This document shows, one piece after another, positions 1-64,000 of a DNA stretch of 64,000 bases (positions are counted from its first letter, which is position 1; every line of letters begins with the position of its first letter). The notes under the pieces are model-generated. The model did no database searches. It saw only the letters and a program-made list of their open reading frames with translations, and was not told the DNA's origin. Source of the DNA: Betaproteobacteria bacterium (GTDB lineage: Bacteria > Pseudomonadota > Gammaproteobacteria > Burkholderiales > Ga0077523). The stretch lies in NCBI GenBank assembly GCA_025350245.1, contig JANXYG010000125.1:90-64089 (forward strand). The letters are read 5' to 3'. Both the position numbers and the translations under genes were made by a program.

Positions 1-113
1 CACTCTCGTATAACTTTTTCGGCAATCCCGAATACCCCCAAGAACTGGAAAATCCCGCTACGGTTGCCCGCAGCTTCGTTTCCCTACTCCCGAAAGTACG
101 CAGTCCTGCTTCG

Positions 114-155
114 GAGTGCCCACACCTATCAGCTGTTCGAAATGTTAAAGAGCGC
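114..155 (-). promoter_or_regulatory. rRNA-operon leader antitermination elements (boxA-like and boxC-like); operon reads leftward out of the window
   Basis: The minus strand reads GCGCTCTTTAACATT, then 17 nt, then GTGTGGGCACTCCGAAG. The E. coli rrn leader as I recall it is TGCTCTTTAACAA ... GTGTGGGCACTCGAAG. It lies just downstream of a strong promoter. Confidence 0.65.
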
Positions 156-178
156 TGCCGCATCGGCAAGGAGCGCGG

Positions 179-206
179 ATTATACGTAGCGGGATTACGC
201 CGTCAA
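179..206 (-). promoter_or_regulatory. strong sigma-70 promoter of rrn P1 type
   Basis: The minus strand has TTGACG (201-206), a 16-nt spacer, TATAAT (179-184), then the GC-rich discriminator CCGCGC. An A/T-rich UP-like stretch (AAAGTATTTT) lies upstream. Confidence 0.6.
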
Positions 207-292
207 GTGCTGCGCGAAAATACTTTGCTGCAAGGCACTCGGTAGGCCTTGGAGCAGCCCGCCGGCAGGGGAGTTGGTTGAGTGTGCATACG

Positions 293-1504
293 CTACGACT
301 GCCGCAAAGTGACGGTCGCTCGCGCGAATCTGCGTTTCCCGACCTGAAGCACGACCGTCCGTCCCGTGCCGATCGAAGCGTGGCGCTCCGAAACCTTCTC
401 GCCGTCGACCCTCACTCCACCCTGAGCCATCATGCGCAACGCATCCGAGGTGCTTGCGACGAGTTGGGTTGCCTTCAGCAACTGCGCCAGTGGAATGCCG
501 CCGACGCCCGAATCGACGGAGAACGCGGGCATGTCCTCGGGTGTGTCGCCGCGGCTGAATCGCGCCTCGAAGTCCGCAATCGCGCGGGTGGCGGCGTCCG
601 GGCCATGGAAGCGGTCGACGATCTCGCTCGCGAACGCGACCTTCACGTCCTTCGGGTTGGCACCGTCCGCGACCGCGCGCCTGCTGGCGCGCACCGTTTC
701 CAGCGACTCGAACGACAACAGCTCGATGTAGCGCCACATCAGGTCGTCGGATATCGACATGAGCTTGCCGAAGATCTCGTTCGGTGCCTCCTGGATACCG
801 ACATAGTTACCAAGGGACTTGGACATCTTGTTGACCCCGTCCAGGCCTTCGAGCAGCGGCATCATCAGCACACACTGCGGCGCTTGGCCATGCTGCTTCT
901 GCAATTCCCGCCCCACCAGCAGGTTGAATTTCTGGTCGGTACCGCCGAGTTCGACATCCGCCCGCATCGCGACCGAGTCGTATCCCTGTACCAGCGGATA
1001 CAGGAACTCGTGGATCGCGATCGGCCGGTTCTCACGATAGCGTTTGCCGAAGTCATCGCGCTCGAGCATGCGCGCCACGGTATGCGACGCCGCCAACCGG
1101 ATCATGTCCGCGGCGGTTGCCGTCCCCATCCACGTCGAGTTGAAGCACACCTCGGTGCGTTCCGGATCGAGGATCTTGAAGACCTGTTCGGCGTATGACC
1201 GGGCGTTGACCGCGATCTGCTCGGGCGTCAATGGTGGTCGGGTGGCGTTCTTTCCGGTGGGGTCGCCGATCAATCCGGTGAAATCGCCGATCAGGAACAA
1301 TACATGGTGTCCGAGCTCCTGGAACTGGCGCAGCGTGTTGATCAGTACCGTGTGGCCCAGATGCAGGTCTGGTGCTGTCGGGTCGAATCCGGCCTTGATG
1401 CGCAACGGGCGGCCCGAGCAAAGTTTGTCGGTCATCTCCGACTCCACCAGCAGTTCTGTGCAGCCGCGTTTAAGGATCACGAGCTGTTCTTCGACAGGAA
1501 GCAT
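293..1504 (-). CDS. tyrS: tyrosyl-tRNA synthetase
   Basis: Class I aaRS signatures are present (DLHLGHTV as the HIGH type, KMSKSLGN), with a C-terminal S4-like tail. The start is trimmed to ATG 1504 (MLPVEEQL), giving about 403 aa. Confidence 0.9.
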
Positions 1505-1644
1505 ATTTGGCCGGGTTGGAATGAGTATGGATTGGTGCGCTGCGGCGCATATCGCCACTGTCCGGGATACCCGCGTATCGGGCCGAGCCAGAAGCCACTG
1601 TTTCTGTTAACATTTACATCCCGATATTAACAGTGACCTGCGGC

Positions 1645-2979
1645 ATGCACTCGCCCGTCGAACCCTCGGAGCCTAGCGGCGAACGGCATTTCATGGTGCC
1701 GATGCGCCCGTCGAGACCAAACCCCTGGCTGTTTGTCGGTGCTCTGTTCGGTATGGGCGCGGTCGTCGGCGCCTTCGCTGTCGCCCCATCCACGGTTACC
1801 GAGCAGGTCGCCCAGCGCAGCGTGACGGCTTCAGTCATCGTTACGCCGCAGACTGTTGCGGCAGCAGTGTCCGACGCAACATTCTGGCGAGAAGATCGGG
1901 TTCTTCGGGGCGACACGCTCGCCGCCATTCTCGCGCGGCTCGATGTGGATGAGGCTCGCGCCAAGGCGTTTGCTGCCGCCCATGGCGCGTCGTTGGGTCG
2001 GCGCCAATTGCTGCCGGGGCGTACGGTCAAGGCGCGGATCGACCGTGACGGGCAATTATCCGAACTCCGGGTCATGGGCAACACCGAGTGGACGGTATTC
2101 ACCGAAGATGGCGCGGCATTCACGAGCACCCGGCAACCGGTCACGGTCGAACGCCGTACGCTCATGAAGTCCGGGATGATCGAGACCTCGTTGTTCGCGG
2201 CGATGGATGCGGCCGGATTGCCGGATACCAGCGCCGTACAACTGGCGGATATCTTCGGCGGCGAGATCGACTTCCATCGCGACCTGCGTCGCGGCGATCG
2301 CTTTTCGGTGATCTACGAATCGCCCACGGGTGCCGACGGCGAGGTCGTGGGCCCTGGACGTATCCTGGCGGCCGAGTTCGTGAACCAGGGCAGAGTTCAC
2401 CAGGCGCTCTACTTCGACGACCCCTCCGGACACGGGAGTTACTTCACGCCCGACGGACACAACCTGCGCCGCTCGTTCTTGCGTTCGCCACTCGAATTTT
2501 CCCGCGTCACGTCGGGATTCAGCACAGCCCGCCTGCACCCCGTTCTCGGCACGTGGATCGCACACAAGGGGATCGACTATGGCGCCCCTACCGGTACGCG
2601 CATTCGTAGCGCCGCGGACGGCATCGTCGAGTTCGCGGGCCGCAAGAACGGCTACGGCAATGTCATCGTGATCAGGCACGGTGGCAACATTGAAACCCTC
2701 TATGGCCACATGGCTGGTTTTGCCCCGGGCCTTCGCATCGGCATTCATGTGGAGCAAGGGGATCCGATCGGGTACGTTGGCATGTCCGGCATGGCCACCG
2801 GCCCCCACCTGCACTACGAGTTCCATGTGAATGGCGCCTACGTCGACCCGCTCCGGCATGTCGCGGCGGCCACGCCGCCGATAGGCGTCCAGTTGCGACC
2901 CGTGTTCGCTCGAAGCACCGACCCGTTGCTCGCCGACCTTCATCGACTGCGGAACACCCGCCTGGCAGTGCTCGAATAG
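1645..2979 (+). CDS. M23/LytM-family murein endopeptidase, membrane anchored
   Basis: C-terminal catalytic motifs are HKGIDYGAPTGT and GPHLHYEFHVNG, and there is an N-terminal hydrophobic anchor. The start is ambiguous (GTG 1633, ATG 1645, 1693 or 1702). Confidence 0.85.
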   Translation: MHSPVEPSEPSGERHFMVPMRPSRPNPWLFVGALFGMGAVVGAFAVAPSTVTEQVAQRSVTASVIVTPQTVAAAVSDATFWREDRVLRGDTLAAILARLDVDEARAKAFAAAHGASLGRRQLLPGRTVKARIDRDGQLSELRVMGNTEWTVFTEDGAAFTSTRQPVTVERRTLMKSGMIETSLFAAMDAAGLPDTSAVQLADIFGGEIDFHRDLRRGDRFSVIYESPTGADGEVVGPGRILAAEFVNQGRVHQALYFDDPSGHGSYFTPDGHNLRRSFLRSPLEFSRVTSGFSTARLHPVLGTWIAHKGIDYGAPTGTRIRSAADGIVEFAGRKNGYGNVIVIRHGGNIETLYGHMAGFAPGLRIGIHVEQGDPIGYVGMSGMATGPHLHYEFHVNGAYVDPLRHVAAATPPIGVQLRPVFARSTDPLLADLHRLRNTRLAVLE

Positions 2980-3020
2980 TGCCATTGGTTCGACGCGGGC
3001 CCGCCAACGCGGCGCCTGTC

Positions 3021-4127
3021 ATGTCGACAGGGGCTCCGCGGTTTTATGCAGGCCTGATGTCGGGTACCAGTGTCGATGGCGTGGACGCGGCCCTCTGCGA
3101 ATGGCCGGACCACGGCAGGCTCAGCCTGATCGGCACGCACTACCAGCCGTTTTCGGATGGCCTTCGCGAACGCCTGCTGACATTGTGCGCGCCCAGCCAC
3201 AATGAACTTGAGGTCGCCGGTGCCTGCGGGCGCGAAATAGCGAGCGAGTATGCGAATGCGACGGCGGCGCTGCTCACCGCAGCCCGGGTAGGGCCGGACG
3301 CGGTTCGGGCGATCGGGTGCCACGGGCAGACCGTCCGGCATCGTCCGGAAGCCGGCTTCTCGATTCAGGTTGTCAATCCGGCTCTGCTGGCCGAACTCGC
3401 GGGCATCGACGTCATCGCCGATTTCAGGAATCGCGACCTGGCCGCAGGCGGCCAGGGAGCGCCGCTCGTGCCGGCTTTTCACGCGGCAGCCTTCGGTCGC
3501 ACCGGGAAGCATCGTGTGGTGGTCAACATCGGCGGCTTCGCCAACATCACCGACCTGCCGTCTGCTGGCGTCGTCCGCGGCTTCGACACCGGGCCGGGAA
3601 ACGCGCTGCTCGACCTGTGGATACATCGTCACCGGGGCGCGCGGTACGACGACAAGGGCGCGTTGGCCGCCTCGGGCACCCTGTTGCCGCGACTACTCGA
3701 GCGGTTGCTTGCCGATCCCTATTTCTCTCTCGCTCCGCCGAAAAGCACGGGACGGGAGTATTTCAACGGCGGCTGGCTAGATCGGCATCTCCTGGGAGAG
3801 GAAGCCCCAGCCGACGTACAAACCACGCTGGCAGCGTTGACGACGGAGACCATCGCCCGCTCGATAGACACATACTGCCCGGGGGCGCAGGAGATCCTGG
3901 TCTGTGGCGGCGGCGTCCGCAACGACGACTTGATGCAACGCCTGTGTGCACGGCTCGCGCCTGTTGGCGTCGATAGCACCGCCGCGTGCGGAATCGATCC
4001 CGATTGGGTCGAAGCCGTTGCCTTCGCGTGGCTGGCGCGCCAGTGGGTCCTGCGGTTACCTGGAAATGTCGCCGAGGTCACCGGCGCCAAAGGACCGCGG
4101 GTACTGGGCGCTTGCTACCCGGCTTAG
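3021..4127 (+). CDS. anmK: anhydro-N-acetylmuramic acid kinase
   Basis: It has the N-terminal YAGLMSGTSVDGVD signature and is about 368 aa. ATG 3021 is preferred over GTG 2979. Confidence 0.85.
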   Translation: MSTGAPRFYAGLMSGTSVDGVDAALCEWPDHGRLSLIGTHYQPFSDGLRERLLTLCAPSHNELEVAGACGREIASEYANATAALLTAARVGPDAVRAIGCHGQTVRHRPEAGFSIQVVNPALLAELAGIDVIADFRNRDLAAGGQGAPLVPAFHAAAFGRTGKHRVVVNIGGFANITDLPSAGVVRGFDTGPGNALLDLWIHRHRGARYDDKGALAASGTLLPRLLERLLADPYFSLAPPKSTGREYFNGGWLDRHLLGEEAPADVQTTLAALTTETIARSIDTYCPGAQEILVCGGGVRNDDLMQRLCARLAPVGVDSTAACGIDPDWVEAVAFAWLARQWVLRLPGNVAEVTGAKGPRVLGACYPA

Positions 4128-4146
4128 GTATCCTGGCGGCGAACTG

Positions 4147-4497
4147 CTAGGCCGAGAACGAGGAGCCGCACCCGCAGGTGGAAGTGGCATTGGGATTCTT
4201 GATGACGAACTGAGCGCCTTCGACGCTTTCCTGGTAATCGATCTCGGCGCCGATCAGGTATTGGTAACTCATCGGGTCGACCAGCAGCGTGACGCCGTTT
4301 TTCTCCATCGCGGTATCGTCCTGCTGAACCTCGTCTTCGAACGTGAAGCCGTACTGGAAGCCGGAACACCCGCCACCAGTGACGAACACGCGAAGTTTCA
4401 ACTCGGGGTTTCCTTCCTCATCGATCAACTGTCTTACCTTGCCCGCGGCATTGTCGGTAAACAGGATCGGGGTAGGCCGTTCAGCGACTGCGTTCAT
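4147..4497 (-). CDS. erpA: A-type iron-sulfur cluster insertion protein
   Basis: This is a 116-aa IscA/HesB-type protein ending in the cysteine ligand motif CGCGSSF. Confidence 0.9.
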
Positions 4498-4552
4498 ACG
4501 GTTCTCCTCGAATACTTCAGTGGCGCATTATGTTGGGGCAGTACGCCCGGGG

Positions 4553-4963
4553 TCAATCGCTGGCGACTGCGGCCTTCAGCGCGAGCACGTTGCCCAGTCC
4601 GGCCGGCTCACGATGCACCAGACGGCCCTGAACCACTGCGCCGAGGTGTATTTCGAGGCTCCGATAATAAACATCCCCGGTAACCCTGGCCTTGGCCTGC
4701 AACTCGACGTATTCACCCGCATGAACGGCACCGAGGACGGTACCGTTGAGAACGGCATGTGACACCCGGATCTCGCCCTCGATGCAAGCCAGCTCCGACA
4801 GCACGAGAGTTCCCGCCTGGTCTCCCGTGGCGGTGACATTGCCTTTGACGACGCCGTCGACCCGGAGCCCACCGGTAAAGCCGACGTCGCCTTCAACCAC
4901 CGCACCCACCCCGATAAGACTGTCGATCCTGCCTGAAGGCTTGGGCACCTTGTTTCCGAACAT
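4553..4963 (-). CDS. bactofilin (polymer-forming cytoskeletal protein)
   Basis: The 136-aa product has repeated beta-helix-type G/V turns (IGVGAVVEGDVGFTGGLRVDGVVKGNV, GEIRV, GDVYY). Confidence 0.75.
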   Translation of the reverse strand: MFGNKVPKPSGRIDSLIGVGAVVEGDVGFTGGLRVDGVVKGNVTATGDQAGTLVLSELACIEGEIRVSHAVLNGTVLGAVHAGEYVELQAKARVTGDVYYRSLEIHLGAVVQGRLVHREPAGLGNVLALKAAVASD

Positions 4964-4981
4964 TGCCGCCTCCCCCGCCGG

Positions 4982-5716
4982 TCAGAAGTTGAAGGTCCGC
5001 GAAGACCTCGCGGAGGAAACGCCCTGCTCCATGACCAACACCTCGACCCGCTTGACGACAGCACCAGAGGGAATCCGGAAACCACCTTCGACCCGCTGGA
5101 AGAACCGGAACTCCAGGGCAAGCCGGGCCGGATTTTCGCCCGGTGGCGGCACCGGCACCCTCTTCCGGACACCATCTTGCTCCACCTCCACCGTGAGCTG
5201 CAATCGCCCCTTGAAATCGTGCCCCCTTTCACGCGGCTGAACCACCAGCAGGCGAAACCGCTCGTCGCCATCCAGCAAGCCTGGCTCCATCTCGAACCGG
5301 TTCACGGTAACGCCACCGTCGCCCGGATGCGGTGCCATCGACTGAAAGAACGCAAGATCTTCGCGCAGCAAAGCATTCTCCGCGGCAATGGCGCGCCCTT
5401 GCCGGGCGACGCTGTCGTGGGTGGCGGCTTCGATCTGGATTTGCCGCTCGCCGCCGGCCACGGTTTCCCGCAACCGCCGGTTTTCTTCATCGAGCACCTC
5501 GATACGCGCGCGAAGCCGCTGCGATTCCGTGATCGCTTCAGTTTCGCCGGCCGCGCCGGTCTCGGTGTGGCGCAGTGCCCATGCCGCCAGCGATAACGCC
5601 AGGACCAGGATTGCCGCAGCCATGAGCAGCCAGTACCAGGGAAGCTGAATACGAACGGCAACCCTCGGCGCCGAGATGCCGAAACGGCGGCGCATCGCCC
5701 GCAGGACTGTCGTCAC
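4982..5716 (-). CDS. hypothetical bitopic membrane protein with coiled-coil-like segment
   Basis: The 244-aa product has a TM segment ([24 protein letters not shown]) followed by an Arg/Glu-rich helical region. Its GTG start overlaps the argC stop (GTGA). The family was not recognised. Confidence 0.55.
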
Positions 5717-6741
5717 GGCGAGAGTGGCACCTGATCCAGCCCGGTGGCTTCCGGCAGACCGAACATGATATTCATGTTCTGGACGGCCTGTCCGGCCGCC
5801 CCCTTGACCAGATTGTCGATGACCGACAGGACCACGACGACATCCCCGCCACCCGGTCGGTGCACGGCGAGGCGGCAGATGTTCGCGCCCCGGACCGAAC
5901 GTGTTTCCGGGTGACTGCCCGGCGGCATCACATCGACGAACGGTTCAGCGGCATAGCGCGCCTCGAACAACGCCTGCAAGTCGGTGCTGCGTGTCAGCCG
6001 GGCGTAGAGCGTGGCGTGGATTCCGCGAATCATGGGTACCAGATGCGGGGTGAACGTGAGCCCCACCGGGCCACCGGCAGCAACCCCGAGACCCTGGCGA
6101 ATCTCCGGCAGATGGCGATGGCCTGATACACCGTAAGCCTTGAAGCTGTCGGCCGCTTCGGCCAGCAGGACGCTCAGCTCCGCCTTGCGCCCGGCACCGC
6201 TGACGCCGGATTTCGCGTCCGCGATGAGAGAGCCGAGTTCCACGTGGCCACCTTCCAGCAGTGGCAAGAAACCGAGCTGTACGGCGGTCGGGTAACAACC
6301 GGGATTGGCGACGATCCGGGCAGCGCGAATGCGTTCACGGTTGACTTCCGGCAATCCGTACACGGCGGTATCCAGCAGATCGGGGCACGCATGCGGCATG
6401 CCGTACCAGCGCTCCCACTCCGAGTGATCACGCAAGCGAAAATCGGCGGCCAGATCGATGATACGCACCCCGCGCTCCAGGAGCTCACGCGCCTGGGTCA
6501 TCGCGATGCCATTGGGTGTGGCGAAGAACACCAGATCGCAACCGCTCAGTCCGGCGTCGGCCGGATCGCAGAACCGCAGACCGATGCGCCCGCGAAGACT
6601 GGGAAACAGTTCTGCGACAGCCGTCCCGGCTTCGCCTCGCGACGTGATGGCTGCCAGCTCCACGCCCGGATGGCGGCAGAGAATCCGTAGCAATTCGACC
6701 CCGGTGTAGCCCGTTCCGCCGACAATTCCGACCGATATCAT
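5713..6741 (-). CDS. argC: N-acetyl-gamma-glutamyl-phosphate reductase
   Basis: It has the [17 protein letters not shown]-binding N-terminus and the catalytic Cys region ANPGCYPT. The start is trimmed to ATG 6741 (MISVGIVGG). Confidence 0.9.
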
Positions 6742-6790
6742 GCCCGACTCCCGATCTGCATACTGTCTGTCCGGTCGTTGAAGAAGAACC

Positions 6791-6821
6791 AAAAAAAAGC
6801 CGCCCAAAGGCGGCCTTTTTT
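6791..6821. terminator. bidirectional intrinsic terminator downstream of rpsI
   Basis: The hairpin GCCGCC-CAAA-GGCGGC is flanked by A8 on the left and a T-run on the right. Confidence 0.8.
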
Positions 6822-6835
6822 CCGATACCGGCCCT

Positions 6836-7228
6836 CTATCGCTTCGAGAACTGCTTCCGGCGGCGTGCCTTGTGAAAACCCACCTTCTTGCGCTCGACTT
6901 CACGTGCGTCCCGGGTGATGAGTCCGGCCTTGCGCAACGTCGGCTTCAGCGACTCATCATAATTCACCAACGCGCGGGCAATGCCATGGCGAACAGCCCC
7001 GGCCTGCCCGGACTCGCCACCGCCGGTCACGTTGACCATGATGTCGAAGGTGGTGGAGTGCCCCGTCAATTCGAGTGCCTGCCGAACTACCATCCGACCG
7101 GTTTCGCGCGAGAAAAACACGTCGACCGGCTTGCCGTTGACTTGAAACCCGCCATTGCCGGGCTTCATGAACACGCGGGCAACCGCGCTTTTGCGTCGGC
7201 CGGTACCGTAATTATATTGGACTGCCAT
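6836..7228 (-). CDS. rpsI: 30S ribosomal protein S9
   Basis: The 130-aa product runs [20 protein letters not shown] ... [11 protein letters not shown]. Confidence 0.95.
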
Positions 7229-7242
7229 GAGTCGATGGCCTT

Positions 7243-7671
7243 TCAGATGGACAGCGGTTGCGGCTGTTGCGCTGCGTGGGGGTGTTCCGCGCCAGCGTAA
7301 ACCTTGAGTTTCTTCAACATCGCATAGCCCAGCGGGCCCTTCGGCAGCATTCCCTTCACGGCGATCTCGAATGCCCGGCCGGGAAAACGCGCATGCATTT
7401 TTTCATAGGTCATCGAAGAAATGCCGCCCGGGTAGCCACTGTGCCGGTAGTAGGTTTTCTGCTGCGCCTTGTTGCCGGTCACGCGCAACTTGTCGACATT
7501 GACCACGACGATGAAATCGCCGGTATCGACGTGCGGCGTGAAAATCGGCTTGTGCTTGCCACGAAGGCGAAGCGCAACCTCGGTGGCAATGCGGCCAAGT
7601 ACCCGGTCGGACGCATCGACGAGGTACCAGGCCCGGGTGATCTCAAGCGGCTTGGCGGAAAAAGTCTTCAT
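7243..7671 (-). CDS. rplM: 50S ribosomal protein L13
   Basis: The product is 142 aa from ATG 7671 ([20 protein letters not shown]). The longer ORF extension lacks support. Confidence 0.95.
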
Positions 7672-7850
7672 GATGGTACGGTTGTAAAACCGCAAGTGAG
7701 TTCGAGAAAGCCGTAAATGGTAGGTGAAACCAGAAGCCGATGTCAAACCCAATGATCTTCGCTGCCTGAAGTTCTTTACCGGCCAGGGCTTCAGAGGCTA
7801 CCCTAGCTGTCCTTCAGCAGGCACGCAACGCCTGCGTGTTTCCGATTCCA

Positions 7851-9023
7851 ATGCGCAAGCTCTGGTTGATCTTTGCTCAGACGGTCACTGTGTCGCTCGG
7901 CGTTGTCTTCGTCGTCTCCACCCTGCGGCCGGATCTACTGTCCTTTACAGGACGGACCGGGAACACCGTGACGGTCCGCGAAGTGTCGCGGGCAACCCTG
8001 GTGGCCCCGCATATCGATGGCATCACTTCCTTTAGTGTCGCGTCACGGAAGGCGATGGCGTCGGTGGTCAATATCTTCACCAGCGGCGAGATCCGGACGC
8101 CGAAGATCCCCTTCAGGTCCGATCCCCTGTTCCGGCGCTTCTTCGGCGAACAGCCCGACGGTGAACCCCAGCGCACATCCAGCCTGGGGTCCGGCGTCAT
8201 CGTCGGCGCGGAAGGCTTCATCGTCACCAATCATCACGTGATCGAGAACGCCGATCAGATCGAGGTATCGATTGCTGACGGACGCCAGTTACGAGCGAAG
8301 GTGGTCGGGACCGACCCCGACACCGACATCGCGGTGCTCAAGGTGGATGCCCACGACCTGCCGGCGATCACTTTCAGCCGGCCGGACAGCCTCACGGTCG
8401 GTGACGTCGTGCTGGCGATCGGCAACCCATTCGGCGTTGGCCAGACGGTGACGATGGGGATCGTCAGTGCGCTGGGGCGCAGCCACCTGAACATCAACAC
8501 GTTCGAGAATTTCATCCAGACCGACGCGGCCATCAACCCCGGCAACTCGGGGGGGGCGCTGGTCGACTCCAATGGCAATCTGGTGGGCATCAATAGCGCC
8601 ATCTTTTCCCCGTCTGGTGGCAGCCTGGGCATCGGCTTCGCGATTCCGGTGAGCATTTCCCGTCAGGTACTCGACCAGATCATCGCCACCGGGTCGGTCA
8701 CCCGTGGCTGGATCGGGGTCGAGGTACAGGACCTGACGCCCGACCTGGCCGACTCCTTCAAGCTGCCCGACACCAAGGGAACGCTCATTGCCGATGTGCA
8801 GCGGAACTCCCCGGCGGACCATGGGGGCATCAGGATTGGCGACATCCTGGTCGGGGTCGACAACCAGTCAGTGGCCGACTCGTCGTCGATGCTGAACCTG
8901 ATCGCGGCCCTTCAGCCAGGCAAACCTGCGTCGCTGACGATGATCCGGGGCGGCAAACGTATCGAGGTGCGAGTGAACGTAGGCAAGCGCCCACGCTTGC
9001 CCAGGCGCGAAGCCAACGAGTGA
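7851..9023 (+). CDS. DegS/AlgW-type HtrA serine protease (one PDZ domain)
   Basis: It has the catalytic Ser motif GNSGGAL, a His region TNHHV and an Asp region DIAVLK. It also has an N-terminal TM anchor and a single C-terminal PDZ. ATG 7851 is preferred over GTG 7836. Confidence 0.85.
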   Translation: MRKLWLIFAQTVTVSLGVVFVVSTLRPDLLSFTGRTGNTVTVREVSRATLVAPHIDGITSFSVASRKAMASVVNIFTSGEIRTPKIPFRSDPLFRRFFGEQPDGEPQRTSSLGSGVIVGAEGFIVTNHHVIENADQIEVSIADGRQLRAKVVGTDPDTDIAVLKVDAHDLPAITFSRPDSLTVGDVVLAIGNPFGVGQTVTMGIVSALGRSHLNINTFENFIQTDAAINPGNSGGALVDSNGNLVGINSAIFSPSGGSLGIGFAIPVSISRQVLDQIIATGSVTRGWIGVEVQDLTPDLADSFKLPDTKGTLIADVQRNSPADHGGIRIGDILVGVDNQSVADSSSMLNLIAALQPGKPASLTMIRGGKRIEVRVNVGKRPRLPRREANE

Positions 9024-9064
9024 TGGCATGGTCGAGCGATCGGCGCCAACCGCCAGGACGAGAG

Positions 9065-9090
9065 GCCTGACCAGGGGCCCCTGGTCAGGC
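9065..9090. terminator. perfect 26-nt palindrome between convergent genes (possible hairpin terminator, no U-tract)
   Basis: The palindrome GCCTGACCAGGGG/CCCCTGGTCAGGC covers the tatC stop codon (9085-9087). Confidence 0.35.
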
Positions 9091-9831
9091 TTCCGAACTC
9101 GCCGAGGACTGGTCCGGTTTCCGTTTGCTGATCATGGCCGCGACGATGATGCCGCTTTCGTACAACACCAGAATCGGCACCGCCAGCATCACCTGCGAAA
9201 GCACGTCCGGCGGGGTCACCACCGCCGCCACGATGAACGCACCGACAATCACGTAGGGTCGTATCTCGCGCAGTTTCGCTACCGTCACGAAGCCCATGCG
9301 CACCAGCAGGATCACCACGATCGGCACTTCGAACGTCACGCCGAAGGCGAGAAACATCCCGATCACGAAGTTGAAGTAGTTCTCGATGTCGGGAGCAACC
9401 GTGATGCTCGCCGGCGCGATGCTGTAGATGAACTTGAACACGACGCCGAACACAAAAAAGTAGCAGAACCCGACACCGGCAAAGAACAGCAGCGTGCTCG
9501 CGGCTACCAACGGTAGGATGAACCGCTTTTCGTGCAGGTACAGGCCGGGTGCGACGAACGCCCACACCTGGTAAAGCAGGTACGGCAGCGCGATCGCAAC
9601 CGCCGCGAGCATCGCGACCTTTACCGGGATCAGGAACGGCGTCGTCACGCCGGTCGCCAGCATCCGCGTGCCCTCCGGCAGTGCGCGCATCATCGGGTGG
9701 GCGAACAGATCGAACAGGTTCGAGGCCCATGGAAACAGGCAGACGAAGATGATGATCACGACGACCAGCATCCTCACCAGGCGGTCGCGCAGTTCGACCA
9801 GATGGGAGAGGAACGAGTCTGGTTCGCTCAT
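9085..9831 (-). CDS. tatC: twin-arginine translocase subunit TatC
   Basis: The 248-aa polytopic protein has the N-terminus SFLSHLVELRDRL typical of TatC and follows tatA-tatB. Confidence 0.9.
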   Translation of the reverse strand: MSEPDSFLSHLVELRDRLVRMLVVVIIIFVCLFPWASNLFDLFAHPMMRALPEGTRMLATGVTTPFLIPVKVAMLAAVAIALPYLLYQVWAFVAPGLYLHEKRFILPLVAASTLLFFAGVGFCYFFVFGVVFKFIYSIAPASITVAPDIENYFNFVIGMFLAFGVTFEVPIVVILLVRMGFVTVAKLREIRPYVIVGAFIVAAVVTPPDVLSQVMLAVPILVLYESGIIVAAMISKRKPDQSSASSEA

Positions 9832-9876
9832 GCGGAGATTCGGCGGACGTTCAGCGCAGCGCGCGGCCGAGGCCGC

Positions 9877-10356
9877 TCAGACAACGTGCGGCACCGCGGT
9901 CTCTCGACCCGCAGCCGCCACCGGATCGCCGGCATTGGCGAGGCCCAGCTCGAGTTGCGGGGACGGCTCCACAGCGTCGGTCTCGACGAGAGCAGGAGAT
10001 TCCGCCGCGGTGGCACTTTCTGCAGCGGCCCCGGTAGAACCGAAGTGCACCATCGGGTTCGACAGGCGATTGAACTCATCTTCGGTCTTGTGGATTTCGT
10101 CCCTGATATCGCTGGTGTGGGTGTTCATTGCCTGCTGCATCGAGCTGGCGGCATCCTGGACCGAGTTCTTGAGGTCGCGCAACTCGGAAGCATCCATTTC
10201 ACGATTGATGTCGGCCTTGACGTCGTTCACGTAGCGCTGCATGCGCCCGAACAGGAGCCCGGCGGTTCGTGCCACCTTGGGCAGGCGTTCAGGCCCGATC
10301 ACGACGAGCGCAACCACGCCGATCACGACCATCTCGGAGAAACCGATATCGAACAC
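9877..10356 (-). CDS. tatB: twin-arginine translocase subunit TatB
   Basis: A GTG start at 10356 gives the canonical N-terminus (M)FDIGFSEMVVIGVVALVVIGPERLPK. The longer ORF extension was rejected. Confidence 0.85.
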   Translation of the reverse strand: MFDIGFSEMVVIGVVALVVIGPERLPKVARTAGLLFGRMQRYVNDVKADINREMDASELRDLKNSVQDAASSMQQAMNTHTSDIRDEIHKTEDEFNRLSNPMVHFGSTGAAAESATAAESPALVETDAVEPSPQLELGLANAGDPVAAAGRETAVPHVV

Positions 10357-10387
10357 GGTGATCAGCGCTGCGACGGGGATCGAGGCG

Positions 10388-10606
10388 TCAGGACTTGGCC
10401 TTGTCCTTGACTTCGGCGTCGATGGTCTGCCCGCCAGCGACCGCCTCGAGCTTGCCGGCCGCCGTTTCATCCGTCTTGATGCCGTCCTTGAAGCCTTTGA
10501 CTGCCCCGCCGAGGTCCTGCCCGATGTTCCGCAGTTTCTTGGTACCGAAGATCATGACCACCACCAGCAATACGATCAGCCAGTGCCAGATGCTGAAGCT
10601 ACCCAT
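10388..10606 (-). CDS. tatA: twin-arginine translocase subunit TatA
   Basis: The 72-aa product begins [29 protein letters not shown]. Confidence 0.9.
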
Positions 10607-10638
10607 GTTTTGTTCTCCTGAAATGTTGCAAGAGCGCC

Positions 10639-10998
10639 CTACTCGGGGCGCGCGATCATGCCCGGCAACGGACTTTGCCCACCGAGCACGTGAACATGCA
10701 GATGATGAACGTCCTGCCTCCCGATGCGCCCGGTGTTGCAGATCACGCGAAAGCCGTCGACCGATCCTTCACGCGCCGCCAGCGAGCCCACGATGCCCAT
10801 GAGCCGCCCCATCAACTGCTCGTGCCGCGGCTCAAGACCCGCCATCGACGGGATGTGCAGCTTCGGGATCACCAGAAAGTGGACCGGCGCCAGCGGATTG
10901 ATGTCGTGAAACGCCAACAGGTCATCATCCTCGTGCACCTTCCGGCTCGGAATCTCTCCTGTGACAATGCGGCAGAATATGCAGTTCTCGGCATTCAT
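10639..10998 (-). CDS. HIT-family (HinT-like) nucleotide hydrolase
   Basis: It has the histidine-triad motif HVHVHVLGG and an N-terminal CIFCRI. The start is ATG 10998. Confidence 0.8.
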
Positions 10999-11021
10999 GT
11001 GAATCGATGACAACAGCTGCA

Positions 11022-11375
11022 CTACGGGCGGACGCCGACTCGGGAAGCCTTCTCGTCATGGCCGGAGAGCCCTTCGCGCCGGCTCAGTTCCGCGAGCACG
11101 TCCTCGGGACGCAGCCCGAGGTGAACCAGCATGACCACACAATGAAACCAGAGGTCGGCGGTTTCCCTCACCGTCTGGAGTTTATCACCACCCTTGGCGG
11201 CCAGAATGGTCTCGGTGGCTTCCTCGCCGATCTTCTTGAGGATCGCGTCGGCACCCCTGGCAAACAACATGGCCGTATACGAACTGGAAGGGTCTGCGGC
11301 CTTCCGCGCTTCGAGGGTATCGGCCAGCCGGGCGAGTATCGCCATGGCCTGTTCCGCGGGAGCGTCGGGAGCCAT
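11022..11375 (-). CDS. hisE: phosphoribosyl-ATP pyrophosphatase
   Basis: The 117-aa product has [11 protein letters not shown] and [10 protein letters not shown] regions and sits at the last position of the his operon. Confidence 0.85.
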
Positions 11376-11377
11376 GC

Positions 11378-11764
11378 TCAGCGGGAATAAAGCAGTTCCG
11401 GATCAATCACGACCGGATCGGTCACATGCCATTCACCGTCTTCGAGACACCGGAAGAAGCAGCTTTCCCGCCCGGTATGGCAGGCAATGCCACCGCCCTG
11501 CTCGATCGAGAGCAGAACCACGTCGCCATCGCAATCGAGCCGGATCTCGCGCACCCGCTGCACGTTGCCCGATTCTTCGCCCTTGTGCCAAAGACGGCCG
11601 CGCGACCGCGACCAGTAATGTGCCTCGCCGGTTGCCACGGTACGCTCGAGGGCTTCGACGTTCATGAAGGCGAACATCAGCACCCGGCCGGAACCGGCAT
11701 CTTGCGCAATCGTCGCAACCAGCCCGTCGGCAGACCAGCGGATCGCATCGATCCAGCCACTCAC
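11378..11764 (-). CDS. hisI: phosphoribosyl-AMP cyclohydrolase
   Basis: The 128-aa product has [19 protein letters not shown] and DCDGD motifs. Confidence 0.9.
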
Positions 11765-12531
11765 AGCCGGACCTCGACGCGATGCTCGGCGAGATAGCGC
11801 TTGGCCTCTCCCACCGTGTGTTCTCCATAGTGGAAGATGCTCGCGGCGAGGACTGCGTCGGCCAGACCGAGGCGGACGCCGTCCACGAGGTGCTGCAGGT
11901 TACCGACGCCGCCGCTCGCGATCACGGGAATCTCGAGCGCGCTCGAATAGGCCCGCGTCAACTCCAGATCGAAACCTTCGCGGGTTCCGTCACGATCCAT
12001 GCTGGTCAGCAGGATTTCGCCCGCGCCCGCGGCCTGCATCCGCACGCCCCATTCGATCGCATCGAGTCCGGTCGCCTTGCGGCCGCCGTGCGTATGGACC
12101 TCCCATGCGGGAGGTGATGCGCCGGGAACGCGCTTGGCATCCACCGCCACCACGATGCACTGGGAACCGAAGTGCGCGGCGGCCTCCTCGACCAACGCGG
12201 GATTCTGGACGGCGGCGGTATTGATACTGACCTTGTCGGCGCCGGCATTGAGCAATCGCCGGATATCGGCCACCGACCGCACACCGCCACCCACCGTGAG
12301 CGGTATGAAGACCTGCGACGCAACCGCTTCGACGACCTGGATCATGGTCTCACGTCCATCCGAACTGGCCGTGATGTCGAGAAAGGTCAGCTCATCGGCA
12401 CCCTGGTCGTCGTAGCGACGCGCGATCTCGACCGGGTCGCCGGCATCGCGCAACCCGCCGAAGTTGATCCCCTTCACCACCCGCCCGTTGGTGACATCGA
12501 GGCAGGGAATGATGCGTGTGGCGAGGCCCAT
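11761..12531 (-). CDS. hisF: imidazole glycerol phosphate synthase cyclase subunit
   Basis: The 256-aa product has RIIPCLDV and [12 protein letters not shown] motifs. Confidence 0.95.
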
Positions 12532-12570
12532 GAAAGATGCCGGTGCCGCTGGCTCAGCGCCCGCCGGGCC

Positions 12571-12858
12571 GAACGAAGGTGTACTCGGAAGCGAAGGGGC
12601 CGCATCCGCAGGGTTCCCCGAGGATGCTGCGCCCCCTCAAGGGGGAAGGCGAAGCGCAGCGCAGCCTGGGGGTGGACGTCACCTCGGGCAACATCGGCCG
12701 GGTTCCCCGAGGCATGCAGCGCCCCCTCGAGGGGGAAGGCACAGCGCAGCGATGCTGAACGAAGGGAACCGCTGAAGCGAAGGGGCAGCGCCCACAGGAT
12801 CCCCCGCGGACGCTACGCCCCCTTGGGGGGAAGGCGCAGCACAGCGCAGCCTGGGGGG
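12571..12858. repeat. three tandem copies (one 5' and 3' truncated) of a ~100-nt G5/C5-rich intergenic repeat, inside the his operon
   Basis: Units lie at 12571-12672, 12700-12752 (partial) and 12757-12858. The core is GGTTCCCCGAGG..GCGCCCCCTNNAGGGGGAAGGCGNAGCGCAGCGCAGCCTGGGGG. The same unit recurs at 41857, 51714 (reverse) and 61011. Confidence 0.85.
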
Positions 12859-12872
12859 AGAGCAGTTTCATT

Positions 12873-13619
12873 TCAACCGGCGGGGCGGAGCTGGTCGGCG
12901 AGTTGCTGGGCGGCACGGAGGTCGAGAGTGCCCTCGTACAGGGCACGACCGGAGATGGCGCCGGTAACGCCTTCGGGTTCGATTTCGCACAGACGCCGCA
13001 CATCGTCCAGATTGGTGACACCACCGCTGGCGATCACCGGCACCGACAGCACTTTCGCGAGTGCGAGAGTAGCGTCGATATTGACCCCGGAGAGCATGCC
13101 ATCGCGCCCGATGTCGGTATGGATGATCGCCTCGACCCCGTAGTCCTGGAACTTGAGCGCAAGATCGAGGACATCGTGGCCGGTCATCTTGGACCACCCG
13201 TCGACGGCAACCTTGCCGTCACGCGCGTCGAGGCCGACCATGATGTGACCGGGAAAGGCATAGCAGGCATCGTGCAGGAATCCGGGGGTGGTGACCGCCG
13301 CGGTACCGATGATCACGTAGGAGATGCCGTCGTCCAGGTAGCGTTCGATGGTGCCGAGATCGCGGATGCCGCCACCGAGCTGCACCGGAATCCGCTCGCC
13401 CAGGGCACGGATGATGGCCTTGACTGCCGGTTCATTGCGGGGTCTTCCGGCAAACGCCCCGTTCAGGTCGACCAGATGCAGACGTCGCGCGCCCTGTTCC
13501 AGCCAGTGCGCAGCCATCGCGCCGGGGTCTTCCGAAAACACGGTCGCCTGATCCATGGCGCCTTGCTTGAGACGGACGCAGTGGCCGTCTTTGAGGTCGA
13601 TCGCGGGAATGATGAGCAT
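12873..13619 (-). CDS. hisA: ProFAR isomerase
   Basis: The 248-aa product begins [17 protein letters not shown]. Confidence 0.95.
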
Positions 13620-13686
13620 GTTGGCAGCGACGGCCCGGCATACGCTGTGGCGCCACCGGGCGGAAGATAGGCAGAATCCAGAATCG

Positions 13687-14379
13687 TTACTTGCTGGGCA
13701 TTGCGTTCAAGCCGGTGACAACCGCCTCGTCCGGTGCGGCGAACTGAGCGTTCCAGTTCACGAAATTAGCCAGCAGCCCAAGTCCGGCTGCGTGACTCTT
13801 CTCCGGGTGAAACTGTACCGCGAACAGACCGGCCTTGGCCACTGCGCTGGTGAAGTCGAACGGATAGGCCGTGCTCCCGGCGGTGATGGTGGCATCGGCA
13901 GGTTCCACGTAATAGCTGTGCACGAAGTAGAAACGCGACTCCGACGGGATGCCGCGCCAGAGCGGATGTGCCAGGACCTGCCGCACGCGGTTCCAGCCCA
14001 TGTGAGGCACCTTCAGCTTGCGCCCGTCGGCATCGCGCAGACCCGTGGCCGGAAACCGGCGCACCCGCCCGGCGAGGATGCCCAGGCCCGGGGTATCGCC
14101 TTCCTCGCTGCGCTCGAACAGCATCTGCAGGCCGATACAGATGCCCAGGAACGGCTTGGCGCACGCAGCCTCGATCACTGCGCCGCGCAAGCCACGCGCA
14201 TCGAGTTCACGCATGCAGTCGGGCATCGCGCCCTGACCTGGAAACACGACGCGATCGGCCGCGGCCACGCGCGCCGGATCGCTGGTGACCTCGACCTGGG
14301 CACCCGGCGCCACGTGCTCGATCGCCTTGGCGACCGATCGCAGATTGCCCATCCCGTAATCGACTACCGCAATGTGCAT
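13687..14379 (-). CDS. hisH: imidazole glycerol phosphate synthase glutaminase subunit
   Basis: It has the class I amidotransferase motif [14 protein letters not shown] and the catalytic Cys region GICIGLQ. ATG 14379 is preferred over TTG 14385. Confidence 0.9.
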
Positions 14380-14392
14380 CGGCAAGGTCCGG

Positions 14393-15007
14393 TCAGAGCA
14401 CGCCTTTGGTGGACGGCGTCACACCCTGCGCACGCGGGTCAAACTCGACAGCCATGCGCAAGGCTCGCCCGAACGCCTTGAACGCCGTCTCGGCCTGGTG
14501 GTGGGCGTTCTGCCCCTTCAGGCAATCGATGTGCAGCGTTACCAGGGCGTGATTCACGAAGCCCTGAAAGAATTCGTGCACCAGTTCGGTCTCCAGCCCG
14601 CCGATCATGGCGCGGGTGAAGGCGATGTCGAGCTCGAGGCCAGGACGCCCCGACAGGTCGATGACGACGCGCGCCAGCGCCTCGTCGAGCGGCACGTAGG
14701 CATGCCCGTAGCGCCGGATACCCTTGCGGTCGCCGATGGCGCGCAGAAATGCCTGGCCGAGCGTGATGCCGACATCTTCCACCGTGTGATGACCGTCGAT
14801 GTGCAGGTCGCCGGACGCCTCGATCTCGAGGTCGAACAAGCCGTGGCGGGCAATCTGGTCGAGCATGTGATCGAAGAATCCGATCCCGGTTGCCAACCTG
14901 GAGACGCCGGTCCCGTCGAGATCCAGGCGAACGCGGATCTGTGTCTCCAGGGTCGTACGGCTCGCCTCGCCGATCCGGTTCGTGCCTGGCACCACGTTGT
15001 CGTTCAT
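14393..15007 (-). CDS. hisB: imidazoleglycerol-phosphate dehydratase
   Basis: It has the metal-binding motifs [15 protein letters not shown] and [12 protein letters not shown]. Confidence 0.9.
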
Positions 15008-15025
15008 CGTATCGAGAAGTTCAGG

Positions 15026-16147
15026 CTAGGAGGCGACGATGGTTTCGAGTGCGCCGAGAAACTGCTGGTTCTCCGCCGGCGTACCCACAGTCACCCGCAG
15101 GCAGTCGGCAAGCAGCGGATGGCCAGCGGAGAGGTCCTTGATGAGTATCCGCCGGGCCTTCAGCGCGTCGTACACCCGCGTTGCCCCGGGGATGCGGAAC
15201 AGCAGGAAGTTGGCAGCACTCGGAAACACCGTCACCCCGGGAACCGCAGACAAGGCACCTGCCAGCGCGTCGCGCGCCTGCAGGATGGCTCGGGCCTGGC
15301 CCTTGAGCACGTCGGCATGGGCCAGCACCACTTCCGCCGCGAGCTGGGTAAGCACGTTGATGTTGTAGGGCATCCGCACCTTGTCGAGCTGGTCGAGCCA
15401 CTGCGCCCGGCCCATCAGGAAACCGAGCCGGAGCCCGGCCAGACCCAGTTTCGACAGCGTGCGCATCACGACGAGATTCGGCAGGCGTTCCAGGTCACCG
15501 ATGAAGCTCTCGCCCGCGAAGACGTGATAGGCCTCATCCAGCACGACGAGCCCCGGAGCGGCAGCGACGATGCGCTCGATCACCGACCGGTCGAACAGGT
15601 TGCCGGTCGGGTTGTTCGGGTAGGCGATGAACATCAACGCCGGCTGATGTTCACGGATCGCCGCCATCAGGGCGGCCTCGTCGAGAGAAAAATCCGGTTC
15701 GAGCGGGACGCCGACGAATGTGGCGCCAGCGAACATGGCAAGCAACCGGAACATCACGAACGATGGCTCGACCCCGACAATGACGCTGCCGGGCCGCGCG
15801 ACCGCCAGCGCCAGCAACTGGATGATCTCGTCGGAACCATTGCCGAGGAGCAGGCCGATGCCGGCGGGCACCTGCATGGTCGCGCGCAGTTGCCGCTTCA
15901 GGCCCGGGGCCGTCGGATCCGGGTAGCGGTTGACCGGGGCCATCGCGACGGCCCTGGCGATCTCATCGCGCACCACCTGAGGCAGCGAATAGGGATTCTC
16001 CATCGCATCCAGCTTCACCATGCCGGTGGCGTCGGCCACGGCGTAAGCCGACAGCGCCAGCACTTCAGGCCGCAGCACGGTCTCGGGCGCCGGCGCGCGG
16101 ATTGGAGTGAGATCGTGCACTTGGGCGGGCTTCATGGCCAACGGCAT
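15026..16147 (-). CDS. hisC: histidinol-phosphate aminotransferase
   Basis: This is a 373-aa class II aminotransferase with the PLP-Lys region MRTLSKLGLAGLRLGF. Confidence 0.9.
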   Translation of the reverse strand: MPLAMKPAQVHDLTPIRAPAPETVLRPEVLALSAYAVADATGMVKLDAMENPYSLPQVVRDEIARAVAMAPVNRYPDPTAPGLKRQLRATMQVPAGIGLLLGNGSDEIIQLLALAVARPGSVIVGVEPSFVMFRLLAMFAGATFVGVPLEPDFSLDEAALMAAIREHQPALMFIAYPNNPTGNLFDRSVIERIVAAAPGLVVLDEAYHVFAGESFIGDLERLPNLVVMRTLSKLGLAGLRLGFLMGRAQWLDQLDKVRMPYNINVLTQLAAEVVLAHADVLKGQARAILQARDALAGALSAVPGVTVFPSAANFLLFRIPGATRVYDALKARRILIKDLSAGHPLLADCLRVTVGTPAENQQFLGALETIVAS

Positions 16148-17446
16148 TCAGGCGTGGATGCGATAGCGCGCGGCAGCGGCATGGGCGGGAAGGCCTTCAC
16201 CGTCGGCGAGTTCGCCGGCGATGCGGCCGAGCGTGGCGGCGCCCGCCCTGGACGTCTGGATCAGGCTCGACCGCTTCTGGAAATCGTACACCCCGAGCGG
16301 TGACGAGAAACGCGCGGTGCGCGCGGTGGGCAGTACGTGATTCGGACCGGCGCAATAATCGCCCAGGGCCTCGGAAGCGTAGCGCCCCATGAAAATGGCG
16401 CCGGCATGGCGCAGCTGGCCCAACAATGCCTGCGGGTCGGCGACCGACAGCTCGAGATGCTCGGGGGCGATGCGATTGGCGATGGCGCAGGCCTCGGCGA
16501 GATCGCGCACCAGCACCAGCGCGCCACGATCCTCGATCGAGCGCTCGATCACCGCGCGTCGCGGCATGTCATGCAGGAGCCGCTGCATGCTGGCGACGAC
16601 GGCATCGATAAATGCGGCGTCCGGGCACAACAGGATCGCCTGCGCCATCTCGTCGTGTTCGGCTTGCGAGAACAGGTCCATCGCGACCCAGTCGGGCGGC
16701 GTCTGGCCGTCGCACAGCACCAGGATCTCGGACGGACCGGCGACCATGTCGATGCCGACGACGCCGAATACCCTGCGCTTGGCGGCGGCGACGTACGCAT
16801 TGCCCGGGCCGACGATCTTGTCCACCGCCGGGATCGTGGCCGTGCCGTAGGCGAGCGCACCGACTGCCTGGGCGCCGCCAACCGCGAATATACGGTCCAC
16901 CCCGGCCACCGCCGCCGCCGCGAGGACCAGCGGATTGCGCTCGCCACCCGGGGTGGGCACGACCATGACGATCTCGCCGACGCCGGCAACCTTTGCCGGC
17001 AGGGTGTTCATCAGCACGGTGGAGGGATACGCCGCCTTGCCCCCGGGAACGTAGACGCCGACCCGGTCGAGCGCGGTGACCTGCTGGCCGAGCGTCGTGC
17101 CGTCGGCCTCGGTGTACTGCCACGATGTGATCGACTGATGCTCGTGATACCGGCGGATGCGCTGGGCAGCCTGCTCCAGCGCGTCGCGACGAGTTGGCGA
17201 CAACGCGGACAAGGCCCGGTGACAAGCGTCGAGGGTGATCTCGAGATCCGCCACGGTGCCGACATCGACATGGTCGAAGCGGCGCGAGTAGTCGAGCACG
17301 GCGGGATCACCGCGTTGGCGCACGTCGTCGAGAATCTCGCGGACCGTGGCATCGATCGAGGCGTCCTGCGTATTCTCGAAGGCGAGCAGGCTGCCGAGCC
17401 TGCGCTCGAAGTCGGGCTGCCGCGAATCGAGGCGGGTGACCTTCAT
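16148..17446 (-). CDS. hisD: histidinol dehydrogenase
   Basis: The product is 432 aa from ATG 17446 (MKVTRLDS), with FSQAEHDE and GPNHVLPT motifs. An ATGA overlaps the hisG stop. The 557-aa ORF in the track is an artefactual extension. Confidence 0.9.
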
Positions 17447-18102
17447 CGACGTGCATGCCCCTGCTCTGCCGCGACCGCGAATGCATCGATGACCGGCTGC
17501 AGCGCGCGGCGCTTGAGCTTGAGCGCCGCCTGATTCACCACCAGCCGCGCCGAGATGGGTGCAATCTCCTCGACCGCGACCAGCTGGTTGGCACGCAGGG
17601 TGTTGCCGCTGGAAACCACGTCGACGATCGCGTCCGCCAGGCCCACCAATGGCGCCAGCTCCATCGATCCGTAAAGCTTGATCAGGTCGATATGCACGCC
17701 CTTGGCCGCGAAATGCTCGCGCGCCGTCTTGAGGTACTTGGTTGCGACGCGAAGGCGCGCGCCCTGCCGGACCGCCAGCGCGTAGTCGAAGTCCGCGCGC
17801 ACCGCGACCATCATGCGGCATCTGGCGATCTGCAGGTCGAGCGGCTGGTACAGCCCGGCGCCGCCATGCTCGAGCAGGATATCCTTGCCGGCGATGCCCA
17901 GGTCGGCCGCGCCATACTGGACGTAGGTCGGCACATCCGAAGCTCGCACGATCACGATGCGGACGTCAGCCCGGTTGGTGGCGAGGATGAGCTTGCGCGA
18001 GGTCTCCGGGTCGTCGGTGGCGACGATACCCGCGGCCGCGAGCAGCGGTACCGTTTCCTCGAAGATTCGCCCCTTGGAGAGCGCGATGGTGATGCCGCTC
18101 AT
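17443..18102 (-). CDS. hisG: ATP phosphoribosyltransferase, short form
   Basis: The product is 219 aa from ATG 18102 ([16 protein letters not shown]). The length implies the HisZ-dependent short form, and no hisZ is in the window. Confidence 0.85.
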
Positions 18103-18106
18103 GAGG

Positions 18107-19640
<1,534 letters not shown>

Positions 19641-19689
19641 GTATTCCTGGGGTGGCGGTACCGGGCGACCGCCAGCAAGCTGGCGCCGG

Positions 19690-20445
19690 TCAGTGGCGGA
19701 GCTTGTAACCGCTCCGGATCATTTGCAGAGCCACCAATGATAAGGCAGCGAAGCAGGCGACCACAACGCCGAGACTCACGACCGGCGCTACATCCGACTC
19801 GCCGAAGAAGCCGAAGCGGAACCCGTCGATCATGTAGAAGAACGGGTTCAGGTGCGATACCGCCTGCCAGAACGGCGGCAACGAATGGATCGAATAGAAC
19901 ACCCCCGACAGGAACGTCAGGGGCACGATGACAAAATTCTGGAAACCGGCGAGCTGGTCGAATTTCTCCGCCCAGATACCGGCGATCAACCCCATGGAGC
20001 CCAGGATGGCGCCGCCGAACAGCGCGAATGCGAGCGCCCACAAAGGATGCAGCACCGGCAGGGCAACGGTCACGAAATTGATGCAGTACACCCCGAACCC
20101 GACCGCCAGACCTCGCACCACGGCCGCCACCACGTACGCCCAGTAGAACTCCCCGTGCGACAAGGGCGGCAGCAGGATGAAGATGATGTTGCCGGTGATC
20201 TTCGACTGGATGAGGCTCGACGACGAGTTGGCGAAGGCGTTCTGCAACAGGGACATCATCGCCAGGCCGGGAATCAGGAACGCCGTGTAAGGCACACCCG
20301 GATAGACCTGCACCCGGTCCTCCAGCACGTGCGAGAACACCAGCAGGTAGAGCAGCGCCGTCAGGATCGGCGCCCCGATGGTCTGGAACGCCACTTTCCA
20401 GAAACGCAGCAGTTCCTTGTACAGCAGCGTGCGGAAGCCGGTCAT
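19690..20445 (-). CDS. ABC-2 type transporter permease
   Basis: This 251-aa six-TM protein is translationally coupled to the upstream ATPase. Confidence 0.8.
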   Translation of the reverse strand: MTGFRTLLYKELLRFWKVAFQTIGAPILTALLYLLVFSHVLEDRVQVYPGVPYTAFLIPGLAMMSLLQNAFANSSSSLIQSKITGNIIFILLPPLSHGEFYWAYVVAAVVRGLAVGFGVYCINFVTVALPVLHPLWALAFALFGGAILGSMGLIAGIWAEKFDQLAGFQNFVIVPLTFLSGVFYSIHSLPPFWQAVSHLNPFFYMIDGFRFGFFGESDVAPVVSLGVVVACFAALSLVALQMIRSGYKLRH

Positions 20446-21341
20446 CCGCCACCTACGATGCTGACGAACGCCTCTTCGAGATCCGGCTGCTGCAATTGCA
20501 GTTCGACCACTTCGATACCGTCATCGCGCAACGCCAGCAATACCTCGGTGATCTGGGCATGGCGATGGATCGCCAGGACCCACTCGGCGCCGTCCTGCCG
20601 GACCAGCATCGGCAGCAGCGCGTGGGGAAGGCGATCCGGCGACAGGCGCAGGCGCAAGTGCGTGCCCGACACGCCCGCGAGCAGGTTGCGCGTGGTATCG
20701 AGCGCCACGACGCGGCCCTGCTTGAGCATGGCCACCCGGTTGCACAACGTTTCCGCTTCCTGAAGATAGTGGGTTGTCAGCACGATGGTGTGACCGTCGC
20801 GGTTGAGCCGGCGGACGAAATCCCACAGCCCCTGCCGCAATTCCACGTCCACACCGGCGGTCGGCTCATCGAGAATGATGACCGGCGGCCGGTGCACCAG
20901 CGCCTGCGCCACCAGCACCCGGCGCTTCATACCGCCCGAAAGCGAGCGCATGTTGGTGTCGGCTTTTGCGCCCAGATCGAGATTGTCGATGATCTCGTCG
21001 ATCCAGGCATCGTTGCGGCGCAGGCCGAAGTAGCCCGACTGGATACGCAGCGTCTCGCGTACGGTGAAAAACGGGTCGAACACCAGCTCCTGCGGCACGA
21101 CCCCGAGGGAACGGCGCGCTTCGCGATAATCGACGGTCACGTCGTACCCCATGACCCGCGCCTCGCCGTCATCCGCCCGCGACAGACCGGCCAGAATGCT
21201 GATGAGAGTGGTCTTGCCGGCACCGTTCGGGCCGAGCAAGGCGAAGAATTCGCCTTCGGCGATCGCCAGGTCGACCCGATCGAGGGCTTGCAGGGTACCG
21301 AAGCGCTTGGTCACGCCGCGCACTTCGATCGCGAGTTTCAT
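20442..21341 (-). CDS. ABC transporter ATP-binding protein
   Basis: It has Walker [10 protein letters not shown], signature LSGGMKRR and Walker B ILDEPT. The start is trimmed to ATG 21341 (MKLAIEVRG). Confidence 0.9.
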   Translation of the reverse strand: MKLAIEVRGVTKRFGTLQALDRVDLAIAEGEFFALLGPNGAGKTTLISILAGLSRADDGEARVMGYDVTVDYREARRSLGVVPQELVFDPFFTVRETLRIQSGYFGLRRNDAWIDEIIDNLDLGAKADTNMRSLSGGMKRRVLVAQALVHRPPVIILDEPTAGVDVELRQGLWDFVRRLNRDGHTIVLTTHYLQEAETLCNRVAMLKQGRVVALDTTRNLLAGVSGTHLRLRLSPDRLPHALLPMLVRQDGAEWVLAIHRHAQITEVLLALRDDGIEVVELQLQQPDLEEAFVSIVGGG

Positions 21342-21622
21342 GCCGGAAACCGGAGCATCTCCGTCACCCCGTAGAGACGCGCAAGCTTGAGCAGGGGCGC
21401 GACCGGGGCCGTGAAACGCAACTCCCGGCCGGCGCTGCGCGCTGCGCGAATCCACGCGAGCAGCAGCGCGATGGCGGAAGAATCGACCGCCTCGACGCCG
21501 CTCAGGTCGATCACGACCGCCGCCACGTCGAACAACGCGATGCCGGCCGGCAGCAGTGCCTCGACGGTATCGAAGCTGACCTCCCCCTCGAGACGCAGGT
21601 GTTCGCCAGCCCTGCGAATCAT
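21338..21622 (-). CDS. mlaB: STAS-domain protein, MlaB position
   Basis: This 94-aa STAS-like protein directly follows mlaC and has an ATGA overlap downstream. Confidence 0.7.
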   Translation of the reverse strand: MIRRAGEHLRLEGEVSFDTVEALLPAGIALFDVAAVVIDLSGVEAVDSSAIALLLAWIRAARSAGRELRFTAPVAPLLKLARLYGVTEMLRFPA

Positions 21623-22266
21623 TTGCGAGCCTGGCCCACCGGCTTGCTGTTGCGCGCCTGCAGACTGCGAATCAAGGCGTCGAGTCCGCCTTGCTGGATC
21701 TGCGCGCCGAAGTCGTTGCGATAGGTCGTGACCAGGCTCACGCCATCGACCGCGATGTTGTAGACCTTCCAGCCCTCGGGCGACGCGCCCATCGAGTAGT
21801 CGACGCCGACCGGCGGCGCGCCGCCCGGCAGCAGGATCTGCGATTTCACGGTCACGTCGTCTTCGCCGCCCGCCAGTTTGAGCGGCTTCACGTCGACCTT
21901 GATCTGGCGGTAGGCCGTGTAGGCGGTTGCGTAGGATCGAACCAGCAGCGTCTGGAACTCATGCACCAGGGCTTTCTGTTGTTCCGGGGTGGCCTCGCGC
22001 CAACTGCGACCGACCGCGAGCTTGGTCATGCGCGCGAAGTCGAAGTGCGGAACGATCTTTTCTTCGATCAGGCCGACGACGCGAGCCGGGTTGCCGGCCT
22101 TGAGGTCCTTGTCCTCCTGGAGCAACCGCATCACGTCGTCGGTGGTGGTGCGCACCAGCACATCGGGCGCGGGATTGTCGGCGATCGCCGCCAGCGGCAG
22201 GCACAAAGCCAGAAAGAGCAGGGCCCGCGCGCGGCAGGAGTCGAGACGTTTCATCGGATTCGGCAT
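21619..22266 (-). CDS. mlaC: phospholipid-binding periplasmic protein MlaC (Ttg2D family)
   Basis: It has a signal peptide (ALLFLALCLPLAAIA), a length of 215 aa, and sits in mla operon context. Confidence 0.8.
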   Translation of the reverse strand: MPNPMKRLDSCRARALLFLALCLPLAAIADNPAPDVLVRTTTDDVMRLLQEDKDLKAGNPARVVGLIEEKIVPHFDFARMTKLAVGRSWREATPEQQKALVHEFQTLLVRSYATAYTAYRQIKVDVKPLKLAGGEDDVTVKSQILLPGGAPPVGVDYSMGASPEGWKVYNIAVDGVSLVTTYRNDFGAQIQQGGLDALIRSLQARNSKPVGQARK

Positions 22267-22399
22267 TGGGCGACCTTTCGGAACGGGGAGGATTGCTGCC
22301 TCAAGGGGCGATCGAAGAGTGGTGAGCAGACAATACCAAGTGGTGGGATCGGGGGGCGCAGCGAACGGCGCGAGCTTGTCCTGGCGAGTACCCTCATCG

Positions 22400-22888
22400 T
22401 CACTTCCCGGCCGGCGCCTTCTCGGCGGTGGGCCCCTCGGAGGCCTTGCCGTACAGGAAGCGTCCGATCATGCGCTCCAGCACCATCGCCGATTGCGTCA
22501 TGGTCAGGCGATCGCCCTCCTTGAGCAGCTTGTCGTCGCCGCCACCGTCCAGCCCGACGTACTGCTCGCCGAGCAGACCCGAAGTGAGAATCGACGCCGT
22601 CGTATCGACCGGAAACTCGAATTGCCGGTCGAGCCGCAACGTGACGCGTGCCACGAACTTCTTGTTGTCGAACGCGATCGCGTCGACGCGGCCAACGACG
22701 ACGCCGGCACTTTTGACCGGTGCCCGCGGCTTGAGACCGCCGATGTTCTCGAACTCGGCCGTGACCCGATAGCCGTCGCTCGCACTCACGGTGGTCGCGT
22801 TGCCGACCTTCAGCGCCAGCACCAGCAAGGCGACCAGGCCACTCGTCACGAAGATGCCGACCCACAGGTCGGCGGTGGTTCTCTTCAT
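22400..22888 (-). CDS. mlaD: MCE-domain protein MlaD
   Basis: It has an N-terminal TM (LWVGIFVTSGLVALLVLAL) followed by an MCE domain. Confidence 0.85.
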   Translation of the reverse strand: MKRTTADLWVGIFVTSGLVALLVLALKVGNATTVSASDGYRVTAEFENIGGLKPRAPVKSAGVVVGRVDAIAFDNKKFVARVTLRLDRQFEFPVDTTASILTSGLLGEQYVGLDGGGDDKLLKEGDRLTMTQSAMVLERMIGRFLYGKASEGPTAEKAPAGK

Positions 22889-22891
22889 CTG

Positions 22892-23686
22892 TCAGACCCC
22901 AGTGAACATGAATGCCGTGAGCACGAAATCGAGCGCGAGAATCGCCAGCGCCGACGTCACCACGGTCCGGGTGACCGCATAGGACACGCCCTCTGCGGTG
23001 GGCGGCGCGTCGTAACCCTCGAACAGGGCGATCAGGGTAACAGCCACGCCGAAGACGGCGCTCTTGATCAGGCCGTTCACGACATCGTCCCGGAAATCCA
23101 CATTGCCCTGCATCTGCGACCAGAACGCGCCGGCATCGACGCCGATCAACACGACCCCGATCAGGTAGCCCCCGAACACACCGAACGCGCTGAAGATGGC
23201 GGCCAGCAAGGGCATCGAGATCGCACCGCCCCAGAACACCGGGGCCAGCACCCTGGCGAAGGGGTCCACCGCCATCATCTCCATCGCCGACAACTGTTCG
23301 GTCGACTTCATGATGCCCACCCGCGCCGTGATCGCGGACCCGGCCCGGCTGGCGAACAGCAATGCCGCGACGACCGGCCCCAGTTCGCGCACCAGCGACA
23401 GGGCAACCAGGGTGCCAAGCGCTTCGGCCGAGCCATAGCGCTTGAGCGTCTCGTAACCTTGCAAACCCAGGACCAGCCCGACGAACAGGCCCGACACGAT
23501 GATGATGATCAGCGACAGCACACCGGTGAAATGGATCTGGTCGAGCAGCAGGCGGGGACGGCGCCAGGTTTCGCCGGATCGGCGCAGGATGGTGCCGGAG
23601 AAACGCGTCGCGCAGCCGAGTTTCCAGATGCCGCCGATCACGCGCGAGCCGACGTGGCGCAGCCCGGCGTCGAGCGCGCCGATCAT
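22892..23686 (-). CDS. mlaE: phospholipid ABC transporter permease MlaE
   Basis: This 264-aa polytopic permease lies between mlaF and mlaD. Confidence 0.85.
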
Positions 23687-24531
23687 GGCCGGGGCCCCAG
23701 GCCCAGGTCGGCCGCATACGCGCCTTCGCCATAGTGGAACCGGACCGGACCATCCGACTCGCCATGCACGAACTGATGCACCTGCGGATCGGTGGAATTG
23801 CGAATCTGGTCGGGGGTGCCGTCGGCGATCACACGGCCGGCGGCGATGATATAGACGTGGTCGACAATGCGAAACGACGCCTCGACATCGTGCGTGACCA
23901 GCACCGACGCGGCGCCGAGAGCATCGTTCAGTTCCCGTATCAGGTCGGCGATGATGCGCAGCGATATCGGGTCGAGGCCGGTGAACGGCTCGTCGTACAG
24001 CATGAGCATCGGATCGATGGCGATGGCGCGGGCGAGCGCGACCCGCCGCGCCATGCCGCCCGACAGCGACGCCGGCATCAGCGCGGACGCACCGCGCAAT
24101 CCGACCGCCTGCAGCTTCATCAGGACCAGGTCCCGGATCAGCGATTCGGGCAGTCGCGTGTGTTCTCTGAGGGGAAATGCCACGTTCTCGTAGACCGACA
24201 GATCGGTGAACAGTGCCCCGAACTGGAACATCATGCCCATGCGCCGGCGCATCTGGTAGAGATCGCCGTGGCCGAGCGCCGCGACATCGCGGCCATTCAC
24301 GCTCACCTGCCCGGCGCTTGCCTTGATCTGGCCGCCGATGAGACGCAGGATCGTGGTCTTGCCGCAGCCGCTGCCGCCCATCACCGCCACGACCTTGCCG
24401 CGGGGGATGTGCAGACTGATTCCGCTCAGGACGGCACGCGAGTCGTAACCGAACGCGACCTGGTCGAGTGTGACGATGGATTCGGAAGCCACGGAATGTT
24501 CAAGAGACACGGAACCCGATTGTAAGTGCAT
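23683..24531 (-). CDS. mlaF: phospholipid ABC transporter ATP-binding protein MlaF
   Basis: It has Walker [10 protein letters not shown], signature LSGGMARR and Walker [12 protein letters not shown]. The start is trimmed to ATG 24531, and the 510-aa ORF is an extension. Confidence 0.85.
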
Positions 24532-24666
24532 TGCGGGCGGCGCCACCAAGTTGCTCCCGGTTCGAGGCCTGCGAGCTGCCAGTCCTTGTCGGCGCCGGCG
24601 GATTCGGCTAGGTTCCGCAGCGTGTTCCGACCCGCGATCCGCGTTTTCCCCGGGTTCCGCCAATCC

Positions 24667-25422
24667 ATGCTGCCGGTGTCCGCTCCAGCCCTGACCTGCG
24701 AGGCCGTGTCGAAGCGGTTCGGTGCTGCGCACGCGCTCGATGCCATCGACCTGCAGGTCAGGAGTGGGGAATGCTTCGGGCTCGTGGGCATGAATGGCGC
24801 CGGCAAGACCACGCTGATACGGTGTCTGCTCGACGCCAACCGGGCCGATGCAGGCAGCATCACCATTTTCGGCACCGACAGCCGCCAGACCGCCGCCCGC
24901 AGCCAACTTGCCTTCCTGCCGGAGCGGTTCAGTGCGCCGTACTACGCCACCGGCGCGGATTTCCTGCGGCTCATGGCGCACCTGTACCGCCATCCCTGGT
25001 CGGCAGCCGAAGCGAGCCACCAGGTCAGCTTGCTCGATCTCGACCCCGCGGTCCTCGGGCGCCCGGTCCGCGGGCTGTCCAAGGGCATGACGCAGAAGCT
25101 CGGCCTGGCCGCCTGCCTGCTGGCCGGGCGGCCCCTGCTGGTGCTGGACGAGCCTACCAGCGGACTCGATCCGGCGGCGCGGGCACGGCTGAAAGCGGCC
25201 CTGCGCGAACGCCATCGCGGCGGCAGCACCGTATTCTTCACCTCACATGCGCTCGCCGACGTTGACGAAATGTGCGATCGGCTGGCCGTGCTGCACCAGG
25301 GTCGGCTGCGGTTCGTCGGCACGCCGGCACAGTTGCGCGAATGCCATGCCGCGCCCACGCTCGAGCAGGCATTCCTCGATTGCATCGCTGTTGCCGCGGC
25401 GCCGGGCCTCGCCACGGGTTGA
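24667..25422 (+). CDS. ABC-2-type (DrrA/CcmA-like) ATP-binding protein without an adjacent permease
   Basis: It has Walker A GMNGAGKTT, signature LSKGMTQK and Walker B LVLDEPTSGLDP. The start is ATG 24667 (MLPVSAPALTCEAVSKRFG). Confidence 0.85.
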   Translation: MLPVSAPALTCEAVSKRFGAAHALDAIDLQVRSGECFGLVGMNGAGKTTLIRCLLDANRADAGSITIFGTDSRQTAARSQLAFLPERFSAPYYATGADFLRLMAHLYRHPWSAAEASHQVSLLDLDPAVLGRPVRGLSKGMTQKLGLAACLLAGRPLLVLDEPTSGLDPAARARLKAALRERHRGGSTVFFTSHALADVDEMCDRLAVLHQGRLRFVGTPAQLRECHAAPTLEQAFLDCIAVAAAPGLATG

Positions 25423-25452
25423 GGCGCACCGTCCGCGATCGGCCGTTATCCT

Positions 25453-25467
25453 TGGGCACTGCTTTGC
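25453..25467 (+). promoter_or_regulatory. weak sigma-54 (-24/-12)-like element upstream of the response-regulator gene
   Basis: TGGGCACTGCTTTGC has GG-N10-GC spacing and a good -12 TTTGC, but an imperfect -24. It lies about 65 nt upstream of GTG 25530. Chance matches are common at this G+C. Confidence 0.25.
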
Positions 25468-25529
25468 CAGGCCCCATCTGGCAGAATGCGCTCGGCTCAC
25501 CTCGACGATAGAAACGCACGCTGCCCCAA

Positions 25530-26999
25530 GTGAACGCCACGGCTCCCGACAGCCAGCCAGCCCGACCCGATCTGCTGATCGTCGACGACGACCCGCTCAT
25601 CACCGATACGCTCGACTTCTTGCTCGGGCGCGATTTCAACGTCTACGCCGCCGAATCACGCCCCCAGGCGCGCAGCCTGCTCGCCCAACTTGGCCGGGTT
25701 CCCGGGCTGGCACTCGTGGATCTGGGCCTGCCACCATTGCCGCATCGCCCCGACGAGGGGTTCCGGCTGATCTCGGAACTGCTGGCCGCGGCCCCGGCGA
25801 TCAAGATCATCGTGCTCTCCGGGCAGAACGACGACGCCAATGGCCGCCATGCCCGGGCGCTCGGCGCTTTCGAATTCGTGGCCAAGCCATGCGATCCGGA
25901 AACGCTGAAAACGCTGCTGCTGCGTGCCCGCGAAGTGTCCTGCGCCGAGCGCACGGCCGCGGCGGCCGGCGACCGCATCATCGGGACCAGTTTCGCCATC
26001 GCCAAGCTGCGCCAGCAGATTGCCCAGTACGCCGCGTCGCCATTCCCGGTCCTGATCGAAGGTGAATCCGGCAGCGGCAAGGAGCGGGTGGCGCAGGCAC
26101 TGCACGATGGCAGCCCGCGCGCGGCACGCCCCTACCTCGCGCTCAATTGCGCGGCAATTGCCCCCGGCCTGGTCGAACCGACGCTGTTCGGCTACGCCAA
26201 AGGCGCGTTCACCGGTGCCGGCACGGCGCGCGCGGGCTACTTCGAGGATGCGCGCGATGGCACGCTGTTCCTGGACGAGATCGGTGAATTGCCGCTCGAG
26301 CTGCAGTCGAAACTGCTGCGTGTGCTCGAGAATGGCGAATTCCAGCGCGTGGGTGAAACCCAGACCCGCAACAGCAATGCGCGGGTGATCGCCGCCACCA
26401 ATCGAGACCTGCGGCAGGAGATCCGCGGCGGCAGGTTTCGCGTCGACCTGTTTCACCGGCTGTCCGTGTTCTCTATCCTGGCCCCGCCCTTGCGCGATCT
26501 GGGCGAAGACCGGGAACGACTTCTGGAGCACTTCACGCACCGGTACGCCGCGCAGGGCGGTGTCGCGCCGTTCCGGCTCGACGCCGATGCGCGTGCCTTG
26601 TGGATGGCGTATCCGTTTCCCGGCAACGTGCGCGAACTGCGCAACATCGTGATCCGGCTGGTCACCAAGCACCCGGGAACAACGGTGGACCGATTGCTGC
26701 TCGCCACCGAACTCGATAGCGATGGCGGCGCATTCCGAAGCACCGCATCGCCCGATGCCATGTTCGAACCCACCCAGGCCGATGCGCGGCGCATTCTCGA
26801 ACAGCGTCGAACCCTGGACCTCGACGCCGAGCTGCGCCAATGGGAACGCTGTTTCGTCGAGGCGGCACTGGATCTTTCGCAAGGCAATCTGAGCCAGGCA
26901 GCGCGGATTCTGGGCATGCATCGCACCACGCTCTACAGCCGCATGCAGAGCTATCGGACGGAAGCGGTCGCAGCCGGATCACCGCGACCGGCTCTCTGA
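25530..26999 (+). CDS. sigma-54-dependent response regulator (NtrC/PilR class)
   Basis: It has a receiver domain (LLIVDDD, VDLGLPP, AKP). It also has an AAA+ sigma-54 interaction domain ([14 protein letters not shown]) and a C-terminal Fis-type HTH ([20 protein letters not shown]). Confidence 0.9.
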
Positions 27000-27039
27000 C
27001 CCGTTCCCGATAGCTCACAACCGAAGGCCCCCCCGACCC

Positions 27040-28563
27040 ATGTACTACGCCTTCTACGGACTGAAGCTGCCACCATTCCGTATCACGCCGGACACCGAGT
27101 TCTTCTTCGATGGTGCCAATCGCGGCGCGGTGCTGGAGGCGCTGACCTACGCCATCATCTCCGGCGAGGGGATCGTCAAGGTAACCGGCGAGGTCGGCAG
27201 CGGCAAGACCATGCTTTGCCGGGTCTTGCAGCAGCGGCTGGCGCCGACCGTGGACATCGTCTATCTCGCCAATCCGAACGTGCCCCCCGAACAAATCCTG
27301 CATGCGATCGCGTTCGAGCTGCAGTTGCCGGTCGGACGCGAGGCGTCCCGCCTCGAGGTGATGCATGCCCTGCAGGCGTATCTGGTGGAACGGCATGCGC
27401 AACGCCGGCAAGTGGTGGTGTTCGTCGAAGAATCCCAGGGAATGCCGATCGCCACCCTGGAGGAGATCCGCCTGTTGTCCAACCTCGAAACCGACCGGCA
27501 CAAACTGCTGCAGCTGGTGCTGTTCGGCCAGCCCGAACTGGACGAGAACCTGCGCCAGAACCACATCCGCCAACTGCGGGAACGCATCACCCACAGCTTC
27601 TACCTGTCGCCATTGTCGGCGGCGGAGATCGAAGACTATCTTCGCTTCCGCCTGCAGGCGGCCGGCTATCGTGGTCCCGACCTGTTCTCGCGCCGGGTGA
27701 TCCAGTTCATCGCGCGGGCCAGCGCCGGCCTCACTCGAAGGGTCAACATCATCGCCGACAAGGCGCTGCTGGCGGCCTACGCCGGCAACACACACACAGT
27801 CACACTCGCGCACGTCAGGCAGGCCGTCGATGACAGCGAATTCAGCCGCGGGCAGTCGCCGCGCCGGCGGCGAGCATGGTTGCCATGGGCCGCGGGTATC
27901 GCCTGCACCGCGATCCTGGTCAGTGGTGCCGCCTGGTGGCGGTGGTCGGCGAATGCCGCTCCCGTGAGTGGCTCGCGGCTCGATCCGACGGCGGCGATCA
28001 CAACGCCTGCCCAGGCAGGCGTTGCGGAACCTCCCTCGCAATCGCAGCCCGTGCCCGCCCGGCCTACTCCGGTGTCGGTTGACCCGCGGCCACCGGGCCC
28101 GGAAGACGTCGATCTCGCCGGCCCGCAGCGCCTGCATATTTCAGCAAACATCAGCGCGCCTCCCACGGTGCCGACAGCAAGGGGCGACGCGGCATCCGCA
28201 ACGGGTGACGCCGGCCAGACGCTGCTCGAGCGCCGCCTCGCCGCGATGCCAGCCTGGCTGCGCGCCCAGCCGGAAGACGCTTACACGGTCCAGCTCATCG
28301 GGGCCAGCGACGCAAAATACCTCAAGCAATATTTGAAGACACTCTCGAAGTCTATTGATACGGATAATGTTTTTGTGTACCGTACCAGAGCAAATCTGAA
28401 GCCCTTCATGACCGTGGTGTATCGGACGTATCCATCCTTACGATCCGCCAGGGATGCCATCGACCAGTTTCCTTCGGATTTGCAGCGATTCCGCCCCTAT
28501 GAGCGGACCATCCGCGGCCTGCGTGCCGAAGTGATGGCGGGGGTCGGCGCCGCCGACCCGTGA
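27040..28563 (+). CDS. ExeA/MshM-like AAA+ ATPase fused to a periplasmic SPOR-like domain
   Basis: It has the N-terminal YYAFYGLKLPPF motif and Walker A GEVGSGKT. A TM segment (AWLPWAAGIACTAILVSGAAWW) and a Pro-rich linker follow. The C-terminal region YTVQLIGASD...VVYRTYPSLRSARDAI is SPOR-like. Confidence 0.8.
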   Translation: MYYAFYGLKLPPFRITPDTEFFFDGANRGAVLEALTYAIISGEGIVKVTGEVGSGKTMLCRVLQQRLAPTVDIVYLANPNVPPEQILHAIAFELQLPVGREASRLEVMHALQAYLVERHAQRRQVVVFVEESQGMPIATLEEIRLLSNLETDRHKLLQLVLFGQPELDENLRQNHIRQLRERITHSFYLSPLSAAEIEDYLRFRLQAAGYRGPDLFSRRVIQFIARASAGLTRRVNIIADKALLAAYAGNTHTVTLAHVRQAVDDSEFSRGQSPRRRRAWLPWAAGIACTAILVSGAAWWRWSANAAPVSGSRLDPTAAITTPAQAGVAEPPSQSQPVPARPTPVSVDPRPPGPEDVDLAGPQRLHISANISAPPTVPTARGDAASATGDAGQTLLERRLAAMPAWLRAQPEDAYTVQLIGASDAKYLKQYLKTLSKSIDTDNVFVYRTRANLKPFMTVVYRTYPSLRSARDAIDQFPSDLQRFRPYERTIRGLRAEVMAGVGAADP

Positions 28564-28633
28564 TCGTGGTGGGGCGACGTCACCGTCGGCGTCACGCAAC
28601 CAGGGAAGTCATAGCATTGGGCCGAAGGCAGCG

Positions 28634-30430
28634 ATGATGACCGGGTCGGAACCTTGGCTTCGCGGCAGGGCCGTGACCGCCGGCAGCGTGTTCGTGCTGG
28701 CGCTGGCGAGCACGTTGTCTGCGTGCGTCTACCGCGCGCCGTCGATCCCGGTTTCCGACGCCCATCTCGGGATGGAACGGATGGCGCCGACGACGCCGGG
28801 CGACATCCCTGCCGCCGTATCGGTGCCGTCGCCGCCACCGCCGCGACCGCAGCAGAAACTGCCCACCTACAGCGTGGTCGTGAATGAAGTCCCGGTGAAG
28901 GAACTGTTGTTCGCCCTGTCTCGCGACACCCGGCAGAACATCGACATCAACCCTGCATTGCAGGGACTGGTCAGCCTCAACGCCATCGACGAAACCCTGC
29001 CGGCGATTCTCGACCGGATCGCGCGCCAGACCAACCTGCGCTGGCGCCAGGACGGACGCGTCATCTACGTGTCGCCCGACACGCCGCACGTGCGCACCTA
29101 CAAGGTCAACTACGTGAACGTCAGCCGCGAGACCGATTCGACGGTATCGGTCTCCGGACAGATCGGCACGGTCGGCGGTACCGGCGGCGGAGCCGGTGGT
29201 GGTGGCGGCGGTTCGAACTCGTCCAGTACGACCGTCAACACCAAATCCAAGAACGATTTCTGGAAGACGCTCGAAGACAACGTCAAGAGCATCCTCGCGG
29301 CCACCCGCGCCCAGACGCTGTCGTCTGACGAGCGGGCTGCCCGGGCCGAAGGCATCCGGGCCCGGCGGGAGGAGCGGATCGCGCAGGCGGAAGCCGTCGC
29401 GCGCGCGGGGCAGAACGCGAAAGACCTGTTCAATAGTGCCTTCGACGGACAGACCGCGGCGGCGATCCCCGGCGACGTCACCAACGAGGTCGCGGTGAAT
29501 GCGGTCGCCGGGACCGTGACGATCCTCGCCACCGACAAGCAGCACACCCTGGTCCAGCAGTACCTCGATGCCGTGTCGGCCGCCACCCAGCGCCAAGTGC
29601 TGATCGAGGCCACGATCGTCGAGGTCGAGCTGTCGCGTGCCTATCAGGCCGGCATCGATTGGGGGCGCGTCGCGAGCAGCCCCGGGGCCGGCATCAGCTT
29701 CGGCCAGAACCTGCTCGGCGCGACGCTGAGCGCCGCCCCGAACGTGAGCTTGAGCTATGGGTCGATCACGCCTGGAAACCTGTTCGCGACCATCAAGCTG
29801 CTCGAGACGTTCGGCAACGCGCGGGTCCTCTCGAGCCCCAAGGTCATGGCGCTGAACAATCAGACGGCGATCCTCAAGGTAGTTCGCAACGTCGTCTATT
29901 TCACCATCCAGCAGCAGATCAGCCAGAGCACCGTACTCGGCGGCACCGGCCTTCAGGCCACCACCACCACCGCCCGCACCGTGCCGCTCGGTCTGGTCAT
30001 GAGCCTGACGCCGCAGATCAACGAGAACGGTCAGGTAACGCTCAATGTCAGGCCGACGGTCACCAGTCAGGTCGGGGAAACGCTCGATCCGAATCCGGCC
30101 CTGGCGGTCACCAACCCACCCCTGAAGAACGCGATCCCGATCGTCGAGATCCGCGAAATCGAGTCGGTTCTGCAACTACAGAGCGGGCAGACCGCGATTC
30201 TCGGCGGCCTCATCAAGGACGAGATCCGGCGCAAGCGATCGCAGGTTCCCGGGGTCGGCAACACCGCTGTCGGTGACCTGTTCGCCCTACGCGACGAACA
30301 GGCGATCAAGACCGAACTCGTGATCTTCCTGCGCCCGACGATCGTCACCAACCCTTCGCTCGACGCCGAAGAACTCCGGTTCCTGCGCCCTTTGCTGCCC
30401 AACCCCGGACAGCCGGGCCCGGCGCGCTGA
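28634..30430 (+). CDS. lipoprotein secretin (MshL/GspD/PilQ superfamily)
   Basis: It has a lipobox (LALASTLSAC) and a C-terminal secretin core (LQSGQTAILGGLIKDE, VPGVGNTAVGDLFA, ELVIFLRPTIV). Confidence 0.85.
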   Translation: MMTGSEPWLRGRAVTAGSVFVLALASTLSACVYRAPSIPVSDAHLGMERMAPTTPGDIPAAVSVPSPPPPRPQQKLPTYSVVVNEVPVKELLFALSRDTRQNIDINPALQGLVSLNAIDETLPAILDRIARQTNLRWRQDGRVIYVSPDTPHVRTYKVNYVNVSRETDSTVSVSGQIGTVGGTGGGAGGGGGGSNSSSTTVNTKSKNDFWKTLEDNVKSILAATRAQTLSSDERAARAEGIRARREERIAQAEAVARAGQNAKDLFNSAFDGQTAAAIPGDVTNEVAVNAVAGTVTILATDKQHTLVQQYLDAVSAATQRQVLIEATIVEVELSRAYQAGIDWGRVASSPGAGISFGQNLLGATLSAAPNVSLSYGSITPGNLFATIKLLETFGNARVLSSPKVMALNNQTAILKVVRNVVYFTIQQQISQSTVLGGTGLQATTTTARTVPLGLVMSLTPQINENGQVTLNVRPTVTSQVGETLDPNPALAVTNPPLKNAIPIVEIREIESVLQLQSGQTAILGGLIKDEIRRKRSQVPGVGNTAVGDLFALRDEQAIKTELVIFLRPTIVTNPSLDAEELRFLRPLLPNPGQPGPAR

Positions 30431-30433
30431 CCC

Positions 30434-31954
30434 ATGAGTCTGCTGCTGCAGGCTTTGCAGAAAGCGGCCCGCAACCGCGAGCAGGCCAGTGCCGCATCGC
30501 CCGAAGCAAGCACCGAGCCGATCGCGGACAACCGGTCGATGCTCGACCTCGAGCCGGGCGAGTTCGACCCCAACCGCAGCATCGGCCGGGATCCCTCGGG
30601 TTCCGACCCGGAGACCGCCGCGACGCCCGCGGCAACGCCGCCTCTCGCATTGGAAACGCCCGCGTTCACAACCGCCGCCAGGGCAACGCCGCGTCCCACT
30701 TTTGTCGATGGCATGGACGAACCGACGCCGCGGCAGGCGGCGATCCTGATGCGTGCCGCCGCGACGGCGAAAGAACCGCGTTTCAACGCGATCGACTGGG
30801 CTCGCGACCATCCGGTCTATCTGTTCGCCGCGGCAGCGTGCGTTTTTCTGGCCGGTTACGGCGGCTACGTCTACCTCGCCATCACCCAACCCGGCCTGCT
30901 GTCGGGCGGCGGATTCAACCAGCAGGCGCCGGCGGCGCCGGTCGGCCCGCTTTCGGCCGCACCGCGCCCGCCCGGTGCGGCCACGAACGGCGCCGGGGCA
31001 ACGACCCCGTCGCAAACCGCACCCTCGCTGTTGCCGGCTGTCACCGGGACACCAACGGTCGCGCCCGGGCTGGGCCAGGCCGGCACCCCGCCCCAGGGTG
31101 GAACGACCGCGCAGCCGGCGCCGGCATTGCCGGCGCCGCGACCCGGCACCACTGCCGGCCAGACCAATACCGTTCAAGGTGCCGGCGCATCGGCGCCAGC
31201 CATCCCGCAACCGCCACCGCAGGTCGAACCGGTTCGACCGATCGCGGTTGCCGAATCACCGGCACCGATCGCGGCGCGATCCGGTTCCGCTCTCCGCGCC
31301 AGCCGCAGGCCGGCAGCGGAAGTTAACGGCAACATCCCCACGAACAAGCTGGAAGTACGCGCCAGCGGCAGTGCAGCCGCGATCACCGCTCAGTTGAACG
31401 AGGCCTATGCGGCATCCCGGAAGGGTGAAGCGCACGCCGCCGGGGATATCTATGAACGGGTACTGGCGAGCGATGCGCGCAATGTCGACGCGATGCTGGG
31501 CCTCGCCGCGCTCGCCTGGCAGGGCGGCAGAACCGAGCAGGCCAGCGACCTGTACTACCGAATCCTGCAATCCGAGCCGCAGAACGCCGCCGCGCAAGCC
31601 GGCCTGATCGGACTGGTGGGCCGGGTCGATCCGCTCGCGAGCGAAACCCGCCTGAAGCAACTCATCGCCCGCGAACCGGCCGGCTCACTTTATTTCGCTC
31701 TCGGCAATCTCTACACGTCGCAAGGCCAGTGGGCGGCCGGCCAGCGCGCCTATTTCCAGGCGGTGGAAGCCGATTCGGGCAATCCGGACTATGTGTTCAA
31801 CCTGGCCGTTGCCCTGGAACACATCGGGCAGCAGAAACCTGCGCTGGCCAACTACCGCAAGGCGCTGGACCTGTCGTTCGCCCGCGGCGGCGGTGGATTC
31901 GACCAGCAGCAGGTGATCGCCCGCATCGGCCAACTGTCGCTCGCCGTAGAATGA
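30434..31954 (+). CDS. bitopic TPR protein with GspB/MshN-like N-terminus
   Basis: It begins MSLLLQALQKAARNREQ and has a single TM (VYLFAAAACVFLAGYGGYVYLAI). A long Pro/Ala-rich spacer leads to C-terminal TPR repeats. Confidence 0.7.
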   Translation: MSLLLQALQKAARNREQASAASPEASTEPIADNRSMLDLEPGEFDPNRSIGRDPSGSDPETAATPAATPPLALETPAFTTAARATPRPTFVDGMDEPTPRQAAILMRAAATAKEPRFNAIDWARDHPVYLFAAAACVFLAGYGGYVYLAITQPGLLSGGGFNQQAPAAPVGPLSAAPRPPGAATNGAGATTPSQTAPSLLPAVTGTPTVAPGLGQAGTPPQGGTTAQPAPALPAPRPGTTAGQTNTVQGAGASAPAIPQPPPQVEPVRPIAVAESPAPIAARSGSALRASRRPAAEVNGNIPTNKLEVRASGSAAAITAQLNEAYAASRKGEAHAAGDIYERVLASDARNVDAMLGLAALAWQGGRTEQASDLYYRILQSEPQNAAAQAGLIGLVGRVDPLASETRLKQLIAREPAGSLYFALGNLYTSQGQWAAGQRAYFQAVEADSGNPDYVFNLAVALEHIGQQKPALANYRKALDLSFARGGGGFDQQQVIARIGQLSLAVE

Positions 31955-33708
31955 TCGATATGGCCATCTCCGTCGCACCAACGCCCAAGCCTCCGGTACC
32001 GGACCCGCCGCGCCGCAAGATGCGGCTTGGCGAGTTGCTGGTGCAGCAGGGACTGGTCACGCCCGACCAGTTGCGCATCGCGCTCACCGAGCAAAAATCG
32101 CAGCGCATGCCGATCGGGCGGCTGCTGGTGCGCCTGGGATTCGTCACCGAGGCGGTGATCCGCGATCTCATGGCGCGCGCCATCGGCCAGGAAGCCATCG
32201 ACCTCTCGCAGGTCGTGGTCGACGCCGACGCGCTCAAGTTCGTGCCGCAGGAATTTGCCCGGCGCCAGCGGATGCTGCCGATCGCCTTCGAGACCAACGA
32301 GCGCGTGCTCACGGTCGCCACCACCGAGATGTTCAACGTGGTGGCGGTGGACCAGTTGCGCGCCGCGCTGCCATCGAACGTGCAACTGCGCACCGTGCTC
32401 GCCGGGGAAGCCCAGCTCGAGGACTTCATCGATCAGTTCTACGGCTTCGAGCTGTCGGTCGACGGCATCCTGCGGGAGATCGAGACCGGCGAGATCGACT
32501 GGCAGAGTCTCCAGTCCGGCGGCGACGAATACACCCAGCCGATCGTGCGGCTGGTCAATGCGCTGATGATCGACGCCGTGAAGCGCGGCGCCTCGGACAT
32601 CCACTTCGAGCCCGAACTCGCCTTCCTGCGCATTCGCTACCGCATCGACGGCGTCCTCGAGCAGGTCCGAAGCCTGCACAAGAACTACTGGCCCGGCATT
32701 GCCGTGCGGCTCAAGGTCGTGAGCGGCATGAACATCGCCGAGACCCGGGCACCGCAGGATGGCCGCATCTCGCTCAACCTGAACGGTCGGCCGGTCGATT
32801 TCCGGGTGTCGTGCCATCCGACCATCTACGGCGAGAACATCGTCCTGCGCATCCTCGACCGCCAGAAGGCGATCATCAGCCTGGATCAGATGCGCCTGCC
32901 CAAACCGGTGCTGGCGAAGCTCAACCTGATGCTGGCGCGGCCCGAGGGCATCCTCGTGATCACTGGCCCTACCGGCAGCGGCAAGACCACGACGCTCTAC
33001 TCGCTGCTGTCGCAAGTAAACGTCGAAGGGGTCAACATCATGACCCTCGAAGATCCGGTCGAGTATCCGGTCGCGCTGATCCGGCAGACCTCGGTGGGCG
33101 ACGCGGTCAAGCTCGATTTCGCCAACGGCATCCGCTCGATCATGCGCCAGGACCCGGACATCATCCTGGTGGGCGAAGTGCGCGACCGCGAGACCGCCGA
33201 GATGGCATTCCGGGCGGCGATGACCGGTCACCAGGTGTTCACCACGCTGCACACCAATTCGGCGCTGGGCGCATTTCCGCGACTGCTCGACATCGGCATC
33301 CTGCCCGACATCATCGCCGGCAACGTCATCGGGATCATCGCCCAGCGGCTGGTGCGCACGCTGTGCCGTCATTGCAAGATCGAATACCGACCGTCGCTCG
33401 AGGAAAAACACATTCTCGGGCTGCCCCCGGAAAGCCCGGCCACCGTGTTCCGGCATCATGACGGCGGCTGCCAGCACTGCAACGCCCGCGGCTTCAAGGG
33501 GCGGATGGCGATCCTCGAGATCCTGCACATGGACGCCGATCTCGACGAACTCGTGGCGCGCCGCGCGACCGCGCGGGAACTGCGACGCGCCGCCGACGAA
33601 CGCGGCTTCCGTTCGCTGGCCGACGAGGGCGTGGCGCGCGTGCTCGAGGGCGCCACCAGCATCGCCGAGGTGTCGCGATCGGTCGACCTCACGGCACGGG
33701 TACTCTAG
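31951..33708 (+). CDS. MshE-type type IV filament assembly ATPase (GspE/PilB family)
   Basis: It has Walker A GPTGSGKTT, the tetracysteine CRHC...CQHC and an N-terminal MshEN-type tandem motif. An ATGA overlap joins it to the upstream gene at 31951. Confidence 0.9.
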   Translation: MIDMAISVAPTPKPPVPDPPRRKMRLGELLVQQGLVTPDQLRIALTEQKSQRMPIGRLLVRLGFVTEAVIRDLMARAIGQEAIDLSQVVVDADALKFVPQEFARRQRMLPIAFETNERVLTVATTEMFNVVAVDQLRAALPSNVQLRTVLAGEAQLEDFIDQFYGFELSVDGILREIETGEIDWQSLQSGGDEYTQPIVRLVNALMIDAVKRGASDIHFEPELAFLRIRYRIDGVLEQVRSLHKNYWPGIAVRLKVVSGMNIAETRAPQDGRISLNLNGRPVDFRVSCHPTIYGENIVLRILDRQKAIISLDQMRLPKPVLAKLNLMLARPEGILVITGPTGSGKTTTLYSLLSQVNVEGVNIMTLEDPVEYPVALIRQTSVGDAVKLDFANGIRSIMRQDPDIILVGEVRDRETAEMAFRAAMTGHQVFTTLHTNSALGAFPRLLDIGILPDIIAGNVIGIIAQRLVRTLCRHCKIEYRPSLEEKHILGLPPESPATVFRHHDGGCQHCNARGFKGRMAILEILHMDADLDELVARRATARELRRAADERGFRSLADEGVARVLEGATSIAEVSRSVDLTARVL

Positions 33709-33750
33709 CGCCGCGCCCATGGGGCCAGCCCTCACGGACCCCTATTCCCG

Positions 33751-34953
33751 ATGCCGTCCTTCCAGTACAAGGCAGTCGACCCTGCCGGACTGTCCTCCCG
33801 GGGCAAACTCGAAGCATCCAACGAGGTCGACCTCGAGTTGCGCCTCAAGCGCATGGGCCTCGATCTCATCACGGTTCGCCAGACCCGCTCGGGCGGCGGT
33901 AGCGCCACCGCCAACATCAACCGCAAGGATCTGATCAATCTCTGCTTCGACCTCGAGCAGATGACCGGTGCCGGCATTTCACTGCTCGATGGCCTGCGCG
34001 ATCTGCGCGACAGCGTCGGCGGGAGCGGGATGAAGGCGGTGCTCACGGCACTGGTCGAAGACATCGAGGGCGGCCGCATGCTGTCGCAGGCCATGGGTCA
34101 GCACCCCAAGGTGTTCAACGGCGTATTCGTGAGCCTGGTGGCGGCAGGCGAGCAGTCGGGCCAGCTGACCGAGATTTTCCGCAGCCTGTCCGAGTCGCTG
34201 CGCTGGCAGGACGAACTCGCGGCGCAGACCAAGAAGGTGCTCATCTATCCGGCGATCCTGACGTTCCAGCTGATCGCGGTGACCGTTTTCCTGCTCGTCT
34301 ACCTGGTACCCCAGGTGGTGAGCGTGCTCAAGACCATGCAGGTGGACCTGCCGATACAGACAGTCGTGCTGATCGGGGTGTCCGGTTTCGTGGTCCGCTT
34401 CTGGTGGCTGGTCATCGGCCTGCCGGTACTGACGGTGGTCGGGGGCATCGTACTGTTCAGGTCGAGCGACAAGGCGCGCTTCGAGTTCGACCGCCTCAAG
34501 CTGCGCCTGCCGGTCATCGGTCCGGTGTTCCAGAAGATCATCCTGGCACGCTTCGCGAGCTTCTTCGCGCTGATGTACCGGTCGGGCATCACCGTGCTCG
34601 ACGCCATGCGAACCAGCCAGAACATCGCCGGCAACCTCGTCATCGCCGATGCCCTGCAGCGGGCGACCGTGCGGGTCAATGCCGGAGAGCCGCTGTCCGA
34701 AGCGATTGCCGGCACCGGGATGTTTCCGTCGCTGGTGATCCGGATGCTGCGGGTGGGCGAAGCCACCGGCGCGCTCGATACCGCCCTGCTGAACGTCAAC
34801 TACTTCTACACCCGTGACGTAAAGGATTCGGTGGAGGGCGCGCTCAAGCTGATCGAACCGATCCTGACCCTGTTGATGGGCGGTCTGCTCGCGCTCATCC
34901 TGTTCTCGGTCCTCACGCCGATCTACGACATGATCGGCAAGATGAAGTTTTGA
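33751..34953 (+). CDS. GspF/PilC/MshG-family inner-membrane platform protein
   Basis: The 400-aa product starts with the typical MPSFQYKAVDPAG. It has a duplicated cytoplasmic domain and three-TM architecture. Confidence 0.85.
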   Translation: MPSFQYKAVDPAGLSSRGKLEASNEVDLELRLKRMGLDLITVRQTRSGGGSATANINRKDLINLCFDLEQMTGAGISLLDGLRDLRDSVGGSGMKAVLTALVEDIEGGRMLSQAMGQHPKVFNGVFVSLVAAGEQSGQLTEIFRSLSESLRWQDELAAQTKKVLIYPAILTFQLIAVTVFLLVYLVPQVVSVLKTMQVDLPIQTVVLIGVSGFVVRFWWLVIGLPVLTVVGGIVLFRSSDKARFEFDRLKLRLPVIGPVFQKIILARFASFFALMYRSGITVLDAMRTSQNIAGNLVIADALQRATVRVNAGEPLSEAIAGTGMFPSLVIRMLRVGEATGALDTALLNVNYFYTRDVKDSVEGALKLIEPILTLLMGGLLALILFSVLTPIYDMIGKMKF

Positions 34954-34955
34954 CG

Positions 34956-36533
34956 ATGGCGAACCGGCTACTGGTCTGCATATCGGCACACGGGGTTTCG
35001 GTCGCGCGCTGGAACGGGAAGCTCTTCGCCACCACCCGTTTCGACAACGACGACGCGGGACTGGACGGCTTCACGCGGTATCTCAAAGCCGGCCGCTCGG
35101 CACCGGTGCATGTCATGGTCGACAGCACCGACGAGGATTACCGGGTCGAGACGCTGCCGCACACCGGGGGCCGTGACCGTCGCGAGCTGGTCCAGCGCAA
35201 GCTGAAGCAGATCTATCGAACCACCCCCTATTTCGCGGCGGTGGCGCAGCCGGTCGCCAAACCGCAGAACCGGCTCAAGGGCGCCCGGCGCGAAGACCGC
35301 TTCCTGTTCGCGGCCCTGACCGAGGCCGACCTGCTCGCGCCCTGGATCAACGCGATCACCGCCCGCGCTCTGCCAGTCGCCGGCGTGTTTCCGCTGCCCG
35401 CCGTCACCGCGGCGGTGGTGCCGCGGCTGAAGCTGAAGAGCGAGAATCTGCTGGTGATCTCGAAGGATGTCGCCGGCTTTCGGCAGACCTTCTTCAAGGA
35501 CGGCCGTTTCCGTCTCACCCGCCTGACCCAGGCGCGCGGCGGCGGCGACCGCACCATCGACTGGTCGTTCGCGGACGAAGTCCGGAACACCCGGCTGTAT
35601 CTCGACGCGCTCGGCGTCACTCTCGCCGACAACCTGGTCGATGTGCTCATTCTCGACCACGACAACTCCCTGGCGAGCCTGCACCAGGCGCTCGAGCACA
35701 AGCGCGGCAACCTGCAGTGTCAGCGCCTCGCCCGCGAAGAGCTGATACTGAAACTGAAGGTGCCCGATGCGGCCATCGCGGCGACCCCCGATGCCCTGCA
35801 TCTGCAGCTCCTGGGCAGCTACACCCCGGTCGAGAACCTGGCACCGGCCGCGTTGCTCGAGCCATACCGCCTGTTTCGCGCGCGCCGCTGGCTGTTTGCG
35901 GCTACGGCCGCGGTTGTCGCCATCGGCGGCATCTGGTTCGGCATCGACCTGCAACGCGTCCAGTCCATCGACGACGAATCGCGTCGGTTCTCGACCGACG
36001 CGGCGCGCTTCGAAGCGCAATATCGCGAACTGACACGCCAGTTCCCGCAGGCGCCGGCGAGTTCTGCAACGCTCAAGCTCACCGTCGAGGTGGCGGCGCG
36101 CATCCGTGACAACGTCCGGACCCCGGAGACCCTGTTCGCGGTGGTGAGCGACGCCCTGGCATCGTCGCCGACCGTCGCGGTGACCAGCCTCGCCTGGAAG
36201 TACGGCAAGTATCCCGATGCCGCAACGGCGTTCGCGCCGGCCTCGATCACCGGGACCGCCACCGATCGCGAGTGGCGCCAGGTCGGTCTGATGGTCGGCG
36301 AGATCACCCCGTTCGCCGGCGACTATCGCTCCGCCATTTCCAGCATCCGCGACTTCGCCCAGCGGCTGCGACAAAGTCCCCTCGTGGCCGACGTGAGGAT
36401 CATCAAGCTGCCGCTCGACGCCAGCTCGCGGCAGAGTCTGACCGGGAGCACGGCGACCGCGACCGAACAGCGACGCAGCGCGCTGTTCGAGATCGCCATC
36501 ACCTACAAGCCGCAACCGGGGCTGCCCGCATGA
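34956..36533 (+). CDS. bitopic assembly protein with GspL / PilM-PilN-fusion (MshI-like) architecture
   Basis: The 525-aa product has a ~310-aa cytoplasmic domain, one TM (WLFAATAAVVAIGGIWFGIDL) and a ~190-aa periplasmic domain. The call is by position and topology only. Confidence 0.5.
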   Translation: MANRLLVCISAHGVSVARWNGKLFATTRFDNDDAGLDGFTRYLKAGRSAPVHVMVDSTDEDYRVETLPHTGGRDRRELVQRKLKQIYRTTPYFAAVAQPVAKPQNRLKGARREDRFLFAALTEADLLAPWINAITARALPVAGVFPLPAVTAAVVPRLKLKSENLLVISKDVAGFRQTFFKDGRFRLTRLTQARGGGDRTIDWSFADEVRNTRLYLDALGVTLADNLVDVLILDHDNSLASLHQALEHKRGNLQCQRLAREELILKLKVPDAAIAATPDALHLQLLGSYTPVENLAPAALLEPYRLFRARRWLFAATAAVVAIGGIWFGIDLQRVQSIDDESRRFSTDAARFEAQYRELTRQFPQAPASSATLKLTVEVAARIRDNVRTPETLFAVVSDALASSPTVAVTSLAWKYGKYPDAATAFAPASITGTATDREWRQVGLMVGEITPFAGDYRSAISSIRDFAQRLRQSPLVADVRIIKLPLDASSRQSLTGSTATATEQRRSALFEIAITYKPQPGLPA

Positions 36534-37150
36534 AGACCGGCCCGCAAAACGTGTGGTCGCTGGTGGGGCCGGCGCTGGTCCTGGTCATTGCCGCCGCGCT
36601 CACGCTGATGGCGATTTGGTACGCCGAAGGGCTGGTCGCAAACCGCCAGCAGTTGCGCGACACCGCCCAGCGACAACGCGTCGATGCGGATAAGAAGCAC
36701 GCCAATGCCGGCGCCGAGAAGAAACTCATAACGGACTATCTCGCCCCGTACTCGGCGTTGCAGGACGCCGGGTTCGTCGGTGGCGAGCAACGCATCGACT
36801 GGGTCGACAGCCTGCGTACCGCCAACCGCGCGGCCGGCCTGTTCGGGGTCAACTACGATATCGGCCAGCAGGAAGCCTATCCGCTGGCGAGGGATCTGGG
36901 CGCCGGCGATCTGCCGCTCAAGCAGTCACCGATGAAGCTCACCCTGCCGCTGCTCCACGAGGGCGACCTGATGGCGTTCTTCCGCAGCCTTGCCGCGCAG
37001 CGCGCCGGCCTGTTCATGCTCAACGGCTGCAACCTGAGGCGCACCGGCATCGTCCCGCCCAGCGGAACCCAGGCAAACCTCACCGCCGAGTGCGAGGTCG
37101 CCTGGATCACCGTCGACGATACCCAGGCGAAAGCGGGACAACGGCCATGA
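36530..37150 (+). CDS. bitopic protein in the PilO/GspM/MshJ slot
   Basis: The 206-aa product has ATGA coupling at both ends. It has an N-terminal TM (LVGPALVLVIAAALTLMAIW) and a periplasmic domain. No family motif was recognised. Confidence 0.5.
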   Translation: MKTGPQNVWSLVGPALVLVIAAALTLMAIWYAEGLVANRQQLRDTAQRQRVDADKKHANAGAEKKLITDYLAPYSALQDAGFVGGEQRIDWVDSLRTANRAAGLFGVNYDIGQQEAYPLARDLGAGDLPLKQSPMKLTLPLLHEGDLMAFFRSLAAQRAGLFMLNGCNLRRTGIVPPSGTQANLTAECEVAWITVDDTQAKAGQRP

Positions 37151-37809
37151 CGATCAGGATGCCGGCCGTGCCGGCGCTGCTGCTGGTTCTGCTGTCGGGG
37201 TCCACACTCGCCGAAGACCCCCTCGGGCGTCTGTTCTTCACGCCGGCCCAGCGCGTAGAACTCGACCGCGAACGCGCCGCCGCGGCCACCAACGCGTCGC
37301 GACCGGCGGCGGTGCAGGCCCAGCCGAAGGCACCCCCACCGAAGATGGTGACCCTGAACGGTATCGTGCGCCGCAGCGACGGCGAAACCACGGTGTGGGT
37401 GAACAACAAGCCTCTGCACGAGCGCTTCGGCGATGCCGAGATCGATGCCGGGTCCATCGCCCGCGAGGGCGTCGGCATCAATCTCCCGGCTTCGGGCAAA
37501 CAGGTGCGCCTCAAGGTCGGACAGACGGTCGATGCCACCAGTGGCAGGGTGGCGGAAAGCTATGACCACCGGGCGCCGCAACCGCCGTCGACCAGGGACG
37601 CCGAAACCGCGGCGCAGGAGGCGAAAGCCGTCGCCGCCGACACGACCGCCAGGGCCGAAACCGATGCCAGGCGGCGTGAAGCCATCCGCAGCCGGCGTGA
37701 ACGCCAGCGCGCCGAGCCCCAGGTTCTCTTCGAGACCGAACCACCGGCGGGGGCCCCCGCGCCTGGCACCACCACCGTCACCACCATCACGAATGACGCG
37801 GCACGCTGA
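37147..37809 (+). CDS. secreted periplasmic protein in the PilP/MshK slot
   Basis: The 220-aa product has a signal peptide (MPAVPALLLVLLSGSTLA). It has a beta-rich core (LNGIVRRSDGETTVWVNNK) and an Arg/Glu-rich tail. Confidence 0.45.
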   Translation: MTIRMPAVPALLLVLLSGSTLAEDPLGRLFFTPAQRVELDRERAAAATNASRPAAVQAQPKAPPPKMVTLNGIVRRSDGETTVWVNNKPLHERFGDAEIDAGSIAREGVGINLPASGKQVRLKVGQTVDATSGRVAESYDHRAPQPPSTRDAETAAQEAKAVAADTTARAETDARRREAIRSRRERQRAEPQVLFETEPPAGAPAPGTTTVTTITNDAAR

Positions 37810-39256
37810 CGGGTTTCCCGCACGCGAGCGCGGCGTCGTCGTGCTGCTGATGCTGGTGCTGGGGGCGCTCGTGGGCGTGCTGTTCTTCACCGGGGTCCTC
37901 GGCGGCGGACCCACCACCAGCGAGCGCGATCTCATCACGCGCGCCGCACTCGCCAAGGCGAAGACCGCACTGATCGACTATGCGGTCACCTATATGGACA
38001 CGCATCCCAACATGCCGCCCGGCTTCCTGCCTTGCCCCGAAATCGACGGCAGCCTGCGTGAAGGATCGCCGGCCCTGGGCGGCTGCAACAACGTCGGCGA
38101 GAACGCGATCGGGCGCCTGCCCTGGTACACGCTCGGCATCGAACCGTTGCGGGACGGCTACGGCGAATGTCTCTGGTACGCCGTATCAGGCAACTACAAG
38201 AACGACCCCGCGCCGTTGCTGCTCAACTGGAACTCCAACGGGACCCTGCGCGCCTTCCTCGCGGTCCCGGTAGGCGGAACCCCGCCCCCGCTCGACAACA
38301 ACGTGCTGCAACGCGCCGTCGCCGTGATCATCGCGCCCGGACCGGCGCTTGGTACCCAGACACGTAACATGGCGACCGTGAATCCAGCGCCAGATCTGTG
38401 TCGCGGCAACCGCATCGCGGCGAACTATCTGGAAACCAGCAACAGCGTCAACAATGCGGCCATGGCGACGATCGGCGAGGCCAGCTTCATTTCCGGCGTG
38501 CCGACCGCGGCCTTCAACGACCGGCTTATCACCATCACCGCGGGCGAGATCTGGGCGGCGATCCTGCGGCGGCCGGATTTCCAGGCCCGGCTGCGGCTTC
38601 TCACCCAGAGGGTGGCCGAGTGCATCGCGTATTACCCGCAGACCGGCGCCACCGGCAATGCCAACGATCGCCGGCTGCCCTGGGCATCGAACCCCGGTTA
38701 CTTCGATCGCGAGCCGATCTACTACAGCGATGACCTCTCGCGCACGCTGGCGGGCCGGGCGCCGTACTCGGTCAGTGTTTCGAACGTGGACATCGGCCGC
38801 ACCACGTGGGGTACCAGCACGACCCTGCTGGGTGAAAACGGTGTCGCCAGCGGCAAGTGCCCCACGGGTGCCGCGGGCTGGAACACGATGATCAACAACT
38901 GGTGGAATCACTGGCGCGATCATGTGTTCTACGCGGTGAGCCGCAACTTCGCACCGAACGGACAGGCGTCCAACACCGGGTGTTCGCCGAGCACCAACTG
39001 CATCACCGTCGACGGCGTCGGACCGTACGCGGGCGTGGTGATGTTCGCCGGGGAGATCCTGCCGGCAGTGACGCCGAACCAGACCCGGTTCTCGGATTCA
39101 TTGAAGTTCAACTTCGCGTCCTATCTTGAGGCGCGCAACAAGAGCGCCAATGCCGCCGGCAACAACGACTACCAGACGTCGGCGACCGCGGCGCCGCCGT
39201 TCAACGACATTCTCTACTGCATTAACGTGACGCTGGCGGTAGCTGCGTGCCCATGA
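37793..39256 (+). CDS. large (487 aa) pilin-like protein with non-canonical N-terminus (GspK/PilX-like)
   Basis: The N-terminus RERGVVVLLMLVLGALVGVLF has a hydrophobic helix but no Phe+1/Glu+5. Several motifs are shared with the downstream prepilin (LPCP, YAVSG). Confidence 0.55.
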   Translation: MTRHADGFPARERGVVVLLMLVLGALVGVLFFTGVLGGGPTTSERDLITRAALAKAKTALIDYAVTYMDTHPNMPPGFLPCPEIDGSLREGSPALGGCNNVGENAIGRLPWYTLGIEPLRDGYGECLWYAVSGNYKNDPAPLLLNWNSNGTLRAFLAVPVGGTPPPLDNNVLQRAVAVIIAPGPALGTQTRNMATVNPAPDLCRGNRIAANYLETSNSVNNAAMATIGEASFISGVPTAAFNDRLITITAGEIWAAILRRPDFQARLRLLTQRVAECIAYYPQTGATGNANDRRLPWASNPGYFDREPIYYSDDLSRTLAGRAPYSVSVSNVDIGRTTWGTSTTLLGENGVASGKCPTGAAGWNTMINNWWNHWRDHVFYAVSRNFAPNGQASNTGCSPSTNCITVDGVGPYAGVVMFAGEILPAVTPNQTRFSDSLKFNFASYLEARNKSANAAGNNDYQTSATAAPPFNDILYCINVTLAVAACP

Positions 39257-40029
39257 TGGTCTCGCGGCGCCGGCGCGATGCCGGCTTTTCCCTGATCGAG
39301 CTGGCCATCGGCCTGGTGATCGTCGCGACCCTGTTGTCGAGTCTGCTGGTACCCCTGGTCACGCAGCTCGACCAGAAGCGCACCGCCGAAACCCAGCGCC
39401 TGCTGGAGCAGGCACGCGAAGCGCTGATCGGCTTCGCCGCGGCCAACAACCGCCTGCCCTGCCCGGCGACCGACGCGCCCGGCGCCACCGGCAACGAGAG
39501 CTTTGCCGCCGGGGGCTCCGCCACCACTGGCGCATGCTTGGCGGCGACCGGCCCCCTGCCCGGGGTAACGCTGGGCCTGTCGCCGCTGGATGCGCAGGGA
39601 TTCTATGTCGATGCCTTCGCCAGCGACCGCAATCGCATTCGCTACGCGGTGTCCGGCCAGATGGTGAACGGCGTCACCAACCCCTTCACCCGCATCAACG
39701 GGATGAAGAACGCGACGATGACTGCCATTGCAGCATCCAGCAGCCTGCTGTTCGTGTGCAGCGCGACGCCGGCGGCATCGAACTGCGGCACGGCGACCGC
39801 GCTCGCCAACGGCACCGCCATCGCGGTCGTCTTCTCGCCCGGAAAGAACGCGATCCTCAATGCGCCCAGCGCCGACGAGCTGGAGAACACCGACACCGAC
39901 AACGTGTTCGTGAGCCGGCCCTATTCCGACCGGACCGGAGGGGCGAGCACCGTGTTCGACGATCAGATGCTCTGGTTGTCACCGGCGCCGCTGTTCAGCC
40001 GCCTGCTCAGCGCCGGCGCGCTCCCCTGA
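39253..40029 (+). CDS. prepilin-type protein (minor pilin/pseudopilin)
   Basis: It has the class III signal RRRRDAG|FSLIELAIGLVIVATLL. An ATGA overlap joins it to the upstream gene (ATG 39253). Confidence 0.85.
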   Translation: MMVSRRRRDAGFSLIELAIGLVIVATLLSSLLVPLVTQLDQKRTAETQRLLEQAREALIGFAAANNRLPCPATDAPGATGNESFAAGGSATTGACLAATGPLPGVTLGLSPLDAQGFYVDAFASDRNRIRYAVSGQMVNGVTNPFTRINGMKNATMTAIAASSSLLFVCSATPAASNCGTATALANGTAIAVVFSPGKNAILNAPSADELENTDTDNVFVSRPYSDRTGGASTVFDDQMLWLSPAPLFSRLLSAGALP

Positions 40030-40116
40030 AAGGGACCCCTCCGCTCATCGAGTCCCTTCGTTCAGCGCCCCCAGCCTGAGGTCCTGCTGGTGGTGGGTCA
40101 AGGCGGCCGCGGTTGT

Positions 40117-41844
40117 TCACGCGGCATCGGAAATCGCGGGCGCAAGGGTCCCGGGGCGCAAGGTGAAACAGACCTCACCGGCAAGGTTCGATGACAGTTC
40201 CAGCACGTAGCCCAGTTCGGCGGCGTGACGCGCGCTCTGGTACAACCCGACCCCCAAACCATCGTCCGATGCTACCGGCGCCCGGAACAGCTCGCGCGCC
40301 AGAGACGCCGAAATGGCCTCGCCGCCATCGGTGATCGAAAATCCGACACCTTCGCCATCGTGAAGCCAGGCCGCACGCACCGACGCGGTCTCGCCGCGAC
40401 GACGTTTCGCCAACGCATTCTGGAGCAGGTTGTCGGCGACGCTGTCGAACAGGTCGCCAGGGACCAGGGCCACCGCCTGAACCTCGCCGATGCCATCGAA
40501 CTCGACACCCTCGTGGGCGTATTGCTGGGCGAGCGCCCGCCACCAGTCGGCCGCGTTCACCATGCCGACCGGCCCGGAACGGTGGGCATCGAGCTTGTCG
40601 AGCGTACTCTGGAGCCGCTGGACGATCTGCGGCAATTGCCGCCGGATGAGTCGCAGCAATGCATCGGCGTCATCGCTACTGCTGTTCGCCGCCGCGGCAC
40701 AAAGCGAGCGCAACGATTGCAACAGGTTCTTGACGTCGTGCGTGAGGCGCGATCCGGTTTCGTAGATCGCCTGCAGATAGTCGGTCTGGCGCTGCGCCTG
40801 TTCGCGTACCTTCGCGTCGTGGTAGTCGCCGAGCAGGCGCGCCAGCAGACGCATGTGCAGCAGCAGCGCCGGTGTCGGCCGCCAGCGCGTGTAGAGGCGC
40901 AGATCCAGCCCGCCGAACGCGAAATGCGTGTCGAACGGCGAGACGATCCCGACCAGCCCCTCGCGGTTCGCAGCCGACCATTCGACCCCCACGAGCCATG
41001 GCAGCTCGAGCATGTCGCGCACTGCCCGCGCCACGAACTGGTACGGGTCGGCCTCGCGCTCGGCGAGGTTGGCCAGCCGGTGCATCCAGCGCTCGAACGG
41101 CATGCCAAGGCTGAGAAAGTAGCGCGACAACACCTGTCCGATGCCGGCAAAACCGCCACGCGGGTCCCAGAGCCACGACAGGATGAGCATGATGGCAGCG
41201 ATCGCCGTCACGGTCTTCACCAGCGCGACGGGATAGTCGTTGTGCGTCACCTGCTGCACGAACACCGTGCCCAGCACCAGCACCACCGCCAGCAGGAACA
41301 GCAGCACGCTGTAGACCAGATCGATGGCGTAGCGGGGCTGCGCGTGCCGCTCGCTCGTGCCCAGAAACGGGATCACGATCAGCGGCAACAGCAGACCATG
41401 CCGCAGAACCACCAGCGCCGCACTGGCAACCGACGCCTTGCCGAACAGCCCGGGGACGACCCAGGCGAGCAGTGCGGCGAGGAGATAAAGCGCAGCGAGC
41501 AACGATGCCATGCGCTCTCGCCGCGGGCCCAGCGCCGGCACGTTGCCCCCGATCAGCGAGAACAGCACCGCGAGCCAGAGGCCGAGCAGCCACCAACTGC
41601 TCCACCACACCAGCACGGCGCTCCCGGCAACCACCAGCAACGCTCGACGGGGCACCAGTTGCTGCGCGCCCTGCCACACCGGTTGCCAGAGCAGGAACAG
41701 GCCGAAGTGCGCAAGCAGCAAGGCCCGGGACGCGCCACTGCCGAGATCCAGCAGCAGCGCAAGATGCAGGGCGAGCAGCATGAGCCCGAGCGTGACGTTC
41801 TGCCGCGCCCACAGCGAGCGCGGGCGGATCGCGGGCGGGGTCAT
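40117..41844 (-). CDS. multi-TM sensor histidine kinase (PilS-like topology)
   Basis: It has roughly 9-10 N-terminal TM helices, an H-box SRLTHDVKNLLQSL, an N-box DNLLQNALAK and G-boxes ITDGGEAI / GLGVGLY. The start is trimmed to ATG 41844 because the ORF extension is repeat DNA. Confidence 0.85.
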   Translation of the reverse strand: MTPPAIRPRSLWARQNVTLGLMLLALHLALLLDLGSGASRALLLAHFGLFLLWQPVWQGAQQLVPRRALLVVAGSAVLVWWSSWWLLGLWLAVLFSLIGGNVPALGPRRERMASLLAALYLLAALLAWVVPGLFGKASVASAALVVLRHGLLLPLIVIPFLGTSERHAQPRYAIDLVYSVLLFLLAVVLVLGTVFVQQVTHNDYPVALVKTVTAIAAIMLILSWLWDPRGGFAGIGQVLSRYFLSLGMPFERWMHRLANLAEREADPYQFVARAVRDMLELPWLVGVEWSAANREGLVGIVSPFDTHFAFGGLDLRLYTRWRPTPALLLHMRLLARLLGDYHDAKVREQAQRQTDYLQAIYETGSRLTHDVKNLLQSLRSLCAAAANSSSDDADALLRLIRRQLPQIVQRLQSTLDKLDAHRSGPVGMVNAADWWRALAQQYAHEGVEFDGIGEVQAVALVPGDLFDSVADNLLQNALAKRRRGETASVRAAWLHDGEGVGFSITDGGEAISASLARELFRAPVASDDGLGVGLYQSARHAAELGYVLELSSNLAGEVCFTLRPGTLAPAISDAA

Positions 41845-41856
41845 GTCAGTGCCCGC

Positions 41857-41930
41857 CGGGGCCGTCCCAAGGACACCGCCCCCCTGGAGGAAGGCGAAGC
41901 GCAGCGCAGCCTGGGGGCGGGCGTCACCTC
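41857..41930. repeat. 3' two-thirds of the ~100-nt repeat unit
   Basis: GGGGCCGTCCCAAGGACACCGCCCCCCTGGAGGAAGGCGAAGCGCAGCGCAGCCTGGGGGCGGGCGTCACC aligns to the units at 12571 and 61067. Confidence 0.8.
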
Positions 41931-42017
41931 CATACACCGGTAGGAGCGACCGCGCGCGTTGTGTAGCATCACGGCCTCGTCATCCCGGCCCGCGCCTTGC
42001 CCTCTCCGGCATTCTCG

Positions 42018-42785
42018 ATGAACAGCATCCGCAACGTCGCGGCGTTCGCCGTGCTCGAGGCCAGACGCACGCGGCTGCCCCTGATCGTGGCCGGCATCGG
42101 CGTCCTCGCGCTGGCGGCGAGCGGGTTCGTGCGCTCGCTCGCGATCACCGAATCGGTGCGGGTGCAGACCGGTTTTCTCGCCGCAATGCTGCGCATGATC
42201 GCCATGTTCCTGCTCTGTCTGCATGTCCCCGGCAGCATGCTGCGCGAGGCCCACGACAAGGGAACGGAACTGCTGCTTTCGGTGGACATCAGCCGGTTCG
42301 AATATCTCGCCGGCAAGGCGCTCGGATACAGCCTGGTGGCGACCGGTGTATGCGTCGCTCTCGCCGTGCCGGTGATGCTGGTGGCACCGCCAGTGTCGGC
42401 GCTCGCATGGACGATATCGCTCGTGCTCGAGTCATGGATCATCGTGGCGGCGAGCCTGTTCTGCGTGATTACGTTCAATCAGCTGATCCTCGCGGCGAGC
42501 ATCGTCTTCGCATTCTATCTGCTGGCCCGCGCCATGACCGCGATCGTCCTGGTGGCCGGGGCCGACATGTTGCAGGACGGGAGCTGGTCCCACGCCGCGA
42601 TGACCGCGATCGTGAAGCTGGTCGCGCTGGCGCTGCCGCCCCTGGACGCCTTCACCCGGTCCGCCTGGCTGATGGACGCGGCAGCGGGCTGGGATCGGTT
42701 GCCGATACTCGCGGCGCAGACCGGTCTGTACGTCGTGCTGCTACTCGCGGCCGCCTGCGTGGACCTCTATCGCCGCAATGGCTAG
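42018..42785 (+). CDS. ABC-2 family permease (NosY-like)
   Basis: This six-TM protein has the ABC-2 hallmark after TM1 (REAHDKGTELLLSVDISRFEYLAGKALG). ATG 42018 is preferred over TTG 41997. Confidence 0.7.
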   Translation: MNSIRNVAAFAVLEARRTRLPLIVAGIGVLALAASGFVRSLAITESVRVQTGFLAAMLRMIAMFLLCLHVPGSMLREAHDKGTELLLSVDISRFEYLAGKALGYSLVATGVCVALAVPVMLVAPPVSALAWTISLVLESWIIVAASLFCVITFNQLILAASIVFAFYLLARAMTAIVLVAGADMLQDGSWSHAAMTAIVKLVALALPPLDAFTRSAWLMDAAAGWDRLPILAAQTGLYVVLLLAAACVDLYRRNG

Positions 42786-43527
42786 CAGCCTGCTGCCGTT
42801 CCGTGACGAACGACCGATTGCCGCGGTGCCGCGCGCGCTGCTGGTGGTGTTTGCCCTGGCGCTGGGCGCCCAGGTGGCGTGGCGGGCGATGCAGCCAGCG
42901 CCTACGGCAGCAGCCGATCAGCTCACGATGCCTCCATCGAGCGCGGCGCTGCGGGTACTGGCGATCGGCGACCCGATCGCCCTGGGACAGTTGCTGACGT
43001 TGCGCCTGCAGGCGTTCGACAACCAGCCGGGAATCAGCGTCCCGTTCGCGGCGCTGGACTACAACCAGGTCGAGGCGTGGCTCGCCGCGATCCTCGATCT
43101 CGATCCGCGCACGGGCTATCCGCTGCTGATGGCGGCGCAACTCTATGGGCAGGTGTTCGGGCACCCGGACAAACAGCGGCAGATGTCGGAGTTCGTGCTG
43201 CGGCAGTTCCTGCACGACCCCGATCGTCGCTGGCAGCCGCTCGCGCATGTCGCCGTGATGGCCAAGCACCGGCTGCACGATCTGCCGCTGGCTCTGCGCT
43301 ACGCCAAGGCACTCGAGCAACACGCGCGCGGCCCCGGCGTGCCTGGCTGGGCACGGCAGATGCACATCTTCCTGCTCGAGGATCTGGGCGAGGTCAAGAC
43401 CGCCAAAGTGCTGCTCGGCGGCCTGCTCGCGAGCGGAGCGATCACCGACGAGCATGAGGCCAGGTTCCTCACGGCGCGTCTGCAAGCGCTGGAAAACGCC
43501 GAGAACTCGACAGCCCCGCCGAGATGA
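42778..43527 (+). CDS. hypothetical bitopic protein coupled to the ABC-2 permease
   Basis: The 249-aa product overlaps the upstream gene by 8 nt. It has an N-terminal TM (ALLVVFALALGAQVAW) and a helical periplasmic domain. The family was not recognised. Confidence 0.5.
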   Translation: MASSLLPFRDERPIAAVPRALLVVFALALGAQVAWRAMQPAPTAAADQLTMPPSSAALRVLAIGDPIALGQLLTLRLQAFDNQPGISVPFAALDYNQVEAWLAAILDLDPRTGYPLLMAAQLYGQVFGHPDKQRQMSEFVLRQFLHDPDRRWQPLAHVAVMAKHRLHDLPLALRYAKALEQHARGPGVPGWARQMHIFLLEDLGEVKTAKVLLGGLLASGAITDEHEARFLTARLQALENAENSTAPPR

Positions 43528-43597
43528 CGACGGTTTGCCGCCTACGGCCCGCGACGCAACCCCATGAAACGACGGCGTTCCTCGATCGGCGGATGCG

Positions 43598-43613
43598 TGG
43601 CATGCATCTCGCA
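43598..43613 (+). promoter_or_regulatory. sigma-54 (-24/-12) type promoter candidate for the distal pilin gene
   Basis: TGGCAT-GCATC-TCGCA has exact GG-N10-GC spacing. It lies 47 nt upstream of GTG 43660. A sigma-54 activator is encoded in the locus. Confidence 0.4.
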
Positions 43614-43659
43614 CCATACGAGGTTCGCCGATGTGCATTGGCGCCTATCGGAGATCAAC

Positions 43660-44346
43660 GTGAATTCAAGACGCAACCAGGGCTTCACCCTGATCGAGAT
43701 CGCGATCGTGCTCGTGATCATCGGCCTGCTGCTCGGCGGCATCCTCAAGGGCCAGGAACTGATCACCAGTGCCCGCGTCCGCAATCTCATCTCGCAACAG
43801 GACGGCGTCAAGGCCGCGTTCTACGGCTTCCAGGACCGGTTCCGCGGCCTGCCCGGCGACTATAACCTGGCCACGACGAATATCCAGGGGACGACGGCGA
43901 ACGGGAATGGCGACGGTCAGATCGTGACGGCCACCGGCGGCGGCGGCACCGTAGAGCCGAATCTGGTTTGGGAACATCTCTCCAAGGCGGGTTTCGTGAA
44001 TGGCAATTACACCTACGCGGCGACGGCTTCGGCGCAGACCACACCCAACAATCCCTATGGGCAACAGGTGCAGCTCATCTGGGATGCCAGCTATGCGGTC
44101 CTGACCGGCGCGCCGCAGAACCCACGCCACAATCTCAAGACCGGTAACCAGATCCCGGTCGAGATCATCGCAGAGGTCGATCGCAAGGTGGACGACGGCC
44201 TGCCGGCTTCCGGCTCGTTCGTGTTCTCCGATTTCGCTGGAATCCAAGCGGCGTTGACCGGCTGTGCCAACATCGGTGCAACCACATCGAACTGGATCCT
44301 GGTCACCGGCGCCCAACAGAACTGCGGCGGCACCAGCCTGTTCTGA
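43660..44346 (+). CDS. type IV pilin-like protein (major subunit candidate)
   Basis: It has the class III signal SRRNQG|FTLIEIAIVLVIIGLLLGG and a GGAG 6 nt before GTG 43660. A C-terminal Cys pair (GCANIG...QQNCGG) is present, and an intrinsic terminator follows. Confidence 0.85.
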   Translation: MNSRRNQGFTLIEIAIVLVIIGLLLGGILKGQELITSARVRNLISQQDGVKAAFYGFQDRFRGLPGDYNLATTNIQGTTANGNGDGQIVTATGGGGTVEPNLVWEHLSKAGFVNGNYTYAATASAQTTPNNPYGQQVQLIWDASYAVLTGAPQNPRHNLKTGNQIPVEIIAEVDRKVDDGLPASGSFVFSDFAGIQAALTGCANIGATTSNWILVTGAQQNCGGTSLF

Positions 44347-44370
44347 TTTCACGACCTGGGTAGCAGTTCT

Positions 44371-44408
44371 CGGCGGCGAACCGGCTTCGGTTCGCCGCCG
44401 TCGTTTTG
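44371..44408 (+). terminator. intrinsic terminator after the pilin gene
   Basis: A 13-bp stem CGGCGGCGAACCG / CGGTTCGCCGCCG with loop GCTT is followed by TCGTTTTG. Confidence 0.75.
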
Positions 44409-44413
44409 CCGAC

Positions 44414-46387
44414 TCACCCCTGCAGCAGTTTGATCTCGGCGGCCGCCAGGTCGGTCTCGCGACCCCGCAGCACGATGACATCGCCCTGTTCCAGTCGCGC
44501 GTCATCGCTAGGGGCCTGACCGCGCACGTTGTGACGACGGATCGCCGTGATCTCGGCGTGGATAGCCCCGAAGTCCAGTTCGCGCAGGCTCCGGCCGATG
44601 GCATTCGCGCCCTCTGGCAACAAGACCGAATGCAACCGGATCGGTTCGACGCCATCCTCGGCCGGGTTGGAGGCGTCGGTGATGCCACGAAAGAAACCGC
44701 GAAACAGGCTGTAGCGCTGCTCCCGGGTTTCGCGGATGCGGCGCAGGACCCGCGGCAGCGGCGTCCCGAGCAGCATCAACGCGTGCGAGGCGAGCATGAG
44801 GCTGCCCTCCATGACCTCGGCCACCACTTCGGCCGCACCGGCCTGCTTGAGACGGTCGATGTCGACATCATCGAGCGTGCGCACGATCACCGCCATGCCC
44901 GGGCGGATCTCGCGCACCACCCCGAGGATCCGCAGCGCCGAAGCGGTATCGGCATACGACACGACCACGGCCTTGGCGCGCATCAGGCCGGCCGCCACCA
45001 ACACCTCACGCCGGGCCGCGTCGCCGAACACCACCTGCTCGCCGGCGATCGCCGCCTCCCTGACCCGAACCGGATCGACATCGAGCGCGATGAACGGAAT
45101 CGATTCGGCCTCGAGGATGCGCGCGAGATTCTGGCCGCTACGCCCGTACCCGCAGATGATCACGTGGTCGGCGGCGCCCATCGTCTGGACGGCGATGTTG
45201 TGCAACGCCATGGCGCGCCGCATCCATTCGGAGCGCACCAGCTTGCGCACCACGCGCTCCGACTGCTGCACCAGCAGCGGCGACATCAGCATCGACAGCA
45301 CCAGGGCCGCGAGCGTGATCTGCAGCAGGTCATGCCGCACGATGCCGAGCTGACCGGTGAGCGACAGCAGGACGAAACCGAACTCGCCGGCACCCGCCAG
45401 CGACAACGCCGTGCGTAGCGCCGTGCCCGCGTCGGCGCGGAACAGACGCCCGAGGCCGAAGACGATGGCGGCCTTGAGCAGCAGCATCGCCAGCAGGATG
45501 GACACGACCGCGCCCGCATTCGCCAGCACCACGGAGCCGTCGAGCTGCATGCCGACGGTGATGAAGAACAGACCCAGCAGCACGTCGCGGAACGGCTTGA
45601 TGTCCTCCTCGACCTGATAGCGGTACTCGGTTTCGGAGATCAGCATGCCGGCGATGAAAGCGCCCAGCGCGAGCGATAGTCCGGCGAACTCGGTGATCGC
45701 CGCCAGCAGCAACGTGATCAAGAGCACGTTGAGCACGAACAGCTCGGACGACTTCTGCGCCGCCACGAGATGGAACCAGGGGCGCATCAAGCGCTGACCG
45801 AGTCCGAGCAGCAGCGCCAGCACCACGGCCGCCTTGAGGCCGGCAAAACCGAGTTCGCGCAGGATGTCGGGGGTCGGCGCGGCCAGCGTCGGCAGCAGGA
45901 TCAGCAGCGGCACCACAGCCAGATCCTGAAACAGCAGCACGCCCATGATGCTGCGGCCGTGCGGCGCATTGAGCTGGAGCTGTTCCGCCAGCATCTTGCC
46001 GAGAATCGCGGTGGACGACATCGCGATCGCGCCACCCAGGGCGACGCCGCCCTTGGCGCCGAGACCGAGCCACCACGCGCAGGCGGCGACAATCAGCAAC
46101 GTGCTCAGCACCTGCGCGGCGCCGAGCCCGAACACCAGGCGCCGCATCGTCAGCAGCTTGGGCAGGCTGAACTCGAGTCCGATCGAGAACATGAGGAACA
46201 CGACCCCGAACTCGCCGAGTTCACGAGTGCCGGCACCGTCGTCGACCCAGCCGAGCGCATTCGGTCCGATGGCGATGCCGACCGCCAGATAGCCGACCAG
46301 CGGCGGCAACCGCAGGCGTCGGCACAGCGCGACCACCACCACCGCCGCAGCCAGGAGAATCAATACCAGCGTGAGCGTGTGATGCAT
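44414..46387 (-). CDS. CPA2-family monovalent cation:proton antiporter with RCK domains (KefB/YbaL-like)
   Basis: It has about 12 TM segments, then TrkA-N (HVIICGYGRSG) and TrkA-C domains. The start is ATG 46387. Confidence 0.85.
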   Translation of the reverse strand: MHHTLTLVLILLAAAVVVVALCRRLRLPPLVGYLAVGIAIGPNALGWVDDGAGTRELGEFGVVFLMFSIGLEFSLPKLLTMRRLVFGLGAAQVLSTLLIVAACAWWLGLGAKGGVALGGAIAMSSTAILGKMLAEQLQLNAPHGRSIMGVLLFQDLAVVPLLILLPTLAAPTPDILRELGFAGLKAAVVLALLLGLGQRLMRPWFHLVAAQKSSELFVLNVLLITLLLAAITEFAGLSLALGAFIAGMLISETEYRYQVEEDIKPFRDVLLGLFFITVGMQLDGSVVLANAGAVVSILLAMLLLKAAIVFGLGRLFRADAGTALRTALSLAGAGEFGFVLLSLTGQLGIVRHDLLQITLAALVLSMLMSPLLVQQSERVVRKLVRSEWMRRAMALHNIAVQTMGAADHVIICGYGRSGQNLARILEAESIPFIALDVDPVRVREAAIAGEQVVFGDAARREVLVAAGLMRAKAVVVSYADTASALRILGVVREIRPGMAVIVRTLDDVDIDRLKQAGAAEVVAEVMEGSLMLASHALMLLGTPLPRVLRRIRETREQRYSLFRGFFRGITDASNPAEDGVEPIRLHSVLLPEGANAIGRSLRELDFGAIHAEITAIRRHNVRGQAPSDDARLEQGDVIVLRGRETDLAAAEIKLLQG

Positions 46388-46491
46388 CTTCGGGCGAACT
46401 TGCGAGAGCCACGATCGAGGGAGCGTTCGAATGTAGCACACGGTCCGCGGCAGTCACGGTGGCGGGATGCCCCTGCGCTATACTCGAAAAC

Positions 46492-47503
46492 ATGCACGCG
46501 GAACCGGAGATCGCTCGCGCAAACAGCCTTGGCAAGCTCACCCCCAGCGCCGCGATTTCGGTCGGGCGGCGGGTGCTCGACATCGAATCGCGCGCCGTCG
46601 CGATGCTGTCGCAACGGCTCGACCACAGCTTCGCCCGTGCGCTCGAGCTGCTGCTGGCATGCCGTGGCCGCGTGGTGGTGAGCGGCATCGGCAAGTCCGG
46701 CCATATCGCGGGCAAGATCGCCTCCACCCTCGCCAGCACCGGGACCCCGGCGTTCTTCATGCATCCCGCCGAGGCCAGTCACGGCGACCTCGGCATGATC
46801 ACTGCCGACGACGTGATGATCGCCCTCTCCAACTCCGGCGAAAGCAGCGAACTGCTCACCATCGTGCCGCTGGTGCGGCGGCGCGGCGGTGATCGCCATG
46901 ACCGGCAATGCCGGGTCGACCCTCGCGCGCGCGGCCGATGTTCACCTCGATGCCGGCGTGAGCGAGGAAGCCTGTCCGCTGGGTCTCGCCCCCACCGCCA
47001 GTACCACGGCGGCACTGGCGCTCGGCGATGCGCTCGCGGTCGCCGCGCTGGAGGCGCGCGGCTTCGGTGCTGAGGATTTTGCGCGCTCTCACCCCGGTGG
47101 AAACCTGGGCCGCAAACTGCTGACCCACGTCAGCGACGTCATGCGCGTGGGTGCCGCGATCCCGCAGGTGCGGGTCGATACCCCGGTCAGCGATGCCCTG
47201 GTCGAAATCTCCTGCAAAGGGCTGGGCATGAGTGCCGTATCGAGCGCGAGCGGCGTGCTGGCCGGCGTGCTTACCGACGGCGATCTGCGCCGCGCCATCG
47301 GCCGCAACGTCGACTTGCGCACGGCCGTGGTCGCCGACATCATGTCCTGCAATCCACGCACCATCGGTCCGGGCCGGCTTGCGGTCGAGGCGGTCGCGGA
47401 AATGGAACGTCATCGCATCAACGGGCTGCTGGTGGTCGATGCCGCGGGCGCTGTGGTCGGCGCGCTCAACATGCACGACCTGTTCGGCGCCAAGGTGATC
47501 TGA
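46492..47503 (+). pseudogene. kdsD: arabinose-5-phosphate isomerase KdsD, interrupted by a +1 frame change near 46876-46890
   Basis: The SIS domain (VVSGIGKSGHIAGKIASTLASTGTPAFFMHPAEASHGDLG) is in one frame. The continuation (VIAMTGN...ACPLGLAPTASTTA..., two CBS domains) is in the next frame. The junction lies in the run GCGGCGGCGCGGCGG. Confidence 0.8.
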
Positions 47504-47561
47504 TGACGCCCCCCCCCAATGGGTGGCCAGCGCCCTTGGGAACGGCTTGGCGGGCGGTGCG

Positions 47562-48113
47562 ATGACCGATCAAGGTCACGAAGCGCGCATCGAGTCGGCA
47601 CTGGCCAAGGCGCGGCGGGTGCGCATCGCGGTCTTCGACATCGACGGCGTGATGACCGATGGCACGCTGTTTCTCGATGATCAGGGCAACGAGAGCAAGG
47701 GCTTCAACTCGCTCGACGGCCACGGCCTGCGCATGCTCGCCCACACCGGCATCACGCTCGCCATCATCACCGGCCGCCGGTCGCGCTGTGTCGAATTGCG
47801 GGCCATGAATCTCGGCATCGCGCACGTGCACCAGGGCGTGGACGACAAGCTCGCGAGCTTCGACGAACTGCTGGGCCCGCTTGGTCTCGAGCGCGCCGAC
47901 GCCGCCTACATGGGCGACGACGTGGTCGATCTGCCGGTGATGCGCCGCTGCGGGCTTGCCGTGTCGGTGCCAGCCGCGCCGGAAATCGTGCGCCGGCATG
48001 CCGACATCGTCACCACGCGCAGCGCCGGACACGGCGCCGTGCGTGAGGCCTGCGAGTTCATCATGGCGGCGCAGGGCTCCCTCGACACCGAGCTCGAGCG
48101 CTACCTCCGATGA
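47562..48113 (+). CDS. kdsC: KDO 8-phosphate phosphatase
   Basis: It has the HAD motifs FDIDGVMTDG and GDDVVDLPVM. The start is ATG 47562. Confidence 0.9.
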   Translation: MTDQGHEARIESALAKARRVRIAVFDIDGVMTDGTLFLDDQGNESKGFNSLDGHGLRMLAHTGITLAIITGRRSRCVELRAMNLGIAHVHQGVDDKLASFDELLGPLGLERADAAYMGDDVVDLPVMRRCGLAVSVPAAPEIVRRHADIVTTRSAGHGAVREACEFIMAAQGSLDTELERYLR

Positions 48114-48724
48114 CGGACCGGCTGTTCAAGTGGTATCCGGTGCTGTTCCTGCTGGCACTCGCCGCGCTGACCCTCTGGCTCGACCAGAAGGTCCAGCCGC
48201 CGCAACCGGCACGCGACGGCAGCGCCCGGCACGACCCCGACTTCTACATCGACGACTTCGTGGCCCAGCGCATGAATCCGGATGGCACCCGCCGCTATGC
48301 CCTGAAGGGGCGCAAGCTGGTGCACTACCCGGACGACAGCAGCACCCAGGTGCAGACGCCGTCCTTCACCCACTTCGAAGCCGGTGCCGCGCCGGTGCTG
48401 GTCACCGCCAATCGCGCAGTCGTGTCGCGCAATGGCGAGAACGTCTATTTCGTCGGCGACGTGCACATCGATCGCGCCGCCTTCGCCGACCAGCAGGCGC
48501 TGGCCCTGCGCACCGAGCTGCTGCATGTGATTCCCGATCGCGACCTGGCCAAGACCGACAAGGCCGTGTTCATGACCCACGGCACCTCGACCGTGCGTTC
48601 GGAGGGCATGGAGTTCGACAACCGCGCCCGAACAGTGAAGCTTCTTTCGAAGGTCAAGGTGAACTATGCGTCCCCCGTCCGCTATGCATCCCCCGTCCGT
48701 CTGCCCACCACCCGCCGCAAATAG
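48110..48724 (+). CDS. lptC: LPS export protein LptC
   Basis: The 204-aa product has an N-terminal TM anchor (VLFLLALAALTLWL). It sits between kdsC and lptA with an ATGA overlap. Confidence 0.8.
   Translation: MTDRLFKWYPVLFLLALAALTLWLDQKVQPPQPARDGSARHDPDFYIDDFVAQRMNPDGTRRYALKGRKLVHYPDDSSTQVQTPSFTHFEAGAAPVLVTANRAVVSRNGENVYFVGDVHIDRAAFADQQALALRTELLHVIPDRDLAKTDKAVFMTHGTSTVRSEGMEFDNRARTVKLLSKVKVNYASPVRYASPVRLPTTRRK
48664..48699. repeat. 18-bp tandem duplication at the lptC/lptA junction
   Basis: CTATGCGTCCCCCGTCCG is followed by CTATGCATCCCCCGTCCG (one mismatch). The duplication encodes YASPVR twice in LptC and supplies two in-frame ATGs for lptA. Confidence 0.9.
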
Positions 48725-49337
48725 TCGGCGCGTGCTCGTGCTGTGCACGCTGCTCCTTTTCGGCGCGGGCGCTGCCCACGCCGAAAAGGGCGACCGCGAC
48801 AAGCCGGTGCAGATCGAGTCCGACCGCATGCTGATCGACGACGGGCGCAAGGAGTCGGTGTTCGAGGGCAACGTCGTGCTGACCCAGGGCACACTGCAGT
48901 TGCGGGGCGATCGTGTCGTCGTCCGCCAGGATGCCGAAGGCTTCCAGTACGGGACCGCTTATGGCAAACCAGCCACCTTCCGCCAGAAGCGCGAGGGCTA
49001 CGACGAGTACATCGAGGGCTTCGCCGACCGGCTCGAATACGACGGCCGCAAGGACCTGTTGCAGATGTTCGCCCTGGCCCGCATCACCAAGGGCACCGAC
49101 GAGGTGAGGGGTGACTACATCTCGTACAACGCGAAAACCGAGTTCTTCCAGGTGGTAGGCGGGGGCAAGCCCGCGGCGACCAGCGGCAACCCCGAAGGCC
49201 GGGTGCGCGCCATCATCCAGCCCAAGCCGAAACCGGGAGCCCCCGGCACGGCCACCGACCCGAATCCCGCCGGCCGGCCGGGCGCGAGCCTTACGCTGAA
49301 ACCGGCGCCTGCCATCGACCGCGTGCCGGACCGATGA
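48666..49337 (+). CDS. lptA: LPS transport periplasmic protein LptA
   Basis: It has a signal peptide ([16 protein letters not shown]) and an OstA-like domain ([14 protein letters not shown]). The alternative start is ATG 48684. Confidence 0.85.
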
Positions 49338-50104
49338 AGGCACCGGCGGACCAAGCCTCGGCCACGCGGCTGGCGCTGCCATCGAGCGAACTGCGGGCGA
49401 TGGGCCTCAAGAAACGCTACAAGGCGCGTACCGTGGTCAAGGATGTATCGCTCGACGTGAAGAGCGGCGAGGTGGTCGGCCTGCTCGGCCCGAACGGTGC
49501 CGGCAAGACCACCTGTTTCTACATGATCGTGGGCCTGGTGCCGGTGGACGACGGTGAAATCTTCCTCGACGCCGAGAATCTGTCGTCGATGCCGATCCAC
49601 AAACGCGCCCGCCGCGGCTTGGCCTACCTGCCGCAGGAGCCCTCGATCTTCCGCAAGCTGACCGTGGCCGAGAACGTGCGCGCGGTGCTGGAACTGAACG
49701 GCCTCAAGGAATCCGAAATCGCGACGAAACTGGATGCATTGCTGGTCGATCTGCACGTCGCGCATCTCAAGAACAGCCCCGCCATCAGCCTGTCCGGCGG
49801 GGAGCGGCGCCGGGTCGAGATCGCGCGGGCACTGGCGGGCGATCCGCGCTTCATCCTGCTCGACGAGCCGTTTGCCGGTGTCGACCCGATCGCCGTCATC
49901 GAGATCCAGCGGATCATTCGTTTTCTCAAGGAGCGGGGCATCGGCGTGTTGATCACCGACCACAATGTGAGAGAGACGCTCGGCATTTGCGACCGGGCCT
50001 ACATCATCAACGATGGGTCGGTACTTGCCTGCGGCCATCCAGAGGAAATTGTCTATAATGAAGCGGTGCGAAAAGTCTATCTCGGCGAGAATTTCCGCCT
50101 GTGA
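49334..50104 (+). CDS. lptB: LPS export ABC ATPase LptB
   Basis: It has Walker [10 protein letters not shown], signature LSGGERRR and Walker [13 protein letters not shown]. Confidence 0.9.
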
Positions 50105-50210
50105 TTTCCGGTCTGCGATGCTGGTCGCGCCGGCCGTTGCCGGTAGTGTTCCCCGCAGTGCCTGACATCTCGTTCGTCACCGGCTCGATCGGGTCCTCGC
50201 AGCAATTCCC

Positions 50211-51713
50211 ATGAAGCATTCCCTGCAGCTCAAGCTGTCGCAGCACCTCACGCTGACCCCGCAGTTGCAGCAGTCGATCCGGCTGCTGCAGCTATCGACG
50301 CTCGAACTCAATCAGGAGATCGAAGGCTTCCTGCAGGAAAATCCGCTGCTCGAGCGCGATGAAGAGGAAGGCGAGGAAACCCCGGCGGTGACCGGCACGC
50401 TGGCCGCCGACGCCGCACCGGAAGTCGTCGCCGACACCACTCCCGGCGCCAACGAAGCGCCCCCGGACGATCGCGACCCCCCACCCGAAGGCGCCGAGGC
50501 ACCCGAAGCCGCCGAGGTTCCCGATCGCGAAGTGTCCGACGATGCCGACTGGCTCGACGATGGCAGCTACGGCAGCGGCACCGGTGGCACCGATGGCGAA
50601 GACGGCGACTATCCCCAGCTTCCGGCAAGCAGCCCGAACCTGCGCGAACACCTGATGTGGCAGCTCAACATGCTCGGCCTGCCGCACCAGGACAAGCAGA
50701 TGGTCGCGATCCTCATCGATTCGCTCGATGACGACGGTTACATGAAGACCGACCTGGCGGAGCTCGCGGCGCTGCTACCGGAGGAGATCGATTGCGGCGA
50801 GGACGACCTGCTGGTCGCACTGCGCCACCTGCAGCAGATGGAACCACCCGGCATCGCGGCCAGAAATCTCGCCGAATGCCTCCAGCTCCAGCTCGAGGCA
50901 ATGCCGCCGTCGACGCCCTATCGCGCCGAAGGTATCACCGTGGTCAAGCTGCATCTCGACGCGCTGGCCGGGCGCGACTATATCCGTCTGAAAAAAGTCC
51001 TGCGCTGCAACGACAATATCCTGCGCGAAGTGCAGAAGCTCATCATCGGCCTCAATCCGCGGCCGGGCAGCGCTTTCTCGACCGAAGAGCCGCGCTATGT
51101 CGTACCCGATGTCGCGGTACGCAAGACCAAGGGCATGTGGGTGGTTTCGCTCAATCCCGACGCCATGCCCAAGCTGCGCATCAACCGCATGTACGCCGAC
51201 ATCCTGTCGCGCAACCGCGACGCCAGTTTCCAGCAGTTGTCCGGCCAGTTGCAGGAGGCCAAGTGGCTGATCAAGAACGTGCAGCAGCGGTTCGACACCA
51301 TCCTCCGGGTGTCGCAGTGCATCGTCAATCGGCAGCGGCACTTCTTCGAGCACGGCGAGGTTGCCATGCGCCCGCTGGTGCTGCGGGAGATCGCCGAAAT
51401 CCTCGGCTTGCACGAGTCGACGGTGTCACGCGTCACCACCCAGAAGTTCATGCTCACGCCGCGCGGCATCTTCGAACTCAAGTACTTCTTCGGCAGTCAT
51501 GTCACCACCGAAACCGGCGGTGCCTGCTCGGCGACGGCGATCCGCGCCCTGATCCGCCAGCTGGTGGGCGGGGAAGACACCAAGCGGCCGCTGTCCGACA
51601 GCCAGATCGCCGACATTCTCGGCAAGCAAGGCATCGTCGTGGCGCGGCGGACCATCGCCAAGTACCGCGAGTCGCTGCAAATCCTGCCGATCAACCTTCG
51701 AAAATCAATCTAG
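50211..51713 (+). CDS. rpoN: RNA polymerase sigma-54 factor
   Basis: It has the N-terminal Gln/Leu-rich region I, an acidic region II and the C-terminal RpoN box ARRTIAKYR. Confidence 0.95.
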   Translation: MKHSLQLKLSQHLTLTPQLQQSIRLLQLSTLELNQEIEGFLQENPLLERDEEEGEETPAVTGTLAADAAPEVVADTTPGANEAPPDDRDPPPEGAEAPEAAEVPDREVSDDADWLDDGSYGSGTGGTDGEDGDYPQLPASSPNLREHLMWQLNMLGLPHQDKQMVAILIDSLDDDGYMKTDLAELAALLPEEIDCGEDDLLVALRHLQQMEPPGIAARNLAECLQLQLEAMPPSTPYRAEGITVVKLHLDALAGRDYIRLKKVLRCNDNILREVQKLIIGLNPRPGSAFSTEEPRYVVPDVAVRKTKGMWVVSLNPDAMPKLRINRMYADILSRNRDASFQQLSGQLQEAKWLIKNVQQRFDTILRVSQCIVNRQRHFFEHGEVAMRPLVLREIAEILGLHESTVSRVTTQKFMLTPRGIFELKYFFGSHVTTETGGACSATAIRALIRQLVGGEDTKRPLSDSQIADILGKQGIVVARRTIAKYRESLQILPINLRKSI

Positions 51714-51741
51714 GGTGACGTCCCCCCCAAGGCTGCGCTGC
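51714..51741. repeat. 28-nt terminal fragment of the ~100-nt repeat (inverted orientation)
   Basis: The reverse complement GCAGCGCAGCCTTGGGGGGGACGTCACC matches GCAGCGCAGCCTGGGGGTGGACGTCACC at 12659-12686. Confidence 0.7.
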
Positions 51742-51749
51742 AATCCTTC

Positions 51750-52235
51750 ATGAGTCTTCTTTCCCGCCTCTTGCCGCTCGCGCATGTGCTCGTCGACCTC
51801 GACGTCACCAGCAAGAAACGCGTGTTCGAGCATGCGGGCCAGCTATTCGAGAACACGCTGGGTCTGTCGCGCAGCCAGGTCTACGACAGCCTGTTCGCGC
51901 GTGAACGGCTCGGCTCCACCGGGCTGGGCCACGGCATCGCGGTGCCGCATGGCCGCATCAAGGGGCTCAAGGAGGCTGCCGGGGCTTTCGTGCGCACGCG
52001 CGCCCCGATCCCGTTCGAAGCACCGGATGGAAACCCGGTCGGCCTCATCTTCGTGCTGCTGGTCCCCGAGAAAGCAACCGACGCGCACCTCCAGATCCTG
52101 TCGGAACTGGCCGAGATGTTCAGCGACCGTGACCTGCGCGGACGGCTGCAACTGGCGGATGACGCCGCCGCGGTCCAGCAACTCATCGTGCGCTGGGAAC
52201 CCCATGCCCCAGATCAGCGTCGCGCGGCTGTTTGA
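51750..52235 (+). CDS. ptsN: PTS EIIA-Ntr nitrogen regulatory protein
   Basis: The 161-aa product has the active-site His region GLGHGIAVPHGRIKG. Confidence 0.9.
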   Translation: MSLLSRLLPLAHVLVDLDVTSKKRVFEHAGQLFENTLGLSRSQVYDSLFARERLGSTGLGHGIAVPHGRIKGLKEAAGAFVRTRAPIPFEAPDGNPVGLIFVLLVPEKATDAHLQILSELAEMFSDRDLRGRLQLADDAAAVQQLIVRWEPHAPDQRRAAV

Positions 52236-53151
52236 CGACAATCGAGCGGAGCTTGGGCTCGCCTGGGTTCAGGGCGATCGCGAGACCTGTCCGATGCTCG
52301 ATTCGTCGCTCATCCAGAACTCCAGCAAGGGCCTGACCGGGCACCTGAATTTCATCCACCCGAGCTGGATACAGATCTTCAGCCACACCGAAGCCAGTTA
52401 CCTGCAGAGCCTGGGCGAAGATGCCCGCCGCAAGGTGCTCGAAGATGTCGCCGCGAGCGGAATGGCATGCCTGATCCTGAGCGACGGCGAACATCCGCCC
52501 GAAGTCCTGGCGAGCCTGAGCGGTTCGCTGAACGTACCGATGCTGTCCACATCGCTGCCGAGCCTGCAGGTGATCTGGGTGCTGCGCACCTACCTCGGTC
52601 GCGTTCTCGCCGAGTTCGTCACGCGCCATGGTGTTCTGCTCGATGTGCTCGGGATGGGCGTCTTGCTCACCGGTGACAGCGGCGTTGGCAAGAGCGAGCT
52701 GGCGCTGGAACTCATCACGCGCGGCAGCGGGCTGGTGGCCGACGACGTGGTCGATCTCTACCACATCGCCCCGCAGACGCTCGAAGGCCGTTGCCCCGAG
52801 ATGCTCAAGGACTTCCTCGAGGTGCGCGGCCTGGGCATACTCAACATCCGCACCATCTTCGGCGAAACCGCGGTGCGCACGCGCAAGAACCTCAAGCTGC
52901 TGGTGCAACTGGAGCGGCCCGTGGGCGGCAACATCCCGGGGCTCGAGCGCCTGCCGCTCAACGCGAGCACCGAAGACATCATGGGGGTGTCGATCCGCAA
53001 GGTGCAGTTGCCGGTGGCCGCCGGTCGCAATCTTGCTGTGCTGGTCGAAGCGGCGGTGCGCAATTACGTGCTGCAGTTGCGCGGCATCGACAGCACCCAG
53101 GATTTCATCCTGCGCCAGGAAAAACAGCTCGGCAACAAGGAAAACCGCTGA
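52204..53151 (+). CDS. hprK: HPr kinase/phosphorylase
   Basis: It has the P-loop GDSGVGKSE and the [11 protein letters not shown] motif. ATG 52204 overlaps the ptsN end by 32 nt. Confidence 0.9.
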
Positions 53152-53174
53152 CAACGCCGTCGGCGACCGGACCG

Positions 53175-54026
53175 ATGCAACTGGTGCTCATCAGCGGTCT
53201 GTCAGGCTCAGGCAAGAGCATCGCGCTCGACGTTCTCGAGGACAGCGGCTACTACGTCGTCGACAATCTGCCGGTTAAACTCTTGCCGGCATTGCTCGAT
53301 GCGCTGGCAGGCGCCGCCTATGGTCGCGTCGCCGTCAGCGTCGACGTGCGCAGCGGCGGCGGCCTGCAGGAGGTTCCGCGCATTCGCGAGGCGCTGCGGG
53401 GCCGCGACCTCGACGTGCGGGTGCTGTTCCTCGACGCCAAGACCGACACGCTGGTCAAGCGCTACTCGGAGACCAGGCGGCGACATCCGCTGGCCGACGG
53501 CAGCAACACCCTGCCCGAATGCATCGAGCGCGAACGCGAACTGCTCGCGACCATCAACTCGATCGGTCACCGCATCGACACCAGCGATCTCGCCGCCAAC
53601 ACGCTGCGAGCCTGGGTCAAGGAATTCATCGACGTCCGGCCCGACGCCGGGCTGACATTGCTGTTCCAGTCGTTCGGCTTCAAGCATGGCATTCCGCTCG
53701 ACGCCGATTTCGTGTTCGATGTGCGCTGCCTGCCCAACCCGCACTACGACCAGCGGCTGCGGCCCAGGACCGGACGCGACCCGGAAGTTGCCGGCTTCAT
53801 CGAGGCGGTGCCGGAGGCCATGCAGATGCTGGCCGACATTCGCGGCTACATCGAGCGCTGGCTGCCCTGCTTCGTGCGCGACAACCGCAGCTACCTGACG
53901 GTGGCCGTCGGCTGCACCGGCGGAAGACACCGGTCGGTCTACTTCGTCGAATCGCTCGCGCGCCATTTCCATGGCGGTCACTCGGTGATCAAACGGCATC
54001 GTGAACTTTCGGCGGTGGAGGCATGA
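53175..54026 (+). CDS. rapZ: RNase adapter protein RapZ (YhbJ)
   Basis: It has [23 protein letters not shown] and [10 protein letters not shown]. The start is ATG 53175. Confidence 0.9.
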
Positions 54027-54658
54027 CCACGACCACGCGACCGAAGCAGGTCATCCTGGCGCTCACCGGCGCCTCCGGCATGCCCTACGGCATCCGCCTG
54101 CTCGAATGCCTGATCCGCAGCGGCACGAAGGTGTGGCTCATCTACTCGCAGGTGGCGCAGATCGTCGCGCGCGAGGAGATGGACCTCAAACTGCCATCGC
54201 AACCGCGCGAAGCCCAGCGCCACTTCGCCGCACTCTACGGCGCGAACGAGGGCCAGCTCGACGTGTTCGGTCGTGAAGACTGGTATGCGCCACCGGCTTC
54301 CGGCTCCAGCCCGGCGGACGCGATGATCATCTGTCCGTGCTCGATGGGCACGCTGGCGTCGATCGCGGCCGGCCTCGCGCAATCGCTGATCGAGCGCGCC
54401 GCCGACGTTGCGCTCAAGGAAGGCCGCAAGCTGGTGCTGGTGCCGCGCGAGACGCCGTTCAGCGCCATCCATCTCGACAACATGCAGCGCCTGCAACGTG
54501 CCGGTGCCGTCATTCTCCCGGCCAATCCCGGTTTCTATCATCGGCCGCAAAGCGTCGCCGACCTGGTCGATTTCGTCGTGGCTCGCGTCCTCGACCAGAT
54601 CGGCATCGACAACGACCTGGTGGCCCGCTGGGGCGCCCCGGTGCCGGCGCGCGAATAG
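54023..54658 (+). CDS. ubiX: flavin prenyltransferase UbiX
   Basis: The 211-aa flavoprotein contains [15 protein letters not shown]. Confidence 0.85.
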
Positions 54659-54666
54659 ACCCCGCC

Positions 54667-55237
54667 ATGGCCAACGATCACAACCTGCGCATTCCGGTGT
54701 TCCCACTCGACACGGTGCTGTTTCCGGGCGGCGTGCTGCCGCTCAAGATCTTCGAGCAGCGCTACCTCGACATGACCAAGGCGTGCGTGCGCGACGGCAC
54801 GCCGTTCGGCGTGTGTCTGATCAACGACGGGCAGGAAGTGGGGCCGGCCTTTCCCGCCGAGGTGGGCTGCATCGCCCGTATCGAACAATGGGACATGCCG
54901 CAACTGGGCATCTTCAATCTGGTCACCCGGGGCCAGCAACGCTTCCGGCTGCTGAACACCGGGACCGAGGCCAACGGCCTGCTGGTCGGTGAAGTCGTGC
55001 CGATGGAGGCCGAGCCGCGCGTCGCGGTCGATGCCCGCCACGAACGCTGTGTCGACATCCTGCGCCAGCTGGTGGAGCGCTTCGGCGCCGAGCATTTTCC
55101 CGAACCGCACGATTTCGCCGATGCCTCGTGGGTCGGCTACCGGCTGGCCGAGATCCTCCCGATCGACCGCTTCGAGAAGCAGCGCATGCTGGTGGGCAAC
55201 GACGCCATCGCCCGCCTCGACCGCGTGCAGCACCTGC

Positions 55238-55251
<14 letters not shown>
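54667..55251 (+). CDS. LON substrate-binding (LonN) domain protein
   Basis: The 194-aa product has IPVFPLDTVLFPGGVLPLKIFEQRYLDM, typical of the Lon N-terminal domain. Confidence 0.8.
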
Positions 55252-56304
<1,053 letters not shown>

Positions 56305-56311
<7 letters not shown>

Positions 56312-56472
56312 CCCATCGTGTCCGGTTCACCCTTGAAAGGGCCGGCCAGATCGGCACCCGGCAGCTCGACAGGTACCCGTTTCGCCACTGCTTCCAGCCG
56401 CGGCGGCCGGGGGTAATCCCGGACGGATTCCTGCCCGGGCGCGGGCGCAATGGCGAACGAGGGGCGGGTCAT
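56305..56472 (-). pseudogene. possible N-terminal remnant of a DUF427-family gene
   Basis: The short ORF contains ESVRDYPRPPRLE, which I recall as the DUF427 N-terminal signature (ESVWDYPRPP). It stops after ~55 aa, where mutY begins. Confidence 0.3.
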
Positions 56473-56489
56473 CGGCGCGGCGGGCAATC

Positions 56490-56563
56490 TGGAGCGGGTG
56501 AAGGGAATCGAACCCTCGTATGCAGCTTGGGAAGCTGCCGTTCTGCCATTGAACTACACCCGC
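56490..56563 (-). tRNA. tRNA-Gly (anticodon CCC)
   Basis: The reverse complement GCGGGTGTAGTTCAATGGCAGAACGGCAGCTTCCCAAGCTGCATACGAGGGTTCGATTCCCTTCACCCGCTCCA folds as a cloverleaf. It has a 7-bp acceptor stem, anticodon loop TTCCCAA, a TTCGATT T-loop and an encoded CCA. Confidence 0.93.
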
Positions 56564-56877
56564 GATGCGGCGAATTCTACGATGATTCCTGCGCGGTGGG
56601 GATGAGCGGCTCGGGGTGCCGGCAAACACGGCTCGTTACCGCATTGCGATCTCCGCGTCATGCGCTGCCGGGAGACCTGACTCCACCTCAGGTCCCGCGG
56701 GCTGCGCCGCCCCGCGGCTGCTCAGAACAACCGGTCTTTCTCCATCGCAGCCACCGGCACGTCCACCGACTGATCGATGGTCGCGGACAAGGTGATCCGG
56801 TAGGCCTTGCGGAACCGCCGGACCGCCGCTATGTTCGAAGTTGCGAAGTTCAATGCACAGGAACGGGTGACAAAACC

Positions 56878-57885
56878 ATGATCAAGGCAATCTCCAGTCG
56901 TATCGCGATCGCGCTGTTCGCGGTCGTCATCGGTTTCGCGATGACCGTCGGCGATGCCGACGCGCGTCTCGGCGGTGGCCGCAGCTTCGGCAAGCAATCG
57001 GGCAACGTCATGCGGCGCGAGGCGCCCGCCCAGCCGGGCGTTCCGGCGCAGAAGCAGAACAACGCGAACCCCGCGCCCGTGCAGCAGCCACCCGTGGCCG
57101 CGCCGCAGCCCCAGCGCAATCGATGGCTGGGCCCGATCGCCGGCATTGCCGCCGGCCTGGGCATCGCCGCCCTGATGTCGCATTTCGGCTTCGGCGGTGC
57201 GATGGGCGAGATGATGGGCTCGCTGCTGCTGATCGGCGGGCTCCTGATTGCCGGAATATTCGTCTTTCGTCTGCTGCGCCGTTCGGCCCCGTCTTCCGCT
57301 CCGCAACCCGCGTATTCCGGTGCGGACACCACGTCCGCCAATGCCTATCGATTCGATGTCCAGCAGCCGGCCGCGGCGGCGTTGCCGGCCACCACCGGCC
57401 CGGTGAGCGTCACCGGCGAGCCGTTGCGTCCGCTCGGCGCGCCCGCCACGACAACCATCGACACCGGCCCGGCATCGACCGCCACATGGTCGGTCCCGGC
57501 GGACTTCGATGTCGACGCCTTCATTCGCAGCGCCAAAGTGTACTTCGTGCGCCTGCAGGCCGCCTGGGACGCCAGCGATCAGGCCGATATCCGCGAGTTC
57601 ACCACGCCCGAGATGTTCGCCGAGATCAAGCTCGACATCGCCGAGCGCGGCGCGCACGCCACCCACACCGATGTCGTGGAGATCGAAGCCGCCCTCCTGG
57701 GCCTCGAAGACGACGGCTTCAATGCGCTCGCGAGCGTGCGCTTCCACGGCCTGATCCGCGAATCGCGCGACGCACCGGCGGCACCGTTCGTCGAAGTCTG
57801 GAACCTGGTGAAACCCGTGGCGGGCAAGCAGGGGTGGCTGCTGGCCGGCATTCAGCAGGAGAAGCCCGCTACGGTTGTGCCCTGA
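56878..57885 (+). CDS. Tim44-like domain membrane protein
   Basis: It has an N-terminal signal/TM, a Gln/Pro-rich linker and a TM pair. The C-terminal Tim44-like domain contains FDVDAFIRSAKVYFVRLQAAWD. The start is ATG 56878. Confidence 0.75.
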   Translation: MIKAISSRIAIALFAVVIGFAMTVGDADARLGGGRSFGKQSGNVMRREAPAQPGVPAQKQNNANPAPVQQPPVAAPQPQRNRWLGPIAGIAAGLGIAALMSHFGFGGAMGEMMGSLLLIGGLLIAGIFVFRLLRRSAPSSAPQPAYSGADTTSANAYRFDVQQPAAAALPATTGPVSVTGEPLRPLGAPATTTIDTGPASTATWSVPADFDVDAFIRSAKVYFVRLQAAWDASDQADIREFTTPEMFAEIKLDIAERGAHATHTDVVEIEAALLGLEDDGFNALASVRFHGLIRESRDAPAAPFVEVWNLVKPVAGKQGWLLAGIQQEKPATVVP

Positions 57886-58990
57886 ACGGCAATACGGTAT
57901 CGAGCGAGCAGTGATCGGTCGCCTTGCCGGGTGGCCGGGTCAGCACCGCCGCCGGCTTGCCGCCGGCGAGCGAACCCGGGTCGAGTAGCCCCAGCAGGCT
58001 CTGGCTGACGACCAACTGGTCCAGCGTCGCGTGGCAACCGTGGCGCGCGGCGGCGCGGCGATCCACTTCCACCACTGCCATCGCGCTGGCAGGCGGTTTG
58101 CCGTCGTCGATCTCGGGAAACAGGTTGCGAACGGTCGCCGGATCGATCGGACCCGCCGGGTCGCTGCCGTCTGACCGCGCCGGAAACCGGCGGCGCACCT
58201 CCTGCTCGAGATCCCGGTTCCAGTCGCCCACGATCAGGAAGGCATTGCCGGCATTCGCCTGCCCTTCGATCCATTGCTCCAGCGGCGACGCCTGCTGCTG
58301 CAGCACCGGACACGCCGCATTGCGGGGGTTGTCGAGACGCCCGCCGGGACAGCCGGATTTGAGGTGCACGTTCAGCAATGCGATGTTGCCACCATTCACC
58401 CGCAGGACCAGTTCGAGCCCGCGCCGCACGCGATGCCCGACGCGCGGTTCGTCTTCCAGGCTCAGGGCGCGGATTTCGCGGCATCGCGGTTGCAGACCGG
58501 CGGCTTCGCGAACCGCGAAGCCGATGTTCTGCGCGTCTTCGCGCGTGGTGAAGCAGGCGACCCGAAAGCCCTGCGGCAACACCGCCTGCAACGCTGCAGG
58601 GCCCCGCACTTCCTGAACCGCCAGCAGGTCGAGCCCGCGGGCCGCCATGTCCGCCAGGGCGGCCCGCAGCGGGCCCAGTTTCAGCGCTTCGTAGTCGGCG
58701 GCGGAGAAGATGCGATCGCGCCGATACACATCGCACATCGGCAGCCCGGGCCCGGGCTTCTCGTTCGGCCAGTTGCGCGCCTCACAGGTCTGCCAGAACC
58801 CCGCCGCGTCCAGTTCGCGCGGGTCCGCGAGCCACTCCAGGTTCCACGACGACAGGCGCAGCGGCCCCGCCCACGCCCCGCCATGCACCGCGTCCCGACC
58901 CGTAGTCCGCAGGTCGTCGCGGGTGGCCGAGGTCGCACACGACATCGACAGGAACAGCAGGGCCGTCAAGGTGGGCCGGCGGAATCTCAT
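57869..58990 (-). CDS. secreted endonuclease/exonuclease/phosphatase (EEP) fold protein
   Basis: It has a signal peptide (LTALLFLSMSCATSA), an N-terminal SWNLEWL and a C-terminal TDHCSL. The start ATG 58990 forms an ATGA with the upstream gene. Confidence 0.75.
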   Translation of the reverse strand: MRFRRPTLTALLFLSMSCATSATRDDLRTTGRDAVHGGAWAGPLRLSSWNLEWLADPRELDAAGFWQTCEARNWPNEKPGPGLPMCDVYRRDRIFSAADYEALKLGPLRAALADMAARGLDLLAVQEVRGPAALQAVLPQGFRVACFTTREDAQNIGFAVREAAGLQPRCREIRALSLEDEPRVGHRVRRGLELVLRVNGGNIALLNVHLKSGCPGGRLDNPRNAACPVLQQQASPLEQWIEGQANAGNAFLIVGDWNRDLEQEVRRRFPARSDGSDPAGPIDPATVRNLFPEIDDGKPPASAMAVVEVDRRAAARHGCHATLDQLVVSQSLLGLLDPGSLAGGKPAAVLTRPPGKATDHCSLDTVLPFRAQP

Positions 58991-60024
58991 GCGCCTCTTT
59001 CGGGGGCGATCAGGCCGCGACCTTCCTGGACCGCATGGCAGGCGACCAGGACGTCGGCGGTCGCCGGCAGCAGCGCCGGCTGCTCGTTGCGGCAACGCTC
59101 GTTCGCCAGCGGGCAGCGCGGATGAAAGGTGCATCCGCTCGGCGGCGACAGGGGATTCGGCACCTCGCCGGGGATCGCCGGCCGTGCGATGCCGGCCATC
59201 GACAGGTCGGGGATCGCGTCGAGCAGCAGCCGGGTGTAGGGATGTCGCGGACGGTTCAGCACGTCGTCGCGCGGACCCAGCTCCACCACCCGGCCGAGGT
59301 ACATGACGCCGACCCGGTCGGCGACATGGTCGACCACCGCCAGGTTGTGCGAAATGAACAGATAGGTGAGCCCCAGCCGCGCCTGGAGATCGCGCATCAG
59401 GTTGAGCACCTGCGCCTGCACCGACACGTCCAGGGCCGAGGTCGGCTCGTCGCAAACCAGGAATTCCGGATTCGACGACAGCGCCCGCGCCACCGAGATC
59501 CGTTGCCGCTGCCCGCCGGAGAACTCGTGCGGATAGCGCGCGGCGTCGCGGGCGGACAACCCCACCTGCTCCAGCAGTTCGCCCACCCGCGACCGCTCGG
59601 CCACCCGATCCGGCACCAGGCCGTGCACCCGCAGCGGCTCGCCCACGATCGCACCCACACGCCAACGTGGATTGAGGCTCGCATACGGGTCCTGGAAGAT
59701 CATCTGCATGCGCTGGCGCTGCCGGCCGGCAGCGCCGGATCCACCGCTGTCGGCGGCGATCACCGCCCGCCCGTCGAACAACACGCGGCCGCGGGTCGGC
59801 ACGTACAGACCGACCGCCAGGCGCGCGAGCGTGGATTTGCCGCAACCGGATTCGCCGACCAGCGCCAGCGTTTCACCGCGCCGGATCTGCAGCGAGACGT
59901 CGTCCACCGCCACCAGCCGCTGCCGTGGTGCCCGCGAGAGCAGTCGATCGATCCACGGCGGCGACACGTCGAAGTCGCGACCGACCTGCTCAAGCGCCAG
60001 CAACGGCGGATCAGGATGCGTCAT
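58987..60024 (-). CDS. peptide/nickel-type ABC ATP-binding protein (DppF-like)
   Basis: It has Walker A GESGCGKST, signature FSGGQRQR and the C-terminal oligopeptide-type extension with CTFHPRCP. The start is ATG 60024. Confidence 0.85.
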   Translation of the reverse strand: MTHPDPPLLALEQVGRDFDVSPPWIDRLLSRAPRQRLVAVDDVSLQIRRGETLALVGESGCGKSTLARLAVGLYVPTRGRVLFDGRAVIAADSGGSGAAGRQRQRMQMIFQDPYASLNPRWRVGAIVGEPLRVHGLVPDRVAERSRVGELLEQVGLSARDAARYPHEFSGGQRQRISVARALSSNPEFLVCDEPTSALDVSVQAQVLNLMRDLQARLGLTYLFISHNLAVVDHVADRVGVMYLGRVVELGPRDDVLNRPRHPYTRLLLDAIPDLSMAGIARPAIPGEVPNPLSPPSGCTFHPRCPLANERCRNEQPALLPATADVLVACHAVQEGRGLIAPERGA

Positions 60025-61000
60025 CGGGATAGAGCCAGCACGACACCTCGCTGCCATCGGCCGGTGTCGGTTGCGGACGCTCGCGCAGGCAGCGATCGAG
60101 ACGACGTTCGCAGCGCGGATGAAACGCGCACCCGCCCGGGATGGCATCGAGCCGCGGCATCGCGCCGTCGATCTGCGTCAGCCGTGTCGCCAGCGAGCCT
60201 CGCTTCGGGATCGCGCCCATGAGCCCGGTGGTGTAGGGATGGCGAGGCCGCTGAATCACATCGCGTACCAGACCGATCTCGGCCACCCGCCCGGCGTACA
60301 ACACGGCAACGCGGTCGGCCATGGCGGCGATCACGCCCATGTCGTGGGTGATCAGCATGACGCCCATGCCGCGATCGCGCACCAGGCGCGCCAGCAGCTC
60401 GATGATCTGCGCCTGCGTCGACACATCCAGCGCGGTCGTGGGTTCGTCGGCGATCAGCAGTGCCGGCTCAGCGCACAGGGCCAAGGCAATCACGACCCGC
60501 TGCCGCATGCCGCCCGACAACTGGTGTGGGTACTGGTCGAACCGCTGCGCCGGCGCCGGGATGCCGACCTCGCGCAGCAACGCGACCGCGCGCTCGCGCG
60601 CCTCGTTGGCCGTGACCTGGAGGTGCGTGCGTATCGTCTCCGTGATCTGGGCACCGACCGTGAACAGCGGGTCGAGCGCGGTCAGCGGATCCTGGAAGAT
60701 CGCCCCGATGCGCCGGCCCCGGATCGCACGCAGTTGCGCCGCCGCCAGGTTGTCGATGCGTCCGCCCTGGAGATGAATCTCACCAGCGGCGATGCGCCCC
60801 GGCGGTTGCAGCAGCCCGAGCACCGCCATGCCGGTCAGCGACTTGCCGGCACCGGATTCGCCGACCACGCCGAGCACCTCGCCCGGTGCGATCCGCAGCG
60901 ACACATCGTCGATTGCAACCAGCACGCCGCGCCGCGTCGGAAACTCGACGCGCAGATGGCGGACGTCGAGCAGCGGTCCGGTCGCGGGCGATCCCGTCAT
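60011..61000 (-). CDS. peptide/nickel-type ABC ATP-binding protein (DppD-like)
   Basis: It has Walker A GESGAGKS, signature LSGGMRQR and a C-terminal CAFHPRC. The start is trimmed to ATG 61000 because the ORF extension is repeat DNA. Confidence 0.85.
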   Translation of the reverse strand: MTGSPATGPLLDVRHLRVEFPTRRGVLVAIDDVSLRIAPGEVLGVVGESGAGKSLTGMAVLGLLQPPGRIAAGEIHLQGGRIDNLAAAQLRAIRGRRIGAIFQDPLTALDPLFTVGAQITETIRTHLQVTANEARERAVALLREVGIPAPAQRFDQYPHQLSGGMRQRVVIALALCAEPALLIADEPTTALDVSTQAQIIELLARLVRDRGMGVMLITHDMGVIAAMADRVAVLYAGRVAEIGLVRDVIQRPRHPYTTGLMGAIPKRGSLATRLTQIDGAMPRLDAIPGGCAFHPRCERRLDRCLRERPQPTPADGSEVSCWLYPDDAS

Positions 61001-61010
61001 TGCAGTGCGC

Positions 61011-61172
61011 GCCGGGCCGCCAGCCCCCTTCGGCGAAGGCGGAGCCCAGCGTAGCCTGGGGGTGCGGAACGAAAGGACCTTCGAAGCGGAGGGGCCCCGT
61101 CCACAGGGTTCCCCGAGGAACGGGGCGCCCCCTCCTGAGGGGGAAGGCGGAGCGCAGCGCAGCCTGGGGGTG
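61011..61172. repeat. one and a half tandem copies of the ~100-nt repeat, inside the peptide ABC operon
   Basis: A partial unit lies at 61011-61065 and a full unit at 61067-61172. The full unit is about 85 percent identical by eye to 12571-12672. Confidence 0.85.
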
Positions 61173-61178
61173 GGCATC

Positions 61179-62093
61179 TCATCGCAGTCGGGGATTCAGC
61201 GCGTCGCGCAGCCAGTCGCCGAGCAGGTTCACCGACAGCGCCAGCAGGACCAGGGCGGCGCCGGGAAACAGGCTCATCCACCAGTCGCCGGAAAACAGGA
61301 AATCGTTGCCGATGCGGATCAGCGTGCCGAGTGACGGCGTCGTGACCGGCATGCCGACCCCGAGGAACGACAGGGTCGCCTCGGTGATGATGGCGGTGGC
61401 GAGATGGATGGTGCCGATCACCAGCACCGGGCCGGTGACGTTGGGCAACAGGTGCCGGAACATGATGCCGCCCGCCCCGCGCCCGATCAGTTGCGCCGCC
61501 TGCACGTATTCCTTGCGACGCTCGACCAGGGTCGAGCCGCGCACGGTGCGAGCGTACTGGACCCATCCCGAAAGACCGATCGACAGCACCAGCACCCAGA
61601 GCGCGAGTGTGGAATGCATCTCGCCGGACAATGCGACCCGCGCGATGCCATCGACCAGCAGCGCGATGAGGATCGCCGGAAACGACAATTGCACGTCGGC
61701 GACGCGCATCACGATCGCGTCCACGGCACCGCCCACATAGCCCGACACCAGCCCCACCGTGACGCCGATCACCATCGACAACAGCACCGAGGCGATGCCG
61801 ACCAGCAACGAGATGCGGGCGCCGTAGAGAATGCCCGACAGCACGTCGCGCCCCTGATCGTCGGTGCCGAGCGGATAGCTCGCCTTGCCCTCGGCCAACC
61901 ACGCCGGCGGCGATAGCGCATCGAGCAGGTCGAGCGACGCGAGATCGAAGGGATCGTGGGGCGCGAGCCAGGGCGCGAATGCCGCGGCGCCGATGCACAC
62001 GAACGCCACGATGGCAGCGACGATGGCGACCGGCGATTGGCGCAGGCTCCAGCCGAGATCCGAGTTCCAGAGGCGCGCGGCGACTTGCAGCAC
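61179..62093 (-). CDS. peptide/nickel-type ABC permease (DppC-like)
   Basis: The 304-aa product has the N-terminal LAPHDPFDL motif and the LGTDDQGRDVLSGILYGARISL region typical of DppC/OppC. It starts with GTG. Confidence 0.85.
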   Translation of the reverse strand: MLQVAARLWNSDLGWSLRQSPVAIVAAIVAFVCIGAAAFAPWLAPHDPFDLASLDLLDALSPPAWLAEGKASYPLGTDDQGRDVLSGILYGARISLLVGIASVLLSMVIGVTVGLVSGYVGGAVDAIVMRVADVQLSFPAILIALLVDGIARVALSGEMHSTLALWVLVLSIGLSGWVQYARTVRGSTLVERRKEYVQAAQLIGRGAGGIMFRHLLPNVTGPVLVIGTIHLATAIITEATLSFLGVGMPVTTPSLGTLIRIGNDFLFSGDWWMSLFPGAALVLLALSVNLLGDWLRDALNPRLR

Positions 62094-62209
62094 GCGCGAC
62101 TACGCCCCGAGGCGGATGGCGCGCGCGCCGCGCGCCACTGCACGACATCGCGCCCCGCCGCCGACCGCCGCCGGGCGGCTGGCAACCGCTGGCATCGGGA
62201 TGAGCCGCA

Positions 62210-63790
62210 TCACTTCACCGTCACCCAGCGCAGGTAGTTGAAGCTGTTGGCGAGCTGGACCACGTCGACGGTCTTGCGCAGCCCCCACGTGAGCATCTGC
62301 TGGTGCAGCGGAATGTGCCCGATGTCGTCCTGGTGCAGCTTGAAGGCCTCGGCGATCATGGCGTTGCGCCGGGTCTGGTCGACCTCGGAGGCGATCTGCC
62401 GGGTCAGCGCGTCGAGCTTGGGGTTGGAATAGGCACCGAGGTTGGACTGCCCCTGACCGCCTTCGCCGGGCGTGGCCATCAGCGCGAACAGCGCGTTGTG
62501 GCTGTCCAGGCTCGCCGGGGTCCAGCCGAACAGGTAAAACGACGCGTCGCGCTTGATCACCTTGGGAAAGAACAACGCTTTCGGCTCGGCCACCAGGTTC
62601 ACCTTGACGCCCACCTTCGCGAGCATCGATGCGACCGCCTGGCAGATCTCGGCATCGTTCACGTAGCGGTCGTTCGGGCAGTTCATGCCGACCTCGAAGC
62701 CCGCGGGATAACCGGCCTCGGCCAGCAGCTTCTTCGCGGCTTCCGCATCGTGTGGCAGGCGCTTGTTCAGTTCGGGCGCGAAGCCGCGGATCGTCGGCGC
62801 GACCATCAGGCCGCTCGGGGTCGACGCATTGCGCATGATGCGGCTGCGGATCGCCTCGATATCGATGGCCTGGTAGAAGGCCTGGCGCACGCGCCGGTCC
62901 TTGAACGGGTTGCGCCCCTTGATGTTCGAGTACAGCAACTCGTCGCGCTTCTGGTCCATGCCGAGAAAGATGGTGCGCATTTCGGGACCTTGGATGACCT
63001 TCAGGTTGGCCGCCGCCTGCACCCTCGGTACGTCCTGCAGCGGCACCGGGTTCATCATGTCGATCTCGCCGGAGATGAGCGCCGCCACCCGCGTGGCGTC
63101 GTTGGCGATCGGCGTGAACACCGCCTCGGTCACGTTGTGCTCGGCCTTGCCCCACCAGTCGGGATTGGGCACCAGCACCGTCTTGACACCGGGCTCGCGC
63201 GACTTGAGCGCGAACGGCCCGGTACCGTTGGCGTGGTTGCTGGCGTAGTTCTCGGTGCCCTTGCGCACGTCCACCGGCCGCAGCGTGTTGTTCTTCTCGC
63301 ACCACGACTTCGACAGGATGTACCAGTTGCTGATCGCCTGCGGCAGGATCGGATATGGGTCGGTGGTGATGATGTCGATGGTGGTCGCGTCGATCTTGCG
63401 GATCTCGCGAATCGGCGCGAGATACAGCTTGACGTCGGAGCCGTCGCCCCTGGCGCGCTCATACGAAAAGATCACGTCGTCGGCGGTGAACGGGCTGCCG
63501 TCGTGGAACTTCACGCCCTTGCGCAGGTTGAAGCGCCACACGGTGGGTGCCGTCTGCTTCCAGTCGGTGGCCAGCGCGGGCGCGGTCTCGAGCCCCTTGC
63601 CAAAGCCGGTGAGCCCTTCGTAGACGTTGCCCATGAAACCCAGCAGCAACGACTCGTTGAGCATGTAGGGATCCATCGACATCACGTCGCCCTGGTCGGC
63701 GAAGCGGAAGGTCGCGGCGTGCGCGCCCACGCTCGCGGCCAGCACGCACGCCGCGACAATCAACGCGCCGCGACGGATCGCCGGCTTCAA
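62210..63790 (-). CDS. family-5 (peptide/nickel) ABC substrate-binding protein
   Basis: The 526-aa product has a signal peptide (ALIVAACVLAASVGAHA). Its TTG start overlaps the upstream stop (TTGA). Confidence 0.85.
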   Translation of the reverse strand: MKPAIRRGALIVAACVLAASVGAHAATFRFADQGDVMSMDPYMLNESLLLGFMGNVYEGLTGFGKGLETAPALATDWKQTAPTVWRFNLRKGVKFHDGSPFTADDVIFSYERARGDGSDVKLYLAPIREIRKIDATTIDIITTDPYPILPQAISNWYILSKSWCEKNNTLRPVDVRKGTENYASNHANGTGPFALKSREPGVKTVLVPNPDWWGKAEHNVTEAVFTPIANDATRVAALISGEIDMMNPVPLQDVPRVQAAANLKVIQGPEMRTIFLGMDQKRDELLYSNIKGRNPFKDRRVRQAFYQAIDIEAIRSRIMRNASTPSGLMVAPTIRGFAPELNKRLPHDAEAAKKLLAEAGYPAGFEVGMNCPNDRYVNDAEICQAVASMLAKVGVKVNLVAEPKALFFPKVIKRDASFYLFGWTPASLDSHNALFALMATPGEGGQGQSNLGAYSNPKLDALTRQIASEVDQTRRNAMIAEAFKLHQDDIGHIPLHQQMLTWGLRKTVDVVQLANSFNYLRWVTVK

Positions 63791-64000
63791 GCGACACTCC
63801 GCTCGACGCGCGTGGTCGTGGCCCTGGTCGTGGCCGTGCCCCGCAACGGCATGGCGGCTTCGGCGAGCGCCGCAAGATAGCCGGCGCCCAGCGGGATGAC
63901 ATCGTCGTTGAAGTCGTAGTGCGGGTTGTGCAGCAGGCAGCCGCCCGCGCCGCCACCCTGGCCGAGAAACACGTAGGCCCCGGGCTTCACCTCGAGGAAA
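63787..64000 (-). CDS. M20-family amidohydrolase, C-terminal end only (gene runs past the window edge)
   Basis: The translation HNPHYDFNDDVIPLGAGYLAALAE resembles the C-terminus of M20D amidohydrolases/hippurate hydrolases. The gene is truncated by the window. Confidence 0.55.
   Translation of the reverse strand, partial: FLEVKPGAYVFLGQGGGAGGCLLHNPHYDFNDDVIPLGAGYLAALAEAAMPLRGTATTRATTTRVERSVA

Follow-up and report, generated by a model that had tools for sequence, protein, structure and literature searches.

A head-to-tail array of a lineage-specific intergenic repeat between hisA and hisF in a betaproteobacterial genome: a candidate translatable mini-cistron

The hisA-hisF spacer and the other copies in the window

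The window, a DNA stretch of 64,000 nucleotides, carries the gene order bolA-murA-hisGDCBHAFIE-tatABC, in which hisA and hisF are separated by 341 nt. This gap had been reported in the first-pass annotation as an interruption of an otherwise tightly packed operon, and it was confirmed: the remaining his junctions did not exceed 67 nt. All results presented here rest on MAG sequence. The hisA gene ends with a TGA at 12875-12873, and none of the sequences GGAG, GAGG or AGGA was present within 17 nt upstream of the hisF ATG. The spacer was composed of 2.5 units of a dispersed repeat and a terminal half-module (Table 1). The earlier description of three head-to-tail copies, the middle one partial, was correct, but the repeat region reaches further, to 12554, with a half-module ending in TGA. 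In the mRNA order, Unit I consists of T' ATGAAACTGCTCT (12871-12859), a C module (12858-12816), an H hairpin (12815-12787) and an L module (12786-12756). Unit II contains a C module devoid of its distal half, followed by an H hairpin, and Unit III is built of T GAGGTGACGTCCA (12685-12673), C (12672-12630), H (12629-12601) and L (12600-12571). No promoter-like or terminator-like sites were predicted within the spacer.

The array is spanned by a bridging mini-ORF, whose ATG is located 1 nt past the hisA stop (TGAaATG) and whose frame is open across all the units. Its TGA lies in the terminal half-module, 22 nt ahead of the hisF ATG, and does not abut it; the mini-ORF had no Pfam match and encoded no conserved peptide. 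In the orthologous array of the related uncultured betaproteobacterial MAG OTE_88, the Unit II region was shorter by 90 nt. In this orthologue, the ATG still follows the stop by 1 nt and the terminal TGA is conserved, despite indels of 90, 27, 6, 1 and 1 nt; the arrays gain and lose whole units. A HisF-guided metagenome scan did not reveal an empty hisA-hisF site in a close relative, the nearest relative being 85% identical, with zero repeat cores in 0.7 Mb.

Copies of the repeat were identified at six loci of the window, and all six carry a bridging mini-ORF. The repeat search returned 12568-12686, 12686-12776, 12754-12872, 41874-41931, 61019-61076 and 61063-61184, as well as the fragment 51714-51741. 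The covariance model (CM), trained on 90 units, gave six matches at E <= 0.003, all on the minus strand and with a GC content of 0.70-0.75; apart from the three in the spacer, they were located at 41838-41929, 60994-61074 (24.6 bits) and 61086-61182 (96.7 bits), the last two at the opp locus. The C5-N4-G5-NN-GGC pattern was found five times in the window versus 0.33 matches expected. The element at 41838..41933 immediately precedes a histidine-kinase gene (40117-41844), and its mini-ORF runs from ATG 41933 or GTG 41927 to TGA 41843-41841, which overlaps the ATG of the gene (ATGA). Between kdsD and kdsC, the stop TGA 47501-03 overlaps the ATG 47503-05, which is followed by 20 codons and by a TGA (47563-65) overlapping the kdsC ATG (47562-64). 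The rpoN stop TAG (51711-13) is followed by GTG 51715, 12 codons and TGA 51751-53, the latter overlapping the ptsN ATG (51750-52). At the opp locus, the ATG 61182-80 overlaps the stop TGA 61181-79 of the oppC-like gene (ATGA), and 61 codons later TGA 60999-97 overlaps the oppD-like ATG 61000-60998 (ATGA). The additional copies noted previously (41857-41930, 61011-61172 and 51714-41) were all recovered, but the degenerate copy at 47501-47565 had been overlooked. The description of the 51714 copy as an inverted fragment did not hold, as it is inverted only with respect to the plus strand and is sense to its own genes, like all the other copies. Instead of the two intra-operonic loci suggested before, four loci were found between co-directional genes. 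The fixed orientation, the abutment on stops and starts, the bridging mini-ORFs and the likeness to BRE and MIRU, all described below, had also escaped the first-pass annotation.

Table 1. Coordinates of the his genes, repeat units and bridging mini-ORF at the hisA-hisF junction, and of repeat elements elsewhere in the window
Feature	Position	Strand	Evidence
hisA CDS	12873..13619	-	ORF list; Pfam His_biosynth E = 1.7e-79; gene order
hisF CDS	11761..12531	-	ORF list; ATG at 12531-12529
hisA-hisF spacer, head-to-tail unit array, sense with operon	12532..12872	-	
Unit I, adjoins hisA	12756..12871	-	CM match 12777-12869, 85.4 bits, E = 6.7e-15
Unit II, partial	12686..12755	-	CM match 12686-12774, 38.7 bits, E = 6e-6
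Unit III	12571..12685	-	CM match 12591-12684, 107.1 bits, E = 4.7e-19
Terminal 'S-end' half-module GGCCCGGCGGGCGCTGA	12554..12570	-	Many loci have the same end motif abutting start codons
his bridging mini-ORF, 105 codons	12554..12871	-	ATG 12871-12869 to TGA 12556-12554
Single T-C-S element	41838..41933	-	CM match 59.3 bits, E = 6.6e-10
Degenerate kdsD-kdsC element without the AGGC..GCCT hairpin	47501..47565	+	CM: none at E <= 1
Truncated element, T module and half C, rpoN-ptsN	51714..51753	+	Repeat search
One full and one partial unit, oppC-like permease to oppD-like ATPase	60997..61182	-	

Anatomy, orientation and junction geometry of the family

A core-pattern scan of species-representative genomes recovered at least 70 stretches, nearly all of them from one related MAG. 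The core matches numbered at least 143 in 103 clusters, of which at least 134 (96 clusters) were located in OTE_88; the family extends outside the window, and its dispersed, intergenic, hairpin-forming nature and its presence within operons, as described in the first-pass annotation, were borne out. The cluster statistics given below cover the core matches listed, mainly from OTE_88. In the mRNA sense, a unit comprises a T module, (GAGG)DTGA-CGCCCA, a C module, C5-AGGC..GCCT-C5-loop-G5, an H or S module, which is a variable-stem hairpin with the end ..CTGA, and an optional C/U-rich L module. The period was 78-90 nt for T-C-H and approximately 105 nt with L, the units measuring 80-105 nt. Among the matches listed, 28 multi-unit clusters were double and 6 were triple, and all of them (34/34) were arranged head to tail on one strand.

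Folding of single sequences did not separate the repeat from background, as neither the units nor the whole spacer, on either strand, were more stable than shuffles (z from -1.2 to +0.7). The consensus structures produced by RNAalifold on the MAFFT alignment were unstable, and the main signal in the raw mutual information came from linkage within subfamilies, e.g., columns 64-102. Since these runs were uninformative, the helices were defined by hand and then tested. The helix cells were paired in 95.3% of cases versus 90.6% in shuffles, and two-sided changes were observed in 97 cells versus 29 in shuffles, a value reached by 0/500 shuffles. The covariation score was 0.143, while slid partners gave at most 0.045. 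Compensatory changes thus back the helices on the mRNA-sense strand. G.U pairs occurred at two positions (UG 44 / UA 32; GU 86), and the opposite strand would turn them into A.C mismatches. The C5/G5 tracts, for which alternative pairings had been proposed in the first-pass annotation, were invariant across the copies. No Rfam family was found in the spacer at the gathering threshold (best 21 bits versus a gathering value of 86), and a relaxed E-value search also returned nothing relevant. Canonical G-quadruplex motifs were rejected by eye because the loops are too long. Remnants of IS110-family elements were present within the C-module loop; a 42-aa IS110 fragment gave no match in Pfam and was recognised by tblastn against plasmids. 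The only Rfam match passing the threshold in the window was a tRNA.

The gene on the 5' side of the repeat (mRNA sense) was co-oriented with it in 85 of 96 clusters (p = 2.5e-15), and between co-directional genes the sense orientation prevailed by 54 to 5 (p = 1.9e-11), both among the matches listed, with the reservation that cluster counts are not independent events because the copies are related. The same matches comprised 54 unidirectional (sense), 18 convergent, 6 divergent and 5 antisense contexts, and the core was located within 18 nt of a stop codon in 69/85 clusters. An ATG, GTG or TTG (DTG) is present on the 5' side of the element. Among the matches listed, the spacing between the stop and this DTG was -4 in 20 clusters, +1 in 25 and between -4 and +3 in 55/73; the native TAA/TAG stops (16/73) were likewise 0-3 nt away from it. 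The base preceding the TGA of the element was G in 38 cases, A in 34, T in 11 and C in 4, where the A/G split may mark two subfamilies only and the excess of T over C is weak alone. The copies collect precisely where one cistron meets the next, and only in the orientation that is transcribed.

The reading frame was examined in the 18 elements whose terminal CTGA abuts the start of a long coding ORF. The terminal TGA was in frame with the 5' DTG in 14 of them (binomial p = 1.4e-4 versus 1/3), at element lengths of 81, 84, 150, 156, 162, 165, 174, 186 and 507 nt; the classes of 84 and 156 nt may represent masters that have propagated. Three of the four exceptions were coupled otherwise, either through an ATGA overlap or by fusion in frame. 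A gene start was coupled to the first stop read in the DTG frame in 30/54 clusters versus 16/50 for a control frame (Fisher p = 0.019); the latter was 'coupled' by chance in approximately 33% of cases, and GC-rich sequence is stop-poor. Coupled starts lacked an upstream GGAG, GAGG or AGGA in 31/33 cases; the background Shine-Dalgarno estimate of 22% came from an ad hoc gene caller and is too coarse to be relied upon. The tandem periods were not enriched for multiples of 3 (about 12/32), and an open frame across an array depends on the frame entered.

Two filled/empty sites displayed direct repeats of 6-8 nt (GAAATG; CACTGAC). A clean target-site duplication was not recognised, because the direct repeats coincide with the end motifs of the element and, within a single element, the 'n' of TGA-n-ATG differed from one end to the other. 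A search of 540 kb yielded no mobilising enzyme. A linked RAYT gene, a check suggested in the first-pass annotation, was sought there with the HUH+YxxNP motif and with phmmer using three approximate Y1 probes, and no RAYT/Y1 transposase was detected, which is a weak negative given that 540 kb represents about 10% of a genome.

Relation to described repeat families

The closest described family by sequence is BRE (Beta-proteobacterial repeat element), with a similarity that is collinear and weak. BRE is little studied (Hot et al. 2011, BMC Genomics 12:207; PMC3110155). Its units of approximately 75-91 bp, with a GC content of about 69%, are intergenic, sometimes overlap ORF ends by a few bases and form head-to-tail arrays in which 0 to a few nt separate them, the copy number differing among related genomes (PMC3110155). 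The authors applied a similarity cut-off of >70% identity and a score >50 (PMC3110155). One Bordetella BRE copy gives the bprJ1/bprJ2 transcripts, and a small-RNA or terminator role has been suggested for it. The repeat described here shares with BRE a betaproteobacterial host, a GC-rich intergenic unit of similar size, and head-to-tail arrays of varying copy number (here, the 90-nt unit indel between the window and OTE_88). Sequence blocks of BRE also run collinear with the S-type unit (CGGGCCG..CCCAAG, GCCCCC-loop-GGGGG and GCGCAGC(G/C)TGGGGG). Local alignment to BRE gave z = 5.6 for one unit (0/2000 shuffles) and z = 3.5-4.3 for three others, and an nhmmer profile built from Bordetella BREs alone reached just E = 0.75-0.97 on the present copies; homology is therefore plausible, not established. 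In contrast to our copies, Bordetella BRE contains A6 and T6-9 runs. The T, H (variable stem) and L modules are additional to BRE, the copy number reaches at least 134 in OTE_88 versus 8-29 for BRE, and gene orientation, helix covariation and mini-ORFs are not described for BRE.

In its way of working, the family would resemble the mycobacterial MIRUs (Supply et al. 1997). According to two later accounts, these are 40-100 bp units arranged in direct tandem between the cistrons of operons and co-transcribed with them, containing GC-rich internal inverted repeats and ORFs that overlap, at a -4 spacing, the stop codon of one neighbouring gene and the start codon of the other (PMC12548453, PMC3184786). 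In the same accounts, insertion is thought to be neutral for expression as a result of these overlaps. Likewise, the present units are direct tandem repeats between cistrons, in the orientation of the flanking genes, with an internal ORF that overlaps or adjoins the upstream stop at one end and the downstream start at the other. The host belongs, however, to another phylum, and the family is more abundant, modular and found also at convergent gene ends (18 clusters); the resemblance probably concerns function and not membership, and a sequence relationship is not expected.

The comparison with REP/BIME elements made in the first-pass annotation was accurate as to the genomic niche, just downstream of stops and at unidirectional or convergent genes, but not as to unit size, arrangement or tag, and no RAYT-like ORF was present in the 540 kb searched; the family is not a classical REP/REPIN. 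REPs are found between genes that are unidirectional or convergent, at most 20 nt from the 3' ends of ORFs, and in some cases provide the stop codon themselves (PMC3733652). They are single palindromes of 20-40 bp, mostly in inverted (head-to-head or tail-to-tail) dimers and rarely in head-to-tail dimers, and carry a GTAG or CGTC tag; a linked RAYT gene accompanies the GTAG REPs (Di Nocera et al. 2013; PMC3733652). The high copy number, GC-rich hairpins, position just 3' of ORFs and association with IS110-family elements are common to both. IS1111/IS621-type (IS110-family) elements target REPs. Unlike REPs, the present units measure 80-105 nt and form three helices over approximately 80 nt instead of a 20-40 bp palindrome, and inverted dimers are absent, each of the 34 multi-unit clusters being a head-to-tail array. 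Any base (N: A, G, C or T) can occupy the 'GTAG' position. The T module does contain a CGTC, but stems and loops depart from the rules of the CGTC family, 8-9 bp stems with A-T first pairs being absent. The modular build is shared with pneumococcal BOX, organised as boxA-boxB(n)-boxC with a variable number of internal modules, to which there is no sequence relationship and which is not locked to cistron junctions. One OTE_88 copy, a 66-nt in-frame insertion at the 5' end of hisC, recalls the Rickettsia palindromic elements (RPE), which are mostly intragenic and likewise unrelated in sequence.

A mini-cistron model and its alternatives

Building on the observed family, its anatomy, orientation, junction geometry, helix covariation and array turnover, we favour, at a probability of roughly 0.55, the reading that the hisA-hisF spacer consists of arrayed copies of a non-autonomous intergenic repeat, specific to this lineage, and that it acts as a translatable mini-cistron that preserves coupling. 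Each element or array would constitute an additional mini-cistron. Its 5' ATG, GTG or TTG would overlap or trail the upstream stop at a classical coupling distance, the body of the element would be free of stop codons in the frame used, and the 3' TGA, or one that overlaps the following ATG, would hand the terminating ribosome to the downstream start, usually lacking a Shine-Dalgarno sequence of its own. From the sequence, we infer translation of the mini-ORFs and reinitiation. Translation of the mini-ORF would melt the hairpins and hold hisF coupled to hisA, and consequently the 341-nt insertion in a tight operon would be non-polar; the logic is that proposed for mycobacterial MIRUs. A bolder version is put forward tentatively, as a possibility we consider somewhat doubtful: a mobile 'ribosome-relay cassette', i.e., a REP-like hairpin that evolved for translation, bears a start codon at the 5' edge, no stops in its body and a TGA at the 3' edge, and colonises the stop/start junctions of essential operons without polarity, with downstream genes that lost their Shine-Dalgarno sequences and now depend on it.

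The same junctions may be read as sites of a REP/BIME-type role, in which untranslated hairpins block 3'-5' exonucleases or stall ribosomes near stops and thereby tune mRNA stability and expression in operons. The compensatory helix changes and G.U pairs on the mRNA-sense strand argue for it, as do the positions within 18 nt of stops at unidirectional (54) and convergent (18) genes, which are those of REPs (PMC3733652), and the IS110-family remnants in the C-module loop, reminiscent of the insertion sequences targeting REPs. We nevertheless consider it rather unlikely as the explanation, since it leaves the coupling-distance DTG, the in-frame terminal TGA and the exact abutment on downstream starts without Shine-Dalgarno sequences unexplained, and the folds were not more stable than shuffles. 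The two roles are compatible, and both could be true. It is improbable, in our estimation, that the repeat is a selfish or neutral MITE-like element without any role in expression, with the orientation, stop proximity and open frames as by-products of purifying selection, of a target preference (e.g., for sites 3' of TGA) and of GC-rich DNA with few stop codons. Such an element would fit the TGA bounding the units on both sides, the CTGA(N) end that alone could yield head-to-tail arrays and the stop-codon association, the two filled/empty comparisons, in which a stop/start junction had received the insertion and direct repeats of 6-8 nt were seen, the chance coupling of approximately 33% and the fast unit turnover. 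However, the terminal TGA was in frame in 14/18 cases across differing architectures, and TAA/TAG native stops (16/73) also lie 0-3 nt from the DTG, so that a plain TGA target cannot explain the placement; moreover, the downstream genes devoid of Shine-Dalgarno sequences must still be translated.

The two remaining interpretations gain little from the data. A small-RNA or terminator function of the copies, of the kind suggested for a single BRE copy of Bordetella, is highly unlikely: BRE is the closest described sequence family, and its Bordetella reverse complement contains GCCCCCCGAGGGGGC followed by T6, which is terminator-like by our reading, whereas the present copies are devoid of A/T runs, the spacer has no promoter-like or terminator-like site and is nowhere near the Rfam threshold, and more than 50 clusters are located inside operons in the sense orientation. 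We see next to no chance that a genuine product, a repeated peptide or protein, is encoded by the repeats, whether in a plus-strand frame or in the 105-aa minus-strand ORF. Long ORFs do cross the array on both strands, and one pipeline called a 73-aa gene there, but the frame differs from unit to unit, the periods are not multiples of 3, a Pfam match is absent and the plus strand is antisense to every flanking gene. A conserved peptide was rejected on the same grounds, with only about 12/32 periods being multiples of 3 and differing unit frames. The plus-strand ORFs were rightly regarded as spurious in the first-pass annotation; the 73-aa ORF predicted by one caller on the wrong strand of the spacer, with no Pfam match, is an artefact of this kind.

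Small intergenic repeats are common, and for the mini-cistron model this family gives a sequence-only, statistically testable account of a structured insertion in a tight operon, with the orientation lock, the coupling-distance junctions and the in-frame start and stop as its statistical handles. The model would extend the MIRU idea to Betaproteobacteria. The peptide encoded by the S-type subfamily (MKLPPPGCAALRLPPPGGQCAWERPGAH) contains two PPPG motifs, and if the relay cassette is real, the genes located behind it could become EF-P-dependent. If both the relay reading and the distant similarity to BRE are true, the same logic may cover the BRE arrays of Bordetella, Polaromonas and other Betaproteobacteria. 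The mini-cistron idea also offers a hypothesis for the role of BRE. In practical terms, the arrays disrupt short-read assemblies, generate spurious ORFs and lead to falsely extended N-termini in MAG annotation.

Anatomy and copies of the repeat

The hisA-hisF spacer spans 341 nt (12532-12872), and at the remaining murA-to-hisE junctions the GC3-based gene map shows neighbours that overlap or stand no more than 67 nt apart. Neither a promoter-like nor a terminator-like site turned up in the hisA-hisF spacer. A repeat search of the window recovered the family copies reported in the first-pass annotation, and a covariance model trained on 90 repeat units (R1) gave six matches in the window, every one on the minus strand; the observation was real, and larger in extent than originally seen. 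The window also matched contig JAYSKP010000040 of GCA_043726285.1. Two Logan short-read contigs with the same hisF (L002, L003) stop approximately 105 nt upstream of hisF, within the array, which is consistent with an assembly break in the repeats; another short-read contig with hisF (L074) stops 40 nt upstream. The annotation had further predicted that the repeats create spurious ORFs, and a publicly called 73-aa ORF antisense to the array is such a repeat-made false gene.

The unit first described is given on the opposite strand; read in mRNA sense, the repeat is modular. The T module is (GAGG)DTGA-CGCCCA, with the variant ATGAAAC(T/G)CCCA, and the C module is CCCCC-AGGC-U-GCG-CUG-CGC-UUC-GCCU-U-CCCCC-loop-GGGGG. 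The H module is a hairpin of approximately 13 bp with a variable stem, the conserved apex UCGGGGGACCCUGU and the end ..GCGCUGA; its variant S reads CCAGUGCGC-UUGGGAGCGGCCCGGC-GCGCACUGA, and the optional L module reads CCCCUUCGCUUC-n6-CCCUUCGUUCAGCA. Two array types occur, (T-C-H)n with a period of 78-90 nt and (C-H-L)n with a period of approximately 105 nt. At least 14 copies (loci including L010, L012, L013, L028, L029, L031, L034, L042, L043, L056, L065, L071 at ~6020-6100, and L073) had a second palindromic repeat of approximately 72-75 nt (..TGAGGCCGGACACAGACAGTCCCTGCGGACTGTCTGTGCCTGCCGAACGACAGCGGCCTCCGGCCGCTGGC..) nested at the apex of the H/S hairpin loop; this second repeat was absent from the window.

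Features of the window and of the orthologous his locus in OTE_88, a related metagenome-assembled genome (MAG)
Feature	Position	Strand	Evidence or detail
hisF	11761-12531	-	ORF list
hisA	12873-13619	-	Pfam His_biosynth
his spacer, first, T'-C-H-L	12871-12756	-	
his spacer, second, partial C-H	12755-12686	-	
his spacer, third, T-C-H-L	12685-12571	-	
his spacer, fourth, S-end half-module	12570-12554	-	
his spacer, last, 22 unique nt		-	up to hisF ATG
Repeat	12591-12684	-	covariance model 107.1 bits, E = 4.7e-19
Repeat	61086-61182	-	covariance model 96.7 bits, E = 4.6e-17
Repeat	12777-12869	-	covariance model 85.4 bits, E = 6.7e-15
Repeat	41838-41929	-	covariance model 59.3 bits, E = 6.6e-10
Repeat	12686-12774	-	covariance model 38.7 bits, E = 6e-6
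Repeat	60994-61074	-	covariance model 24.6 bits, E = 0.003
Degenerate copy	47501-47565	+	absent from first-pass annotation
Degenerate copy	51714-51753	+	
Spurious 73-aa ORF	12537-12758 (L001 9774-9995)	+	public gene call, no Pfam match
tRNA gene	56493-56563	-	sole Rfam match in window at gathering threshold
Mini-ORF, hisA-hisF	ATG 12871; TGA 12556-54		ATG 1 nt past hisA stop (TGAaATG); 105 codons; 22 nt to hisF ATG
Mini-ORF upstream of histidine kinase	ATG 41933 or GTG 41927; TGA 41843-41		28 codons from GTG; TGA overlaps gene's ATG (ATGA)
Mini-ORF, kdsD-kdsC	ATG 47503-05; TGA 47563-65		ATG overlaps stop (TGATG); 20 codons; TGA overlaps kdsC ATG (ATGA)
Mini-ORF, rpoN-ptsN	GTG 51715; TGA 51751-53		GTG after TAG-g; 12 codons; TGA overlaps ptsN ATG (ATGA)
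Mini-ORF, oppC-like to oppD-like	ATG 61182-80; TGA 60999-97		ATG overlaps stop (ATGA); 61 codons; TGA overlaps next ATG (ATGA)
Mini-ORF, OTE_88 hisA-hisF			ATG 1 nt past stop; 66 codons; terminal TGA as in window

Helices, orientation and placement

A four-helix structure, defined by hand, was tested against 500 shuffles with an mRNA-sense alignment of 90 distinct units. Paired cells amounted to 95.3% versus 90.6% in the shuffles and both-side changes to 97 cells versus 29, with 0/500 shuffles as high in either case; the covariation score was 0.143 versus 0.066 when shuffled and no more than 0.045 when partners were slid. Covariation across copies, named in the first-pass annotation as a check on the fold, therefore backs the helices with compensatory changes. 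These affected five pairs of the H helix (e.g., AU 51 / CG 22 / GC 4; GC 51 / AU 24), whose arms occurred in 55 distinct combinations with at least five Watson-Crick pairs kept in 88/92 H hairpins, and in the AGGC/GCCU helix G-C (79) was swapped to C-G (10). The C5/G5 helix was invariant among units and hence carried no covariation for or against the alternative pairings that the annotation had proposed for these tracts. Single-sequence fold energies were no better than those of shuffles, and Rfam held no relevant match for the repeat. Two positions on the mRNA-sense strand showed G.U pairs (UG 44 / UA 32, and GU 86), which on the opposite strand would be C.A mismatches (C.A/A.C 41 versus T.G 1); this indicates that the mRNA-sense strand is probably the one that folds, although the G.U positions are for the most part inherited and not independent events. 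The hairpins presumably exert their effect as RNA.

With all repeats turned to a single orientation, flanking genes were scored by cluster (one or more adjacent cores). The gene 5' of the repeat was co-oriented with it in 85/96 clusters (p = 2.5e-15), and between co-directional genes 54 clusters lay in sense versus five in antisense (p = 1.9e-11); a further 18 had convergent and six divergent flanks. No copies were found within gene bodies, the three apparent cases being start-codon miscalls. In 69 of 85 clusters the upstream stop codon was no more than 18 nt away from the core.

Abundance, turnover and related repeat families

The first-pass annotation had considered that the unit might be confined to the window; the family is also present in OTE_88, with at least 134 cores within 437 kb. 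A scan for the core pattern GAAGGCNNAGCNCAGCGNAGCCTGGGGG in species-representative genomes (one per species) gave at least 70 stretches; among the matches listed, 66 were from OTE_88 (Betaproteobacteria bacterium OTE_88_metabat_364), MAG GFS_541 supplied three and an Acetobacteraceae-binned contig supplied one. With up to five mismatches allowed, at least 143 cores, including the 134 of OTE_88, occurred in the loci compared; they formed 103 clusters, of which 69 were single, 28 double and six triple. Because no core was present in 80 metagenome contigs (0.7 Mb) with HisF at most 85% identical, the family appears to be confined to this lineage. A canonical copy is present on the Acetobacteraceae-binned contig (L055, JAYVCG010000665.1; 3.4 kb), which belongs to an alphaproteobacterial MAG, more probably through mis-binning than through horizontal spread. 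In other, repeat-free Betaproteobacteria (metagenome contigs L075-L153) the hisA-hisF gap ranged from -2 to 311 nt, many being 100-300 nt; the junction is often expanded by something else there.

Units are gained and lost between close relatives. The OTE_88 orthologue of window 12065-19966 (L071; 91-94% nucleotide identity) carries repeats at hisD-hisC and murA-hisG, two junctions empty in the window, each insertion being at a stop/start junction. The murA-hisG site reads GGGCACTGAC|CTCATGAGCGGC when empty and GGTCACTGAC[ATGACGCCCA...GGCACTGAC]AACGTGAGCGGC when filled. The hisD-hisC insertion (L071 3900-4000, versus the tight TGAATG junction at window 16100-16150) is a 66-nt repeat in frame at the 5' end of hisC, flanked on both sides by GAAATG; it is either a 22-residue N-terminal insertion or a shift of the hisC start. 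The hisA-hisF arrays of OTE_88 and the window differ by indels of 90, 27, 6, 1 and 1 nt, with the ATG and terminal TGA retained. No target-site duplication was callable at the two filled/empty sites, where direct repeats coincide with the repeat's own ends. A TGA stands at either boundary of the units and the repeat ends in CTGA(N); a preference for insertion 3' of TGA(N) would account for the head-to-tail arrays. In the window, murA closes with 10 nt (GGGCACTGAC, stop included; 18100-18110 versus L071 5990-6150) that match the consensus repeat 3' end (CGGGCACTGAC), being either the footprint of a lost repeat or a preferred target.

The REP/BIME likeness drawn in the first-pass annotation held in part. 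The niche near stop codons is that of REP elements (PMC3733652), and IS110-family remnants lie within the C loop; the unit size and head-to-tail order differ from those of REPs and REPINs, there is no tag, and 540 kb of sequence searched with approximate probes yielded neither a RAYT nor a Y1 transposase, a weak negative. The remnant, a transposase C-terminus fragment (LLAAGKPKKVALTACSHKLLRILNAMARAGQPW...; 61-79% identical by tblastn to annotated plasmid IS110-family transposases), sits in the CCCCC/GGGGG loop of two separate OTE_88 copies (L024 ~7700-7830; L069 ~3040-3190), which suggests that the IS may target the repeat.

The nearest described sequence family appears to be BRE, the 'Beta-proteobacterial repeat element' (75-91 bp, 69% GC), which forms intergenic, head-to-tail arrays of variable copy number in Bordetella, Polaromonas, Delftia, Acidovorax, Rhodoferax and Azoarcus and whose function is not known (Hot et al. 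2011, PMC3110155). The BRE sequences of List S1 (PMC3110155) are collinear with the S-type unit, and local alignment gave z = 5.6 for one unit (0/2000 shuffles) and 3.5-4.3 for three others, whereas a Bordetella-only BRE HMM reached E ~1 at best. In reverse complement, the Bordetella BRE (List S1) has T6 after GCCCCCCGAGGGGGC, an arrangement that resembles an intrinsic terminator. BRE has A/T runs, which the copies of this lineage lack and seem to have lost. The family is a probable distant BRE relative, its membership being unproven.

Junctions and mini-ORFs

The repeats join their neighbouring genes at coupling distances. The T module carries DTGA, with ATG, GTG or TTG as its DTG; the base preceding the TGA was G in 38, A in 34, T in 11 and C in four cases. 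The stop-to-DTG spacing was -4 to +3 in 55/73 clusters, being -4 in 20, where the stop is the repeat's own TGA, and +1 in 25 (TGA-n-DTG); native TAA and TAG stops (eight each) obeyed the same pattern. From the DTG, a canonical T-C-H unit comprises 27 codons closed by the H-end TGA, and a T'-C-S unit 28 (e.g., MKLPPPGCAALRLPPPGGQCAWERPGAH). At the 3' end, 18 repeats had their terminal ..CTGA right next to where a long coding ORF starts (spacing -1 to +8), and in 14 of them it was in frame with the 5' DTG, compared to one third expected (binomial p = 1.4e-4); the lengths of these 14 were 81, 84, 150, 156, 162, 165, 174, 186 and 507 nt, and the frame was fully open in 13. Three of the four exceptions couple otherwise, via an ATGA overlap or the in-frame hisC fusion. 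The arrangement was present in all six loci tabulated, and the nested palindrome, when inside a mini-ORF, adds 72 nt and keeps the frame.

Of 54 co-directional or divergent clusters, 30 had the first stop in the DTG frame at -4 to +8 from a gene start, versus 16/50 for the +2 control frame (Fisher p = 0.019); the high control rate shows that GC-rich sequence easily mimics coupling. GGAG, GAGG and AGGA were missing upstream of 31/33 coupled starts, against a crudely estimated 22% of background starts with such a motif. A conserved peptide was ruled against by the differing frames among units, with periods a multiple of three in only about one third.

By analogy, the closest functional parallel may be MIRU: MIRUs insert at start codons and have an internal ORF coupled to the gene at -4 spacing (2025 review, PMC12548453), and their ORFs overlap adjacent polycistron genes (Delihas 2011, PMC3184786). 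Among intergenic repeats of the BRE/MIRU kind, this one represents a new variant that is both abundant and modular. Its mini-ORFs, with a probability that we place at about 0.55, would be translated and pass ribosomes on to hisF and other downstream genes.

What the first reader, a model, noticed from the sequence alone, without database searches (positions are those of the whole stretch)
32023..32181. Near-perfect tandem MshEN c-di-GMP-binding motif at the N-terminus of the assembly ATPase
Residues 25-48 read RLGELLVQQGLVTPDQLRIALTEQ. This fits every fixed position of the published 24-residue MshEN motif RLGxx(L/V/I)(L/V/I)xxG(L/V/I)(L/V/I)xxxxLxxxLxxQ. A 5-residue spacer (KSQRM) follows. The second, more degenerate copy is PIGRLLVRLGFVTEAVIRDLMARA. 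This is the exact architecture reported for high-affinity c-di-GMP binding in Vibrio MshE. It predicts that filament assembly here is gated post-translationally by c-di-GMP, on top of the sigma-54/two-component transcriptional layer.
Basis: partly seen in the sequence, partly recalled or inferred. Interest (0 to 1): 0.6.

Follow-up and report, generated by a model that had tools for sequence, protein, structure and literature searches.

The report
c-di-GMP-binding MshEN motif on pilus ATPase
The pilus-assembly ATPase in this uncultured betaproteobacterium starts with a genuine copy of the well-known MshEN cyclic-di-GMP-binding module, so its pilus is probably switched on by c-di-GMP as in Vibrio cholerae; this is an ordinary new member of a widespread, already described receptor family.

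Summary
Window 32023-32181 (+) encodes RLGELLVQQGLVTPDQLRIALTEQ-KSQRM-PIGRLLVRLGFVTEAVIRDLMARA, residues 25-77 of a 585-aa GspE/PilB/MshE-type ATPase (31951-33708). Copy 1 fits every fixed position of the published 24-residue motif. Copy 2 keeps both glycines and all hydrophobic positions, but has Pro for Arg at position 1 and Ala for Gln at position 24. NCBIfam's MshE-related c-di-GMP-motif model scores 63.3 bits against a cut-off of 38. The stretch aligns without gaps to V. cholerae MshE (5HTL). AlphaFold2 predicts four helices over the motifs, and 5HTL is the best structural match. In 121 clade homologues the two motifs are the most conserved segments and the 5-residue spacer is free. Pro is invariant across the clade. 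The last residue is Thr or Ser in nearly all relatives; only this window and one other locus have Ala. The gene lies in a conserved MSHA-like cluster with a sigma-54 activator and a conserved -24/-12 promoter upstream of a pilin gene. c-di-GMP gating of pilus extension is well supported by homology, probably at reduced affinity, but it is untested. MshEN is a widespread known module, so this is a new member of a known kind and of low interest.

The parts
31951..33708 (+). 585-aa GspE/PilB/MshE-type assembly (extension) ATPase
   Evidence: Pfam T2SSE 402 bits (residues 195-576) plus PF05157 53 bits (residues 80-168). NCBIfam GspE 503 bits and PilB 496 bits, both below their equivalog cut-offs. 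Best PDB sequence matches are PilB, PilF and GspE. Thousands of homologues exist; the best 120 listed are 78-98% identical and those that carry a source organism name come from Burkholderiales / Betaproteobacteria MAGs; the related genome loci are likewise almost all Betaproteobacteria/Burkholderiales MAGs.
31951..32022 (+). Variable N-terminal extension (residues 1-24) ending in the basic patch RRK
   Evidence: pLDDT below 50 for residues 1-20. Mean entropy 1.60 bits in the clade. Most homologues are 567 aa and have the motif at residue 9. The start codon is therefore uncertain; ATG codons also occur at 31960 and 32020.
32023..32094 (+). MshEN motif I, RLGELLVQQGLVTPDQLRIALTEQ (residues 25-48)
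   Evidence: Matches all fixed positions of the published motif. Aligns to V. cholerae MshE R9-Q32. Predicted helices 26-32 and 38-51. Clade entropy 0.20 bits.
32095..32109 (+). 5-residue non-conserved spacer, KSQRM (residues 49-53)
   Evidence: Same length as in MshE. Entropy 1.30 bits in the clade, so it varies freely, as the paper describes for this linker.
32110..32181 (+). MshEN motif II, PIGRLLVRLGFVTEAVIRDLMARA (residues 54-77); variant with Pro at position 1 and Ala at position 24
   Evidence: Aligns to V. cholerae MshE R38-Q61. Predicted helices 55-61 and 67-77. Clade entropy 0.13 bits. Pro in 119/119 proteins and 69/69 loci. Last residue is T or S in almost all; A occurs only here and in L063.
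32188..32454 (+). MshEN_C (T2SSE_N / N1E) alpha/beta subdomain, residues 80-168
   Evidence: PF05157 at 53.4 bits. Aligns to MshE residues 65-145, with E126 opposite the ligand-contacting D108. Strands 109-114, 119-124 and 145-150 in the model.
32533..33678 (+). T2SSE ATPase core (N2 + CTD) with Walker A GPTGSGKTT at 32965
25530..26999 (+). NtrC-type sigma-54-dependent response regulator at the head of the cluster
   Evidence: NtrC 347 bits and PEP_resp_reg 331 bits, both below cut-off. Syntenic in 42 of 43 related loci.
27040..28563 (+). MshM/ExeA-like AAA ATPase
   Evidence: Pfam AAA_22 at 91.6 bits. TIGR03015 at 222 bits, below its cut-off of 324. Syntenic in 42 of 43 loci.
28634..30430 (+). 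MshL-like secretin
   Evidence: TIGR02519 pilus_MshL is the best secretin model at 224 bits (cut-off 250). Pfam Secretin and Secretin_N_2 also match.
30434..31954 (+). TPR protein in the MshN position
   Evidence: Multiple TPR families. Sits immediately upstream of the ATPase with an ATGA overlap.
33751..34953 (+). GspF/PilC/MshG-type platform protein
   Evidence: Pfam T2SSF twice. GspF 313 bits, below cut-off.
34950..36533 (+). 527-aa PilM-PilN / GspL-like protein (MshI-like), the likely docking partner of the ATPase N-domain
   Evidence: No Pfam or NCBIfam hit. AF2 mean pLDDT 85.5. Foldseek top hits are PilM 5EOU (E = 7.6e-12) and GspL-cyto 4PHT_Y and 1YF5. Syntenic in 43 of 43 loci.
36530..39256 (+). 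Three conserved genes with no family hit: p206 (36530-37150), p220 (37147-37809), p487 (37793-39256)
   Evidence: No hits. Overlapping start and stop codons. Present in 42-43 of 43 related loci.
39256..40029 (+). Prepilin-type protein (GFSLIELAIG)
   Evidence: N_methyl motif, PF07963 / TIGR02532.
40117..41937 (-). Sensor histidine kinase, convergent with the operon
   Evidence: HATPase_c; weak PrsK-like match. Present in 35 of 43 loci.
43598..43613 (+). Sigma-54-type -24/-12 element, TGGCATGCATCTCGCA
   Evidence: Lies 47 nt upstream of the pilin GTG. TGGCAY-N4-TCT[CG]GC[AG] sits at the same place in all 10 related loci that carry the pilin gene.
43660..44346 (+). Prepilin gene (MNSRRNQG|FTLIEIAIV...), candidate major pilin
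   Evidence: PF07963 at 31.9 bits.

Best explanation
Residues 25-77 of the assembly ATPase form a true MshEN_N four-helix module. It is followed by the MshEN_C (N1E) subdomain and the N2-CTD motor.

By homology with V. cholerae MshE, one c-di-GMP molecule is clamped between the two helical hairpins. Each guanine stacks on a Leu/Ile/Met triangle: L26-I70-M74, and L41-L45-I55. The backbone amides of the (R/P)-h-G turns hydrogen-bond to the base.

Ligand binding switches the hexameric ATPase into its extension-competent state. It probably does so through the contact of the N-domain with the PilM/GspL-like 527-aa protein and the platform protein. The MSHA-like pilus would then be polymerised only when c-di-GMP is high.

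Copy 2 has Pro instead of Arg and, in this strain, Ala instead of Gln (Thr or Ser in almost all relatives). The affinity is therefore expected to be lower than for a perfect tandem, in the micromolar rather than the nanomolar range.

Transcription is controlled separately, by an NtrC-type sigma-54 activator with a histidine kinase acting on a -24/-12 promoter upstream of a pilin gene.

Shown here: the sequence motif, the domain match, the predicted fold, purifying selection on the motifs, and the cluster make-up. Inferred: ligand binding, its affinity, and its effect on extension.
For: - Exact motif in the sequence.
- NF053729 scores 63.3 bits against a cut-off of 38, covering model positions 1-52 of 53.
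- Gapless alignment to 5HTL, with both Gly residues and all hydrophobic ligand-contact positions retained, and E126 opposite D108.
- AF2 helices at 26-32, 38-51, 55-61 and 67-77 with pLDDT 85-92; the top Foldseek hit is 5HTL (MshE with c-di-GMP) at probability 1.0 and E = 4e-8.
- The motifs are the most conserved part of the protein in 121 homologues (entropy 0.20 and 0.13 bits, against 0.48 for the catalytic CTD), while the spacer is free at 1.30 bits.
- Pro at motif position 1 has experimental precedent. PA14_29490 (PLG in motif I) has KD 0.48 uM. PilF GSPII-C (P335) has KD about 0.5 uM. NfrB also has PLG.
- A hydrophobic residue at this position is even better than Arg in PilF GSPII-B: L196R binds 4-fold worse.
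- I/L exchange at the Leu positions costs only 2.4-fold.
- The MshE-c-di-GMP interaction promotes MSHA pilus extension in V. cholerae (PMC7096442).
- The cluster has the mandatory MSH parts and no prepilin peptidase.
Against: - No binding measurement exists for this clade.
- The terminal Gln of motif II, which gives two hydrogen bonds to ribose and phosphate, is Ala here and Thr in the clade. Q218E at this position in PilF GSPII-B lowers affinity 77-fold.
- S instead of R at position 1 of motif II abolished binding in an engineered PilF GSPII-A.
- A fully restored consensus still failed to bind in intact PilF1-154, because of an elongated helix 1 and tight packing between subdomains. This protein has a 24-residue N-terminal extension.
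- D. geothermalis PilB_3, which begins with PLG but has RLE in its second motif, showed no detectable binding.
- The global TM-score to 5HTL is only 0.34-0.42, because the arrangement of the two subdomains differs. The AF2 alignment was shallow, at 34 sequences of at least 65% identity.
- No GGDEF, EAL or PilZ gene was found among the window ORFs scanned.
Confidence: 0.7

Rival explanations
1. The module is a structurally intact MshEN fold that no longer binds c-di-GMP, or binds too weakly to matter, like XpsE, PilF GSPII-A or D. geothermalis PilB_3. It would serve only as the N1E docking domain for the PilM/GspL-like protein.
For: Two of the four polar side-chain contacts of a perfect tandem are missing in motif II: R->P and Q->A. 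Motif presence is not sufficient in PilF GSPII-A. PilB_3 of D. geothermalis showed no detectable binding. GspE N1 domains bind GspL-cyto, and the neighbouring 527-aa protein has that fold.
Against: Non-binders described so far have lost Gly or hydrophobic positions: XpsE has G11V, G40L, L54H and L58C, and PilB_3 has RLE. Here every Gly and every hydrophobic position is kept. The motifs are more conserved than the catalytic domain, which is hard to explain for a mere scaffold. Pro-containing motifs do bind at about 0.5 uM. A single loss of the terminal Gln leaves binding intact.
Confidence: 0.2
2. The clade-specific variant of motif II (Pro at position 1, Thr/Ser/Ala at position 24) has shifted ligand preference, for example towards 3'3'-cGAMP or another cyclic dinucleotide.
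For: V. cholerae MshEN binds cGAMP weakly (PMC5013675, section heading and figure legend). The P...T signature is invariant in the clade.
Against: Guanine specificity comes from backbone amides of the h-G-x turn, which are unchanged. No evidence for a cGAMP synthase was found in the window. Pro-containing motifs tested so far bind c-di-GMP.
Confidence: 0.05
3. The machine is a type II secretion-like exporter rather than an adhesive pilus, so c-di-GMP would gate secretion, as proposed for P. aeruginosa PA14_29490.
For: The top NCBIfam models for the ATPase and platform are GspE and GspF. The 527-aa protein also resembles GspL-cyto.
Against: All GspE, GspF and GspD scores are below the equivalog cut-offs. 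The best secretin model is MshL. An MshM/ExeA-like ATPase and a TPR protein in the MshN position are present. There is no GspC, GspK or GspM and no set of T2SS pseudopilins.
Confidence: 0.1

Closest known systems
Vibrio cholerae MshE (VC0405) N-terminal MshEN domain, PDB 5HTL
   Same: 53-residue tandem (24 + 5 + 24) at the N-terminus of a pilus extension ATPase. Gapless alignment over residues 22-164. Both Gly residues and all hydrophobic ligand contacts are kept. An MshEN_C subdomain follows. The gene sits next to mshL, mshM, mshN and mshG-like genes.
   Different: Motif II has P for R38 and A for Q61, plus I for L39, I for L54 and M for L58. There is a 16-residue longer N-terminal tail. Gene order is M-L-N-E-G-I-like rather than I-J-K-L-M-N-E-G-F. 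About 31-35% identity in the domain.
[quoted passage not shown]
   Same: MshEN-type domains that bind c-di-GMP although the first residue of a motif is not Arg: K167 and L196 in GSPII-B, P335 in GSPII-C. This shows the consensus can be relaxed at the position where this protein has Pro.
   Different: PilF carries three tandem GSPII domains, whereas this protein has one. The GSPII domains that bind c-di-GMP (B and C) keep the terminal Gln in both motifs.
Pseudomonas aeruginosa PA14_29490 / PA2677 (T2SS-type ATPase)
   Same: Full-length GspE-family ATPase with an N-terminal MshEN tandem that contains a PLG motif and binds c-di-GMP with KD 0.48 uM.
   Different: Pro is in motif I rather than motif II. 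It lies in a T2SS-like operon.
Xanthomonas XpsE N-domain (PDB 2D27/2D28): non-binding MshEN fold
   Same: Same two-subdomain fold. It is a weak sequence and structure match.
   Different: XpsE has lost the Gly and Leu positions (G11V, G40L, L54H, L58C...) and does not bind c-di-GMP. This protein keeps them all.

Membership tests
MshEN c-di-GMP-binding domain (Wang et al. 2016; NCBIfam NF053729) | [quoted passage not shown] | tested here: met
   Motif I fits at 11 of 11 fixed positions. The spacer is 5 residues. Motif II fits the published relaxed pattern except at the last residue, A. NF053729 scores 63.3 bits against a cut-off of 38 over model positions 1-52 of 53.
MshEN c-di-GMP-binding domain (Wang et al. 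2016; NCBIfam NF053729) | Glycines at the four key positions (VcMshE G11, G18, G40, G47) and the two hydrophobic triangles (L10/L54/L58 and L25/L29/L39) | tested here: met
   G27, G34, G56 and G63 are present and invariant in the clade. The triangles are L26/I70/M74 and L41/L45/I55.
MshEN c-di-GMP-binding domain (Wang et al. 2016; NCBIfam NF053729) | Polar contacts: Arg at position 1 and Gln at position 24 of each motif | tested here: inconclusive
   Present in motif I (R25, Q48). Replaced in motif II (P54, A77; T77 in relatives). The literature shows Pro, Lys or Leu at position 1 and a single Gln loss are compatible with binding, but affinity drops.
MshEN c-di-GMP-binding domain (Wang et al. 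2016; NCBIfam NF053729) | Four-helix MshEN_N bundle followed by an alpha/beta MshEN_C subdomain | tested here: met
   AF2 gives helices at 26-32, 38-51, 55-61 and 67-77 (pLDDT 85-92), followed by a beta-alpha domain. The Foldseek top hit is 5HTL at probability 1.0. PF05157 matches residues 80-168. Caveat: the global TM-score is only 0.34-0.42, because the inter-subdomain orientation differs.
MshEN c-di-GMP-binding domain (Wang et al. 2016; NCBIfam NF053729) | Specific binding of one c-di-GMP per domain | not testable with these tools
   Needs ITC, DRaCALA or MST on the purified N-domain.
MSH (MSHA-type) type IV filament system (Denise et al. 2019 model) | [quoted passage not shown] | tested here: inconclusive
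   Pilins (39256-40029, 43660-44346), an ATPase, a platform protein, a secretin whose best model is MshL (224 bits, cut-off 250), and an AAA_22 ExeA/MshM-like ATPase are all present. The TFF-SF HMMs themselves were not run, and the NCBIfam equivalog cut-offs are not reached.
MSH (MSHA-type) type IV filament system (Denise et al. 2019 model) | Single locus with no prepilin peptidase in it | tested here: met
   One contiguous block, 25530-44346. No Peptidase_A24 hit among the ORFs scanned. Only one T2SSE Walker A in the window. Criterion taken from PMC6668835.
GspE (T2SS) / PilB (T4aP) equivalogs | Score above the NCBIfam equivalog cut-off | tested here: not met
   GspE 503 bits against 630. PilB 496 bits against 676.

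The most novel reading that the evidence does not exclude
The Burkholderiales clade carries a fixed variant of MshEN motif II: Pro at position 1, and Thr, Ser or Ala in place of the terminal Gln. This could tune the receptor to a distinct, lower-affinity c-di-GMP threshold or to half-site asymmetry. It sits in an MSHA-like machine of rearranged gene order with four conserved components of unknown family (p206, p220, p487, p249), which may be an undescribed subtype of MSH-class pilus.
Probability: 0.15. Interest if true: 0.35.

Novelty: new member of a known kind. Interest (0 to 1): 0.15.

Why it matters
It gives a concrete, testable prediction for a large group of uncultured freshwater, soil and wastewater Burkholiales-order bacteria: that surface attachment through this MSHA-like pilus is under direct c-di-GMP control. 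The natural P...T/A variant of the second motif is a ready-made test of how much the terminal Gln and the first Arg contribute to affinity. It does not change any concept. MshEN is an established, widespread receptor (>10,000 proteins in 2016; 4,986 cluster representatives at 50% identity detected here with a single 61-residue query) and NCBI's annotation pipeline already has a model for it.

Tried and rejected
- **Generic sigma-54 scan.** TGGCACN5TTGCW with up to 2 mismatches over the whole window gave 27 hits against 29 expected, so there is no enrichment. Only the site upstream of the pilin gene proved meaningful, and that was through conservation in related loci.
- **Pfam PF05157 ('MshEN') as a test of the motif.** It matches residues 80-168, the C-subdomain, so it says nothing about the c-di-GMP motifs. 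NCBIfam NF053729 is the right model.
- **Local partners in the window.** A look for GGDEF/EAL/PilZ, PilT or a prepilin peptidase found none among the ORFs scanned.
- **Pfam at E <= 1 for p527, p206, p220, p487 and p249.** It returned nothing useful. Only p527 was resolved, by structure prediction.
- **Literature search for MSHA/MshE in Betaproteobacteria.** It gave only incidental hits. The MshEN paper's supplement lists one betaproteobacterial example, Methylobacillus EpsG, and no ATPase of this clade.
- **Global superposition on 5HTL.** The TM-score is low (0.34-0.42) even though the local match is significant.
- **Reading the cluster as a T2SS.** I considered this and judged it less likely (see the rival explanations).
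Full report
**1. Observation**

Translation of window:32023-32181:+ gives RLGELLVQQGLVTPDQLRIALTEQ KSQRM PIGRLLVRLGFVTEAVIRDLMARA, exactly as reported. The stretch lies in an ORF whose most plausible start is ATG 31951. That ATG overlaps the stop codon of the upstream TPR gene as ATGA. This gives a 585-aa protein in which the motifs occupy residues 25-48 and 54-77.

The published motif is RLGxx(L/V/I)(L/V/I)xxG(L/V/I)(L/V/I)xxxxLxxxLxxQ, two copies joined by five non-conserved residues (PMC5013675).

- Copy 1 satisfies all fixed positions.
- Copy 2 keeps G3, L6, V7, G10 and V12. It has conservative I2, F11, I17 and M21. It has Pro at position 1 and Ala at position 24.
- Copy 2 therefore fits the authors' relaxed search pattern except at its last residue.

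The strict pattern occurs once in all six reading frames of the window and never in 100 codon shuffles.

**2. Domain identity**

- Pfam finds T2SSE (402 bits, residues 195-576) and PF05157 'MshEN' (53 bits). PF05157 covers residues 80-168, the C-terminal subdomain, so it does not test the motifs.
- NCBIfam has a dedicated 53-position model, NF053729 ('cyclic di-GMP-binding domain-containing protein, MshE-related'). It matches residues 25-76 to model positions 1-52 with E = 1.3e-17 and 63.3 bits, against a cut-off of 38.
- phmmer against PDB sequences aligns residues 22-164 to residues 6-145 of V. cholerae MshE (5HTL), with no gap across the motifs. The correspondences are R25=R9, G27=G11, G34=G18, Q48=Q32, P54=R38, I55=L39, G56=G40, G63=G47, I70=L54, M74=L58, A77=Q61 and E126=D108.
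- An AlphaFold2 model of residues 1-175 (34-sequence alignment; mean pLDDT 76.7, and 85-92 over the motifs) has helices at 26-32, 38-51, 55-61 and 67-77, followed by an alpha/beta subdomain. Residues 1-20 are disordered.
- Foldseek against the PDB ranks 5HTL (MshE with c-di-GMP) first, at probability 1.0 and E = 4e-8. PilF GSPII domains, Xanthomonas PilB-N and XpsE-N follow.
- The global TM-score is only 0.34-0.42, because the relative placement of the two subdomains differs.

**3. Conservation**

The ATPase has thousands of homologues. The best 120 are 78-98% identical, and those with a source organism name are from Betaproteobacteria/Burkholderiales MAGs. Eighty genome loci were fetched. The nearest, L001, is 98% identical and comes from a 'Betaproteobacteria bacterium' MAG; the set also includes Sulfuricella and Sulfurimicrobium.

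Mean column entropy across 121 sequences:

| Segment | Entropy (bits) |
|---|---|
| Motif I | 0.20 |
| Motif II | 0.13 |
| Spacer | 1.30 |
| N-terminal tail | 1.60 |
| MshEN_C | 0.58 |
| N2 | 0.23 |
| Catalytic CTD | 0.48 |

The motifs are the most constrained part of the protein and the linker is free, exactly the pattern described for MshEN.

Pro at position 1 of motif II is invariant, in 119/119 proteins and 69/69 loci. The last residue is Thr (or Ser; Lys in one locus) in all but one related locus. Ala occurs only in this window and in L063, and the 98% relative L001 has Thr. The clade thus carries a fixed P...T variant, and this strain has a further T->A change.

**4. Will it bind?**

Evidence for binding:
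- In V. cholerae MshEN, hydrophobic and Gly substitutions cost more than 10-fold, whereas changes of Arg9, Asp12 and Gln32 cost less than 5-fold.
- Non-binders such as XpsE have lost Gly and Leu positions. None of these is lost here.
- Pro at position 1 occurs in proteins with measured binding: PA14_29490 (PLG in motif I, KD 0.48 uM) and PilF GSPII-C (P335, KD about 0.5 uM). It is also in NfrB and T. maritima TM0837.
- In PilF GSPII-B, a hydrophobic residue at this position is better than Arg: L196R binds 4-fold worse.
- Ile for Leu in the triangle costs 2.4-fold.

Evidence against binding:
- Q218E at the last position of motif II lowers GSPII-B affinity 77-fold. Binding persists at 460 nM, and only the double Q->E mutant abolishes it.
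- R->S at position 1 abolished binding in an engineered GSPII-A. A perfect consensus did not bind in intact PilF1-154, because of an elongated helix 1 and tight inter-subdomain packing.
- D. geothermalis PilB_3 (PLG..., but RLE in its second motif) showed no detectable binding.

My estimate is about 0.7 that c-di-GMP binds, probably more weakly than a perfect tandem would.

**5. Context**

The ATPase lies in a tightly packed operon with overlapping start and stop codons:

| Coordinates | Strand | Product |
|---|---|---|
| 25530-26999 | + | NtrC-type sigma-54 activator |
| 27040-28563 | + | MshM/ExeA-like AAA ATPase |
| 28634-30430 | + | MshL-like secretin |
| 30434-31954 | + | TPR protein |
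| 31951-33708 | + | Assembly ATPase |
| 33751-34953 | + | GspF/PilC-type platform protein |
| 34950-36533 | + | p527 |
| 36530-37150 | + | p206 |
| 37147-37809 | + | p220 |
| 37793-39256 | + | p487 |
| 39256-40029 | + | Prepilin |
| 40117-41937 | - | Histidine kinase (convergent) |
| 43660-44346 | + | Second prepilin |

The block is syntenic in 42-43 of the 43 related loci of at least 19 kb. This make-up matches the MSH class as defined by Denise et al.: mandatory mshA, E, G, L and M, a single locus, and no prepilin peptidase (PMC6668835). However, the gene order differs from the V. cholerae mshHIJKLMNEGF... operon, the NCBIfam equivalog cut-offs (MshL, GspE, PilB, GspF) are not reached, and the TFF-SF models were not run.

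p527 has no family hit. It is confidently predicted (pLDDT 85.5) as a PilM/GspL-like actin-fold domain, followed by a long helix and a C-terminal alpha/beta domain. Its top hits are PilM 5EOU and GspL-cyto in complex with GspE, 4PHT. It is therefore the likely docking partner of the ATPase N-domain.

The sigma-54 layer is real. A TGGCATGCATCTCGCA element lies 47 nt upstream of the second prepilin's GTG. The same TGGCAY-N4-TCT[CG]GC[AG] element is found 55-60 nt upstream of the orthologous pilin gene in all 10 related loci that carry it. rpoN itself is at 50211-51713. No GGDEF, EAL, PilZ, PilT or PilD gene was seen among the window ORFs scanned.

**6. Mechanism**

By analogy with V. cholerae, c-di-GMP binding to MshE is required for and promotes MSHA extension, while low c-di-GMP favours PilT-driven retraction (PMC7096442). 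The most likely function here is post-translational gating of pilus polymerisation by c-di-GMP, through the N-terminal four-helix module, acting on top of sigma-54/two-component control of pilin transcription.

Shown here: motif, domain, predicted fold, selective constraint, and cluster composition. Inferred: binding, affinity, and the direction of the effect.

**7. Novelty**

MshEN was described in 2016 as a widespread module with more than 10,000 proteins. A single-sequence search with residues 20-80 finds 4,986 cluster representatives at 50% identity with E <= 0.001, many with several repeats and varied architectures. NCBI's annotation pipeline already carries a model that recognises this very stretch.

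The finding is correct but ordinary: a new, uncharacterised member of a known receptor family in a known kind of machine. The only mildly unusual features are the clade-fixed P...T(A) form of motif II and the unannotated accessory genes of the cluster.

Noticed in passing
window 43598-43613 (+), upstream of prepilin gene 43660-44346: A sigma-54-type -24/-12 element, TGGCATGCATCTCGCA, lies 47 nt upstream of the pilin GTG. The same TGGCAY-N4-TCT[CG]GC[AG] element sits 55-60 nt upstream of the orthologous pilin in all 10 related loci that carry it. A generic consensus scan of the whole window was not enriched.
   Followed up: partly
window 34950-36533 (+): A 527-aa protein with no Pfam or NCBIfam hit, and 'hypothetical' in all 118 homologues. 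AlphaFold2 (pLDDT 85.5) gives a PilM/GspL-cyto actin-like fold, then a long helix (300-364) and a C-terminal alpha/beta domain. This looks like a PilM-PilN fusion (MshI/GspL-like).
   Followed up: yes
window 36530-37150, 37147-37809, 37793-39256, 42778-43527 (+): Four genes (206, 220, 487 and 249 aa) have no match in Pfam or NCBIfam even at E <= 1. The first three are syntenic in 42-43 of 43 related loci and the 249-aa gene in 21 of 43. p487 is Cys-rich and follows a TM segment, so it may be a large minor pilin or tip protein.
   Followed up: partly
window 24526-25422 (+) and 41997-42785 (+): An ABC-transporter ATP-binding gene sits directly upstream of the pilus cluster and an ABC-2-type permease-like gene directly downstream. 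The roughly 16-kb pilus block therefore lies between two halves of what looks like one transporter. The arrangement recurs in related loci: ABC ATPase in 36 of 43, permease in 22 of 43. It is unclear whether this reflects an insertion or a functional link.
   Followed up: no
window 32179-32181 (codon 77 of the ATPase): The last residue of motif II is Ala (GCC) in this window. It is Thr in the 98%-identical relative L001 and in 65 of 69 related loci. Only L063 shares Ala. This is a strain-level change at a ligand-contact position.
   Followed up: partly
window 31951-32022: The ATPase start is uncertain. Residues 1-24 are variable and predicted disordered, and most homologues are annotated 567 aa with the motif at residue 9. 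Alternative ATG codons lie at 31960 and 32020. [quoted passage not shown]
   Followed up: partly
window 46889-54026 (+): The housekeeping kdsD-kdsC-lptC-lptA-lptB-rpoN-ptsN-...-rapZ region lies a few kb downstream of the sigma-54-dependent pilus cluster. A KefB-type K+/H+ antiporter (44414-46441, -) lies between them.
   Followed up: no
window 27040-28563 (+): The MshM/ExeA-like AAA ATPase scores best against the 'XrtA/PEP-CTERM system-associated ATPase' model (222 bits, below cut-off). The response regulator, kinase and TPR protein also give sub-threshold PEP-CTERM-system hits (PrsR-, PrsK- and PrsT-like). This hints at shared ancestry of the regulatory parts with exopolysaccharide/PEP-CTERM loci.
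   Followed up: no

What the first reader, a model, noticed from the sequence alone, without database searches (positions are those of the whole stretch)
37793..40029. Paralogous pair of pilin-like proteins, one expanded to 487 aa and lacking the canonical prepilin motif
The 258-aa protein has a textbook class III signal (G|FSLIELAIGLVIV). The preceding 487-aa protein shares a string of colinear motifs with it:
- AKTALIDYAV...GFLPCPE versus AREALIGFAAANNRLPCPA
- LPWYTLGIEPLRDGYG...YAVSGN versus LPGVTLGLSPLDAQGF...YAVSGQ
- AVAVIIAPGPALG versus AIAVVFSPGKNAI
- FNDRLITITAGEIW versus FDDQMLWLSPAPLF

Its N-terminus (RERGVVVLLMLVLGALVGVLF) has no Phe+1 or Glu+5, as in GspK/PilX-type tip subunits. 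It therefore looks like a duplicated pilin expanded by large insertions, with several extra Cys pairs and Trp-rich segments. It may be a filament tip or adhesin module.
Basis: seen in the sequence. Interest (0 to 1): 0.55.

Follow-up and report, generated by a model that had tools for sequence, protein, structure and literature searches.

The report
Paired minor pilins, one internally duplicated
The last two genes of an MSHA-like pilus operon in an uncultured betaproteobacterium encode related pilin-like proteins; the larger one carries two copies of the shared head domain and a GspK/PilX-style N-terminus, so it most likely caps or starts the filament.

Summary
A 487-aa ORF (A, 37793-39256) and a 258-aa ORF (B, 39253-40029) sit at the stated coordinates with overlapping stop and start codons. 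They are homologous: BLASTP E 9e-6, shuffle z about 9, and profile-profile probability 99.2% (E 2.9e-19) over A residues 5-258 against all of B.

B has a canonical prepilin signal (G|F...E+5). A keeps an invariant Gly in a conserved Q-R-G|[AVLI] motif and never has Glu+5, as in GspK/PilX/MshP-type subunits.

The "large insertions" reading is wrong. The extra 229 residues of A are a C-terminal second copy of the same globular domain (profile E about 1e-8; shuffled controls score below 20 against 62).

The pair is the conserved 3' end of an MSHA-type type IV filament operon. B lies directly downstream of A in 76 of 77 related loci, mostly betaproteobacterial MAGs. The A family is large (1,844 50%-identity clusters at E<=1e-30). 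It has no Pfam or NCBIfam model and no PDB neighbour by Foldseek.

Best reading: a two-protein cap and initiation module for the pilus. This is a new variant of a known kind. The function is inferred, not shown.

The parts
37793..39256 (+). Gene A: 487-aa GspK/PilX-style pilin-like protein with two copies of the family's globular domain
   Evidence: ORF and gene calls. At least 430 homologues at 90% clustering and 1,844 50%-identity clusters at E<=1e-30. AF2 pLDDT 86.2, pTM 0.85.
37793..37834 (+). A residues 1-14: short basic leader ending in the conserved (Q/E)-R-G motif, the putative prepilin-peptidase site (G14|V15)
   Evidence: G14 is invariant in A1. Q-R-G|[AVLI] was found in 106 of 120 homologues, never with Glu+5. 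Cleavage is inferred, not shown.
37823..38002 (+). A residues 11-70: hydrophobic stem helix (11-34), a break at GGGPTTS, then an amphipathic helix (42-70) carrying AKTALIDYAV
   Evidence: AF2 secondary structure. Aligns with alpha1 of B.
38006..38566 (+). A domain D1 (residues about 72-258), homologous to the globular domain of B. Motifs: LPCP, GRLPWYTLG, ECLWYAVSG, AVAVIIAPGPALGTQTR, ANYLE, FNDRLITIT.
   Evidence: hhalign of D1 against B's globular domain gives E 1.3e-10 and 6.2e-9 with larger alignments. The D1 HMM hits B at E 3.2e-5 among all window ORFs.
38567..39253 (+). A domain D2 (residues 259-487): a long helix (261-283) plus a second, diverged copy of the globular domain. Motifs: RRLPW, DHVFYAVS, AGVVMFAG..NQTR, ASYLEARN, FNDILYCIN.
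   Evidence: hhalign of D2 against D1 gives E 6.4e-9 to 1.3e-8; controls score at most 19.9. E 2e-6 with larger alignments. The D1 and D2 HMMs cross-hit each other's region in independent homologues.
39253..40029 (+). Gene B: 258-aa canonical prepilin-type protein (leader MVSRRRRDAG, then F+1 and E+5) with one copy of the globular domain
   Evidence: AF2 pLDDT 92.2. An identical protein is in NCBI assembly GCA_043726285.1.
27040..28563 (+). AAA_22 ATPase in the position of MshM/ExeA
   Evidence: Pfam AAA_22 E 6.6e-26. The same position is occupied in related loci.
28634..30430 (+). Secretin, closest to MshL
   Evidence: TIGR02519 pilus_MshL E 1.5e-66, 224 bits, just under the 250-bit cutoff. 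Pfam Secretin_N_2 and Secretin.
30434..31954 (+). TPR protein in the position of MshN
   Evidence: TPR hits.
31951..33708 (+). Extension ATPase with an MshE-type N-terminal c-di-GMP-binding domain
   Evidence: NF053729 63.3 bits against a cutoff of 38; strong GspE/PilB hits. Pfam MshEN and T2SSE.
33751..34953 (+). GspF/PilC/MshG-type platform protein
   Evidence: TIGR02120 E 4e-93.
34956..37809 (+). Three genes (525, 206 and 220 aa) with no family hits, in the positions and sizes expected of MshI/J/K (PilM-N/O/P-like) alignment proteins
   Evidence: No Pfam or NCBIfam hit. Order and sizes are conserved in 80 loci. The functional assignment is an inference from position and size only.
43633..44346 (+). 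237-aa canonical prepilin (..RRNQG|FTLIEIAIVLVII), the candidate major pilin of the system
   Evidence: N_methyl E 1e-7. Shares only the N-terminal motif with B. A pilin gene recurs at this position in related loci. The 'major pilin' role is inferred.

Best explanation
A and B are the two dedicated minor-pilin-type subunits of an MSHA-class type IV filament machine. The machine comprises a secretin, a TPR protein, an MshE-type c-di-GMP-binding ATPase, a platform protein and three alignment-type proteins.

Both proteins are inserted into the inner membrane by their N-terminal hydrophobic helix, and both are probably cut by prepilin peptidase after the conserved Gly. B has Phe+1 and Glu+5 and so can sit within the filament. 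A lacks Glu+5, like GspK/PilX/PilK/MshP, so it needs no partner above it and is predicted to be the top-most subunit.

A and B are translationally coupled and share a head-domain family. They are proposed to pair through their stems and homologous heads into a small cap or initiation complex, onto which the 237-aa major pilin (43633-44346) is polymerised. A's second head domain (D2) would then project from the tip.

Shown here: the homology, the N-terminal motifs, the domain duplication, the operon membership and the conservation. Inferred: processing, tip location, A-B pairing and the priming role.
For: - A-B homology.
- B is a canonical prepilin.
- A's Gly-1 is invariant, and the family-wide pattern is Q-R-G|[AVLI] with a hydrophobic residue at +5.
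- AF2 gives both proteins a long N-terminal helix followed by a beta-sheet domain with colinear elements.
- Internal duplication in A.
- The operon encodes an MshL-like secretin, an MshEN-ATPase and a GspF-type platform.
- B lies immediately downstream of A in 76 of 77 loci, and the order G-I-J-K-A-B is conserved.
- Only three pilin-type N-termini occur in the 64-kb window (A, B and the 237-aa pilin).
- Longer family members carry C-terminal extensions or insertions in D2, as expected of a distal exposed module.
- Published knowledge holds that Glu5-less GspK/PilX/PilK/MshP subunits cap and help initiate type IV filaments: PMC13533445, Table 1 and text.
Against: - No HMM for GspK (T2SSK) or PilX_N, nor the N_methyl motif, matches A or any of 47 homologues, even at E<=1.
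- Foldseek against the PDB, which the search would have reported GspK-type or other minor-pilin structures from had any matched, gives nothing with E<1 for A or B. Only the N-terminal helix matches pilins weakly.
- No GspI- or GspJ-like partners were identified.
- No prepilin peptidase gene is in the window.
- No experiment or complex model links A to B or to the filament tip.
- D2 is not detectably similar to B directly (E 0.17-0.27). D2 against D1 is only marginal at single-sequence level (z 2.7).
Confidence: 0.6

Rival explanations
1. A is not a filament subunit. It is an uncleaved bitopic inner-membrane protein whose two periplasmic domains act in the assembly platform, for example by chaperoning or docking B and the pilin. 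It would have evolved from a pilin but lost processing along with Phe+1 and Glu+5.
For: A fails the N_methyl and TIGR02532 models, as do 47 homologues. The AF2 stem helix is broken at residues 35-41 with low confidence. A directly follows the three alignment-type genes.
Against: The Gly before the hydrophobic segment is invariant and is preceded by a conserved basic Q-R motif. That would be unnecessary for a plain membrane anchor and is exactly the pattern of cleaved GspK/PilX-type subunits. The alpha1 region aligns with that of B.
Confidence: 0.15
2. The machine is a secretion device (T2SS-like) rather than an adhesive pilus. A and B would form the tip of a short periplasmic pseudopilus that pushes a substrate through the secretin.
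For: The ATPase and platform score almost as well on GspE/GspF models as on pilus models. GspK-type caps are typical of T2SS. There is no retraction ATPase in the locus.
Against: The secretin scores far better on MshL than on GspD (224 against 126 bits). The ATPase has the MshEN c-di-GMP domain. MshM- and MshN-like genes are present. No GspC, GspL or GspM family was detected. A 237-aa pilin is larger than the roughly 134-residue GspG model (TIGR01710 profile length).
Confidence: 0.15
3. A and B share motifs by chance or through composition (a high-GC, Ala/Gly-rich proteome) and are unrelated proteins.
For: Identity is only 33% over 108 aligned residues, and BLASTP covers just that segment.
Against: Shuffle z is 7.8-10 with 0 of 1000 shuffles reaching the score. 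hhalign E is 2.9e-19 over 213 aligned columns. All four motifs are conserved columns in both families.
Confidence: 0.01

Closest known systems
GspK / PilX / PilK / MshP-type minor (pseudo)pilins, the cap subunit of the GspI-J-K or PilV-W-X initiation complex
   Same: Short basic leader. Conserved Gly-1 in a Q-R-G context. A hydrophobic, non-Phe residue at +1. No Glu+5. Larger than the other pilins of its system. Encoded in a type IV filament locus next to another minor pilin.
   Different: No sequence-model match to T2SSK or PilX_N, and no structural match to any solved minor pilin. The extra mass is a tandem copy of its own head domain rather than GspK's inserted alpha-domain. Its partner is a paralogue, not GspI/GspJ-type proteins.
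Vibrio cholerae MSHA pilus system (mshIJKLMNEGF / mshBACDOPQ)
   Same: MshL-like secretin, MshM-like AAA_22, TPR MshN-like protein, MshE ATPase with the MshEN c-di-GMP domain, MshG-like platform, then three I/J/K-sized genes. MSH clusters were already noted as rearranged and of unknown function in Sideroxydans ES-1 and Gallionella ES-2 (PMC3770913).
   Different: Different gene order. No recognisable MshB/C/D/O/P/Q. Only three pilin-type genes lie in the window. A and B take the place of the mshDOPQ tip set.
Modular type IV pilins: a pilin module plus extra C-terminal modules, as described for Streptococcus sanguinis PilB/PilC (from my own knowledge, not checked here)
   Same: A pilin-type N-terminal module followed by an additional globular module. 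The module content varies among homologues.
   Different: Here the added module is a duplicate of the pilin head itself. No adhesin-type domain (such as vWA or lectin) was detected.

Membership tests
Type IV pilin / pseudopilin superfamily (class III signal peptide) | N-terminal prepilin cleavage/methylation motif (Pfam PF07963, TIGR02532): G-1, F/M+1, E+5 | tested here: met
   Met for B: PF07963 25.6 bits (cutoff 21.2) and TIGR02532 20.0 bits (cutoff 16.3). F+1 occurs in 99 of 114 and E+5 in 100 of 114 B homologues.
Type IV pilin / pseudopilin superfamily (class III signal peptide) | The same motif in protein A | tested here: not met
   No N_methyl or TIGR02532 hit for A or for 47 homologues at E<=1. 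Only Gly-1 and the hydrophobic helix are kept. This is the known exception pattern of GspK/PilX-type subunits.
Type IV pilin / pseudopilin superfamily (class III signal peptide) | Pilin fold: a long N-terminal alpha-helix packed on an antiparallel beta-sheet | tested here: inconclusive
   The AF2 models (pLDDT 86 and 92) show a long N-terminal helix followed by 5-7 strands. Foldseek against the PDB gives only non-significant hits to pilins through the helix (E 1.3-2.5).
Type IV pilin / pseudopilin superfamily (class III signal peptide) | Cleavage and N-methylation by prepilin peptidase; incorporation into a filament | not testable with these tools
   Needs mass spectrometry or N-terminal sequencing and pilus preparations. 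No peptidase gene lies in the window.
GspK / PilX / PilK / MshP cap minor pilins | Gly-1 retained, Glu+5 absent, non-Phe hydrophobic +1 | tested here: met
   RERG|VVVLL in the window protein. Q-R-G|[A/V/L/I] with +5 = V/I/L/A/T/M/F in 106 of 120 homologues, none with Glu. G14 is invariant.
GspK / PilX / PilK / MshP cap minor pilins | Match to the family sequence models (Pfam T2SSK, PilX_N) | tested here: not met
   No such hit in any of 48 family members at E<=1, and none in NCBIfam.
GspK / PilX / PilK / MshP cap minor pilins | Structural similarity to a solved GspK-type subunit | tested here: not met
   Foldseek of the A model against 350,542 PDB chains found no match with E<1.
GspK / PilX / PilK / MshP cap minor pilins | Forms the tip trimer with GspI- and GspJ-type partners; the final beta-strand is supplied in cis or by a PilY1/MshQ-type protein | not tested
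   No I/J-type genes were recognised. Only A, B and one pilin have pilin-type N-termini in the window. Complex modelling was not available.
MSHA-class type IV filament system | MshE ATPase with the N-terminal c-di-GMP-binding MshEN domain | tested here: met
   NF053729 63.3 bits (cutoff 38). Pfam PF05157 on the identical public gene.
MSHA-class type IV filament system | MshL-type secretin | tested here: inconclusive
   TIGR02519 is the best hit at 224.3 bits, but that is below its 250.2-bit cutoff.
MSHA-class type IV filament system | MshB/C/D/O/P minor pilins and MshQ | tested here: not met
   No such proteins lie in the window. A and B have no NCBIfam or Pfam family.

The most novel reading that the evidence does not exclude
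A and B together form a complete, minimal initiation and cap complex. It would be built from three homologous head domains (A-D1, A-D2, B) carried on only two stem helices. This pseudo-trimer would replace the canonical three or four separate minor pilins (GspH/I/J/K, PilV/W/X, MshD/O/P) and the PilY1/MshQ-type adhesin. D2 would be a 'stemless' pilin module fused in cis. That would be a previously undescribed way of priming a type IV filament. It is widespread in environmental Betaproteobacteria such as the iron-oxidising Gallionellaceae.
Probability: 0.3. Interest if true: 0.6.

Novelty: new variant of a known kind. Interest (0 to 1): 0.42.

Why it matters
Minor pilins decide whether and how type IV filaments start, and what sits at their tip. 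This locus points to a large family: 1,844 50%-identity clusters at E<=1e-30, found in 449 of about 185,000 species-level genomes. That family is missing from Pfam, NCBIfam and the PDB.

The usual multi-protein tip set appears here to be reduced to one canonical pilin-like protein plus one Glu5-less paralogue that has duplicated its head domain. If confirmed, this would give a compact model for studying filament initiation. It would also give a first handle on the function of the MSH-type pili of Gallionellaceae, Rhodocyclaceae and related environmental bacteria, whose role is unknown (PMC3770913). Practically, the two families deserve their own HMMs so that these genes stop being annotated as 'hypothetical' or generically as 'PulG'.

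Tried and rejected
- Pfam and NCBIfam scans of A, B and the three upstream genes gave only the N_methyl motif in B.
- A Pfam scan of all 48 A-family members at E<=1 found nothing pilin-related.
- A Pfam scan of ten long (625-1132 aa) relatives found no adhesin or other domain in the extra sequence.
- PDB sequence-profile searches gave noise for A (ribosomal eL34, Fab) and only the alpha1 helix of pilins for B.
- Foldseek of both AF2 models against the PDB gave no hit with E<1. The fold of the head domain is therefore unassigned. Model coordinates could not be cropped or superposed.
- Direct D2-against-B profile comparison was not significant (E 0.17-0.27). The D2-B relationship rests on transitivity through D1.
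- Single-sequence D2 against D1 was marginal (z 2.7).
- A sigma-54 promoter pattern search gave 62 matches against 77 expected, so it was uninformative.
- The terminator scan after B found nothing on the + strand.
- A motif search for a prepilin peptidase in the window found none.
- The 'viral' structure library and the third homology search were judged uninformative and not used.
Full report
**What is there.** On the + strand the window carries a 487-aa ORF (A, 37793-39256) and a 258-aa ORF (B, 39253-40029). Gene calls on identical or near-identical public contigs give the same two genes. B's ATG overlaps A's stop codon (ATGA). A's ATG lies 17 nt inside the preceding gene, so the genes are probably translationally coupled.

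B begins MVSRRRRDAG|FSLIELAIGLVIV and passes both curated prepilin-motif models (PF07963 25.6 against 21.2 bits; TIGR02532 20.0 against 16.3 bits). A begins MTRHADGFPARERG|VVVLLMLVLGALVGVLF and matches no Pfam or NCBIfam model.

**Is the similarity real?** Yes.
- BLASTP gives 33% identity over 108 residues, E 9e-6 for the single comparison.
- The Smith-Waterman score is 94 against a mean of 39 and a maximum of 68 in 1000 shuffles (z = 9.0).
- It stays at z = 10.0 without the hydrophobic helix and z = 7.8 for the globular parts alone.
- I built family alignments of 48 A-type and 44 B-type sequences. Profile-profile comparison gives probability 99.2%, E 2.9e-19, over 213 columns.

They are conserved columns of both families: ...A(K/R)EALI.(Y/F)A...LPCP; G.LP..TLG; YAVS; AVAV(I/V).(A/S)PG; and F(N/D)D...(I/W)(T/S).

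**How A is built.** The alignment with B covers A residues 5-258 and all of B (2-252). A is therefore not B with large insertions. The extra 229 residues are a C-terminal module.

Comparing the profile of A 259-487 with the profile of A's own N-terminal half gives probability 95.6-95.9% and E 1.3e-8 and 6.4e-9, score about 62. Thirty column-shuffled controls score at most 19.9, and the reversed alignment scores 19.

The repeated motifs are plain:

| D1 | D2 |
|---|---|
| ECLWYAVSGNYKN | DHVFYAVSRNFAPN |
| AVAVIIAPGPALGTQTR | AGVVMFAGEIL...NQTR |
| ANYLETSN | ASYLEARN |
| FNDRLITIT | FNDILYCIN |

Further support and limits:
- With larger alignments (259, 234 and 120 sequences) D1-B is E 6e-9 and D2-D1 is E 2e-6. 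D2-B is not significant.
- Plain HMMER models of D1 and D2 cross-hit each other's region in independent homologues.
- At single-sequence level D2 against D1 is only marginal (z 2.7). The duplication is therefore old.
- AF2 (pLDDT 86.2, pTM 0.85) predicts a stem helix at 11-34 and 42-70, a beta-rich D1, a long helix at 261-283 and a second beta-rich domain.
- B (pLDDT 92.2) has a helix at 14-65 plus a beta-rich domain ending in a helix.
- The order of secondary-structure elements in D1 and B follows the sequence alignment.

In short, A is stem + D1 + helix + D2.

**N-terminus of A.** G14 is one of the invariant columns of the family. In 106 of 120 homologues a Gly followed by an uncharged stretch could be located, with these preferences:
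- Position -3 is Q (84) or E (15).
- Position -2 is R (66), H (15) or Q (12).
- Position +1 is A, V, L or I (97 in total).
- Position +5 is V, I, L, A, T, M or F, and never Glu.

In the B family, +1 is Phe in 99 of 114 and +5 is Glu in 100 of 114. A conserved Gly-1 in a basic context with no Glu+5 is the pattern of GspK/PilX/PilK/MshP-type subunits. Those are the cap members of type IV filament initiation complexes (general knowledge; table and text of PMC13533445).

**Context.** A and B close an operon made up of the following genes:
- an AAA_22 ATPase, in the position of MshM;
- a secretin closest to MshL (224 bits, just below the 250-bit cutoff);
- a TPR protein;
- an ATPase with the MshE-type c-di-GMP domain (63 bits against a cutoff of 38);
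- a GspF/PilC-type platform protein;
- three genes of 525, 206 and 220 aa with no family hit.

A sigma-54-type response regulator lies upstream. A histidine kinase lies convergent downstream, followed by two conserved unknown genes and a canonical 237-aa prepilin (43633-44346). Only these three proteins in the 64-kb window have pilin-type N-termini. The head-domain family occurs only in A (twice) and in B.

The same arrangement is found in a 5.29-Mb genome and in distant contigs. A scan of 185,579 species-level genomes found 449 that encode an A relative. The best 80 are all MAGs, mostly Betaproteobacteria (Gallionella, Sideroxydans, Sterolibacterium, Rhodocyclaceae, Burkholderiales, Nitrosomonadales, Sulfuricellaceae); about ten carry Gammaproteobacteria-type labels (Chromatiaceae, Enterobacteriaceae) and one a Gemmatimonadales label. 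In 76 of the 77 loci with room downstream, B directly follows A on the same strand, and the order platform-I-J-K-A-B is kept.

An exhaustive profile search of 1.84 billion cluster representatives finds 1,844 at E<=1e-30 and 4,354 at E<=1e-3. Longer relatives (up to 1132 aa) have C-terminal extensions or insertions in D2. These carry no known domain.

**What it is not, or not demonstrably.**
- None of 48 A-family members matches T2SSK, PilX_N, N_methyl or any other pilin model, even at E<=1.
- PDB sequence profiles give nothing for A and only alpha1 for B.
- Foldseek against the PDB gives no match with E<1 for either model. The only pilin hits are weak ones through the N-terminal helix.

So A works like a GspK/PilX-type subunit by its N-terminus and context, but it cannot be filed as a member of those families. 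The fold of the shared head domain has no recognised solved relative.

**Most likely mechanism (inferred).** Both proteins are inserted in the inner membrane and cut after the conserved Gly. A lacks Glu+5 and so sits at the very top. B, its paralogue with Glu+5, docks beneath or beside it. Together they nucleate polymerisation of the 237-aa pilin by the MshE-type ATPase. D2, the most variable part of the family, is displayed at the tip. Confidence is about 0.6.

Rivals:
- A as an uncleaved membrane-anchored assembly factor (0.15).
- The apparatus as a T2SS-like secretion pseudopilus rather than an adhesive pilus (0.15).
- Chance similarity (refuted).

**Novelty.** MSH-type clusters in Sideroxydans and Gallionella have been noted as rearranged and of unknown function (PMC3770913; PMC10734482). 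I found no description of this pilin pair or of the tandem head domain.

It is a new variant of a known kind: a large, unmodelled minor-pilin family pair in which the cap subunit grew by duplicating its own head. It seems to stand in for the usual three- or four-protein tip set. Interest is moderate. This is a tidy structural and evolutionary point with a testable hypothesis, not a new kind of system.

Noticed in passing
window 34956-37809: Three conserved operon genes (525, 206 and 220 aa) have no Pfam or NCBIfam hit at E<=0.1. By position and size they look like MshI/J/K (PilM-N, PilO, PilP-like) alignment proteins. The 220-aa protein has a signal-peptide-like start and a Pro/Ala/Arg-rich low-complexity tail.
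   Followed up: partly
window 40117-43527: A multi-pass histidine kinase lies convergent to the operon. It is only weakly PrsK-like: E 1.7e-11, 43 bits against a cutoff of 300. It is followed by an ABC2-like membrane protein (262 aa) and a 249-aa unknown. The kinase is found in most of the Burkholderiales-type loci but not in the Gallionella/Sideroxydans loci listed; the two unknown genes were seen only in the annotated loci.
   Followed up: partly
window 25512-26999: A sigma-54-dependent response regulator lies directly upstream of the operon. It scores 331 bits on the PEP-CTERM-box regulator PrsR model, below the 503-bit cutoff. This suggests sigma-54 control of the pilus genes. A TGGCAC-N5-TTGC scan gave no more matches than chance. 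One weak match (43598-43612) lies just upstream of the pilin gene.
   Followed up: partly
window 46459-51713: Downstream of the locus, related contigs carry SIS/CBS (KdsD-like), KdsC-like, LptC, LptA-like and LptB-like genes. The window appears to have the same block, possibly followed by rpoN (a 516-aa ORF at 50166-51713). This was not scanned.
   Followed up: no
L005 14437-18473 (complete 5.29-Mb genome): A relative's locus has three N_methyl-type pilin genes plus two unknown 243-266-aa genes where the window has a single pilin. The pilin complement of this system therefore varies between genomes.
   Followed up: no
P0302, P0270, P0093, P0383, P0253 (A-family relatives): Some family members carry 280-570 extra C-terminal residues. 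Others carry insertions of about 180-200 aa in D2. None has a Pfam match, so these may be new tip or adhesin modules.
   Followed up: partly

What the first reader, a model, noticed from the sequence alone, without database searches (positions are those of the whole stretch)
42018..43527. ABC-2 transporter split across the filament locus: ATPase at 24667-25422, permease plus unknown partner 16.6 kb away
The DrrA/CcmA-type ATPase at 24667-25422 has no adjacent permease. The only unpaired ABC-2 permease (42018-42785, hallmark GTELLLSVDISRFEYLAGK) lies on the same strand on the far side of the regulator/operon/kinase block. It is coupled to an unknown 249-aa bitopic protein and lies just upstream of the pilin gene.

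There are two readings:
1. An ancestral ATPase-permease operon was split by insertion of the 25.5-41.9 kb block. A repeat copy sits exactly at the right junction (41857-41930).
2. The transporter belongs to the system. In Myxococcus xanthus, the PilGHI ABC transporter (accessory protein, ATPase, ABC-2 permease) is encoded in the pil cluster and is required for type IV pilus biogenesis, as I recall.

Either outcome is informative.
Basis: partly seen in the sequence, partly recalled or inferred. Interest (0 to 1): 0.6.

Follow-up and report, generated by a model that had tools for sequence, protein, structure and literature searches.

The report
Pilus-locus ABC transporter, encoded in two parts
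An ATP-driven membrane transporter whose motor gene lies 16.6 kb from its membrane gene is a conserved built-in accessory of an uncharacterised pilus-like (type IV filament) gene cluster, echoing the still unexplained PilGHI transporter of Myxococcus pili.

Summary
An ABC ATPase (24667-25422) has no adjacent permease. An ABC-2 permease (42018-42785) overlaps by 8 nt the start of an unknown 249-aa bitopic protein (42778-43527), just upstream of a prepilin gene (43660-44346).

- In 81 related loci the partner follows the permease in 78 of 78 loci with room. A pilin follows in 51 of 53.
- Every ATPase orthologue (41% identity or more, one exception) with informative flanks lies in the same filament locus. 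It is either the first gene of the operon, or directly after the pilin, or contiguous with permease and partner (L064, L114).
- The permease model best matches NosY. The best bacterial match of the ATPase profile is NosF. The partner is a membrane-anchored TPR-like solenoid with no Pfam family.

The insertion reading is not supported. The 'junction repeat' is a dispersed REP-like element with no copy at the left junction. The split layout recurs in a contig whose ATPase is 65-67% identical.

The most likely function is a NosFY-like module acting on pilin or filament biogenesis, analogous to PilGHI. Homology to PilGHI and the biochemical role remain untested.

The parts
24667..25422 (+). ABC ATPase (NBD only, 251 aa); first gene of the filament locus, divergent from mlaF
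   Evidence: PF00005 E=1e-23. Orthologues at 41-99% identity are always in this type of locus. Nearest solved relatives are ABCA NBD2 and NosF, E=2e-51.
25530..26999 (+). sigma-54-dependent response regulator (PilR/PrsR-like)
   Evidence: Response_reg + Sigma54_activat + HTH_8. TIGR02915 scores 331 bits, below the 502 cut-off.
27040..28563 (+). AAA_22 ATPase (MshM/ExeA-like)
   Evidence: PF13401 E=7e-26. TIGR03015 scores 223 bits, below the cut-off.
28634..30430 (+). secretin, MshL-like
   Evidence: Secretin, Secretin_N_2, STN. TIGR02519 pilus_MshL scores 224 bits against a cut-off of 250.
30434..31954 (+). TPR protein (MshN-like position)
   Evidence: TPR families.
31951..33708 (+). MshE-type assembly ATPase with c-di-GMP-binding N-terminus
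   Evidence: T2SSE E=4e-120 and MshEN. NF053729 scores 63.9 bits, above its cut-off of 38. Start ATG 31951.
33751..34953 (+). platform protein (T2SSF / GspF / PilC family)
   Evidence: PF00482 E=1e-45.
34950..39256 (+). four conserved genes with no family match (about 527, 206, 220 and 493 aa); presumed assembly or alignment components
   Evidence: No Pfam hit at E<=1. Colinear orthologues in most loci.
39247..40029 (+). minor (pseudo)pilin
   Evidence: N_methyl E=8.5e-6.
40117..41844 (-). sensor histidine kinase (PrsK-like), divergent from the permease
   Evidence: HATPase_c. TIGR02916 E=1.7e-11. Found divergently upstream of the permease in 56 of 68 loci.
41877..41930 (.). REP-like dispersed repeat in the kinase/permease intergenic region; not a junction marker
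   Evidence: Six further copies in the window, none near 25.4 kb.
42018..42785 (+). ABC-2 (type V) permease, NosY-like, 6 TM with N-terminal interfacial helix and a candidate coupling helix GTELLLS
   Evidence: AF2 pLDDT 90. Foldseek NosY E=1e-5, TM 0.59-0.66. Relatives found in 197 species genomes.
42778..43527 (+). bitopic partner: TM helix 19-38 plus an all-alpha TPR-like solenoid, probably periplasmic
   Evidence: AF2 pLDDT 84. Only generic TPR hits, E>=0.018. Follows the permease in 78 of 78 loci. Family of 698 representatives at 50% clustering; the members looked up are unnamed or 'hypothetical'.
43598..43613 (+). sigma-54 type -24/-12 promoter (TGGCATGCATCTCGCA) of the pilin gene
   Evidence: A similar element is present in 51 of 59 related loci against 6.7% of background windows.
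43660..44346 (+). major prepilin (228 aa, leader MNSRRNQG|FTLIE)
   Evidence: N_methyl E=1e-7 and TIGR02532. Start.
44371..44400 (+). intrinsic terminator closing the locus
   Evidence: 13-bp stem, 11 G-C pairs, T tail.

Best explanation
The ATPase (24667-25422), the permease (42018-42785) and the bitopic TPR-like protein (42778-43527) are the three parts of one NosFY-like (type V, ABC-2) ABC complex. That complex is a dedicated accessory module of an MSH-like type IV filament system. Shown: the three genes co-occur and co-localise with the filament genes across many genomes, and they are contiguous in some. The two transporter halves belong to the same structural subclass. Permease and partner are translationally coupled and sit next to the major pilin gene. 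Inferred: (ATPase)2-(permease)2 forms in the inner membrane. The partner is anchored beside it with its TPR-like domain in the periplasm. ATP hydrolysis drives a step in pilin handling or filament biogenesis, either as a mechanotransducer acting through the partner (as NosFY acts on NosD) or by moving pilin or an unknown factor. This would be functionally analogous to PilG/PilH/PilI of Myxococcus xanthus. Expression is modular: the ATPase heads the long assembly operon, permease-partner have their own sigma-70-like promoter, and the pilin has a sigma-54 promoter presumably served by the locus's own response regulator.
For: Linkage of permease and partner. A permease relative occurs in 197 species genomes. 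Among L002 and the 80 loci kept from that scan, the partner is adjacent in 78/78, a pilin lies within 4.5 kb downstream in 51/53, the kinase is divergent upstream in 56/68, and filament core genes lie within 10 kb upstream in 40/46.

Linkage of the ATPase. Orthologues of 41% identity or more with informative flanks were in the filament locus, with one exception (L113). About 24 head the operon as ATPase-[RR]-AAA22-secretin-TPR-MshE-T2SSF. Seven follow the pilin as kinase(-)-permease-partner-pilin-ATPase. In two, L117 and L119, the ATPase sits next to AAA22 and a divergent secretin. Two are contiguous trios, L064 and L114. ATPases below 40% identity show no such linkage.

Same contig. Ga0453727_0000093 repeats the split layout with 15.9 kb between ATPase and permease.

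Orthology. The ATPase beside the permease/pilin in L002 is 55% identical to the window ATPase. The other ABC ATPases encoded near the locus in relatives reach at most 36%.

Congruence. Pairwise identities of ATPase and permease correlate at r=0.82 over 45 pairs.

Structure. The permease matches NosY. NosF is the best bacterial match of the ATPase profile. The partner is a TM helix plus TPR-like solenoid.

Precedents. The pilA-pilG-pilH-pilI operon is required for type IV pili (PMC3546991, PMC3724824, PMC5544727). GldA is encoded apart from gldF-gldG (PMC9127263).
Against: There is no direct evidence of physical interaction between this ATPase and this permease, and no complex model could be run. 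In L064 the trio sits among housekeeping genes (metW, glpK, ptsI, gshAB) with no filament gene within 3-9 kb, so the module may work, or at least be encoded, apart from the filament. In L031, L054 and L058 the kinase-permease-partner-pilin block has no filament core in the 7 kb upstream. L113 carries a 41%-identical ATPase with no filament gene on a 9.3-kb contig. The mirror-tree correlation could reflect shared phylogeny alone. Homology to PilGHI could not be tested, and the biochemical role of PilGHI itself is unknown. The periplasmic orientation of the partner rests only on a weak positive-inside bias: 2.7 against 1.4 K+R.
Confidence: 0.72

Rival explanations
1. Reading 1: an unrelated housekeeping ATPase-permease(-partner) operon between mlaF and kdsD was split by insertion of the filament block (25.5-41.9 kb). 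The ABC genes have nothing to do with the filament.
For: Contiguous trios exist (L064 ATPase-permease-partner, L114 permease-partner-ATPase). L064 has no filament genes nearby. A repeat lies in the right-hand intergenic region.
Against: The major pilin gene lies beyond the partner, outside the supposed insert. The repeat is a REP-like family with six other copies, none at the left junction, and it is absent from syntenic relatives. In gammaproteobacterial loci and in Duganella the ABC genes accompany the filament genes in unrelated genomic contexts and in different orders. All but one of the informative ATPase orthologues sit in a filament locus.
Confidence: 0.06
2. The ABC complex is a true exporter of a non-protein substrate that the filament system needs or co-uses, for example a lipid-linked glycan for pilin modification, a polysaccharide or a small molecule. 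On this view it is not a pilin-handling or mechanotransducing device.
For: Type V/ABC-2 transporters include many lipid-linked glycan, lipid and drug exporters (ABCG, ABCA and Rv1218c among the hits). Literature annotation of PilGHI is 'efflux ABC transporter' (PMC3546991).
Against: The genes identified in the window locus and in the mapped related loci include no glycosyltransferase or polysaccharide synthesis gene, although four window genes remain unassigned. The constant partner is a TPR-like protein-interaction scaffold. The closest structural match, NosFY, is not known to move a substrate across the membrane (own knowledge of the 2022 NosDFY structures, PDB 7o0y and 7qba).
Confidence: 0.15
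3. The ATPase and the permease are not partners. Each pairs with another component encoded elsewhere in the genome, and their presence in one locus reflects co-regulation only.
For: They lie 16.6 kb apart in different transcription units. The rest of the genome is not visible.
Against: In nine other loci the orthologous ATPase lies within 0-4 kb of permease-partner, twice directly adjacent. Both halves best match the same solved complex. The identities are congruent. Neither half has any other unpaired ABC partner in the window.
Confidence: 0.05

Closest known systems
PilG/PilH/PilI ABC transporter of the Myxococcus xanthus type IVa pilus (MXAN_5782-5780; Wu et al. 1998, cited in PMC3724824 and PMC3546991)
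   Same: Three parts: accessory factor, ATPase and a permease of at least about 250 aa. They are encoded next to the major pilin gene inside a type IV filament cluster. That cluster also holds a sigma-54 two-component system. The biochemical role is unknown.
   Different: In Myxococcus the genes form one contiguous operon, pilA-pilG-pilH-pilI, in a T4aP cluster. Here the host system is MSH-like, the ATPase is 16.6 kb from permease-partner, and the order is permease-partner-pilin. Sequence or fold homology to PilGHI could not be tested because the sequences could not be obtained with these tools.
NosDFY(L) ABC complex of nitrous oxide reductase maturation (PDB 7o0y, 7qba, 7znq)
   Same: Best structural match of the permease (NosY, TM 0.59-0.66, E=1e-5). 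Best bacterial sequence match of the ATPase profile (NosF, E=2e-51). A 6-TM ABC-2 permease works with a dedicated periplasmic partner protein.
   Different: The partner here is a membrane-anchored TPR-like solenoid, not the beta-helix NosD. There is no nos context. NosF carries a C-terminal extension (308 aa) that this 251-aa ATPase lacks.
GldA / GldF-GldG gliding-motility ABC transporter of Flavobacterium johnsoniae (PMC9127263)
   Same: An ABC-2 type system supporting a surface machine. The ATPase gene (Fjoh_1516) is encoded apart from the adjacent permease and accessory pair (Fjoh_2722/2721). The substrate is unknown. The signature motif has the SKG variant (LSKGYRQR against LSKGMTQK).
   Different: It belongs to the Bacteroidetes gliding/T9SS apparatus. 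The NCBIfam GldA model scores 104 bits against a cut-off of 402, so this ATPase is not a member.
MSH (mannose-sensitive haemagglutinin) type IV filament class (Denise et al. 2019, bioRxiv 10.1101/576694)
   Same: The host locus has a MshE-type ATPase with a c-di-GMP-binding N-terminus, a T2SSF platform, a MshL-like secretin with Secretin_N_2, a MshM-like AAA_22 ATPase, a MshN-like TPR protein and pilins.
   Different: Gene order differs. Four middle genes have no family match, in place of recognisable MshI/J/K. It has its own sigma-54 two-component system and the ABC trio. MshL scores below the NCBIfam cut-off (224 against 250). In Duganella it sits beside a separate, canonical MSH-like cluster.

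Membership tests
ABC-2 / type V ABC transporter | Nucleotide-binding subunit with Walker A, signature, Walker B and H-loop | tested here: met
   PF00005 E=1e-23. GMNGAGKTT, LSKGMTQK, LLVLDEPT and SHALAD are conserved in the alignment.
ABC-2 / type V ABC transporter | Six-TM ABC-2 fold permease | tested here: met
   The Pfam hit is below threshold (26.5 against 31.6 bits). The AF2 model (pLDDT 90, pTM 0.88) matches NosY at E=1e-5, then ABCG and CcmB.
ABC-2 / type V ABC transporter | Physical complex of this ATPase with this permease | not testable with these tools
   Only inferred, from adjacency in L064, L114, L002, L032, L080, L100, L107, L118 and L141, and from congruent divergence.
PilGHI (M. 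xanthus) | Accessory protein + ABC ATPase + ABC permease encoded with the major pilin inside a type IV filament cluster | tested here: met
   Literature description in PMC3546991.
PilGHI (M. xanthus) | Sequence or fold homology to MXAN_5780-5782 | not testable with these tools
   The sequences could not be obtained. NCBIfam gave no hit for permease or partner. The pilin matches the Myxococcus PilA model only weakly: 27 bits against a cut-off of 400. The M. xanthus pilin was not among the PDB sequence matches.
PilGHI (M. xanthus) | Required for piliation / pilin export | not testable with these tools
   Needs genetics.
NosDFY | NosY-like permease and NosF-like ATPase | tested here: met
   Fold and profile matches. 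Sequence identity to NosY is only 16-20%.
NosDFY | Periplasmic beta-helix partner NosD and a nos gene context | tested here: not met
   The partner is an all-alpha TPR-like protein. No nos genes were found in the locus.
   drrA 154 against 312; ccmA 85 against 132; GldA 104 against 403. It belongs to the same broad subclass only.
MSH type IV filament | [quoted passage not shown] 2019) | tested here: inconclusive
   Domain-level equivalents are all present, and the MshE c-di-GMP motif scores above its cut-off. MshL is below the cut-off, and the dedicated MSH profiles were not available.

The most novel reading that the evidence does not exclude
The trio is a NosDFY-style mechanotransducer: a second ATP-driven motor of a type IV filament machine. 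It would not export anything. Instead it would use ATP hydrolysis in the cytoplasm to move a membrane-anchored periplasmic TPR protein that hands over, extracts or quality-controls the unusually large pilins. The same principle would explain the 25-year-old PilGHI requirement in Myxococcus.
Probability: 0.25. Interest if true: 0.75.

Novelty: new variant of a known kind. Interest (0 to 1): 0.55.

Why it matters
Type IV filament machines are usually described with one family of cytoplasmic motor ATPases (PilB, PilT, GspE, MshE). The one documented case of an additional ABC transporter, PilGHI in Myxococcus, has had no mechanism since 1998.

This work shows a three-part ABC module fixed in a widespread but unstudied MSH-like filament family. 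A permease relative was found in 197 species genomes, and the partner family has 698 representatives at 50% clustering. The ATPase heading such an operon occurs in cultured Duganella.

It also gives a structural handle: a NosFY-like core with a TPR-like anchored partner. That makes the open question, what an ABC transporter does for a pilus, testable by comparative and genetic means in a second lineage.

There is a practical point for annotation as well. Gene-neighbourhood pipelines that require ATPase and permease to be adjacent will miss such split systems.

Tried and rejected
1. Getting M. xanthus PilG/H/I sequences for a direct homology test failed. Wu et al. 1998 is not held.

A 10-sequence alignment worked.

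3. The AlphaFold-database fold library was unavailable, so only the PDB was searched.

4. A sequence-profile search of the permease against the PDB found nothing at E<=10. The fold search was needed.

5. The pilin against the PDB gave only N-terminal-helix matches, so there is no special link to the Myxococcus pilin.

6. The profile search of the partner family gave its size but no distant named relatives, and the cluster look-up returned only 'hypothetical protein'.

7. A sigma-54 promoter upstream of the permease was sought and rejected. It appeared in 9 of 82 loci, about the background rate. A conserved TATACT-like -10 element is there instead.

8. Rfam found nothing in 23-47 kb.

9. The repeat finder on 23-47 kb showed no repeat pair flanking the supposed insert.

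Full report
**Gene map**

The window is about 66% G+C, so genes were called by third-position G+C bias and family searches.

Between mlaFEDCB on the minus strand (mlaF ends near 24.5 kb) and a kef-type exchanger (44414-46441, minus) lies one block of genes. After the exchanger come kdsD, kdsC, lptC, lptA, lptB and rpoN. The block reads:
- ABC ATPase, 24667-25422
- sigma-54 response regulator, 25530-26999
- AAA_22 (MshM/ExeA-like) ATPase, 27040-28563
- secretin with Secretin_N_2 and STN domains, 28634-30430
- TPR protein, 30434-31954
- MshE-type ATPase with a c-di-GMP-binding N-terminus, 31951-33708
- T2SSF platform protein, 33751-34953
- four conserved genes without any Pfam match, 34950-39256
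- a minor pilin, 39247-40029
- a PrsK-like histidine kinase on the minus strand, 40117-41844
- ABC-2 permease, 42018-42785
- unknown 249-aa protein, 42778-43527
- prepilin, 43660-44346
- a strong terminator, 44371-44400

**Checking the observation**

- The ATPase has all ABC motifs.
- The permease scores just under the Pfam threshold for ABC2_membrane_3. Its AlphaFold model is confident (pLDDT 90) and matches NosY best (E=1e-5, TM 0.59-0.66), then ABCG transporters and CcmB.
- The 249-aa protein overlaps the permease stop codon by 8 nt, which suggests translational coupling.
- That protein has one N-terminal TM helix. The rest is modelled (pLDDT 84) as an all-alpha TPR-like solenoid with only generic TPR matches. 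It matches no Pfam or NCBIfam family.
- All other ABC components in the window are already paired.

**The repeat**

The repeat cited as a junction marker spans 41877-41930. It is one copy of a REP-like palindromic element. Further copies lie at 12.6-12.9 kb (three copies), 51.7 kb and 61.0-61.2 kb (two copies). There is none near 25.4 kb. It lies in the kinase/permease intergenic region. Relatives that keep the same gene order lack it.

**Comparative evidence on the permease side**

- The permease family search returned 75 clusters from Beta- and Gammaproteobacteria.
- A scan of one genome per species found relatives in 197 genomes. The best 80 are all metagenome-assembled genomes, mostly Burkholderiales.
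- I mapped the window proteins onto these 80 loci plus L002.
- The partner directly follows the permease in 78 of 78 loci with room.
- A pilin gene follows within 4.5 kb in 51 of 53.
- The kinase is divergent upstream in 56 of 68. In 9 more, mostly Oxalobacteraceae and Desulfobulbaceae types without a two-component system, a pilin or minor pilin is upstream instead.
- Filament core genes are within 10 kb upstream in 40 of 46.

**Comparative evidence on the ATPase side**

- Three look-ups of close and distant orthologues showed the ATPase as first gene of the same operon. P0078 is 83% identical. Duganella sp. PWIR1 and a JGI contig are 61-63% identical.
- The order there is ATPase, response regulator (absent in Duganella), AAA_22, secretin, TPR, MshE, T2SSF and a gene of about 520 aa.
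- A metagenome scan with an ATPase alignment gave about 35 orthologues of 41% identity or more.
- All of these with informative flanks but one (L113) lie in this kind of locus. About 24 are at the head.
- Seven follow the pilin as kinase(-)-permease-partner-pilin-ATPase: L002, L032, L080, L100, L107, L118 and L141.
- In L117 and L119 the ATPase sits next to AAA_22 and a divergent secretin.
- Two are contiguous trios: L064 (ATPase-permease-partner) and L114 (permease-partner-ATPase).
- Hits below 40% identity are other ABC families and show no linkage.
- The ATPase next to the pilin in L002 is 55% identical to the window ATPase. The L002 partner is 56% identical.
- One 75-kb contig carries both halves 15.9 kb apart, with the same flanks as the window: mlaF on one side, kef and kdsD on the other.
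- Over ten loci that carry all three genes, pairwise identities of ATPase and permease correlate at r=0.82, and permease and partner at r=0.87. This is supportive but not independent of phylogeny.

**What this means for the two readings**

The ABC genes travel with the filament genes through different genomic contexts and gene orders. What is conserved is membership of the locus, not adjacency to each other.

The major pilin lies beyond permease-partner. The supposed 25.5-41.9 kb insert therefore would not contain the whole filament system. The repeat marks nothing.

Reading 1 is rejected as stated, although an ancestral contiguous trio is plausible. Reading 2 is supported.

**Structural class**

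The ATPase profile's nearest solved relatives are ABCA-family NBD2 domains and then NosF (E=2e-51). The permease model's nearest is NosY. Both halves thus point to the same type V subclass. In its NosDFY member, a 6-TM permease dimer works with a dedicated periplasmic partner (PMC8457098 for the component roles).

The partner here is not NosD-like, and NosDFY membership fails on that feature. The curated DrrA, CcmA and GldA models all score far below their cut-offs.

**Regulation**

A near-consensus sigma-54 promoter, TGGCATGCATCTCGCA (43598-43613), precedes the pilin start. A similar -24/-12 element is found upstream of the first pilin in 51 of 59 loci, against 6.7% of background windows.

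The permease has no such element. Many loci instead carry a conserved TATACT-like -10 box there.

The two-component system is split across the locus just as the transporter is: regulator at the head, kinase at the tail.

**Comparison with known systems**

- The literature confirms that M. xanthus pilA-pilG-pilH-pilI is one operon. It encodes pilin, accessory factor, ATPase and permease, and the ABC genes are needed for pili and S-motility (PMC3546991, PMC3724824, PMC5544727). Their mechanism is still undefined (PMC6060248). I could not obtain those sequences, so homology is untested. The resemblance is architectural and contextual.
- Flavobacterium GldA, encoded apart from gldF-gldG (PMC9127263), is a precedent for a split ABC-2 system that serves a surface machine.
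- The host locus fits the MSH class at domain level (10.1101/576694 lists the mandatory genes) but is a divergent variant. In Duganella it lies back to back with a canonical MSH-like cluster.

**Verdict**

This is a new variant of a known kind of association, an ABC transporter tied to a type IV filament.

The mechanism beyond 'one dedicated three-part NosFY-like complex' is inferred. I favour action on pilin or another periplasmic step through the TPR partner. The main rival is export of an unknown non-protein substrate.

Noticed in passing
window 43598-43613; related loci L004-L083: Near-consensus sigma-54 promoter upstream of the major pilin gene. A similar -24/-12 element occurs in 51 of 59 related loci against 6.7% of background windows. 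This implies that the locus's own sigma-54 response regulator controls the pilin, as PilS/PilR do.
   Followed up: yes
window 12630-12685, 12717-12751, 12816-12857, 41877-41930, 51714-51741(-), 61023-61062, 61139-61175: REP-like dispersed palindromic repeat family, core CCCCC...GGGGGAAGGCGnAGCGCAGCGCAGCCTGGGGG. It is also present at the same spot in the 94%-identical relative L004, but not in more distant syntenic loci.
   Followed up: partly
window 25530-26999 and 40117-41844(-): The two-component system is split across the locus in the same way as the ABC transporter: regulator second gene at the head, kinase on the opposite strand at the tail. Both resemble the PEP-CTERM/exosortase regulators PrsR and PrsK but score below their cut-offs.
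   Followed up: partly
window 34950-39256: Four colinear genes (about 527, 206, 220 and 493 aa) conserved across the family have no Pfam match even at E<=1. They occupy the place where PilM/N/O/P or MshI/J/K equivalents would be expected.
   Followed up: partly
L086 (Duganella sp. PWIR1, CM136922.1) and L087: The ATPase-headed operon lies back to back with a second, canonical MSH-like cluster (MshE, T2SSF, four N_methyl pilins, PilM_2, secretin with Secretin_N_2). These cultured Oxalobacteraceae therefore carry two paralogous systems side by side, and their version lacks the two-component system.
   Followed up: partly
window 22892-24525(-) and 44414-51713; contig of L168/L169: The whole filament locus sits as one block between mlaFEDCB and kef-kdsD-kdsC-lptC-lptA-lptB-rpoN. 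In a contig whose ATPase is 65-67% identical it has identical flanks. In E. coli the mla and kdsD-lpt-rpoN regions are direct neighbours (own knowledge), so the block looks like an old insertion at that site.
   Followed up: partly
L031, L054, L058 (upstream of the kinase, about 1-8200): The kinase-permease-partner-pilin block is present next to kdsD, but no filament core gene was found in the 7-8 kb upstream. A homologue of window gene 55241-56326 lies there instead. The tail module can be separated from the assembly operon.
   Followed up: partly
L001/L006 and L010, 11.7-15.9 kb: Up to five pilin paralogues in a row follow the partner gene in some relatives, against one in the window.
   Followed up: no
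L002 8440-9234 and 11546-12958(-): In a gammaproteobacterial version, a NIDO-domain protein and a guanylate/adenylate cyclase-domain gene are inserted around permease-partner.
   Followed up: no
window about 25460-25480: A possible second -24/-12-like element (TTGGGCACTGCTTTGCC) lies between the ATPase and the response regulator gene. It is not conserved: the gap is only 8-47 nt in relatives L168 and L084. Probably not significant.
   Followed up: partly
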